The notes: a model not told the origin generated them from the sequence alone. A stretch of DNA of 33,195 nucleotides from Thermoplasmatota archaeon (GCA_036795795.1 DAIRED010000001.1:1-33195); one strand, 5' to 3'. Shown: positions 1 to 33,195, counted from the stretch's first letter. A program made the numbers and translations.

Positions 1-552
1 CCCTATGGCACGCTCGGTGGCCGCCCCGCGCACCCTGAGCCGCGCGACATCCGCCCTCATCGCGGGCAGCCGAAGCTCCGGCGCCATCCCCACGTACCTG
101 GAATAACCGCCGAAAATCTCGTCCGCGCCAGTTCCCGTGACGACTGCGCCCTCGACCGCTTCGCGGCAGACGAAAGCCATCGGCACCGCGACCGCGATTT
201 CTATCGGCGCTGGAGTCTTTATTGCGGATTCGACCCGTTTGGCCACATCGCGCAGGGAGGAGGATTTGATTTCGATGGTCGTCAACGGCAAAGAGAGCGC
301 TTCCGCGGCCTCGACAGCCGCCCTGATGTCGTGACAGCCAGGCTTCCCCGCGACGTACAGCGAAACATCGGTGACGCGTTTGCACAGCGCCGCCACCAGC
401 GAACTGTCCAGCCCTCCGGAGAATGCCACCGCAACGCGGCCGCGGCCATCTGTTAAATTCTCGCACGCGCGCGCGATTTTTTCTGCTATGAGCTCCGAGT
501 GTTCCGGGAACGGGTATCCAGCGTGCTTCTCAAGCCCAGCCTTGGATGGCAT
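1..552 (-). CDS. PP-loop ATP pyrophosphatase of the asparagine-synthetase-domain family (first 184 codons; 3' end lies beyond the window start)
   Basis: Not in the ORF track because no stop falls in the window. Hand translation of the minus strand from ATG 552-550 gives MPSKAGLEKHAGYPFPEHSELIAEKIARACENLTDGRGRVAVAFSGGLDSSLVAALCKRV...VVTGTGADEIFGGYSRY. The SGGLDS PP-loop is encoded at 403-420, and GADE..GGY is typical of AsnB-type domains. The frame stays open to position 1 (552 nt = 184 codons). The start overlaps the glyS 3' end by 23 nt. Confidence 0.7.
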   Translation of the reverse strand, partial: MPSKAGLEKHAGYPFPEHSELIAEKIARACENLTDGRGRVAVAFSGGLDSSLVAALCKRVTDVSLYVAGKPGCHDIRAAVEAAEALSLPLTTIEIKSSSLRDVAKRVESAIKTPAPIEIAVAVPMAFVCREAVEGAVVTGTGADEIFGGYSRYVGMAPELRLPAMRADVARLRVRGAATERAIG

Positions 553-2248
553 CCGTCCCCCTCTCGAGGAGCTCGCGCGCGGTTTTCGCGATTCCGTCGA
601 TCGGAACCCTGGCCTGCTTCTTCGAGTCCCTGTCGCGGACCGTGACGGCCTTGTCCTGGAGGGAGTCATAATCCAAAGTTATGCAGAACGGGGTGCCGAT
701 TTCATCCATTCTGGCATAGCGCCGGCCGATTGTGCCGCCGTCGTCGAATGATGTGGCGATTCCCGCGCGCCTGAGCTCCGCGTCCAGCTTTCCCGCCTCA
801 ACGTCGAGGCCATCCTTGGCCATCAGCGGGAAGACGCCGAACTTTATCGGTGCCACCCGGCTCGGCAGCCTCAGCACGGTGTAGTCGTCCTTCTCGAAAT
901 GCGCGTGCTCCATCACCGAGTAAAGTATCCTGTCCAGGCCGTACGACGGCTCGATGACGTGGGGCACGAACCTGCGCCCGTGGGCCGTCTCCTTGACGCG
1001 CTTAAGCTCGAAGCATTCCTTTGGAACCGTGATGTCCTTGCCGGCTACGTTCAGCTTCGCCGAGCCGTCCTTCTGGATTGCGGACGCCTCCGCCGTGGCG
1101 AGGGCCTCCTTGACCGCGCCAGCCTCCTTCTTGAAAAGCGGGCCGAGCTTCGCCGAAACCGGGACTAGCGCATCCCGCTCGGTCTCGACCGGCTTGTCGA
1201 AGCGCTCGAACGCCCTCAGGTCTGCGCCGGAGTGCTTGATGTGCTGCTCCAAATCGTACGAGCCGCGGTCGGCGATGCCGACGGCCTCCGTCCACCCGAT
1301 GGCCAGCTCGATTTCAGCGTCCCAGCAATCCGAAGCGTAATGGGCCATCTCGTCGCTCAAGTGCTGCCTGAAACGCAGGCGCTTGTCGTCTATGCCGACG
1401 TCGACGAGGAAGCGCTTCGTGAGCGCGACGAAGTAGGCCAGCGCCTCGTTCTTTATGACGCCGTTCTCGACCGCTTCCGAGACGGAGATGGACAAATCCT
1501 TTCCGTCCTGGGGCACGAGGTGCAACGTGTCCGCCGCCACGTCCTTGAAGCGCGGCCACGTCTTCGCGTCGGGCCTGACGAAGACCTCGGCCTCCATCAT
1601 GTTGAACTCCCTGAGCCGGATCATGCCCTGCCTGGGGGATATCTCGTTGCGGAAGCCCTTTCCCACCTGGACCGCGCCGAACGGCAGGTCGTCGCGGAAG
1701 TACCGGTAGAGCGAGCTGAAGTTGAAGAACATCGCCTGCGCCGTCTCCGGCCGCAGGTAGCCGACGCGCCCGGAGCCTGGGCCAATCTTCGTCTGGAACA
1801 TCAGGTTGAATGTGTAAGGCGCGCCCAGCTTGCCCTTGCACGACGGGCACGCGACGTCGTGCTCCTTGATGGCCGTAGCGAGCGCCTCCGCCTCTAGCGA
1901 ATCCGGGTTGGGGACCTTCCCTTCCAAGAGATGGTCGGCCCTGAACGCCTCCTTGCACCCCTCGCACTGGACGGCGAAATCGGAGAACTCGGCGACGTGC
2001 CCGGAGGCGATGAAAACCGCTTCGGGCGACACGTTGGGGGAATCTATCTCGGCGAAGCCCTCGCCCAGAACGTACAGACGGCGCCAGTGGTCGGCGATGT
2101 TCCTCTTCAGCGCCGTCCCGAGTGGGCCGTAGTCGTACATCCCCGCCACGCCGCCGTAAATCTCGTATGCGGGATGGAAGAATCCCCTGCGCTTGGCGAG
2201 CGCCATCAGCCTGTTTTCCTCCACTTTCTCACCCTCCACCTGCGCCAC
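530..2248 (-). CDS. glyS: Glycine--tRNA ligase (archaeal/eukaryotic-type class II GlyRS)
   Basis: 572-aa ORF. The N-terminus LAKRRGFFHPAYEIYGGVAGMYDYGPLGTALKRNI, class II core motifs (FRNEISPRQGMIRLREF) and the C-terminal anticodon-binding region are typical of GlyRS. TGA stop. Confidence 0.95.
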   Translation of the reverse strand: MAQVEGEKVEENRLMALAKRRGFFHPAYEIYGGVAGMYDYGPLGTALKRNIADHWRRLYVLGEGFAEIDSPNVSPEAVFIASGHVAEFSDFAVQCEGCKEAFRADHLLEGKVPNPDSLEAEALATAIKEHDVACPSCKGKLGAPYTFNLMFQTKIGPGSGRVGYLRPETAQAMFFNFSSLYRYFRDDLPFGAVQVGKGFRNEISPRQGMIRLREFNMMEAEVFVRPDAKTWPRFKDVAADTLHLVPQDGKDLSISVSEAVENGVIKNEALAYFVALTKRFLVDVGIDDKRLRFRQHLSDEMAHYASDCWDAEIELAIGWTEAVGIADRGSYDLEQHIKHSGADLRAFERFDKPVETERDALVPVSAKLGPLFKKEAGAVKEALATAEASAIQKDGSAKLNVAGKDITVPKECFELKRVKETAHGRRFVPHVIEPSYGLDRILYSVMEHAHFEKDDYTVLRLPSRVAPIKFGVFPLMAKDGLDVEAGKLDAELRRAGIATSFDDGGTIGRRYARMDEIGTPFCITLDYDSLQDKAVTVRDRDSKKQARVPIDGIAKTARELLERGTDAIQGWA

Positions 2249-3284
2249 GGACCACGGTTGGCATCCCCGGGGCGACGAACGCCCTCGCGGGGTCGCCGCG
2301 GCCGCACGGAAGGGACGCGAATTCCGCTGCGTGCCCCTTCTTAATCCTTAACCCTGGCTCCAGATTTAATACTTTCCTCGGGGCGGAAATCGCGATGCGG
2401 AGGATTTCGTCCTGGGTCAGGCTTTTCTGCGCCTTTGCGAGGAACCTCGCCTCCGCGACCAGGTCGGGTCTCGAGAGCATCGCGTTGTCGGTGCCGAGCG
2501 CCACCTCGATTCCGGCGTCCAGCATGCGCCGCACGTGGGGTTCGAATCCGAAGAATGCGTTGCTCCGCGGGCAGACGACGACAGGTATCCCCGCCTCGGC
2601 GCATTCGCTCATGTCCCGCCCGCTCGCCTTCGCCATGTGGACGACGAACGCCGGCTTCAGCTCGGCCACGCGCCCGAACGGCTCGCGGGCGCGCTCGCTC
2701 GCGTGTATCGCGAACGGCTTGCGAGCCCTCCTGGCCATCTCGGAAATCGCCAGGAGGTCGTCCCGCTTCCATTCGGATATCGACGACAGGCCTATGCCGT
2801 CCGCGACCTTCAGCAGATTGGCGACTTCCGTCTTGTCGAGATTCAATCCCGCTGGCCGCCCCAGTATCGTGGGCGTAACCCCGCGGCGCTTGGCGGCGCG
2901 CTTCAGGGCTGCGGCGCCCTCCGCGCCACCTTCCCTGAAGTCCGCGAAGGCGCACGTCCCGGTCCGGGCCATCTCCGCGACTGCGCGGGCCATCCCCGAT
3001 TCCACACGCTTCGGCGAGGCCTTGGCTAGCATCCGGAACTTGTAACCGCTTGGAGGGGCGACGATATCTTCGACCGTGCCTTTCGGCACCTTTCGAATGA
3101 AGGCGTCTCCGAGGTGGGTGTGGGCGTTGGCCAGAAGAGGAAAAACGATGCGCGTTTTCTTGATTTCGCCGGGATGCGGGGTGAAGACCTCGACGACCTT
3201 TCCCCCTTCGACGGAAAAGCCCCCTTCGACGAACTCTTCGCCGTCGAATATCCAAGGACCGTAGGTGCGCGCCACGGACCTCAA
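2229..3284 (-). CDS. Amidohydrolase-superfamily metal-dependent hydrolase (chlorohydrolase/deaminase-like)
   Basis: 351-aa ORF with the HxH metal motif (LLANAHTHLGD), later FAIHASE and GTDN motifs, and an N-terminal beta-sandwich-like segment. It overlaps the glyS start by 20 nt. The track start at 3284 is TTG; GTG at 3275 fits a leaderless start about 26 nt from the TATA-like element. Confidence 0.8.
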   Translation of the reverse strand: MRSVARTYGPWIFDGEEFVEGGFSVEGGKVVEVFTPHPGEIKKTRIVFPLLANAHTHLGDAFIRKVPKGTVEDIVAPPSGYKFRMLAKASPKRVESGMARAVAEMARTGTCAFADFREGGAEGAAALKRAAKRRGVTPTILGRPAGLNLDKTEVANLLKVADGIGLSSISEWKRDDLLAISEMARRARKPFAIHASERAREPFGRVAELKPAFVVHMAKASGRDMSECAEAGIPVVVCPRSNAFFGFEPHVRRMLDAGIEVALGTDNAMLSRPDLVAEARFLAKAQKSLTQDEILRIAISAPRKVLNLEPGLRIKKGHAAEFASLPCGRGDPARAFVAPGMPTVVRGAGGG

Positions 3285-3291
3285 ATCGCCT

Positions 3292-3315
3292 GATTGGTAT
3301 TAAATCTCACCAATC
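3292..3315 (-). promoter_or_regulatory. Candidate promoter/operator: 7-bp inverted repeat GATTGGT/ACCAATC flanking a TATA-like ATTTAAT
   Basis: gattggt (3292-3298), attaaatctc, accaatc (3309-3315). The AT-rich core lies about 26 nt upstream of the GTG at 3275 of the amidohydrolase gene. Confidence 0.35.
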
Positions 3316-3334
3316 CGGCGGGAGCGGTGCTGGC

Positions 3335-3679
3335 TCACCTGTACGTCGAGAATTTCAGCAGCAGGTCCGCAATCCTGTCCGCGACATCGCGCGTCAGGAC
3401 GCCCTCGTCGATCTTGACCTGCACGAAGTCCAGGGCCTCGTTCACGTCCAGCTTGTCGGCCTTGGCGATGAGCGAGCCCTTGAGTGTTCCGCGCTGATTC
3501 TCCGGAAGCGTCAGTATAATCTGGTTGAGCTCCCACTTGAACTCGGTTATGCGCTTGAGGTTCAACCTGCGCTTTCTGACCGCCTGAACCTTCCTCGGTT
3601 GGTACCGGTCGTTGCGTCCCGGGCCGGTGCCCCTCCCGCCGCGCCTGAACGGGCGCCTGGGTGGTGGTCCGGGTGTCAA
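3335..3679 (-). CDS. Conserved-looking hypothetical domain preceded by an RGG-rich basic linker; either TTG-initiated or the C-terminal half of a frameshifted gene
   Basis: Only the C-terminal ~115 codons of the 232-aa track ORF look coding: TPGPPPRRPFRRGGRGTGPGRNDRYQPRKVQAVRKRRLNLKRITEFKWELNQIILTLPENQRGTLKGSLIAKADKLDVNEALDFVQVKIDEGVLTRDVADRIADLLLKFSTYR. TTG at 3679-3677 overlaps the upstream TGA (TTGA). Confidence 0.5.
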   Translation of the reverse strand: MTPGPPPRRPFRRGGRGTGPGRNDRYQPRKVQAVRKRRLNLKRITEFKWELNQIILTLPENQRGTLKGSLIAKADKLDVNEALDFVQVKIDEGVLTRDVADRIADLLLKFSTYR

Positions 3680-4035
3680 ATGCCACCCCGCGGGTCTTTT
3701 AGAATGTCCCTGTCCCTGGACGCGCGCACCAGTATGTGCGGCTCGTCCCGGTGGGACATGAACTCTTCGAACGATATGTTTGGCGCGACCTCGCGCATCA
3801 GGTGGAACGCCGCCACGTCGGCGTTGGTCGTGGAAAGGTACCTGCCAGAAGGCAGCCCGACGAGCTCGCCGCGGTCGACCATCGCCGTCAGGGTCGCCTT
3901 GAGCGCTGGCTCGCCGATGGAGAGCTTGCGGAGGGCCTGGGCCGCAGTGAAAGGCTCGTCCCTGTGCGTGGATGCGAACTCCTTGATCAACGTCTCGGCG
4001 TCTACCATCGGCCGTTGATAGTGCTGGGGGCACAT
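3676..4035 (-). CDS. Winged-helix DNA-binding-like hypothetical protein
   Basis: 119-aa ORF with balanced composition. The segment FTAAQALRKLSIGEPALKATLTAMVDRGELVGLPSGRY fits an HTH plus wing. ATG at 4035, alternative ATG at 4008. Confidence 0.65.
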   Translation of the reverse strand: MCPQHYQRPMVDAETLIKEFASTHRDEPFTAAQALRKLSIGEPALKATLTAMVDRGELVGLPSGRYLSTTNADVAAFHLMREVAPNISFEEFMSHRDEPHILVRASRDRDILKDPRGGI

Positions 4036-4148
4036 AAACCTTTAGGTTGGCTGCCCAGTCGCATCGACGCTGCGTGCAATGCCAGATGCGTGCGACATCG
4101 CCCTCGCGCGGGATTCGAGAAGCCCCTAATCAGCTGAACACCAGATTC

Positions 4149-4937
4149 TCAGCGTATCGACCTCGCGACCAGTTTGGCGGCCTTTTCCCCGGACAGGAGC
4201 ATGCCGCCGAATATCGGCCCCATCCTAGGGGCGCCGTAGACGGCGTTGGCAGCCATCCCAGCGACGAACAGGCCGGGGTAGACCTCCTTGGTATTCTCGA
4301 CTACGGTCCGCTCGCCGACATCGGCCCACATAGATTTTTCCCCCTCTATCTGTCCAGACGGCGTGTTCAGTCTGCCGACCTTGCGATGGACTATCTTGCA
4401 GACCTCGGCGGCGTGCCCGGTGGCGTCGACGATGGCCTTCGAGCCCACCGTCAGCGGGTCGACGTGCAGGCCCGCTATCTCGATGGCCGACCAGTTTATC
4501 ACCGCGCCATCGATCCTTTTGCCCCCGCGTACCATCACGTCCTCGATGGAGATCGCGTTGAAGATGCGGGCGCCCGCGTCGATGGCCCCGGCGCAAAGCT
4601 TGCAGACCGCCTCGACGGAGTCGGCCGTGTAATAGCCGCCGGTGGTCTTCTGTATCTTCACTCCGACCTCTTCTAGGATGCGCTTGCTTTCTTTCTGTAC
4701 GACGACGACGGGGAAGGTCATGCCGCCCCCCCACATCCCTCCGCCCGGAGAAAGTCTGCGCTCGTAGACGTTGACCATGAAACCTTCCTGTGCGAGCCTC
4801 ATGGCGGCCACGAGCCCCGCCGGGCCAGCTCCCGCCACTATCGCGTCCGACTGCAGACGCCCTAGGAACTCCCTGTTGAACCGCTCCACAATCGCTCTCG
4901 TGACCTCGATGTCGTCGATTCCTGCCATGTCGCTCAC
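4149..4937 (-). CDS. thi4: Thiamine thiazole synthase (Thi4 family)
   Basis: 262 aa with the dinucleotide-binding motif IVAGAGPAGLVAAMRLA followed by ERRLSPGGGMWGGGMTF, characteristic of Thi4. A GGTGA Shine-Dalgarno-like element lies upstream and a TATA-like ATTATAAA sits at 4948-4955. Confidence 0.93.
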   Translation of the reverse strand: MSDMAGIDDIEVTRAIVERFNREFLGRLQSDAIVAGAGPAGLVAAMRLAQEGFMVNVYERRLSPGGGMWGGGMTFPVVVVQKESKRILEEVGVKIQKTTGGYYTADSVEAVCKLCAGAIDAGARIFNAISIEDVMVRGGKRIDGAVINWSAIEIAGLHVDPLTVGSKAIVDATGHAAEVCKIVHRKVGRLNTPSGQIEGEKSMWADVGERTVVENTKEVYPGLFVAGMAANAVYGAPRMGPIFGGMLLSGEKAAKLVARSIR

Positions 4938-4959
4938 CTTTCCGTGATATTATAAATCG

Positions 4960-5583
4960 TCAATAGACCTTTCCGCACCTGATGCACTGGCGCTTCCCGT
5001 CCCCGCTGTCTATGAGCCTTCCGCCGCAGTCGGGGCACTCCTGCTGGACTTTCGGCTGCAAGGCCGGCGCCACATGCGACGGGGCGTACTGCGGCGGGGG
5101 CGGCGGCTGCGGCGTGTAAGGCGCAGGCTGCGGCGGCACGTCGAATGCGACCGTCGTCCCCGCCACCCGGTCCAGATAGCGCTGGCGGGGGTCGCCCTCC
5201 GTCAGGAACCCTATGAGAACGTCGAGCAGCAGCGCCACCCAGTATATCTTCGAGATGTTGCGCTTGAGCCCGCGGTCGAAGGTCATGGCGCCACTTATCG
5301 GGACGACGTGCAGCTTCATCATGCGCTTACCGATGGTCGAGCCGCGCGACGATTCCATCGCCGCGCTGTAGAAGACATAGACTAAGCCCCATATGAATGG
5401 AAAGACAGCGCTGGATACCCAGCCCACCAAGGCAAGTTCTGCGAAAATCATCAGCGGGATGCATCCAATCAGGGCGACGAGCCAAGTGATGAATGCATCG
5501 ATTATGGCCGCGACTACCCTGGACACCCAGTGGTCCTGGAGCCTCTGGTCTCCCGAAACGGCTTCCGCGGGCGTTTGCATCAT
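4960..5583 (-). CDS. RDD-family membrane protein with a Pro-rich linker and C-terminal zinc ribbon
   Basis: 207 aa. It has hydrophobic helices with an RDD-type layout (RVVAAIIDAFITWLV..., ...RQRYLDRVAGTTV), the linker PPQPAPYTPQPPPPPQYAP, and then CPDCGG...CIRCG. Confidence 0.8.
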   Translation of the reverse strand: MMQTPAEAVSGDQRLQDHWVSRVVAAIIDAFITWLVALIGCIPLMIFAELALVGWVSSAVFPFIWGLVYVFYSAAMESSRGSTIGKRMMKLHVVPISGAMTFDRGLKRNISKIYWVALLLDVLIGFLTEGDPRQRYLDRVAGTTVAFDVPPQPAPYTPQPPPPPQYAPSHVAPALQPKVQQECPDCGGRLIDSGDGKRQCIRCGKVY

Positions 5584-5652
5584 TTCCTCCGATTGCCTGG
5601 CGCATCCCTCATTGCCATCTGCGGATATAAAATGTCCGATTTCTGGGAACTG

Positions 5653-5660
5653 TTATATAT
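5653..5660 (+). promoter_or_regulatory. TATA-box-like element upstream of carbamate kinase
   Basis: ttatatat lies about 38 nt upstream of ATG 5695, in the divergent intergenic region shared with the RDD gene. Confidence 0.3.
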
Positions 5661-5694
5661 TAGGATGATTTTCCTCATCCCTTCGGAGCCCAAT

Positions 5695-6633
5695 ATGAAA
5701 ACCGCGGTCGTGGCGATAGGCGGAAACGCGCTCATCAAGAAAGGCCAGGAAGGCAACATCTACCAGCAGTTCGCGAACTCGCGCGAGACCTGCGCCAAGC
5801 TCATCGAGGTCGTGGAGATGGGCTACGATATCGTTCTGACGCACGGCAACGGACCCCAGGTCGGCGACTCTATACGGAGGCACGAGAACTCGAGGAAGAC
5901 CATCCCGCCGTACCCGCTGGGCGTCTGCGTCGCCGAGACGGTCGGAAGCATGGGCTACATGCTCCAGCAGACGATGCAGAACACCGCGAAGAAGTCCAAG
6001 GTCCGCAAGGACGTCGTGACAATCATCACCCAGGTCGTCGTCGACAGCAACGACCCGTCATTCGAAAAACCGACGAAGCCGATCGGCCAGTTCTTCTCGA
6101 AGGAGGACATCGATGAGATAGCCAAGAAGGAGAAATGGAGCGTCGTCGAGGACAGCGGCCGCGGCTGGCGCCGCGTGGTCCCCTCGCCCAAGCCCCTTAG
6201 GATAGTCGAAAAGGACACAATCAGGGATTTGCTGGAGAAGGGCAAGATTGTGATTGCCTGCGGCGGCGGCGGGCTGCCAGTGATAGAGCTCGAGAACGGG
6301 CTCCTCGACGGGGTCGAGGCGGTCGTCGACAAGGACTACGCGTCGTCGAAGCTGGCGCAGCAGCTGGGCATCGACGAGCTGGTCATCCTGACGGGGGTCT
6401 ACAAGGTCTCCGTCAACTTCGGCAAGCCCGACCAGGTCGACCTCGACGTGCTGACGGTCGGGGACGCGAAGCGATACCTGGCCGAGGGCCAGTTCCCGCC
6501 AGGCTCCATGGGTCCGAAGATAGAGGCGGCAATAGAATTCATCGAGAGCGGCGGGAAGCGCGCGATAATCGCAAGCCACGACAACCTCGTGGAGGCGATG
6601 CTGGGGAAGGCAGGGACGAGGATAGTCGCGTGA
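5695..6633 (+). CDS. arcC: Carbamate kinase
   Basis: The track ORF 5530..6633 was trimmed to ATG 5695. MKTAVVAIGGNALIKKGQEG...VLTHGNGPQVGD and CGGGGLPV are canonical carbamate kinase motifs. 312 aa. Confidence 0.92.
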   Translation: MKTAVVAIGGNALIKKGQEGNIYQQFANSRETCAKLIEVVEMGYDIVLTHGNGPQVGDSIRRHENSRKTIPPYPLGVCVAETVGSMGYMLQQTMQNTAKKSKVRKDVVTIITQVVVDSNDPSFEKPTKPIGQFFSKEDIDEIAKKEKWSVVEDSGRGWRRVVPSPKPLRIVEKDTIRDLLEKGKIVIACGGGGLPVIELENGLLDGVEAVVDKDYASSKLAQQLGIDELVILTGVYKVSVNFGKPDQVDLDVLTVGDAKRYLAEGQFPPGSMGPKIEAAIEFIESGGKRAIIASHDNLVEAMLGKAGTRIVA

Positions 6634-6668
6634 GCGAAAGTAAGAAATCCGCGCACGGTCCTTGAGGG

Positions 6669-7730
6669 TTGTTGAAGCTAGTACATTTCACAGAGAGGAA
6701 GACCTACACGATTGGGGAATACGACCTGGCTCGCGTGAAAGGCGAGCTTGCCGCAGATTCCCAGCGCCCGCTGAAGGGACCGTACGAGCTTCTTCGGACG
6801 GACGATTTCGTCGTCTACCAGGACAACCGCAGGACCCGATTTACCAGGGAGCTTATGACCAGACGCGCCGCCGCTCTTCTGGCCTCGATTTCAGGCGGGG
6901 AGACTAGGGTTTGCGGGATGGACGTTGTCGCCGGTGGTCAAAGATTCCACTTTGTCCCCTCGCTGGATAACAAAGACGAGATGGATTATTACGAAGGGGC
7001 GCACGATGCGAGAATCCTCACTCTCACGAGGACGCCGCTGGCGCCGTCTTTCAAGGCGGACCGGAAGACGCTGGACGCGTTCTACCGAGGCTACGCCTTC
7101 CCGCGGTGGTTTTCCCCGCTCATAAAGATGCGCCACTTCAGATTCCAAGCGCTCGACGGGACGTTCCGGTTCCAGTCTAGGCGATACTCGGACTCGAAGC
7201 ACAGCCCAGCGAGCAAGATGCTCTTCGACATGGGGAGGCCTGGCGACGCGGCCAAGTGCTACTTCAGCCTCGCGCGGATGCTCGACCCCAGGATGGAGGC
7301 GCGCGGAGCCGGAAGGCCCATCGACAGGGTCCTGGCGGTCTTCGACATCGACGCGGCGAAGGACCACCGCGAGCATCTCGTCGGAGAAGACGGAGTGTGC
7401 TCGCTCTGTTTGAAGGACGCTCGGACGAAAGCCGATAAGGCGCTCAGGGAGTTCCCAGACGCAACGGTGCTGTTCTCTGGCACGAAGGGCTTCCACATCC
7501 ATCTCGGCAGGGAGGTCGGCTCCGCCGAGTACCTGGCGATGTCGGATGCGTTGGGCGCGGCGGGCGCCCCGGTCGACGATTTCTCCTTCGAACGGTCCGG
7601 GAGAAGATGCCTAGACATGCACAGGATAATCAAGGTCCCCGGTACGGTCGATGCGGCGACTGGCTGCGTCGTGGGCGAGGGGGTCCATAGGCTCACGCTC
7701 GCCGACTCGTTCTCGTCAAATCCTTTTTAA
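6669..7730 (+). CDS. priS: Archaeo-eukaryotic primase (AEP) catalytic subunit, PriS-like, with an N-terminal extension of ~105-130 aa
   Basis: The order of motifs matches PriS: AFYRGY..RHFRF, YFSLARMLDP, motif I LAVFDIDAA (DID at 7344-7352), a Zn-knuckle-like HREH..CSLC, motif II LFSGTKGFHIHL (7476-7502) and motif III HRIIKVPGTVDAATG (7620-7646). The track start is TTG and the true start is uncertain (an in-frame ATG lies at 6981). The protein ends ~25 aa after motif III. Confidence 0.62.
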   Translation: MLKLVHFTERKTYTIGEYDLARVKGELAADSQRPLKGPYELLRTDDFVVYQDNRRTRFTRELMTRRAAALLASISGGETRVCGMDVVAGGQRFHFVPSLDNKDEMDYYEGAHDARILTLTRTPLAPSFKADRKTLDAFYRGYAFPRWFSPLIKMRHFRFQALDGTFRFQSRRYSDSKHSPASKMLFDMGRPGDAAKCYFSLARMLDPRMEARGAGRPIDRVLAVFDIDAAKDHREHLVGEDGVCSLCLKDARTKADKALREFPDATVLFSGTKGFHIHLGREVGSAEYLAMSDALGAAGAPVDDFSFERSGRRCLDMHRIIKVPGTVDAATGCVVGEGVHRLTLADSFSSNPF

Positions 7731-7788
7731 ACTCGCATCGGCATTCACCGTGCGTGAGCGGGAGACCGCGATGACCATGATACCATGC

Positions 7789-7897
7789 CTAACGTTGGCA
7801 AGCAACGTTAGTCACAGGTCATCAGGAGGCTTCGCCCCCAGATGGCCTGAATAACCCACCTGGGCGCCTTCACGGGTGCCCAGGTCCCTAAGCGGTG
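7789..7897 (+). other. Structured intergenic segment with two strong hairpins; no RNA family recognised
   Basis: Hairpin 1 is ctaacgtt-ggcaagc-aacgttag (8 bp, 7789-7811). Hairpin 2 is cctgggcgcc-ttcacg-ggtgcccagg (10 bp including one G-U, 7859-7884), enclosed by ccacc/ggtgg (7856-7860 and 7893-7897). Confidence 0.3.
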
Positions 7898-8023
7898 GAT
7901 AATATGGGACTATTCGATTTCCTTAAAAGCAAGCCATCGACGGAGCACAAACAGGCTCCACCAGTTCGGCGCAGAGAGCCCCTTAGGCCCTAGGGCGGGG
8001 ATCGGGTCGTTGAGCTCAGACGG

Positions 8024-8458
8024 ATGCCCAGGCGCAAGAGCCTTCTCGCTTTCGTGAACGACAACAGGTGGCACTTGGTCCGGAACAAGTTCAGCTACAA
8101 GTCGGCGGGGAAGAAGGCCCGCTGCAATAGGGCGGCCATCTACCATTTGATAAAGAGCAAGTATTTCTTATTCGCGATGTGCAACGAGATTAGAACGTAC
8201 TGCGGCGAACCGGTAAAGGGGAAAAACAGCCCTGCGCCACAGTGCGATGCGGTTGTCGCCGCGAACTTGAGAAGGCTCGCCTGCCCGACGGCCATCCTGG
8301 GCCTGCTGGCGCGCGTCATCGAGAAGGACGGGATGGAGAAGGCCCACGGAGTGCTGCGGTTCCTGGAGAGAGCCTACGCCAGCCCTGAAAAATACGCTGG
8401 CGACCTGTTGACTCTGGCAGACCGTTACAACATGGTCCCTCCGCCGCCAGTAGCGTGA
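8024..8458 (+). CDS. Hypothetical protein with an HTH-like segment
   Basis: 144-aa ORF with plausible composition. GKKARCNRAAIYHLIKSKY resembles an HTH recognition region. GC is lower than in the neighbours. An in-frame upstream ORF (ATG 7904) is separated from it by TAG 7991. Confidence 0.5.
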   Translation: MPRRKSLLAFVNDNRWHLVRNKFSYKSAGKKARCNRAAIYHLIKSKYFLFAMCNEIRTYCGEPVKGKNSPAPQCDAVVAANLRRLACPTAILGLLARVIEKDGMEKAHGVLRFLERAYASPEKYAGDLLTLADRYNMVPPPPVA

Positions 8459-8497
8459 TGTGCAGGCGGATTTCTCCGATTTGGCGACCAGCCGACT

Positions 8498-8848
8498 TCA
8501 GTAGTTATTTTTGTTCGGTATCAGGCACAGGAACTTCGTCGCTCCCTTGCCCGCCTGCCTGAACTGGTGCATGTCGTTCGCCGGCACGAAGATGAAGTCC
8601 CCCTGCTTGAAAGGCTCGTCGCCCTTGGCGGTCTTGAGAACGCCGTCGCCCTCGACGATGAAGACCTCGTGCTCCCAGTCGTGGCTGTGGTAGGGCGTGT
8701 AACCGCCTGGCTTCATCTCGAACAGGCGCATCGCGAAGTGCTGGGCGCCGTCCTTCTTCGTGATGAGCCAGCGTATCGTGATGTCCTTAGAGCCCTGCCC
8801 CGGGTCCTCGGCCTCGACGTCGGAGTAGTGCGCGTGCTTCACTTCCAT
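8498..8848 (-). CDS. Cupin-domain protein
   Basis: 116 aa. GGYTPYHSHDWEHEVFIVEGDG ... FVPANDMHQF matches cupin motifs 1 and 2. Its ATG lies inside the last codons of serA (10-nt overlap). Confidence 0.9.
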   Translation of the reverse strand: MEVKHAHYSDVEAEDPGQGSKDITIRWLITKKDGAQHFAMRLFEMKPGGYTPYHSHDWEHEVFIVEGDGVLKTAKGDEPFKQGDFIFVPANDMHQFRQAGKGATKFLCLIPNKNNY

Positions 8849-9783
8849 GCCTCCGGATTCACCATCGAGTCCGGTTTCGTTCCGTTAATGGCCTTGATGA
8901 CCTGCTCGGCGACCTGGACGCCCGCGCGCTCCTGGCCCTCCTTCGTCGATGCACCTATGTGCGGCGTGAAGACGATGTTGTCCAGCTTGGTCAGCGGGCT
9001 GTCGGCGAGCGGCTCCTTTGCGAAGACGTCCAGCGCGGCTCCGGCTATCTTCTTGTCCTTCAAAGCGTTGTAGAGCGCCGTCTCGTCGATTATGCCGCCG
9101 CGGGCGCAGTTGACGATGAACGCCGACGGCTTCATCTTGGCGAACTCCGCGACGCCAATCATCCCGCGGGTCTCGTCGGTGAGCATCGCGTGGATAGTTA
9201 TGAAATCGGATTCCCTCAGCAGGCGGTCCAGGTTGCACAGCTCGACGCCGACCTTCTGCGCCACGTCCGCTGGCAGGTATGGGTCGTAGGCGACGGTCTT
9301 CATCCCGAATGCCTTCGCGCGGACCGCCACCTCGGAGCCGATTCGCCCAGAGCCGACGAAGCCCAGCGTCTTGCCGAAGAGCTCGACGCCCTTGAGCTGC
9401 TTCTTCTCCCACTTCCCTCCGCGTATTCCCCTGTCCGCACGCGGCAGCGAACGGGCCAATGAAAGCATGTGCCCGATTGCCAGCTCGGCGACTGAGGTGG
9501 TGCTCGACCTGGGTGCGTTGACGACGACGATTCCCTTCGCCGTGGCGGCCTTGACGTCGATGTTGTCGACGCCTATCCCGGCGCGCCCGATGACCTTGAG
9601 CTTCGCAGCCCTGTCGATGACGTCCTTCGTGACCTTGGTGCGGGACCTGACGACCAGCGCCTCGTATTCGCCGATCTGCGCCAGAAGTTCCTCGGGCGTG
9701 AGCTCCGCGGCATTCACGTCGCCAGCGCCCTTCAGCAGCTCCACCCCTTCCTTTGCTATCGAGTCCGAAACGAGTATCTTCAT
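8839..9783 (-). CDS. serA: D-3-phosphoglycerate dehydrogenase / D-isomer-specific 2-hydroxyacid dehydrogenase (short form, no ACT domain)
   Basis: 314 aa with MKILVSD...ALVVRSRTKVT...VIGRAGIGVDNIDV, the NAD motif GFVGSGRIGSEVA, and the catalytic region NCARGG..DE and TPHIGAST. Confidence 0.88.
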   Translation of the reverse strand: MKILVSDSIAKEGVELLKGAGDVNAAELTPEELLAQIGEYEALVVRSRTKVTKDVIDRAAKLKVIGRAGIGVDNIDVKAATAKGIVVVNAPRSSTTSVAELAIGHMLSLARSLPRADRGIRGGKWEKKQLKGVELFGKTLGFVGSGRIGSEVAVRAKAFGMKTVAYDPYLPADVAQKVGVELCNLDRLLRESDFITIHAMLTDETRGMIGVAEFAKMKPSAFIVNCARGGIIDETALYNALKDKKIAGAALDVFAKEPLADSPLTKLDNIVFTPHIGASTKEGQERAGVQVAEQVIKAINGTKPDSMVNPEAWK

Positions 9784-9873
9784 GCACTCACCTAGCGGGT
9801 TAAACGCCTAGGGTGATTTAAACGGTTCGCCCGTTCCGCCGGGCGAGGGCAAAGTCAGATGGTTTGGCTCGTT

Positions 9874-11142
9874 TCAAACTCCGCCGATCATTCCATCCTT
9901 GCCGACGTCGAGGTGCGGCTTGTGCTTCGCGTGCTCGCGAATCTCCGCCTCGATGACCTTGGCCAGGCGCTCGACGCCCACCCGTATCATCTCGTCCGTG
10001 GGATGGGTGAAGTTCAGCCTCATCGCGTCGTGGCCGCCGTTGTTGGTGTAGAATGCCGTTCCGGGGACGTAGGCGACGTTGTTGGCTATCGCCCTGTTGA
10101 ACATCTCCGTCGTGTCGATGTAGTTCGGCACCGTGACCCAGCAGAACATCCCGCCATCCGGCTTCGTCCAGCTGACGCCCTCGGGCATGTAATCCTTCAG
10201 GGATTTCAGCATGATGTCCCTCTTCGTCCTATACAGCTTCTTGATGAGCTCGACGTGCTTGTCGACGAGGCCGCGGGCGAGGTACTCGTAGGATATGTAC
10301 TGACCGAGGGTGTTTGTGCACAGGTCAGTCGACTGCTTCGCAATGACCAGCTTCGAGGTTATCTCCTCGCTCGCTGTGAGCCATGCAACCCTCAGGCCGG
10401 GAGAGAGGATCTTCGAGAACGTGCTCATGTAGATGACGCGCCCCTCCTTGTCGAACGATTTCACGGGCCTCAGGTCGTCCCCCGAGTACCTGATGTCGCA
10501 GTACGGGTCGTCCTCGATGATGACCATGTCCAGCTCCGCGCAGATGTCGATTATCTTCTTCCTGCGGCTCTCCGGCGCCGTGACCCCCGTGGGGTTCTGG
10601 AACGTCGGGAGCATGTACAGCATCTTGAAGTTGCGGCCGTGCCTGTGCAGCTTCCAGAGCCTGTCCTCCAGGATGTCTGGAGGCATTCCCTCGCTGTCCA
10701 CGGGTATGGCCTCCATCTGCGCCTGGTACGAGGCGAACACGCCCGCACCGCCGAGGAAGGTCGGCGCCCCGCAGACGACCATGTCCCTGGGGTCGATGAA
10801 GACCTTGCTGACCAGGTCCAGGGCCTGCTGCGAGCCGCTGGTTATTATCGTGTTCTTTAAGTCGCAGTCTATAGACTTGCGCCTCATCCTCTCGACGAGC
10901 TGCTCCCTAAGTTCAGTTACGCCCTCGGTCGTGCCGTATTGCAGCACCTTGTCCGGGTCTCCCGAGAGAAGATCCTGGCAAATCGTCTTGACCTCTTCGA
11001 CCGGGAATGCCGCGGGGTTCGGCAGGCCGCCGGCGAAGAGCACGATGTCCTTTTGGTGTGTCAGCTTCAGCAGCTCCCTTATCATCGAAGCCTTCAAACC
11101 CCGCGCCCTCTCCGAAAACAGATGCTCGAAACCGTCGGCCAT
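9874..11142 (-). CDS. PLP-dependent aminotransferase, class I/II (2-aminoadipate/aromatic aminotransferase-like)
   Basis: The track ORF (544 aa) was trimmed to ATG 11142. MADGFEHLFSERARGLKASMIRELLKL...FAGGLPNP is a typical N-terminus. The PLP-lysine context is YMSTFSKILSPGLRVAW. 422 aa. Confidence 0.9.
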   Translation of the reverse strand: MADGFEHLFSERARGLKASMIRELLKLTHQKDIVLFAGGLPNPAAFPVEEVKTICQDLLSGDPDKVLQYGTTEGVTELREQLVERMRRKSIDCDLKNTIITSGSQQALDLVSKVFIDPRDMVVCGAPTFLGGAGVFASYQAQMEAIPVDSEGMPPDILEDRLWKLHRHGRNFKMLYMLPTFQNPTGVTAPESRRKKIIDICAELDMVIIEDDPYCDIRYSGDDLRPVKSFDKEGRVIYMSTFSKILSPGLRVAWLTASEEITSKLVIAKQSTDLCTNTLGQYISYEYLARGLVDKHVELIKKLYRTKRDIMLKSLKDYMPEGVSWTKPDGGMFCWVTVPNYIDTTEMFNRAIANNVAYVPGTAFYTNNGGHDAMRLNFTHPTDEMIRVGVERLAKVIEAEIREHAKHKPHLDVGKDGMIGGV

Positions 11143-11205
11143 TTTTTTCCCCCGACGGGCGCGTCCCCTTGTCGCCGCGCCCATGGGTGAATGCGCCCAT
11201 CGTGC

Positions 11206-11215
11206 AATATAATTT
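11206..11215 (+). promoter_or_regulatory. TATA-box-like element for the FMN-dependent dehydrogenase gene (short or no leader)
   Basis: aatataattt is centred about 32 nt upstream of ATG 11242, in the 99-nt divergent intergenic region. Confidence 0.35.
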
Positions 11216-11241
11216 GGGGTGCCCGGCTCGCGCAGTTTAAT

Positions 11242-12333
11242 ATGCCGCTCCGCGAATTCCTGCGCGGTGAGACCGTGCCGGACGACGCGCCGAGGGATTT
11301 GACTGAAGTGAGGAAGAGGGCGCAGGAGCGGATGCACGGTATATGCACCGCCAACAAGGTCTGCGACGGGGCTCCGCAGAGGGTGTGCCAGGGGCAGAAG
11401 TACGGCGCTGGAATCGGGTTCGGGGGCGCCGGAAAGGGGCTCTCGTTCGCCGCCAACGTGGATGCGCTGGACCGGGTAAAACTGAAGACCAGGCTCGTCT
11501 CCGCGCACGCGGAACCGGAGCTCGGAGCGGCGTACTTGGGCCGGAAGCTGGCGATGCCCGTCATGCCTTCCTCCCTGAGCGGCGTGAAGGCCAGCATGGG
11601 CGGGAGCATCAGCGAGCTGGAGTTCGCGCGCTCCGTCCTGAGGGGGGCTAAAGAAGCGGGGCTTCTAGGCTGGATTGGCAACACCGCCGACGATGGCGAG
11701 GAGTGCACCGGCATCGAGGCCGTTGCCTCTGTGGGAGTCGGCGTCACGATTTTCAAACCCCAGTCGAACGCTAAGCTCATCGAGCTCTTCAGCCTGGCCG
11801 AGAGGGCTGGCGCGGTCGCCGTCGGCGTCGACCTTGATGGCGTCGGGAGCACGAACTGGGACAAAGCCGGAAAGCCAGTCTACAGGAAATCCCCGAAAGA
11901 GCTGCGGGAGCTGGCCGACTCCACGGAGCTTCCGTTCGTCGCCAAGGGAATCATGTGCGTCGAGGACGCCCTGGCGGCGAAGGACGCCGGTGCCGATGCG
12001 ATTGACGTTTCCAACCACGGCGGCAGGGCGCTGGATTCGACCCTGGGCGTCGCCGACGTTCTGCCCGGAATCGCAAAGGCCGTCGGAGGAAAGCTCGCCG
12101 TGACCGCGGGCGGCGGCGTGCGGACAGGTTTCGACGTCCTGAAGATGCTGGCGCTGGGCGCCGACGCGGCGCTCGTGGGGCGGGACGTGGCCCGCGCCGC
12201 CATCGGCGGCGGCGCCGCTGGAGTCAGGATGCACTTCGAGTACCTCAGAGGCGACCTGCGCAGGGCGATGATGCTCACTGGCTGCAACTCGGTTGATGAT
12301 GTAGATGTACGTATCATTGAGCCTCCCCACTGA
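11242..12333 (+). CDS. FMN-dependent alpha-hydroxy-acid dehydrogenase/oxidase family TIM-barrel protein
   Basis: Trimmed to ATG 11242. It has the VSNHGGRALD motif and the glycine-rich FMN phosphate-binding segment TAGGGVRTGFDVLKMLALGADAALVGR. The N-terminus carries an extra Cys-containing segment (CTANKVCDGAPQRVC). Confidence 0.8.
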   Translation: MPLREFLRGETVPDDAPRDLTEVRKRAQERMHGICTANKVCDGAPQRVCQGQKYGAGIGFGGAGKGLSFAANVDALDRVKLKTRLVSAHAEPELGAAYLGRKLAMPVMPSSLSGVKASMGGSISELEFARSVLRGAKEAGLLGWIGNTADDGEECTGIEAVASVGVGVTIFKPQSNAKLIELFSLAERAGAVAVGVDLDGVGSTNWDKAGKPVYRKSPKELRELADSTELPFVAKGIMCVEDALAAKDAGADAIDVSNHGGRALDSTLGVADVLPGIAKAVGGKLAVTAGGGVRTGFDVLKMLALGADAALVGRDVARAAIGGGAAGVRMHFEYLRGDLRRAMMLTGCNSVDDVDVRIIEPPH

Positions 12334-12347
12334 CGGGGCTCCAGGGA

Positions 12348-13226
12348 TTGCCCGCGCATGTTTTATATGCCGCCAAACCGCTATCGTCGTCGAGGCAGGA
12401 TTTGGGCCAACCCGACATCAAGAGAAAGGTAGTCCTTCTGGGGGACAGCGCCGTCGGCAAGACGTCGCTCATCCGCAGGTTCGTCCAGGATTCGTTCGAC
12501 GACAGCTACATCTCCACCATCGGCGTGAAGATAACCAAGAAGGACGTCGAGGTGGCAAGGCCCGAAGGCAGCCTCGCCGTGACGATGATGATATGGGACA
12601 TCCTCGGCCAGCAAGGATACACGGGGACGCAGGCGATGAGCTACGTCGGGACGCAGGGAGCTATTTTCGTCGTCGATTTGACGAGGCCGGAGAGCCTCGA
12701 AAGCATCACGAAATACTGGCTTCCGGAGCTGTCAAAGGCGGTCGGAGAGGTGCCGCGCGTGCTGGTGGGCAATAAGGTCGACCTGCTCTCCGAGCGCAAG
12801 GTGACGGACGCCGACATCGCGCGCGTCGCATCGTCCATCGGAGCCGCGTGGTTCCTGTCTTCCGCAAAGACAGGGGAGGGCGTCGAACCGCTCTTCGCGA
12901 AGATGGCCGCCATCTCGTCGGCCGATTCCTGCAAAGGACCGAATGCCGAGAAACGCGGGGGGGCGCCTAGAGCCGTTCGCACCCTCACGGACGCGGCTGA
13001 CGAGGTGATGCTCGATTTCACCAGTTCCTTTGGCGACCAGGAGATAGCGATGGCGATGGTCCGGAGGCAGTTTGCCAAGGCGGGACTGGACATCTCCCAC
13101 CCGTCGAAACCGGCCCTCATGGAGTCCGTGCGCTTACTGGCCGAGGCCGAGCAGGGTTTCAAGTCTCCAGACGAGATACTTGCCAACCTCCACCGCAGAA
13201 GGGCAATCGTCGAGAAGTGCCAGTGA
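12348..13226 (+). CDS. Rab/Ras-like small GTPase with a ~100-aa C-terminal extension
   Basis: G1 is LLGDSAVGKTS (12441-12464), switch I is YISTIGV, G3 is WDILGQQ, G4 is GNKVDL and G5 is SSAKTG. Residues ~190-292 are an additional, mostly helical-looking region. The track start is TTG at 12348; TTG at 12402 fits better with the TATA-like ttttatat at 12361-12368. Confidence 0.85.
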   Translation: MPAHVLYAAKPLSSSRQDLGQPDIKRKVVLLGDSAVGKTSLIRRFVQDSFDDSYISTIGVKITKKDVEVARPEGSLAVTMMIWDILGQQGYTGTQAMSYVGTQGAIFVVDLTRPESLESITKYWLPELSKAVGEVPRVLVGNKVDLLSERKVTDADIARVASSIGAAWFLSSAKTGEGVEPLFAKMAAISSADSCKGPNAEKRGGAPRAVRTLTDAADEVMLDFTSSFGDQEIAMAMVRRQFAKAGLDISHPSKPALMESVRLLAEAEQGFKSPDEILANLHRRRAIVEKCQ

Positions 13227-13299
13227 GCCGGCGCAGCGGATGGGAGAGCGCGCTTCTTTATTCTAACGAAATTATTATTCAGCAGTAAATTCCCGCGCC

Positions 13300-14289
13300 T
13301 CAGCAGCCTTCGAACTTCAAACCCCGCTTGCGCAGCCTCGCCTCGAGCTTCTCCCACGTCGGCGGGTTGGTCTGGCACCCCTTCTCTTCCACGACGAAAC
13401 TCGCCGCGGCGGCGCCCGCCAGCGCGGAGTCGCGCAACCCCTTGCCCCGGTAGAGTCCCGCATAGAAACCGGCTCGGTATCCGTCCCCCGCACCTGTGGG
13501 ATCGACGAAGCGGTCCCCGGCGACAATCGGAATCTTGAAGGTGCCGTCGGCCGTCACGACCTCGCTGCCCTTCTTTCCCCTAGTCAGCACCAGAGTCGGG
13601 GCGTAATCCAGGAGGTCGGCCGTCCTGTGGAGGCCGAGGTACTTCAAGGCCCTCGCAGCCTCGCTCTCGTTGGCGAAGAATATGTTGGACCGCTCCAATA
13701 TCACTTCGAACATCTCCGGGGTGTAGACGTAGTGCAGCTCCTGTCCGGGGTCGAAGGAGACCTTCCGTCCCTTCTTCTTCGCGCGCGCTACGACCTTGGA
13801 ATAGTATTCCGGCCGGCCGGTGCAGATGTGGACGAAATCCGACGCATCGACTGAGTGCTTTGCAACCTCGAATGAGGCGGCGTCCTTCATCGGCCCCTGG
13901 TTGATGACCGCCACCTGGTCCTGGCCAGGCTCCGTCATTATCCAGCAAGTCGGCGTGGTGTAGCCTGGCACTGCCCTCAGGTCGGTCGAATCGACGCGCG
14001 CGCCGTCCAGCGCCTTCCGGAAGTCTGCGGGAAAGTCCTCGCCGACGAACGACGCGAGCGCAGCCGGGACTCCGAGGCACCCGGCGATGAAGGCTATGTT
14101 CGCCCCCGTGCCGCCACGGTAGGTGCGGTGGCTGGTGACCTCGATGGAAGTGTTGGGCTCGGGGAAGCGCGGGACCTCTATGATGTGGTCTATCGTGGTG
14201 TGGCCGAAGACGCCGACGAAGTTGGACGCGCGCGGCGGTTTGGGGATTGGCCCCGCCGCTGGCTTGGCGCGTTGCCTCTCCGCGGCCAC
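13300..14289 (-). CDS. PfkB-family carbohydrate/nucleoside kinase
   Basis: 329 aa with GGTGANIA and the C-terminal signature DPTGAGDGYRAGF. GTG start with a Pro/Ala-rich N-terminus, so the start is uncertain. It lies 29 nt downstream of ahcY on the same strand. Confidence 0.88.
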   Translation of the reverse strand: MAAERQRAKPAAGPIPKPPRASNFVGVFGHTTIDHIIEVPRFPEPNTSIEVTSHRTYRGGTGANIAFIAGCLGVPAALASFVGEDFPADFRKALDGARVDSTDLRAVPGYTTPTCWIMTEPGQDQVAVINQGPMKDAASFEVAKHSVDASDFVHICTGRPEYYSKVVARAKKKGRKVSFDPGQELHYVYTPEMFEVILERSNIFFANESEAARALKYLGLHRTADLLDYAPTLVLTRGKKGSEVVTADGTFKIPIVAGDRFVDPTGAGDGYRAGFYAGLYRGKGLRDSALAGAAAASFVVEEKGCQTNPPTWEKLEARLRKRGLKFEGC

Positions 14290-14318
14290 CGCGCTCCCGG
14301 CCTTCGCGCGCCTCCCGC

Positions 14319-15557
14319 TCAGGTCCCTTCCCTCCAGCTTCCCAGGTACTTCTTCTGCGCCTTGCTGAGCGAGTCGAGCTCTATCCCGTTCGCCTTCAGC
14401 GCCAGAAGCGCCACCCGGTCGTCCATCTCCTTCGGCACGTCGTAGACTCCCGGCTTCAGCTTCCTCCCGTTGACGGCCACGTGCTGGGCGCAGAGCGCCT
14501 GTATCGCGAAGCTCATGTCCATAATCTCGACGGGGTGGCCCTGGCCCGCGGCCAAGTTTACGAGCCGCCCCTCGGCCAGTAGGTACGCCTTCTTGCCGTC
14601 CTTGAACCTGTACTCGTCGACGAACTCGCGCACGCGACGAACCGATTTGGACATCTTGACGAGGTCAGTTTTCGAAACTTCGTTGTCGAAGTGGCCCGAG
14701 TTCGCCATGACGATGCCGTCCTTGGCAAGCCTGAGCTCGCGCTCGGTCACGATGTCCTTGCAGCCAGTCGCAGAGACGAGGAAGTCGGCCTTCGCAATCG
14801 CGCTCGCCATCGGCTCGACCTCGAATCCGTCCAGGTGCGCCTCGACGGCGCTGACCGGGTCCACCTCGCACACCGTGACGATGGCGCCCATGCCCCTCGC
14901 CCGCATGGCGATTCCGCGCCCGCACCAGCCGTAGCCGGCGACGACGAAGCGCCTGCCCGCGATGAGCAGGTTCGTGGCGTTGAGGATGCCGTCGAAGGTC
15001 GACTGGCCGGTCCCGTATCGGTTGTCGAAGAGGTGCTTCATCTTGGCGTTGTTCACTGCCATGACCGGGAATTTGAGGGCCCCTTCCTTGGCCATCGCCT
15101 CCAGCCTGATGATGCCGGTCGTGGTCTCCTCGTTCGCGCCGAGGATGCCATCCAGGAGCTCGGTGCGCTCAGTGTGCAGCAGAAAGATGAGGTCCGCGCC
15201 GTCGTCCACGACGATGTTCGGCTTGAGGTCCAGCACCTTGTGCAGGCTCTCGTAGTACTGCTCGTTCGTTTGCCACTTCTTGGCGTAGGTGTCCAGCTTG
15301 TGGTGCTTGTGGAGCGCAACGGCGACCGAGTCGTCGGTCGACAGCGGGTTGCAGCTGGTCAGGCGCACGGTGGCGCCCGCCTCCTTCAGGGTCAGTGCCA
15401 ACACGCCCGTCTTCGCCTCGACGTGCAGCGCCATGCCGACGCGCTTGCCCTTCAGAGACTTCTTCCTGACCATCTCCTCGCGCACGTTGGCCAGCACGTC
15501 CATGTGCGTCTTCGCCCATTCGAGTCGCAGCACCCCTCTCTGCATGAGGTCGTCCAT
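14319..15557 (-). CDS. ahcY: S-adenosyl-L-homocysteine hydrolase (adenosylhomocysteinase) family
   Basis: Canonical motifs are SCNPLSTDD, EETTTGI, NAKMKHLFDNRYGTGQS, the NAD motif VAGYGWCGRG, and GHFDNE. ATG 15557 is preceded by GGTG 7 nt upstream; the track start is GTG 15566. Confidence 0.95.
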   Translation of the reverse strand: MDDLMQRGVLRLEWAKTHMDVLANVREEMVRKKSLKGKRVGMALHVEAKTGVLALTLKEAGATVRLTSCNPLSTDDSVAVALHKHHKLDTYAKKWQTNEQYYESLHKVLDLKPNIVVDDGADLIFLLHTERTELLDGILGANEETTTGIIRLEAMAKEGALKFPVMAVNNAKMKHLFDNRYGTGQSTFDGILNATNLLIAGRRFVVAGYGWCGRGIAMRARGMGAIVTVCEVDPVSAVEAHLDGFEVEPMASAIAKADFLVSATGCKDIVTERELRLAKDGIVMANSGHFDNEVSKTDLVKMSKSVRRVREFVDEYRFKDGKKAYLLAEGRLVNLAAGQGHPVEIMDMSFAIQALCAQHVAVNGRKLKPGVYDVPKEMDDRVALLALKANGIELDSLSKAQKKYLGSWREGT

Positions 15558-15605
15558 AGGAGACACCTGAACGGTGGATAGGGGGGGAAGGGGAAAAAGG
15601 TTTTG

Positions 15606-15620
15606 GATATCAATGATATC
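15606..15620. repeat. 15-nt palindrome at the left edge of the AT-rich island (possible terminator of the island ORF and/or ahcY promoter element)
   Basis: gatatca-a-tgatatc has perfect 7-bp arms. On the minus strand it is followed by ccaaaaccttttt. It lies 66 nt past the stop of the 1046-aa ORF and about 50-60 nt upstream of the ahcY ATG. Confidence 0.4.
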
Positions 15621-15686
15621 ATTTTTTCCCCACTATCCGAATAAGGAATCGAACCGTTAATAATACTTCAGATGCAATCACCAGAT

Positions 15687-18600
15687 TCATTTTGAGTATA
15701 TTAACGATTGAATTATTAATGTTGATGGGTGATGTGGCCGTACTAGTAAATTGGAGCCTTTTTTATATATTTTTGCATTTAAACATGATTCGTCAAATGC
15801 AGCCATGGCCGATATATATCTGGGCAAGTTTTCGTTTATTAATGAGGAGGTTTCTTTGATATTCTTTGATAATTTTTCAGATGTTTTAAATGTAGTTTTT
15901 GAGCTAATCATTTGTGTACCGTCTGTATCTTGCTGGAAAAATAACGGCGACTTTTCAAAACATATTGATAAGAACTTAGCAATCATTATCCCTGGCGAAC
16001 AATTTTTATAAAATTTCTTTATTATCTCGCTAATTATATCGCATTTAAATTCACTTTTAATAATCCTAGAAGTTCTTCGATATTCAGATTCGATAATTAA
16101 TTCCCAATTTCTATACCACTTCATTTGTTTACTCAATAATTTTCCAATTAACAAGCGATCGTTTGATGGTACTAGAACATAATATCCTGGATGGCATACA
16201 CTTTTGTTTAGACTAACATAATATAATGGTCCACCAATTAAACCCGCACCAATATCTGCAATTATTTCATCCGCAAGCTCCGTTAATTTATTTCTTATTG
16301 CGAAGACTATTCTCTTATATTGCTTCTTCTTATCATATTTATTCAACGTTATTAGTATCAATTCTTGCAATCTTACCCTGAGATCATTTATTATATTTAT
16401 TGGATCGCTTGAATCTTCATGTCCAGCATCCGTTTGATCGATAATAAAATGCATAGCTTCGTGCGCAACTAAAGGAAAAGTATCGAACATATCTAATTTG
16501 GTATGTATTGGAACCATTAATAATTGATGGAATGAATCCACGGTAATTTGTGTTGGGTCACCAACGCCTGAAAAAGATGTGGACACAATCCCAGACCAGG
16601 ATCTTGAAAACTTATATGGGCAACAATATTTATAAACACTTGCTTTATTTTTATCATATGTAATCTTGTAAGAATATGTGTTGTCCTGATATATTAATTT
16701 ATTTTTTATTTGAATTACTTTAGTTAAATCGCCATCAATAGAATACCCATATCCGTTAATAATTTCTTTTATAGTTTGGGGATTTTGTAGCTCGTTTTCT
16801 GTATTATATTGAAATTGTAATATTTCACGATTTCTCATTATATGTCCATATTTACTTAACAACACTCCGCAGTAATCTTTCATGAGATTATTAAGGCCCA
16901 CAGAAATTAAATCTAAAAGGCCTGCACGTTCGCCAACTCGAATTATTGGATCCGAGATTGTGCCTAATTGTAACCCCTCTAATTGTTCATTATATGTTCC
17001 AATAACCGCATCAAGATTTTTATAATATCGACGGGCACTCATTCGTAATAAATACAATTTATCCCACATGTCTTTATTTATTTCCATTTGTTTCGCACTC
17101 TTACTGAATATCGTATTTAATGAATTAATATCATGATAAATTTCTTCGATAAAAAGGTCGAAAAAAGGAGTGGGTGATAAGAATTCAGCTTCATTAATTT
17201 TCCAAATATGTGACACTTGTTTTGCCCGATATAACAACCATTCAAGTTGAAATTTTAAATCGTATATTTGTCGATAATATGGATTTTTATGTAAATCGAA
17301 TCCCAGATTTCCCCAGCATTTTTCAGTGATTTCGCATACATTACCAGGAGTGTCGAACGCTAAACCGGTCTTTATTGATTTTGGTACTGTTCCTTTTTTT
17401 ACTAGGTCTCCGAACCATTGAGGAATTGTCACAACTCTACGAATGCCAGGCATTGTCCGTATTTTGTTGGTAGTATCATAAATAATCATTCTAGGGTTAG
17501 TCGACAATACTGAGATAGACCCATCCCAAAACCCCATTTCTTCAACACCCCGCATACCAGCTTTTGGAGAATATGGGTGTTTAAGAGCACCCATAATTTG
17601 ATTTAATTTATTATTATCATTTTCACCATCAGTTTCTATTAAAATATTATAAAACATTTTTTGTTTACTAGAAATTGGTTCGAGCATCCCATTTATATGA
17701 TTTTTAAAATCATGTCGAAATTTTGCATTTTCAGACCATAATTCACCCAATCGAATATGTGGATATTTTTGGTCTTTCAACTTTATAATACCTTTTTCTT
17801 TCGCCAACCGCTCAGCATCTGAATATATGTTCCAACAAACAATACTGGAAGTGTCATAAATTTCTGAACTTAACTCATCACGTAAGCGTGTGATAATTTC
17901 ATAGTAACTTGAGAGATTATTAAAACCCCATTGAACCATTATTCTCCATGAAGTAAAAGTAAGAAATGTTTGTGGGGCATCAATATCCGGATTGGCTTTT
18001 ATTGTTTTCCATATCTTATTAATAATTTTATTGACCCTAGTCATGGTTATTTTTCCATCGACTCTCTTCGGCATGATGAATGTATACACAAGGTAAGGAC
18101 TTTTTATTTGATGCCACCTTACCATATCTTCGAATATCGTTGTGGTTTTGTATTTTCCTAGATAATATTGAATACAAGGAACCCCAATTAAATCACCAAC
18201 TCCAGGTATCTTAGAAATTAATGCTCTTAATAAACTATCCCAATACAAATGTGTAGTTCCGGTAAATGCTAATAAATCACATTTCCCCATAACAATACCT
18301 TTATGAATTGATAAACGAAAATGGCACGGGAAGTAAGAGAAAAATCCACAATCTCGACCATAATGATTTTGAGCAGATTTGCACCTAGAACGGAGTAAAC
18401 CATAGTGTATATTTTCCATTTCATTATCATTTACTACAGTATCCATCCAAGAGATAAGTGTGAATAGCTTTTCTTTTGTAGAATTCGATAATTTTGAGCT
18501 TACCGCGAGTTCCGATACCATTAGAATCAAATTTGTATCAGAAATTACTTTTGTAGGAGATAGGCTATTTAAAAATTGTCGTATTTTACCATAACTTTTT

Positions 18601-18827
18601 GACTCAATAGAATATCGGCCATATAAATCATCGTGAATTTCCTTCCATAATTTCAAGCCTTCGGGGGATGTCCATACACCTGACGCTCCGACAATTTTAT
18701 ACGAAATTTTTTCGATTGAATCTAGAATTGATAATATGTCATGCCACCCAGCATTGTTTGTCGCAATCAAATTCAAAGAGAATAACCTAATGGACGTTAT
18801 ATACCTACTACCCATTTGTTTCCCCAC
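15687..18827 (-). CDS. Large orphan protein (1046 aa) with a C-terminal zincin-like metallopeptidase signature
   Basis: This is the only long ORF in the AT-rich DNA, where random stops are frequent, so it is almost certainly coding. HEAMH at residues 789-793 (16449-16463) is followed ~60 aa later by ELADEIIADIGAGLIGGPLYY. I saw no Walker A motif, no YxDD and no obvious TM helices. GTG at 18827; first ATG at 18815. Confidence 0.9.
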   Translation of the reverse strand: MGKQMGSRYITSIRLFSLNLIATNNAGWHDILSILDSIEKISYKIVGASGVWTSPEGLKLWKEIHDDLYGRYSIESKSYGKIRQFLNSLSPTKVISDTNLILMVSELAVSSKLSNSTKEKLFTLISWMDTVVNDNEMENIHYGLLRSRCKSAQNHYGRDCGFFSYFPCHFRLSIHKGIVMGKCDLLAFTGTTHLYWDSLLRALISKIPGVGDLIGVPCIQYYLGKYKTTTIFEDMVRWHQIKSPYLVYTFIMPKRVDGKITMTRVNKIINKIWKTIKANPDIDAPQTFLTFTSWRIMVQWGFNNLSSYYEIITRLRDELSSEIYDTSSIVCWNIYSDAERLAKEKGIIKLKDQKYPHIRLGELWSENAKFRHDFKNHINGMLEPISSKQKMFYNILIETDGENDNNKLNQIMGALKHPYSPKAGMRGVEEMGFWDGSISVLSTNPRMIIYDTTNKIRTMPGIRRVVTIPQWFGDLVKKGTVPKSIKTGLAFDTPGNVCEITEKCWGNLGFDLHKNPYYRQIYDLKFQLEWLLYRAKQVSHIWKINEAEFLSPTPFFDLFIEEIYHDINSLNTIFSKSAKQMEINKDMWDKLYLLRMSARRYYKNLDAVIGTYNEQLEGLQLGTISDPIIRVGERAGLLDLISVGLNNLMKDYCGVLLSKYGHIMRNREILQFQYNTENELQNPQTIKEIINGYGYSIDGDLTKVIQIKNKLIYQDNTYSYKITYDKNKASVYKYCCPYKFSRSWSGIVSTSFSGVGDPTQITVDSFHQLLMVPIHTKLDMFDTFPLVAHEAMHFIIDQTDAGHEDSSDPINIINDLRVRLQELILITLNKYDKKKQYKRIVFAIRNKLTELADEIIADIGAGLIGGPLYYVSLNKSVCHPGYYVLVPSNDRLLIGKLLSKQMKWYRNWELIIESEYRRTSRIIKSEFKCDIISEIIKKFYKNCSPGIMIAKFLSICFEKSPLFFQQDTDGTQMISSKTTFKTSEKLSKNIKETSSLINENLPRYISAMAAFDESCLNAKIYKKGSNLLVRPHHPSTLIIQSLIYSK

Positions 18828-18872
18828 ATATCATTTGACATATAGGAAATAACCGCATACTTAATAAAATTA

Positions 18873-18899
18873 TTTATAACATTTATAACGTTTATAACA
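18873..18899. repeat. Three tandem 9-bp repeats (TTTATAACA / TTTATAACG / TTTATAACA) upstream of the 1046-aa ORF; iteron/operator or multiple TATA boxes
   Basis: Read directly at 18873-18881, 18882-18890 and 18891-18899. On the coding (minus) strand each unit reads (T/C)GTTATAAA. The array lies 46-84 nt upstream of the candidate starts and 28 nt downstream of the wHTH gene stop. Confidence 0.8.
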
Positions 18900-18926
18900 G
18901 TAATCTCAGATGAATAATTATTATTC

Positions 18927-19310
18927 CTATTTTTTCCTTAATTTATATTTTGTCTTTCGCCCCTTCGCAGGCCTAATTTCATCGAGATAGTTATTATCCT
19001 TCAACCTCTGAATCAAACGAAGAGCGGCGGGATAGGAAATATTGCGCTCCTGAGATATATCTCCAATAGAAAGCCCATCTAATCCTTTTAACTCTGCGGC
19101 TTCGAATAACGACACTAATTCGCGGGCTCTTACCGTTATTTTTTTCCCATTATGTGCCTGAATATCCTCAATTGTTGTTTCTATCATTTTCAATCGAGTA
19201 TCAATGGATTCGATTCGCTTGGATAATTCCATATAAATTTTTGTCACGTTGAGACTGACAACCTCCACACTCCTCTGTATCTGATCTAGCTTGAGGTCTT
19301 TTTCTACCAT
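18927..19310 (-). CDS. Coiled-coil + winged-helix (MarR/ArsR-like) DNA-binding protein
   Basis: 127 aa. The N-terminal ~60 aa are heptad-like (LKLDQIQRSVEVVSLNVTKIYMELSKRIESIDTRLKMIETTIEDIQ). The C-terminus, LSIGDISQERNISYPAALRLIQRLKDNNYLDEIRPAKGRKTKYKL, fits an HTH plus wing. ATG start, TAG stop. Confidence 0.8.
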   Translation of the reverse strand: MVEKDLKLDQIQRSVEVVSLNVTKIYMELSKRIESIDTRLKMIETTIEDIQAHNGKKITVRARELVSLFEAAELKGLDGLSIGDISQERNISYPAALRLIQRLKDNNYLDEIRPAKGRKTKYKLRKK

Positions 19311-19442
19311 ATTTTTACCGCCTTTGAATAATCATCAGATATGAGTACCATAATATTTATATGTTATGTATATTTTTATAGATTACATAATTCAAACCTC
19401 ACTGTAATGATGTGTAAAAAATGATTTGGTTGCATGAATAAG

Positions 19443-19625
19443 TTATTTTTTTCTCCTTTTTATTATTATTCCCTCATCCTCCCAACATATAACTAACGAT
19501 TGGGGGATGTTCAATGGCTTCCTTAATGCTTTCTCAATTTCAATATAGGGGATAATCTCATCGAGTGGATACGCCATTTGCTCACTTTTATTCCCTAATT
19601 TATTATTCTTATTATTTTTTTTCAT
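19443..19625 (-). CDS. Small basic hypothetical protein (60 aa)
   Basis: An ATG ORF within the AT-rich island with Lys/Asn-rich termini. Its translation-initiation context resembles that of the wHTH gene (ATTCAAA..GG..GGT..TAAA-ATG). An internal ATG at residue 17 is an alternative start. Confidence 0.55.
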   Translation of the reverse strand: MKKNNKNNKLGNKSEQMAYPLDEIIPYIEIEKALRKPLNIPQSLVICWEDEGIIIKRRKK

Positions 19626-19647
19626 TTTACACCAACCCTTTTTGAAT

Positions 19648-19665
19648 ATAACATATATATGTTAT
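19648..19665. promoter_or_regulatory. Perfect 18-nt palindrome ATAACATATATATGTTAT upstream of the 60-aa ORF (operator overlapping a TATA-like core)
   Basis: All 9 base pairs of symmetry were verified by hand. It lies 23-40 nt upstream of ATG 19625. The half-site ATATGTTAT recurs at 19359-19367 upstream of the wHTH gene. Confidence 0.6.
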
Positions 19666-19787
19666 CTAATATTTAAACATTTTTACCCATTTGATTATAG
19701 GCCACCACCCTATAAAATCCAACGAGTTTATCCGCTTTTATCGTATATATTTCGCTACTCGCCATCAGAGATTCACCGAAATTTTCA

Positions 19788-19898
19788 TTATTTTCCAGTA
19801 CCACCACGCTCCCTCTCGCGCTCCCACGGCTTCTTCTCGAAGAAGTCCTTGTCCCCCGGCTCGTCGCCAAAGTACTGGCCGGCGAAGTTGGCGGTCAC
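19788..19898 (-). CDS. Possible 36-aa ORF coupled to the phosphopantothenate synthetase gene, ending exactly at the island border
   Basis: A GTG at 19898-19896 overlaps the upstream TGA (GTGA). The translation is (M)TANFAGQYFGDEPGDKDFFEKKPWERERERGGTGK. Its TAA stop lies in the first AT-rich bases of the island. Confidence 0.3.
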   Translation of the reverse strand: MTANFAGQYFGDEPGDKDFFEKKPWERERERGGTGK

Positions 19899-20638
19899 CG
19901 CCCGACGAGGTTGCGCGCCATCGCCCTTCCCGCCTCGGCGAGCGCGGCCGCGTTGTCGAAGCCGTCCGCGACCTTCCGCAGCCTCGATTCCGGCCACTTG
20001 CGCATCTCCGCGACCGCGCGGGCGACGTTCGGTACAGCGCGCGTCAGCTCGTCCACGATTGTGACGTGCGCCGCCCTTGCCGTCCGCGAAAGGGGGTTCA
20101 GGTCCACCGCAATTACAACTTTGCCGAACCTGACCAGCGCCTCGGCTCGGTCCCCGTCCTCCAGGGGGACGAAGACGATGTCGGCGGTGAAAATGCCTTC
20201 CTCGGAGCAGTGGGCCCGGGGCTGCGCCAGCTTTGGTATGAGCCTCGTCGCGTCGCGGCCGAGGACGCCCTTCGCCCCGAGCATCTCCATGTGCGCGACG
20301 ACTCGCCCGATGCGCGCCTCGCTCCTGTGGAACAGGTTGACTTCCAGCCTCGCCGGGACCGCCTTCGAGAGGGCTATCATCTCCCGACCGGCCAGCGCTG
20401 CCACGTTGCCGTTGACGGATAGCACGGGGTTTTTCGCCAGGACGAGATGCGCCGCCGCCGCCTTCGCCGCCCGCAGTGCGAACGGATGCGTGCGCTCCCC
20501 GAGCATGTAGTCGAATGCCTCGCCGCGCCCGTGGGCGATGAGGCCGGTCCGCGCGACAATCCCGTCGTCGGAGAGCTTGGAGAGAGATTCGCGGGTCTTC
20601 AGAGACTTGTACCGCGGGTGCGAGCGTGGCACATTCAT
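19895..20638 (-). CDS. Archaeal phosphopantothenate synthetase (4-phosphopantoate--beta-alanine ligase, COG1701 family)
   Basis: The track ORF (390 aa) was trimmed to ATG 20638. The family pattern is HPRYKSLKTRE...GLIAHGRGEAFDYMLGERT...PVLSVNGNVAAL...EVNLFHRS...VFVPLEDGDRAEAL...VIAVDLNPLSRTA...IVDELTRA. 247 aa. Confidence 0.88.
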   Translation of the reverse strand: MNVPRSHPRYKSLKTRESLSKLSDDGIVARTGLIAHGRGEAFDYMLGERTHPFALRAAKAAAAHLVLAKNPVLSVNGNVAALAGREMIALSKAVPARLEVNLFHRSEARIGRVVAHMEMLGAKGVLGRDATRLIPKLAQPRAHCSEEGIFTADIVFVPLEDGDRAEALVRFGKVVIAVDLNPLSRTARAAHVTIVDELTRAVPNVARAVAEMRKWPESRLRKVADGFDNAAALAEAGRAMARNLVGR

Positions 20639-21075
20639 TTCGGCCCCTCCGAGAAGATGTCCCTCTCCGACGGCCTCGCGTCGTCGCTGAGGTACTGGCC
20701 GAAGAAACCGCCGACGACGAGGCACACGAACGATGCCAGGATGACCGGCGATGCCATCCGCAGGACGTTGAGGACGACGTCCCCGGCGAACGTCCCGTCG
20801 ATTCCCGGCGCGGTCAGCGGCGCGAGCACCAGCAGCGAGGCGAAGCCGCACCCCGCGGCGAGCGCTCCGTGGTTGGTCACGATGACCCTGTCCATCCCGT
20901 CCACCATCAAGCCCGCCGCGAGCCCCAGGCCGAAGGCCACCAGCGCAGGCAGGTACATCGGCGCCCTCTCTGTGAGCGGGAAGGTGACGTTCGGAAGGAC
21001 GACGTAGAAGTACGTGTACCCGAGCGGGACGCCGCAGGCTAGCGCCACCAGTATCCAGACAATCCACCGTCTCAT
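20635..21075 (-). CDS. Small integral membrane protein (about four hydrophobic helices)
   Basis: Trimmed to ATG 21075 (MRRWIVWILVALACGVPLGY...). It has ATGA overlaps with both neighbours, at 21072-21075 and 20635-20638. Confidence 0.7.
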   Translation of the reverse strand: MRRWIVWILVALACGVPLGYTYFYVVLPNVTFPLTERAPMYLPALVAFGLGLAAGLMVDGMDRVIVTNHGALAAGCGFASLLVLAPLTAPGIDGTFAGDVVLNVLRMASPVILASFVCLVVGGFFGQYLSDDARPSERDIFSEGPK

Positions 21076-21752
21076 CCGGGCGCCCCCGTCAGGCCGGCCG
21101 ATGCCGAATTGATGTTCTGCCCCAGGTAACGGCGGGTCACTGCCATCTCCGAGAGGTAGCCCGTGTTGAGCCCCGGGTAATCCCTCGGTACGCCGTAGAC
21201 GTAAAGGGTGACCTGGCAATAGTGTTCCCACGTCGGTTCGCCGGACGCGAGGATGTCCTCCACAGCCGCGAATGTCTCCTCCGAGGCGTTCCTGGCGAAG
21301 ATCATCTGGATTGCCGTCACGTTGGCCGTCCCCCCCGCCTCGATGATGTCGTCCTGCACGTCAATGATCCTGAATACAGGGTAGAAGAGCATCCGGCTCC
21401 CGTCCTCCAGCCTCACCTGCCCCTCGTCGCGCATCCTCTCCGGCGCGAGGCCGTCCTCCGCGGGGACGTCACGTATCCAGCCTTGGTACGTCACGACGTT
21501 CAGCTGCATCGGCTTGCCGCCTGGGTTGTGGACGACGAGGCTCACTTCCAGCTCCAGCGAGGTGACGTTCGCGCCCTCGTATGAGGGGGTGATGGCGACG
21601 TCGAGCGCGACCTCGGTCAGTATCCTCGATTCCACCAGGTCCGAGTAGTTCACCGCCGTGCCGACTGAGAAGATGCCAGATACTGCCAAGGCGACGGCCA
21701 GGGAGACGACGGCAATCCTCTTCCGGGGCGATGCTTTCGCGAATGGCCGCAT
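21072..21752 (-). CDS. Membrane-anchored protein, tentatively with a LEA_2/WHy-like beta-sandwich ectodomain
   Basis: Trimmed to ATG 21752. It has an N-terminal anchor (IAVVSLAVALAVSGIFSV), then LELEVSLVVHNPGGKPMQLNVVTYQGWI, which resembles the NPN..p..l pattern of LEA_2 domains. The domain call is weak. Confidence 0.6.
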   Translation of the reverse strand: MRPFAKASPRKRIAVVSLAVALAVSGIFSVGTAVNYSDLVESRILTEVALDVAITPSYEGANVTSLELEVSLVVHNPGGKPMQLNVVTYQGWIRDVPAEDGLAPERMRDEGQVRLEDGSRMLFYPVFRIIDVQDDIIEAGGTANVTAIQMIFARNASEETFAAVEDILASGEPTWEHYCQVTLYVYGVPRDYPGLNTGYLSEMAVTRRYLGQNINSASAGLTGAPG

Positions 21753-21756
21753 CGGC

Positions 21757-22827
21757 CTATCCCTCGCCCTCTTTTGTCTCGGCGGGGCTCTCCGAAGATG
21801 CCGCCGCCTCGAAGGCCGCCAGCCCCTTGTCATAAATCGCCTGGGCGAAGTGGCACATGACCGTGTGGCCGGGAGCGACCTCGACCATCGGCGGGTCCGT
21901 TTCGGTGCATACCTGCTTCTTCAGGACGCAGCGCGGGTGGAATCTGCAGCCAGTCGGCAGGTTTATCGGGCTGGGCATGTCGCCCTTAATCGGCACGTCG
22001 GCGTAGACGTAGTCCGGGTCCGGCACCGGCACTGCAGCCAGCAGCGCGATGGTGTACGGGTGCCCGGGCGTGAGGATGACGTCGTCGGTCTTGGCCATCT
22101 CGACAACCTTGCCCAGGTACATGACCGCGATGCGGTCGGACATGTAGCGCGCCACGGCGACGTCATGGGTGATGAATAGGAACGGCATCCCGTACTTCTC
22201 GCGCAGGTCGAGCATCAGGTTCATCACGCCTACGCGGATGGAGATGTCCAGCATCGACACGGGCTCGTCGGCGACGATGCACTTGGGATTGACGACAAGC
22301 GCCCGCGCGATGGCGACGCGCTGCCTCTGCCCGCCGCTGAGCTCGTGCGGGTACCGGTCCAGCATCTCCTCTGCCGGCCGCAGCCCGGCGTCCTCCAGCG
22401 CCCTGATGACGGCGGCGACGCGCTCCTCCGGGCTCTGGTCCGGTTCGTGAACGGTCAGCGGGTCGGCGACGGCCTGGAAGACCGTGAAGCGCGGGTTGAG
22501 GGACTCGTACGGATCCTGGAATATCATCTGGAAGTTGCGCCTGAACGAGACGAGGTCGCGCTTGCTCAGCTTCGCTATGTCGTAGCCCATGAAGTCTATG
22601 CTTCCGTCGGTCGGGTTGTCCAGCCTCGTCAGCATCCGGCCGGCGGTCGTCTTGCCGCAGCCGGACTCGCCCACGAGCCCGAGAATCTCGCCGCGCCGGA
22701 TGTCGAAGCTGATGCCATCGACCGCCTTCACGTAGAGGTCGGACTTGCCGAACGAGAAGAGCCCCTTCTGCTTGAGGGGGAAGTACTTCTTCAGCTGCTG
22801 GACGCGCACGACGATTTCGTCGCTCAC
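21757..22827 (-). CDS. oppF: Oligopeptide/dipeptide ABC transporter ATP-binding protein (OppF/DppF-like)
   Basis: The GTG start overlaps the oppD stop (GTGA at 22824-22827). Walker A is GESGCGKTT, the signature is LSGGQRQR, Walker B is IVADEP, and the oligopeptide C-terminal domain carries [11 protein letters not shown] stop at 21757. Confidence 0.92.
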
Positions 22828-23840
22828 TTCTTCACCTCCAGCTTCCCCGAGTGGAACTTCTCGGCGTAGTGGCACAGGCTGAAATGCCCGGGGGAGACCT
22901 CGACGCGCTTCGGCTCCTCGGCCTTGCACTTCTCGGTCGCGTACCGGCAACGCGGGTGGAACCTGCAACCAGTCGGTGGCTTGAGCAGGCTGGGCGGGGT
23001 GCCCGGAATCGTCGCCAGGCGCTTCTTCGGCCCGGTGATGCTCGGGAAGCCTCCCAGCAGCGCCTCGGCGTACGGGTGGGCGGTCTCCTTGAATATCTCG
23101 CTCGCCGTGCCCTTCTCGACTATCTTGCCGGCGTACATCACGGCCAGGTGCTTGGACACCTTCGCCACGACCGAGACGTCGTGGGTGATGATTATCATCG
23201 CCATTCCGAACTTCTTCTGTATCTTCACTATCTCGTTGAGTATCCTGCGCTGCGTGATGACGTCCAGCGCCGTCGTCGGCTCGTCGGCGATGATGAGCGC
23301 CGGGTTGAGGGCCAGCGCCATCGCAATCATCGCGCGCTGCTTCATCCCGCCGCTGTACTCGTGGGGGAAGTTGTCGATGCGGTCCGTCGGAACGCCGATG
23401 AGGCTGTACAGCTTGGCCACGCGCTCCCTCGCCTCGGCGACGGTCACATCCTCGTGGATGCGTATCGCCTCGACTATCTGGTCCCCAACGGTGTAGACCG
23501 GGTTGAAGGCGTTCATCGCCCCCTGGAATATCATCGATATCTCCTTCCAGCGGAGCTTGGTCAGCTCGGGGTGGTAGTCGCGGAGCGTGCCGTCCTTGCG
23601 CATCGTCATCGCGGTGAGGTTGCGGCCTTTGAAGTTGACGCTGCCGCCGTGGATGTGCGCGTTGCCGGGCAGGAGCTGCGTGACCGCGTAGCCCAGGGTG
23701 GTTTTCCCGCAACCCGACTCGCCCACGAGCCCGAGCGTCTCGCCCGCCTCTAGGGTGAGGCTTATGTCGTCGACTGCGCGCACCCATCCGGCCCGGACCT
23801 TGAAGTACACCTTGAGGTCGCTGACTTCCAGCAGAGACAT
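22824..23840 (-). CDS. oppD: Oligopeptide/dipeptide ABC transporter ATP-binding protein (OppD/DppD-like)
   Basis: 338 aa. MSLLEVSDLKVYF, Walker [10 protein letters not shown], signature YSGGMKQR, Walker B IIADEPTTALD, and C-terminal GCRFHPRC. Confidence 0.95.
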   Translation of the reverse strand: MSLLEVSDLKVYFKVRAGWVRAVDDISLTLEAGETLGLVGESGCGKTTLGYAVTQLLPGNAHIHGGSVNFKGRNLTAMTMRKDGTLRDYHPELTKLRWKEISMIFQGAMNAFNPVYTVGDQIVEAIRIHEDVTVAEARERVAKLYSLIGVPTDRIDNFPHEYSGGMKQRAMIAMALALNPALIIADEPTTALDVITQRRILNEIVKIQKKFGMAMIIITHDVSVVAKVSKHLAVMYAGKIVEKGTASEIFKETAHPYAEALLGGFPSITGPKKRLATIPGTPPSLLKPPTGCRFHPRCRYATEKCKAEEPKRVEVSPGHFSLCHYAEKFHSGKLEVKK

Positions 23841-23841
23841 C

Positions 23842-26163
23842 TCAGCGCCTCCTGAGCCGCGGGTTCACAATCTCATCCACCGCCCGCCCCACGAGGTAGA
23901 ACCCCAGGGACAGCACCGTAATGGCGATTCCGGGCGGCAACAGCCACCACCAGGCGGTCAGGGTGTTCCCCGACGTCTGGATCGTGCTCAGCAGGATGCC
24001 CCACGTCACGGACTTGGGGTCGCCGAGGCCGAGGAAGCTCAGCGCCGCCTCGGTGATGATTGCGCCAGCGACCATCAGGGTCATGTAGAGGAAGGTGAAG
24101 GGCAGGACGTTCGGCGCGATGTGCTTGATGATTATCTTCGCGTCGCTGGAGCCGCCGACGCGCGCCGCGTCGATGAACGGGCGCTCCTTGAGCGAGAGGG
24201 CCTGCGCCCTGATGACCCTCGCGATGCCTGGCCACCCCAGCAGGGCGATGATGAGGATGATGTTCCATATGTTCGGCCCCATTATCGCGGTGAGAATCAG
24301 GACTATTGGCAGCGTCGGCAGGACGAGGATGATGTCCGTGAACCTCATCAGGAGGGTGTCGGTCCATCCGCCGTAGTAGCCGGAGATGAGCCCCAGCAGG
24401 GTTCCGAAGAAGACGGCGAAGAATGCCGAGAGCACGCCGACGAGGAACGCAATCCGGCTGCCGTAAATCAGGTGCGTGAGGATGTCGTGCCCGACGTTGT
24501 CGGTGCCCAGGTAGTAGGTGTTCCCCGACGCGTACGTACCGGGAGGCAGAGGCGCCTTTATCGTCCCGACGAACTGGAATATAGTGGCCGTGGCCGTCCC
24601 CTCGTCGAAGTAGAGGCCGTTGACCTCGCCGGACGTGAGCGAGCCGTACTTGGTACCCGAGAACGAGCCGACGTAGCACAGGTACTTCGTCGACTGCTCG
24701 GTGTCGTAGAAGACCTGGATTCCCTTGCGCGCGCCTGCGTCTGTGCTCGATATTGTCGTCAGGCCCGCGTAGACCTTCCCGCTGACGCCGTGGAGGAAGA
24801 CCTTCGAAACCTCCGTCACGAAGAACATCGACTTTACCTTCTCGGGTATCTCGCCCTTGAAGTTGGGGTCGAGCGCACCGGCGAAAGTCAGCCTGTAGAC
24901 GACCGTCTCGGTCCCCTCGGATGTCGGCTCGGCCAGCTCGACAGCCGCGAGGAGCACGCCCCCCGACGACGTGTCTGGACCGACGGGAATCTTCGCCCCT
25001 TGCTCGTCGAAGACGTGGGTGGCGAATATCGTCTGGTTCAGCAGCGACAGGCAACCGATGGCTGCTCCGTCCGTCGATTCTAGGGGGAGGAATACCAGCG
25101 GAGGATAAAGGCTCTTGGAATAAGCTATCGGCGCCGAGACGTTCGCGGATTCCGAGCCAATCGTCAGTGGCAGCGACGACTCCAATCCGCCGCTCATGTT
25201 GTAGATGTCGATGTGCCCCGGCGTCGGGACCAGGATGCACGAGGCGTTGGGCTGCTCCAGGTTGTTGTACGGAAGGGGCTTTGCCACGACGGTCACGTTC
25301 GCGTCCACGAGGGTGACGAAGCTCCTTATGCCGAGGCTGTTCCACAGGTACTCCATCCTGTACGCCACGAGGCGCCCCTCGCCCGCCAGGGCGATGTACC
25401 TGTAAGGCCCGAACCTGCGCTGGACGACTCCGGAGAACGTCGCCTGCTGCAGCGGGATGTCGTACATGTCCCCGGTGGAGGTCGGGTCAACCGAGAGCCA
25501 TTCAGGGGTGAAATCGAGCGACACGTTCAACAGCAGCTCCGGGCCGGCCGCGCCGAAGGGGTCCACGACGGCGAAGGTGTCGTTGGCCAGGAAGACGACG
25601 AGGCCGTTGTAAATCTTGTCGCCGGAGTTGATGTTGGCGTCCCTGCCCGGGCATATGTACCTCATCTGGGTGAGCGGCGGGGAGAGCCCCAGGTCGGCGA
25701 TGTCGAAATCGACGGACGCGTTCCCCATCTCGAACGGCGTCACGTTGGTGAATGATGGCAGCATGAAATCCATGTGAACCTTGCCATCGGTCGAGGAGAC
25801 TATCAGCCAGAGGCCTCCGCCGACGGTGTTGTACTTGGGGGTCGTCGGGCCGATTATCGGCTCGTTGTACGTCGCCGCGGCGTCGTATGTGGCCGTGTGA
25901 TTGACTATCGTGAACACGTCCTGGTCGGGGGCCATGAACGAGGGCTTGTATGGGGAGATTACCGGCGCGAGGAGCGCCATCACGCCGAACATCAATATGA
26001 CTCCGAGCCCGACTATCCCCAGCTTGCTCTCCTTCAATGAGCGCCATGTCAGCGCAAGGAGCTTGACGTATCGCCTCGCCATCCCGGTCACCTTCTTCGC
26101 GGTGTCCGGCGGGGTCGGAAATCTGTCCCCCTCGGCTTTCGTTCCGTCGCTCACGTCGGCCAC
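23842..26163 (-). CDS. oppC: ABC permease, OppC/DppC-like, with a ~465-aa extracytoplasmic insertion after TM1
   Basis: 773 aa. TM1 (IVGLGVILMFGVMALLAPVI) and the canonical core (YLGTDNVGHDIL...EAA-loop-like region...IDAARVGGSS) are separated by residues ~80-545 (24529-25926). The start is GTG 26163 or ATG 26082. Confidence 0.9.
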   Translation of the reverse strand: MADVSDGTKAEGDRFPTPPDTAKKVTGMARRYVKLLALTWRSLKESKLGIVGLGVILMFGVMALLAPVISPYKPSFMAPDQDVFTIVNHTATYDAAATYNEPIIGPTTPKYNTVGGGLWLIVSSTDGKVHMDFMLPSFTNVTPFEMGNASVDFDIADLGLSPPLTQMRYICPGRDANINSGDKIYNGLVVFLANDTFAVVDPFGAAGPELLLNVSLDFTPEWLSVDPTSTGDMYDIPLQQATFSGVVQRRFGPYRYIALAGEGRLVAYRMEYLWNSLGIRSFVTLVDANVTVVAKPLPYNNLEQPNASCILVPTPGHIDIYNMSGGLESSLPLTIGSESANVSAPIAYSKSLYPPLVFLPLESTDGAAIGCLSLLNQTIFATHVFDEQGAKIPVGPDTSSGGVLLAAVELAEPTSEGTETVVYRLTFAGALDPNFKGEIPEKVKSMFFVTEVSKVFLHGVSGKVYAGLTTISSTDAGARKGIQVFYDTEQSTKYLCYVGSFSGTKYGSLTSGEVNGLYFDEGTATATIFQFVGTIKAPLPPGTYASGNTYYLGTDNVGHDILTHLIYGSRIAFLVGVLSAFFAVFFGTLLGLISGYYGGWTDTLLMRFTDIILVLPTLPIVLILTAIMGPNIWNIILIIALLGWPGIARVIRAQALSLKERPFIDAARVGGSSDAKIIIKHIAPNVLPFTFLYMTLMVAGAIITEAALSFLGLGDPKSVTWGILLSTIQTSGNTLTAWWWLLPPGIAITVLSLGFYLVGRAVDEIVNPRLRRR

Positions 26164-26164
26164 C

Positions 26165-27160
26165 TCACATCCTCACCCTCGGGTCGAGCCAGCCGTACAA
26201 GATATCCGCCAGGATGTTACTGAAGATTACAAGCAGGGAGAGTATGAAAAGCGTGGCCCCGGCCAGGAACTGGTCCTGCGTGAGGAGCGCCTCCAGGTAG
26301 GTGTAGCCTATGCCCTTGAAAGCGAATATCCCCTCTAGAATGACCGCGCCGCCCACGGCCAGCGCCAGCGATATTGTGAAAGACGTGACTATCGGCAGGT
26401 ACGCGTTCCGGTTTGCGTGCCTCGTGCGGACGAGGCGCTCGGAGAGCCCCTTGGCCTTCGCCGTGATGATGTAATCCTCGCCCATGACCTCGAGAAGCGA
26501 AGTCCGCATCAACAATATGATGCCCGCTATGCCAATTATCACCAGCACTATCAAAGGCAATATCATATGCCAGCCAAAATCGACCGCGCCGAAGTACCAC
26601 GCGTCCGTCGATATCTGAAACCGCGCGGCCGTGGCTCCCGGGTCCGAGAAGCCGTTCAACGGGAACCAGTCCAGCTTGAATGCGAAGAGCCAGATGCATA
26701 TCAGCCCTATCCAGAAGGATGGCATGTTGTAGAAGACGAGCGAGAATACAATTACGCCGCCCTCGGTCGGCCCGCCGCGCCGCCAACCTATGTATGACCC
26801 AATCATAACTCCCAAACCATATACGATAATCGTCTCCGCCCCGAACAGGAGCAGGGTTCTAGGCATCCTATCCGCCAATATTTCTGAGACTGGCTGTTTG
26901 TACTGGTAGGATTCGCCAAAATTGAGGGTGAACATGTTCTTCATGAACAGGAAGTATCGCTCGTGCGTTGGCTTGTTCAGACCGAACTCCCTTTCCAGCC
27001 TGTTGAGCTTCTCCTCGGTTATCGTCGGGTCCGCCCTGAAACGCGAAAGCGGGTCCCCCGGCATCCAAAGAAACAGCAGGAAAATAAGGCTAGTCACGAT
27101 GAATATGGTGATTAGCGCCTGTATCGTCCTGTTAGCGAGGTATCGACCCATTCCTGCCAA
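26165..27160 (-). CDS. oppB: ABC permease, OppB/DppB-like
   Basis: 331 aa. It has RYLANRTIQALITIFIVTSLIFLL...PGDP, a typical BPD-transporter core, and the C-terminus DILYGWLDPRVR. Confidence 0.93.
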   Translation of the reverse strand: MAGMGRYLANRTIQALITIFIVTSLIFLLFLWMPGDPLSRFRADPTITEEKLNRLEREFGLNKPTHERYFLFMKNMFTLNFGESYQYKQPVSEILADRMPRTLLLFGAETIIVYGLGVMIGSYIGWRRGGPTEGGVIVFSLVFYNMPSFWIGLICIWLFAFKLDWFPLNGFSDPGATAARFQISTDAWYFGAVDFGWHMILPLIVLVIIGIAGIILLMRTSLLEVMGEDYIITAKAKGLSERLVRTRHANRNAYLPIVTSFTISLALAVGGAVILEGIFAFKGIGYTYLEALLTQDQFLAGATLFILSLLVIFSNILADILYGWLDPRVRM

Positions 27161-27237
27161 TCGGATTCACCGGTCCTATTTTGGGTAGGGTGAAGACGCT
27201 ATATTATGTTTATGCCCAACGGCTTCGCTCTAGGTGG

Positions 27238-27268
27238 ATAAAACAAAGAAAAGAAGAATGAAAGAAAG
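27238..27268 (-). terminator. Pyrimidine/T-rich tract after the substrate-binding-protein gene (possible attenuating intra-operon terminator)
   Basis: The minus strand reads cctttctttcattcttcttttctttgtttt, starting ~20 nt after the TAA stop at 27290. It is followed by a TATA-like ataatata ahead of oppB. Confidence 0.3.
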
Positions 27269-27289
27269 GTTTTGAGCTGTCGGTTGCGC

Positions 27290-30200
27290 TTATTCGATCT
27301 TGGGCTGCTCCGGTTCCTTCGGCGCGGGCTGCCCGGCTGGCTTCGGGGCTGGCTTCGGCGCTGGTTTGGCCGCCGCCGGCTTCGAGCCGCCCATCATCTT
27401 GCCCAGTACGAGCCATCCGATGAGCAGCCCGACCACGAGCATCGCGACCGCCGCACCTGCGACGACCAACATGCTGTAGCCCTCGTCCCCGTCATCCGGC
27501 GTGACTACGGCCGGGGTGATGACGTTCAGCGTCACCGCCGCCTGGTCCGCGACTGCCATCACAGTCGTGTTGGCCGTTCCGGTGTAGACGTAGGCGAAGG
27601 ACACCGCCTGGGTGCCTCCAGCCGCCACGTTGACGACCTTGCTCGAGACGACCGTGCCGTCGACCGTGAGGTCGACGACCGCATCGCCCGAGACCGGGCC
27701 GCTGTTCGTGACGGTGACGCCTATCGTCGCCGCCGCGCCCTTGGTCACGTTCACCGGGTATGTCGGTGCGGAGAAGACCATGTGCGCCACGCCACCGAAG
27801 GTGGAGAGCTGTATCGAGCCCGTGTTGGTGCCCTTGACCGCGCTGACGGTGTAGACGTTGATTCCCTCGCTTGCCGCGACGACGGTGAGGACGGCCGTGC
27901 CGTTCTCGTCAGTTGCGCCGTACGTGGTTCCAACGTAGACCATCGCATCCTCGACAGCATTGCCGAAGATGTCGGTGACCTCAACGGTCAGGTCGACTGC
28001 GCCGCCAACCGCCGTCAGCGGGACGCTCGCCTCACCTGAGACGATGAGCGGAGACAGCCCGGCCGAGGTTGCCAAGTAAGGCATGGCTGGCTCGAACGGG
28101 AATCCGCCCTCGTAGTCGCCTACATCTGGGTTGTACATGCCGATTGCGTAGGCCGAGTCGTGGACGAGTCCGGTCATGTAGAGCGTCGCATCCGAGTTGC
28201 TCCTCGCCGCGACGTAGTTCCAGCTGACCATTCCATCGCCGTCCGTGGCGATTGTGGCCTGCAGGGACTTCGCGCCACCCTTTCCGTTGTATATCTGGAT
28301 GTCGCTGCCCACGAGCGCGCCGTTGACGTCGCTGAATCCCATGGTCACTGTGGTCGTGAAAGAGTCCATGCTCATGTAGGTCGAGCTCATCTCGAAGCTG
28401 CTCATGACCGCGACCGGCGCCCTCTGGAGGAGAGCCGCGTCGTAGATGGTCAGACCGGCGTCGAGGTACTCAACGAGCGCCTCGTCGGCTGGGTAGAGGT
28501 CGTCGCCGATGGCCATCTGGATGGCAATCGGGAAGTCGCCCTTGAACGACGATGTGGTCATCGATACGGTTATTTTCCCGGCCACGTCGGTCCTCAGGTT
28601 GTTGGCCACGTCGTATGGGTTCGGCAGCTCGTCGCCTGCATACCAGGCGTACACGCCGTCGTCGAAGTGGGCAGGTACGCCCGCCGAGACGAAGGGTATG
28701 AACATGTTGACCGCGGTGTCGTTGACCGGCTGGGCCGTCTTGTTGTAGACCGTCACCGTGAGCTGGATGTTGTCATCCGGCCCAGCGATGAGGTCGAAGT
28801 CGACGTCCGCTGCGAACATGTCGAGGCTGTTGTTGGCGAGCAGCGAGTCGTTGACGACGCACAGCTGCACCGTGTCGACGGTCGAGTACGCCTTTCCAAC
28901 GGTGAATATCGCCGTGAACTCCTGCGCCTCGGCAGTCTCGGAGTGTATGGTGAAGTTGACCATTCCGGTCGCGTTTGTGTTCTTCGTCGCGTCGGGCACG
29001 GTTATGTTCGCGTCAGCGGTGGATAGCTCCATCGTGACCTCCATCGCGTTGATTCCCACGCCGTCGAAGTCCTTCACGTTGACCCATACCATCGTTTCGT
29101 TCGGCTGGGCCGTCGTGGCGTTCGAGTCTAGGACGTACGCGCTGACCGAGGTCACGTCGACCTGGGCCCAGTCGTAGTCCGGGTTCTCGACGCCGATGCC
29201 TATCGCAGCCTGCTGTACCTCCGGCACTAGCATGTTCGCGACCGAGATGTTGGCCTTGAATATGTCGATGAGGTTGGTGTTGATTATGGGGTCGACCGGT
29301 GCGGTGTATGTGAAGACCGCCACTCCCGTGGCGTTGGTCGTCTTTGCCTCGTCATCGACTGCACCCAGCATGACATTGGTGTCCACGTAGACATCCACTC
29401 CGGCAACGCCGTTTCCGTCCTGGTCCACGACCGTGACGGTCACGTCAGAGTCGGCGCCCGCCGCCACGACTGGCGGCTCGGCGGATACCTTGACCTGGTT
29501 GAAGCTGGGCGGGATGATGACCGTGGTCTCGCCGTACGCGGTGGCGTTCTTGGTGCCGCTCTCGACGAAGACGCTGTACGAGGCCGTTCCGGACTGGAAC
29601 GGAACCGTGTCCGTGAAATTCGCGTAACCGTTGGCATTAGTCGTTTTAACTATGACCGTCGCATCGTAGCTCGACGTTATCTCGACGGAGGCGCCGTTGA
29701 CCGGCATGCCGTCCTGCGAGACGTAGACCGAGCCCGCCACGTCACCCTCGGCGAGGACGTTGCTCGGCAAGCTGACCCTGGCGTAAAGTTCGCCAGCGAC
29801 CGGCGCCGGCGGCGTCACGCTGCCGCCACCGCCCGTCGGCGGGTGCAGCGAGTTCAGCGAGAACCCGTTGTAGACCGTCCCGAATGCCGGGAGCCAGCCC
29901 TGCCAGGTGCTCTGCCTGAAGGCCTCGATGTTCTTCCTGTAGTAGAGGACGTTGTACGGCAGCTCTTCCATGATGATTCCGCAGATGTCCTTGACCATCT
30001 TGGCCCTGACGGTGTTGTCCATCGTCACGAGCATCTCGTCCATCATCGCGTCGGCGGTCGGGTTGTTGTAACCGGCGGCGTTGCTGCCGGCCGGGTTGAC
30101 CGCGACGTCGTAGTCGCTGTGGAAGAAGTCGAGCAGGTAGTTCTCGGGGAAGGAACCAACGCTCCATCCGAGGATGTATATGTCGAAGTCGTACGAGACG

Positions 30201-31639
30201 TAGGCCTTGGACACAATCGTGTCAAAGCTGGTCGGCGCAGACTCGGCGTTGATGCCCAGGGACTTGAGGTTCTTGGATATCATGATGCCAGCGTCGGCCC
30301 TGACCGGGTCGTAGTCCTTCGGCGGGGTCAATATGGATATCTTCAGCGGCGAGCCATCGACATTCTCCCTCCAGCCGTCGCTGTTGATGTCGTCGTATCC
30401 GGCGTCGTCGAGTAGGTCCTCGGCTGCCTGGAGGTTGAAGTTCGCGACGTGGTCCGGCACGGTGTTGTTGATGTAGAACGGGTTGGTGATGGCCATCGGG
30501 ACCGTTCCCTTGGTTCCGTAACCGCCCATCAGCCTGTTGACGATGTAGTCCTTGTCGCTACAGTAGGCGACGACCTTCCTGAAGTCCAGGTCATTCATCG
30601 GCGCCTTCCTGAAGTTGAAGGACGTGTAGAAGAAGCCCTGGTCCTGCGGGATCTGGAATCCGATGTTCGGGTCGGTCTTCAGAGAGTTGTAGAAGCCCGA
30701 GCCGATGTTCCACGGAATGAAGTGAATCTCGCCCTTCTTGAGAGCGAGAATCGCGACGTCGAGCGCGCCGTACTGCTTGAACTGGATGTGCCTGAGGTAC
30801 TGCGGGAAGAGCGGGTACTCCACGTCGGCCCATGTGATGGTCTCGTTGGTTCCCCAGTATCCGTCATAGACGTCAATCTGTGCGCCAACACCCTGTGTCC
30901 AGTAGTTCAGCATCCACGGCCCGGTTCCGATGGTCGCGTCCTTCTCGCTGTTGTCGGCTCCGTAGCTGTAGTCAGGCTGGGACTCCGTGGCTCCGGGGAT
31001 TTCGAAGTCGTCCAGCATCGCGTCGTCGATGGCCACGATGTGGTCTTCCCAGACGTGCGACGGGATGATCGGGACGCCGAGCGTGGCGTACCAGAACATC
31101 GAGTACGGTCCGTTGAGGTGGAATATCACCGTGTTGTCGTCGACAGCCTCGACACCGATGTGCGTCGTGCCGCCGTCCCATGCATCGAACGTTGCGTCCG
31201 TCCACAGGAGCGGGGTCATTATCTGCGTCTGGTACAGGCCCCATCCGAGGACCTGGTACGAGAAGGCGACGTCGGTCGCCGTCATCGGGGTTCCGTCGGT
31301 GAACGTTACGCCCTCGCGGAGCTCGAACGTGATGTTCAAACCGCTCGCGTCGGCCGTGTATTCAGCTCCCTCGTCGGTCGCACCGGGCAATGCCAGCACT
31401 GGGTACAGCTCGAAGTCGGGGGTGTATGCCATCAGCGTTTCGAAGTTCCACCCGAGTATGTTCGTCTTCCAGACGTCGTTGGTGTCGGGGTCGAACCAGC
31501 AAAGGTTCGCAGCGTCGTCCTGCATTCCCAGAATCAGAGTGTCCTGCGGTTCCTCCGCAGCGGTCACCATTGGAAACACGGCCGCAATCATGGCCACGAC
31601 TACCAATGCGCTAATCATTTTCGCTATCTTGTTCTTCAT
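27290..31639 (-). CDS. Family-5 (peptide/nickel) ABC substrate-binding protein fused to a long Ig-like-repeat stalk, a C-terminal TM anchor and a Pro/Lys-rich tail
   Basis: Trimmed to ATG 31639 (GGAGG is 7 nt upstream). Signal/anchor MKNKIAKMISALVVVAMIAAVFPMVTAAEE is followed by an SBP_bac_5-like region up to ...LHPPTGGGGS (~29830). About 780 aa of repeated beta modules follow, then the TM helix MLVVAGAAVAMLVVGLLIGWLVL, then KPAAAKPAPKPAPKPAGQPAPKEPEQPKIE. TAA stop. Confidence 0.9.
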   Translation of the reverse strand: MKNKIAKMISALVVVAMIAAVFPMVTAAEEPQDTLILGMQDDAANLCWFDPDTNDVWKTNILGWNFETLMAYTPDFELYPVLALPGATDEGAEYTADASGLNITFELREGVTFTDGTPMTATDVAFSYQVLGWGLYQTQIMTPLLWTDATFDAWDGGTTHIGVEAVDDNTVIFHLNGPYSMFWYATLGVPIIPSHVWEDHIVAIDDAMLDDFEIPGATESQPDYSYGADNSEKDATIGTGPWMLNYWTQGVGAQIDVYDGYWGTNETITWADVEYPLFPQYLRHIQFKQYGALDVAILALKKGEIHFIPWNIGSGFYNSLKTDPNIGFQIPQDQGFFYTSFNFRKAPMNDLDFRKVVAYCSDKDYIVNRLMGGYGTKGTVPMAITNPFYINNTVPDHVANFNLQAAEDLLDDAGYDDINSDGWRENVDGSPLKISILTPPKDYDPVRADAGIMISKNLKSLGINAESAPTSFDTIVSKAYVSYDFDIYILGWSVGSFPENYLLDFFHSDYDVAVNPAGSNAAGYNNPTADAMMDEMLVTMDNTVRAKMVKDICGIIMEELPYNVLYYRKNIEAFRQSTWQGWLPAFGTVYNGFSLNSLHPPTGGGGSVTPPAPVAGELYARVSLPSNVLAEGDVAGSVYVSQDGMPVNGASVEITSSYDATVIVKTTNANGYANFTDTVPFQSGTASYSVFVESGTKNATAYGETTVIIPPSFNQVKVSAEPPVVAAGADSDVTVTVVDQDGNGVAGVDVYVDTNVMLGAVDDEAKTTNATGVAVFTYTAPVDPIINTNLIDIFKANISVANMLVPEVQQAAIGIGVENPDYDWAQVDVTSVSAYVLDSNATTAQPNETMVWVNVKDFDGVGINAMEVTMELSTADANITVPDATKNTNATGMVNFTIHSETAEAQEFTAIFTVGKAYSTVDTVQLCVVNDSLLANNSLDMFAADVDFDLIAGPDDNIQLTVTVYNKTAQPVNDTAVNMFIPFVSAGVPAHFDDGVYAWYAGDELPNPYDVANNLRTDVAGKITVSMTTSSFKGDFPIAIQMAIGDDLYPADEALVEYLDAGLTIYDAALLQRAPVAVMSSFEMSSTYMSMDSFTTTVTMGFSDVNGALVGSDIQIYNGKGGAKSLQATIATDGDGMVSWNYVAARSNSDATLYMTGLVHDSAYAIGMYNPDVGDYEGGFPFEPAMPYLATSAGLSPLIVSGEASVPLTAVGGAVDLTVEVTDIFGNAVEDAMVYVGTTYGATDENGTAVLTVVAASEGINVYTVSAVKGTNTGSIQLSTFGGVAHMVFSAPTYPVNVTKGAAATIGVTVTNSGPVSGDAVVDLTVDGTVVSSKVVNVAAGGTQAVSFAYVYTGTANTTVMAVADQAAVTLNVITPAVVTPDDGDEGYSMLVVAGAAVAMLVVGLLIGWLVLGKMMGGSKPAAAKPAPKPAPKPAGQPAPKEPEQPKIE
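27335..27370. repeat. 12-nt tandem repeat (2 perfect + 1 degenerate) encoding the PKPA repeats of the SBP tail
   Basis: ggctggcttcgg occurs at 27335-27346 and 27347-27358, followed by cgctggtttggc at 27359-27370. Confidence 0.8.
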
Positions 31640-31719
31640 ATTTTTTCCTCCACTTCGCTTCCTTTCTGTTTCAGAATTGCTTGGTGGTCTAACTTCCAAA
31701 TATTGCACAGCAATGACCG

Positions 31720-31751
31720 TATATAAACATTTCGATATCATGTTATAAATG
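31720..31751 (-). promoter_or_regulatory. Two TATA-box-like elements upstream of the ABC transporter operon
   Basis: The minus strand reads ...catttataacatgatatcgaaatgtttatatacgg..., about 80-110 nt upstream of ATG 31639, in the 143-nt gap after the DP2 stop. Confidence 0.35.
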
Positions 31752-31782
31752 ACGCGCGCGCGAGATGCTCAACCGTCCCTGC

Positions 31783-33195
31783 TCAAACGCCGCCCCCTTC
31801 CGAATCGGGACATGCCTCCCCGAAGTCCATGAGAGTCTTCCCCCGGTCGTCCGTGAAGAGCGACGCCATCGACAGCTCGATCAGCGCAATCCTCTGCCGG
31901 GTGTAGGCGCTCACCTCGTACTCGTAGGCGAGCTTCTTCGTCTTCTCCAGGTACTTCGTCACGCTCCCGGGGTGCACGGTCAGGATGACCCCGTTCTTGC
32001 ACTTGCACTTCCCCGTCACCGGCATCCTGCGGTACTTGGTGTTGCACGCAGTGCACCTGAACCCCTGCGTGGTGAATTTCTTCAGGTTGCCTATCATGTC
32101 GGGGAGCAGATGGGCGTTGATGAGGCGCTCGGCGACGTCGTTCTCGTCCACGGCCGCCAGCTTCCGGGCGAGACTCATCTGGAGCTCCATCTTCCCATTC
32201 ATATCCTCTATCGTCTTGTACGACGAGACCATCGTTCCCTCGGCGATGTCCCGGGTGTCGTGCGTGAACATCAGGCCCTCGTACTGCAGGAGGCTGCCGA
32301 TGCGCTTCCCGGCGTTGTCGACGAGGCGCTCCGCGTCCTTGGGCGGCCGCCTGGCCTCCGCGAGGGCGTAGAATTCCGCAGGATACTCGGAGACTGCGTC
32401 AATGTTGAGCGCCTCCTTGTCGATTTCGGCCGGGTCGATTCTCGAAGAAAGTATCATCGGGGCGTCCATCCTGCCGCCGCGGCTCTCGGGAAGGTAGGCG
32501 AAGGAGAAGTTGAGCAGCGCATCCATCAGCACCATCACGCAGTCTTCGTCCCCATCGCAGTTGCGCCGCTTCGCCGCGTGGAAGTAGGGGTGCGCGTAGC
32601 AGACGCTCGCACCGGTGTACCCGATGAGCCTGCAGCAGACGCCGCCCGAGGTGTGAGGGCTGAGGCCGAGCAGTGCCTGGCCGAGCATGTCCTCCGCCTT
32701 TTTCAGGTTGTAGTATGGCGGCACACCGTAGAACCTTACCAGGAGATCGTCGAGGTACTGGGCGATCCTGAACAGGTAATCGACCCCGGACCGGCTGATG
32801 ATGACGTCCTGCGGCCGGATTTCCAGGACCTGCTCCGCCGATTCGAGGCGCTTCCCGCGGCAGTCGGTCTCGTATCCCAGCGCCCGCGCCTTCTCGACGG
32901 AGAGGTGTATCTCCCTCGGCTTGAAATGGGTCAGCGGTGCGTCGGTTATGTCGAAGCGTATAGTGCCGTCCTTGAAGACGGAGAGCCCGTGCTTGGCCCG
33001 GAGGATGCCCTTCTCGATCGGCTCCGGAATTTTCGTTTTGGACAGCATCCCCTTCACCCCCTTTACCTTCGTGCCCGAGGGGAGCTCCATCCTGCGCGCG
33101 GCTGGCTCGAAGACCGACCTCATGTCCAGCCGCCCCTTCATGACCCGACCAGTCGAGCGCGTCGCCTTCCCGCAGTTGGGGCAAGGCCTCATTTG
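31783..33195 (-). CDS. polC: DNA polymerase II (PolD) large subunit DP2, C-terminal ~470 codons (5' part beyond the window end)
   Basis: The frame stays open to position 33195. DP2-specific stretches include SPHTSGGVCCRLIGYTGASVCYAHPYFHAAKRRNCDGDEDCVMVLMDALLNFS, PESRGGRMDAPMIL, and the C-terminal Zn motif FRCTACNTKYRRMPVTGKCKC. Confidence 0.95.
   Translation of the reverse strand, partial: QMRPCPNCGKATRSTGRVMKGRLDMRSVFEPAARRMELPSGTKVKGVKGMLSKTKIPEPIEKGILRAKHGLSVFKDGTIRFDITDAPLTHFKPREIHLSVEKARALGYETDCRGKRLESAEQVLEIRPQDVIISRSGVDYLFRIAQYLDDLLVRFYGVPPYYNLKKAEDMLGQALLGLSPHTSGGVCCRLIGYTGASVCYAHPYFHAAKRRNCDGDEDCVMVLMDALLNFSFAYLPESRGGRMDAPMILSSRIDPAEIDKEALNIDAVSEYPAEFYALAEARRPPKDAERLVDNAGKRIGSLLQYEGLMFTHDTRDIAEGTMVSSYKTIEDMNGKMELQMSLARKLAAVDENDVAERLINAHLLPDMIGNLKKFTTQGFRCTACNTKYRRMPVTGKCKCKNGVILTVHPGSVTKYLEKTKKLAYEYEVSAYTRQRIALIELSMASLFTDDRGKTLMDFGEACPDSEGGGV

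Follow-up and report, generated by a model that had tools for sequence, protein, structure and literature searches.

A foreign low-G+C insertion between two housekeeping genes of a Thermoplasmatota archaeon carries an undescribed family of large HExxH proteins with a linked winged-helix regulator, a putative mobile conflict or sensing module

In the window (the whole stretch of DNA analysed, 33,195 nucleotides) a short A+T-rich segment separates two housekeeping genes, which raises the question of whether it is a foreign insertion and what its genes might do. An earlier note had read it as an AT-rich three-gene island and a candidate undescribed conflict or defence-type module. The mean G+C content of the segment is 32.5% compared with 62.3% for the rest of the window, of which it is the sole compositional anomaly. 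In 200-nt windows the G+C fraction is 0.60-0.71 outside, drops to 0.25-0.41 from about 15600 to 19797 and rises again afterwards, and in 30-nt windows the switch is completed within about 20-40 nt at either border, a sharp change. The composition profiles and the ORF list confirm the island, and the drop itself is real, although the 23-27% G+C given for it is the minimum and not the mean. The insert contains exactly three co-oriented ORFs on the minus strand (60, 127 and 1046 or 1042 aa; features are listed in Table 1). Searches of the insert agree with the earlier description: no tRNA was found in it, no direct or inverted terminal repeats at its ends, and no integrase, transposase, NTPase, reverse transcriptase or nuclease domain by profile searches; an Rfam search of the insert also gave no match.

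Table 1. Positions of the insert, its flanking genes and its candidate functional elements in the window.
Feature	Position	Strand	Evidence or remark
Low-G+C inserted segment	15600..19797	.	~4.2 kb; composition profiles, vacant junction in relatives, repeat assemblies
Flank: ahcY, S-adenosylhomocysteine hydrolase	14319..15566	-	Pfam AdoHcyase 1e-50; host composition
Flank: phosphopantothenate synthetase (PPS), 247 aa	19895..20638	-	Pfam PPS_PS 2e-67; gene calls
Large gene	15687..18827	-	ORF list; 1046 aa from GTG 18827, or 1042 aa from ATG 18815
Tandem ferredoxin-like (beta-alpha-beta-beta-alpha-beta) modules, residues ~174-470	17418..18308	-	Profile, fold, secondary structure
Three long helices, residues ~516-661	16845..17282	-	Alignment blocks, model, translation
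Putative metal-dependent catalytic core, residues 738-905	16113..16616	-	Alignment and model
127-aa protein, N-terminal coiled coil and C-terminal winged helix (wHTH)	18927..19310	-	Weak HTH-family matches; homologues
60-aa basic protein	19443..19625	-	ORF list; gene callers in several assemblies
Three tandem GTTATAAA units, 9-nt period	18873..18898	-	~45-70 nt upstream of large gene
Perfect palindrome ATAACATATATATGTTAT	19648..19665	.	22-40 nt upstream of 60-aa gene
Inverted repeat GGGGAAAAA...TTTTTCCCC around two GATATC sites	15590..15632	.	Insert/ahcY border
G+C-rich stub, ~100 nt past PPS stop	19788..19898	-	Reads as 36-aa ORF

The Pfam matches at both flanks place the segment between ahcY and PPS on the same strand, as the earlier note had it, and the two genes share 88% and 82% identity, respectively, with their orthologues in the closest relative (L011). 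The mechanical ORF of 390 aa at PPS extends too far upstream of the 247-aa gene. In L011 the site is vacant, with about 52 nt from the PPS stop to the ahcY ATG, and the two genes adjoin without the insert in about 25 other Thermoplasmata loci as well; the order PPS-ahcY-pfkB is conserved among relatives, and no homologue of the insert was found in 80 related loci. Because PPS and ahcY are adjacent in L011 and widely in Thermoplasmata, the segment is a true insertion that interrupts a conserved junction; the comparison with close relatives suggested earlier therefore upholds the claim of a foreign insert. The abrupt change in composition would also be expected of an assembly chimera, in which DNA of an AT-rich organism was fused to a GC-rich archaeal contig. 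The identical large protein, however, occurs on 16 contigs from several samples, and the 10 contigs that were fetched represent one locus at 99.9-100% identity (from different samples; assemblies by MEGAHIT, SPAdes, Logan and JGI), six of them spanning both junctions. Since both junctions recur in independent assemblies, made with at least four assemblers or pipelines from different samples, a chimera is ruled out for practical purposes. Among the clean contigs there are seven SNPs, all of them outside the insert, in its flanks.

Gene callers start the large gene at ATG 18815 (1042 aa; P0001), which is preceded by a Shine-Dalgarno-like GGGG and appears more likely as the start than GTG 18827. 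Searches of Pfam, NCBIfam, PADLOC and PHROGs gave no match for the large protein, and an exhaustive phmmer search of 1.84 billion representatives recovered no more than 38 distant relatives. They are archaeal and bacterial, mostly of 850-1100 aa, with a sparse spread in both domains, and none lies on a sequenced phage, plasmid or viral contig. Judged by these searches, the large protein founds an undescribed family and is not a member of a housekeeping family, a match to which the earlier note had regarded as evidence against its proposal.

The AF2 model of the large protein (pTM 0.81) shows tandem ferredoxin-like modules in the N-terminal half that are common to the family as RAM/ferredoxin-like repeats. 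A profile of the family found AsnC/Lrp RAM domains at two positions among PDB sequences (E 5e-4 to 2e-3), Pfam AsnC_trans_reg was matched in two of the 39 family members, and Foldseek aligned the N-terminal modules with the double-ferredoxin fold of HemQ/chlorite dismutase (E 3e-3) and with Lrp/AsnC (E 0.04-0.09). These lines are individually weak (E about 1e-3 to 1e-2) yet convergent, and they suggest a RAM-like region with a putative role as sensor or in oligomerisation. The long helices that follow hold the best-conserved block of the family, YNE(R/Q)LEG...EPxxRxGERAG (16911-16997, TYNEQLEGLQLGTISDPIIRVGERAGLLD).

In the putative catalytic core, beta-strands are followed by a helix with HEAMH (residues 789-793, window 16449-16463) and then by a helix with EIIAD (window 16254-16268). 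HExxH is invariant across the family and a conserved ExxxD lies about 61 residues downstream; W744, G746, P773, H789, E790, H793 and D858 are invariant, and E854, P867 and R891 nearly so. The core is modelled with pLDDT mostly >90, HExxH standing in the middle of a helix after a beta-sheet and E854/D858 in a later helix. An HExxH motif followed further on by a Glu within an ExxxD helix is the pattern of the gluzincins (thermolysin M4, neprilysin M13, and the 'minigluzincins' Ste24/HtpX M48), and, from the motif and the helix/strand topology, the domain is a putative metal-dependent hydrolase, most likely a gluzincin-style peptidase. No peptidase or other enzyme family was found by Pfam, NCBIfam, PADLOC, PHROGs, PDB sequence profiles or Foldseek; the catalytic half, although confidently modelled, has no structural neighbour in PDB or BFVD (Foldseek), the fold around HExxH having no PDB neighbour (TM <0.2), and hhalign against two gluzincins aligned only the motif. 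The proposed chemistry is therefore motif-based. Of the zincin signature noticed earlier near residue 790, the motif stands but the assignment to zincins does not gain a peptidase match, and the profile and structure searches that the earlier note had recommended gave weak RAM-like matches for the N-terminal half and no peptidase for the HExxH domain.

The 127-aa protein showed weak matches to MarR_2, HTH_24 and Rrf2 and also to the SoFic C-terminal region, its orthologues match Penicillinase_R and PadR, and its winged helix contains a conserved block, ISYPAA. Its homologues adjoin homologues of the large protein in L091 (E 2e-18) and L092 (E 4e-12). The family comprises only five clusters among 5.8 billion, and all three full-length members sit beside the three closest large-protein homologues, a distribution by which the wHTH is a private, dedicated partner of the large protein. 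The 60-aa protein is indeed net basic, and HMM library searches gave it no family match; a 53-aa ORF in L091 is its candidate homologue (35% identity over 37 aa, with IEIEK...WE in common; the pairwise E of 0.003 is valid only for a tiny database). In most loci a poorly conserved ORF of 57-108 aa stands immediately upstream of the large gene. Co-occurrence of the small genes with the large one, which the earlier note had raised, thus holds for the wHTH at the two loci with the closest homologues. Around the remoter homologues, most of them bacterial, neither the wHTH nor the 60-aa gene was detectable, and their place is taken by small, unrelated ORFs upstream or by a sigma70_r4 protein (the latter adjoining the large gene in a bacterial subclade, L096 and L101).

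The upstream regions of the cassette genes contain candidate control elements. There are six matches of GTTATAAA in the window compared with 0.5 expected, and the three of them in tandem upstream of the large gene are candidates for an operator and/or TATA boxes. A degenerate copy of ATAACATATATATGTTAT is found upstream of the 127-aa gene (19350-19367), two ATAACC-N16-GGTTAT palindromes lie directly upstream of the 53-aa gene in L091, and the window and L091 share GTTAT half-sites ahead of cassette genes; GTTAT motifs are absent from L092. Such motifs are short and stand in AT-rich DNA, and they may simply be TATA boxes. At the ahcY border the inverted repeat is a possible terminator of the large gene, and right past it the ancestral ahcY promoter region (AAAACC...) restarts, as seen from the intergenic region of L011. 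At the other border, the 36-aa ORF of the G+C-rich stub overlaps the PPS stop, ends exactly at the G+C/A+T border and was called in L002 and L003; the stub is absent from L011 and has no homologue in the 80 related loci.

Low-GC patches of 3.3-4.4 kb that hold the large gene, a small upstream gene and nothing more recur in at least six other hosts (L093, L094, L097, L098, L100 and L101), and a family member adjoins an integrase in L100 and a transposase in L096. On this comparison of loci, the cassette is a mobile (transferable) accessory module of a new family. Defence genes are neighbours in only two of about 11 independent loci, namely L094 (Type IIG/ISP R-M, HicAB and VapB) and L092 (DpnI-like, NERD/PDC-M16A and SIR2_2 genes), and the other loci lie among ordinary genes, so that the defence reading is partly supported: the insert, the new family, the motif, the wHTH link and the low-GC units speak for the module proposed earlier, whereas most loci lie outside defence islands and PADLOC has no model for the large protein. 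AdoHcyase-family genes are direct neighbours at two of the three archaeal loci.

We regard the descriptive part of this account, a foreign insertion carrying a new family and a linked regulator, as very probable, and the functional reading, in which the large protein is a sensor-triggered hydrolase effector of a conflict module with a wHTH repressor, as plausible but tentative; the insert is a probable mobile module, with a putative role in conflict or sensing. The insertion, its foreign composition, the new family, its invariant motif, the link to the wHTH and the low-GC patches of cassette size in other hosts are observed; that the large protein binds metal, has peptidase chemistry and senses a ligand, that the wHTH binds an operator and that the cassette functions in conflict is what we infer. 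The cassette is best explained as a self-contained accessory unit that was acquired horizontally and landed past the stop codon of PPS and ahead of the promoter of ahcY. Its large protein would consist of a RAM/ferredoxin-like sensing or oligomerisation half, a long helical stalk and a C-terminal HExxH/ExxxD domain. Most likely, the 127-aa wHTH would bind the GTTAT-type repeats and palindromes in the cassette promoters and keep the cassette repressed until a trigger, sensed by the N-terminal modules, switched on the hydrolase, which might then cleave its own regulator (cf. ImmA/ImmR, CapP/CapH, IrrE/DdrO) or cellular or viral proteins. Because the insert holds no other cargo for derepression, the large protein would probably be the effector of a conflict module, be it of the defence, abortive-infection or addiction type.

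The same parts could instead form a sensor-protease/regulator signalling cassette of ordinary physiology (nutrient or stress response), which we consider rather unlikely. The RAM-like modules would then bind a metabolite, e.g., an amino acid or a compound related to S-adenosylhomocysteine, and the protease would inactivate the wHTH (in bacteria, an anti-sigma or sigma factor) and so switch genes elsewhere in the genome. RAM/AsnC-type modules are classically binders of amino acids (Lrp/AsnC family), a regulator recurs beside the large gene (wHTH in archaea, sigma70_r4 in L096 and L101), most loci lie among metabolic genes, and two of the three archaeal ones have AdoHcyase-family neighbours. The extremely sparse and patchy distribution, the foreign composition and the absence of the cassette from the closest relatives argue against such a role; the AdoHcyase of L092 is a divergent paralogue, so its adjacency may be chance, and a wHTH family private to the cassette makes control of a host regulon unlikely. 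It appears improbable that a larger integrated element (provirus, plasmid or ICE) has shed its mobility genes here and left three functionless genes behind as inert cargo. Such a remnant would account for the missing integrase, att repeats and tRNA target, for the integrase and transposase beside other family members (L100 and L096) and for the roughly 100 nt of unexplained G+C-rich stub at one border. All three ORFs are nevertheless intact, including a 3.1-kb frame in DNA of 32% G+C, where stops arise easily, all family motifs are preserved, and the cassette shows no differences among 16 contigs drawn from several samples. The minimal unit of the large gene and small gene(s), 3.3-4.4 kb, recurs in unrelated hosts, which points to the cassette as the selected unit and not a larger element.

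Equally improbable, in our view, is that the HExxH domain, rather than being a hydrolase, modifies peptides as a metalloenzyme, much as the alpha-ketoglutarate/Fe(II) HExxH hydroxylases do in RiPP pathways, with the small upstream gene encoding the substrate peptide and the winged helix acting as an RRE-like recognition element. The NCBIfam search gave no match, although this library presumably includes the HEXXH-motif-domain model behind IPR026337. HExxH need not mean peptidase: some non-hydrolytic HExxH enzymes act oxidatively on small precursor peptides (PMC12636437). The poorly conserved ORF of 57-108 aa that directly precedes the large gene at most loci would fit. Only one HExxH protein, 8s5f, appears among the PDB hits of the fold search, and it is an enzyme of this kind, but its match is insignificant (E 4, probability 0.09). 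The cassette lacks an accompanying transporter, leader peptidase or other tailoring gene, its wHTH is similar to DNA-binding proteins of the MarR, PadR and BlaI families, and the downstream ExxxD is a gluzincin pattern.

Among known systems, the RiPP HExxH hydroxylases (ChlBH, BpmH, PflC/PosC; IPR026337) likewise have an HExxH protein beside a small ORF, but the large protein lacks an NCBIfam or Pfam match and a significant fold match to them and has no RiPP-type accessory genes. With gluzincins it shares the HExxH helix after beta-strands and the ExxxD in a later helix, 61 residues on, whereas outside the motif there is no profile or fold similarity, and its fold is without a PDB neighbour. 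The modules of its N-terminal half resemble, by weak profile and fold matches, Lrp/AsnC RAM and stand-alone RAM-domain proteins; Lrp/AsnC proteins have one RAM copy and an HTH, compared with several tandem copies and an enzyme domain in the large protein, whose RAM matches fall below family thresholds. Like the single- or two-gene defence and abortive-infection cassettes of defence islands, the cassette is compact, foreign in composition and patchily spread over archaea and bacteria, it carries no mobility genes itself, and R-M, toxin-antitoxin, NERD or SIR2 genes are occasionally its neighbours; it differs from them in that the large protein has no PADLOC model and only two of about 11 loci are in defence neighbourhoods. 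The COG2856/M78-type sensor peptidases are roughly 150-300 aa in size, in contrast to the cassette's HExxH protein of about 1040 aa with RAM-like repeats and a long helical stalk, in which no Peptidase_M78 or other Pfam match was found. The regulators of ImmR/CapH/DdrO-type pairs have an XRE/cI-type HTH and that of the cassette a coiled coil and a MarR/PadR-like winged helix; the cassette has no downstream cargo genes to derepress, unlike ImmA/CapP/IrrE-type systems. Documented pairs consist of an HTH repressor and a sensor metallopeptidase that cleaves the repressor on sensing a signal (10.1101/2022.04.27.489752, PMC12828697, PMC10904395, PMC10233336). The cassette resembles such pairs (ImmR/ImmA of ICEBs1-type elements, CapH/CapP of CBASS and other immune operons, and DdrO/IrrE (PprI) of Deinococcus, all with COG2856/M78 peptidases) in that accessory or mobile DNA encodes an HExxH protein with a small (w)HTH regulator as its neighbour.

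The low-G+C segment of the window is a compact accessory cassette that was acquired by horizontal transfer. At its centre stands a new family of large proteins, which shows an invariant HExxH/ExxxD pattern and RAM-like repeats and which has a dedicated winged-helix (wHTH) partner in its archaeal branch. G+C content falls from 0.60-0.71 on either side to 0.25-0.41 inside the island (200-nt windows; mean 32.5% vs. 62.3% in the rest of the window), each transition spans a few tens of bases (30-nt windows), and no second composition anomaly was found anywhere in the 33 kb. The sharp AT-rich island of the earlier note was thereby recovered, as were its three co-oriented open reading frames between the genes for S-adenosylhomocysteine hydrolase (ahcY) and phosphopantothenate synthetase (PPS), although the gene callers start the large protein at an ATG at 18815 (1042 aa). 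The features of the island and its surroundings are collected in the table. Also in line with the first reading, no integrase, transposase, mobility, NTPase, reverse transcriptase or nuclease domain was found in the island (Pfam, NCBIfam, PADLOC, PHROGs), no tRNA was detected and no Rfam family matched, and its ends carry no terminal repeats. The mechanical PPS ORF is too long (the real gene encodes 247 aa from 20638); the surplus part runs across two small genes for membrane-protein-like products of 146 and 226 aa, which have no family matches.

Features of the window and of family loci in other hosts
Locus	Feature	Coordinates	Strand	Remarks
Window	Small GTPase gene, 292 aa	~12348-13226	plus	Ras/Arf/Roc type (Pfam Arf, Ras, Roc); downstream of pfkB
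Window	ahcY (flank)	14319-15566	minus	same strand as island genes
Window	Inverted repeat GGGGAAAAA...TTTTTCCCC	15590-15632		island/ahcY border; 9-bp stem; encloses two GATATC sites, then a C-run
Window	Low-G+C island	~15600-19797		
Window	Large-protein ORF	15687-18827	minus	1046 aa from GTG; ORF list
Window	Three tandem GTTATAAA units	18873-18898		upstream of large gene
Window	127-aa protein ORF	18927-19310	minus	ORF list
Window	60-aa protein ORF	19443-19625	minus	ORF list
Window	Perfect palindrome of GTTAT/ATAAC half-sites	19648-19665		upstream of 60-aa gene
Window	G+C-rich stub, ~100 nt	19788-19898	minus	3' of PPS stop; reads as 36-aa ORF (VTANFAGQYFGDEPGDKDFFEKKPWERERERGGTGK)
Window	PPS gene (flank)	19895-20638	minus	same strand as island genes
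Window	Mechanical PPS ORF, 390 aa	19895-21067	minus	
L092	Defence-type neighbourhood	1-9000 and 15000-22610		
L092	AdoHcyase-like/cupin fusion	12735-14510		30% identity
L096	Sigma70_r4 pair of large gene	2219-2791		bacterial subclade
L101	Sigma70_r4 pair of large gene	13356-13931		bacterial subclade
L102	ThiS/ThiF neighbour	642-890		distant family member
L103	ThiS/ThiF neighbour	8672-9559		distant family member

An identical 1042-aa protein is recorded on 16 contigs. The ten that were compared, assembled from different samples (MEGAHIT, SPAdes, Logan, JGI), represent one locus at 99.9-100% identity; contigs L005-L010, considered as a second genomic context on the strength of differing gene calls, were rejected as the same locus. 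Six of the ten cross both G+C/A+T junctions in independent assemblies, which leaves an assembly chimera, in which the junctions would be artefacts, with a vanishingly small probability. All seven SNPs among the eight cleanly alignable contigs fall in the flanks and none in the island, a distribution that, small as the numbers are, agrees with an acquisition that is fixed and may be recent.

By its AhcY protein the host belongs to Thermoplasmatota; the best species representative (L011) is 88% identical. About 52 nt separate the PPS stop from the ahcY start in this closest relative, and about 25 further loci of Thermoplasmata and Methanomassiliicoccales have PPS, ahcY and pfkB side by side, in agreement with the proposed foreign accessory insert. 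Similarity to L011 restarts about 45 nt upstream of the ahcY ATG (AAAACC...GGTGTCTCC); the ancestral ahcY promoter region was therefore kept, with the foreign DNA placed between it and the PPS stop. No homologue of the three island proteins was found within 10 kb of ahcY in 80 related genomes. The ORF of the G+C-rich stub overlaps the PPS stop with its start codon (GTGA) and terminates exactly at the G+C/A+T border. The stub is missing from L011, is without a homologue in 80 related loci, and may derive from a host gene that was disrupted or have been brought in with the island. The inverted repeat at the opposite border could be the terminator of the large gene or an insertion scar. The PPS-ahcY junction was also considered as a general island hotspot and rejected, as the gaps of 1-6 kb in other Thermoplasmata (expanded intervals in L022, L023, L037, L039, L040, L042, L047, L049, L055, L063 and L064) hold genes of native composition: pst/phoU (pstSCAB-phoU), a PHP-family hydrolase and a small GTPase. 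Because of these expansions in other lineages, the junction is rearrangement-prone even without foreign DNA. The GTPase between PPS and ahcY in L063 and L064 resembles the 292-aa GTPase of the window.

The large protein matched nothing in Pfam, NCBIfam, PADLOC or PHROGs and nothing among PDB sequences, and word-indexed searches of 5.8 billion clusters, with the protein and later with a 39-sequence alignment, returned the self-match alone (low-complexity words swamped the candidates). An exhaustive phmmer search of 1.84 billion representatives identified 38 relatives, most of them 850-1100 aa long, the best (P0006) at 2e-90 and 33% identity; 19 proteins including the query fall below 1e-10. The family thus comprises 39 clusters in this set, on archaeal and bacterial contigs, and none of its members has a passing Pfam domain, so that its placement outside the known housekeeping families still holds. 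Invariant in the family alignment are W744, G746, P773, H789, E790, H793 and D858, near-invariant E854, P867, R891, W908, R1030 and S1041, and the signature blocks are YNE(R/Q)LEG...EPxxRxGERAG, HEAAHF, ELxxDxxAxLIGGPxY, PxWLRxxLG and a C-terminal RPxYPxGRxxHSLxYS. With a tighter family alignment, a scan of metagenome loci recovered one 2.3-kb contig and a scan of viral contigs nothing; tblastn of the large protein against annotated phages and plasmids, and of the 127-aa protein against annotated phages, gave no match, and no relative was found on sequenced phages, plasmids or viral contigs.

The AF2 model of the full-length protein, built on the family alignment, reached a pTM of 0.81. Its N-terminal half is modelled as repeated beta-alpha-beta-beta-alpha-beta units, for which Foldseek returned HemQ/chlorite-dismutase (E 3e-3) and Lrp/AsnC proteins (E 0.04-0.09, probability at least 0.98); the family profile matched PDB chains of the Lrp/AsnC RAM domain weakly at two positions (E 5e-4 to 2e-3), and AsnC_trans_reg (PF01037) was found under its gathering score in two of the 39 members (best E 0.0018). 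These ferredoxin-like repeats dominated the Foldseek results, and the C-terminal half was then modelled separately (pLDDT 84, pTM 0.86). The HExxH motif (HEAMH, residues 789-793; both H and the E are invariant throughout the 39 members) lies in the middle of a predicted helix (780-799) preceded by beta-strands, and E854 (at least 90% conserved) and the invariant D858 are predicted to fall in helix 848-865, with E854 as the candidate third metal ligand. Gluzincins (M4, M13, M48) combine HExxH with a third metal-ligand Glu on a downstream helix, typically in ExxxD, and the predicted order of elements in the C-terminal half is that expected of a gluzincin. This half had no significant PDB neighbour (best E 1.2, TM below 0.2) and no BFVD neighbour by Foldseek, and a profile of its core (residues 738-905) found no zincin or peptidase among PDB sequences or in Pfam. 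MPTase-PolyVal appeared below threshold in one of 18 members (E 0.006, Pfam), Peptidase_M78/COG2856 matched neither the large protein at E up to 1 (Pfam, NCBIfam, PADLOC) nor any of the 39 members, and hhalign against HtpX and thermolysin gave probabilities of 2-5% with HExxH alone aligned. The zincin-type signature of the earlier note is therefore fully conserved as a motif, but no peptidase emerged by fold or profile search, and the domain is read as a putative Zn-dependent peptidase at the level of the motif.

The 127-aa protein, encoded 100 nt upstream of the large gene, combines a coiled coil at its N terminus with a C-terminal winged helix and has sub-threshold matches to MarR_2, HTH_24 and Rrf2 (Pfam); its orthologues match Penicillinase_R and PadR. 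In PADLOC-DB v2 it hit only the wHTH tail of SoFic (2e-5), and the large and 60-aa proteins hit nothing. Homologues of 123 aa adjoin the two closest large-protein homologues (L091, E 2e-18; L092, E 4e-12), and a profile of these three sequences found five clusters among 5.8 billion, namely the three themselves and two 79-aa proteins (one of these, P0046, is encoded on a 45.8-kb contig). The regulator is thus all but confined to the cassette, and this restriction is the strongest evidence for a functional linkage to the large protein. For the 60-aa protein the one weak candidate homologue is a 53-aa ORF in L091, the locus of the closest large-protein homologue, whose sample is Mai Po wetland sediment (PMC6461988). 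The suggested co-occurrence of the three genes accordingly holds for the wHTH gene beside the two closest homologues, whereas neither small partner is detectable beside the more distant, mostly bacterial ones. A degenerate copy of the GTTAT/ATAAC palindrome lies upstream of the 127-aa gene, and two ATAACC-N16-GGTTAT palindromes stand directly upstream of the 53-aa gene of L091; L092 has no such palindromes. The half-sites suggest a candidate shared operator but could also be TATA elements of AT-rich archaeal promoters.

Genomic contexts were compared for 11 further family members. In L093, L094, L097, L098, L100 and L101, the large gene and a small upstream gene form a patch of 3.3-4.4 kb with low G+C relative to the host, and the same patch is seen at contig ends in L091 and L102. 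The small genes (57-108 aa) have no detectable kinship between loci, and those upstream of bacterial homologues resemble neither one another nor the small proteins of the window; border repeats or target-site duplications of 9 nt or more were not found at the patches of seven loci. A gene for a transcription regulator often adjoins the large gene; it encodes the wHTH protein in the three archaeal-type loci (window, L091, L092). In the bacterial subclade of L096 and L101, the large gene is paired with a sigma70_r4 (ECF-like) protein and a weakly similar protein of about 190 aa, which suggests that a different regulator partner replaced the wHTH protein there. In two of the three archaeal-type loci (window and L092) an AdoHcyase-family gene adjoins the large gene, which could reflect chance, an insertion preference or a functional link; the AdoHcyase-like/cupin fusion of L092 is divergent in sequence and convergent to the 3' end of the large-gene homologue. 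Beside two distant members (L102, L103) lie genes for ThiS (ubiquitin-like) and ThiF (E1-like, weak PADLOC E1-E2), which could be coincidental cofactor-biosynthesis genes or point to a ubiquitin-like conjugation link. The surroundings of the L092 homologue are a dense archaeal defence-type neighbourhood with a NERD protein matching PADLOC PDC-M16A, three DpnI-like genes, two stand-alone RNase III genes, SIR2_2 and a ResIII/SWI2-SNF2 helicase.

We favour, tentatively and at somewhat less than an even chance, the reading of the cassette as a regulated metallohydrolase module of conflict type. The defence interpretation proposed at the outset is partly supported: foreign origin and accessory status hold, as do the novelty of the family, the conserved motif and the link to a regulator. 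Defence genes adjoin the large gene in only two of about 11 independent loci, too small a sample for an enrichment statistic (L094: Type IIG/ISP R-M, HicAB and VapB; L092: DpnI-like, NERD/PDC-M16A and SIR2_2), and a PADLOC scan of 64 neighbours confirmed this pattern. The other loci have ordinary gene neighbours, and an ordinary metabolite-sensing regulatory cassette is a rather unlikely explanation; rarity, spread over archaea and bacteria and recurrent cassette-sized foreign patches are together the signature of genes maintained by conflict, not of housekeeping genes.

We regard it as improbable that the HExxH protein modifies peptides by non-hydrolytic chemistry, with the product of the small ORF as its substrate. 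The alpha-KG-dependent HExxH hydroxylase family model had no match in NCBIfam (we take its HEXXH-motif-domain model to be the equivalent of IPR026337), and Foldseek against the hydroxylase 8s5f gave E 4 and probability 0.09; HExxH enzymes with non-hydrolytic chemistry do exist (PMC12636437). A decaying remnant of a larger element is likewise improbable. Mobility genes occur occasionally at family loci (a tyrosine integrase in L100, a transposase in L096), and the hallmarks of integrative elements (integrase or transposase, att or terminal repeats, tRNA target) are absent from the island.

Accessory and defence genes have been charted much less in archaea than in bacteria. Here a cleanly bounded insertion, whose empty counterpart is seen in a relative, carries a family absent from Pfam, NCBIfam, PADLOC and PHROGs, whose catalytic half is predicted with confidence and yet has no structural neighbour. 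It is doubtful, though conceivable, that the cassette is the first recognised case of a new class of conflict modules that are compact, mobile by horizontal transfer and present in archaea as well as bacteria, in which an effector of about 1000 aa joins RAM-like ligand sensors in tandem to a metalloenzyme domain whose fold is absent from the PDB, under private coiled-coil/winged-helix control in the archaeal branch; if so, it would add a new HExxH catalytic fold and a new immune or addiction mechanism, among the few first described in an archaeon. If the domain is not a protease, a new HExxH enzyme fold would result.

In the conflict-module reading, the wHTH protein would keep the cassette repressed, the N-terminal modules would detect a trigger, and the hydrolase would then cut the regulator and/or cellular or viral targets, a logic similar to that of ImmA/ImmR, CapP/CapH and IrrE/DdrO. 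Were the HExxH domain such a signal-activated protease with a private repressor, the ImmA/CapP/IrrE logic would extend to a far larger, ligand-sensing architecture, in a three-gene unit tractable for testing. Unlike ImmA, IrrE and CapP, the large protein falls outside M78, as it does outside every other known peptidase family. The cassette is of a known kind, a regulator and a sensor metalloenzyme on mobile DNA, built from an undescribed protein family with an undescribed fold in its catalytic domain; as in the ImmA, IrrE and CapP systems, the gene of an HTH-type regulator adjoins the HExxH gene, the regulator here being of the winged-helix rather than the XRE type.
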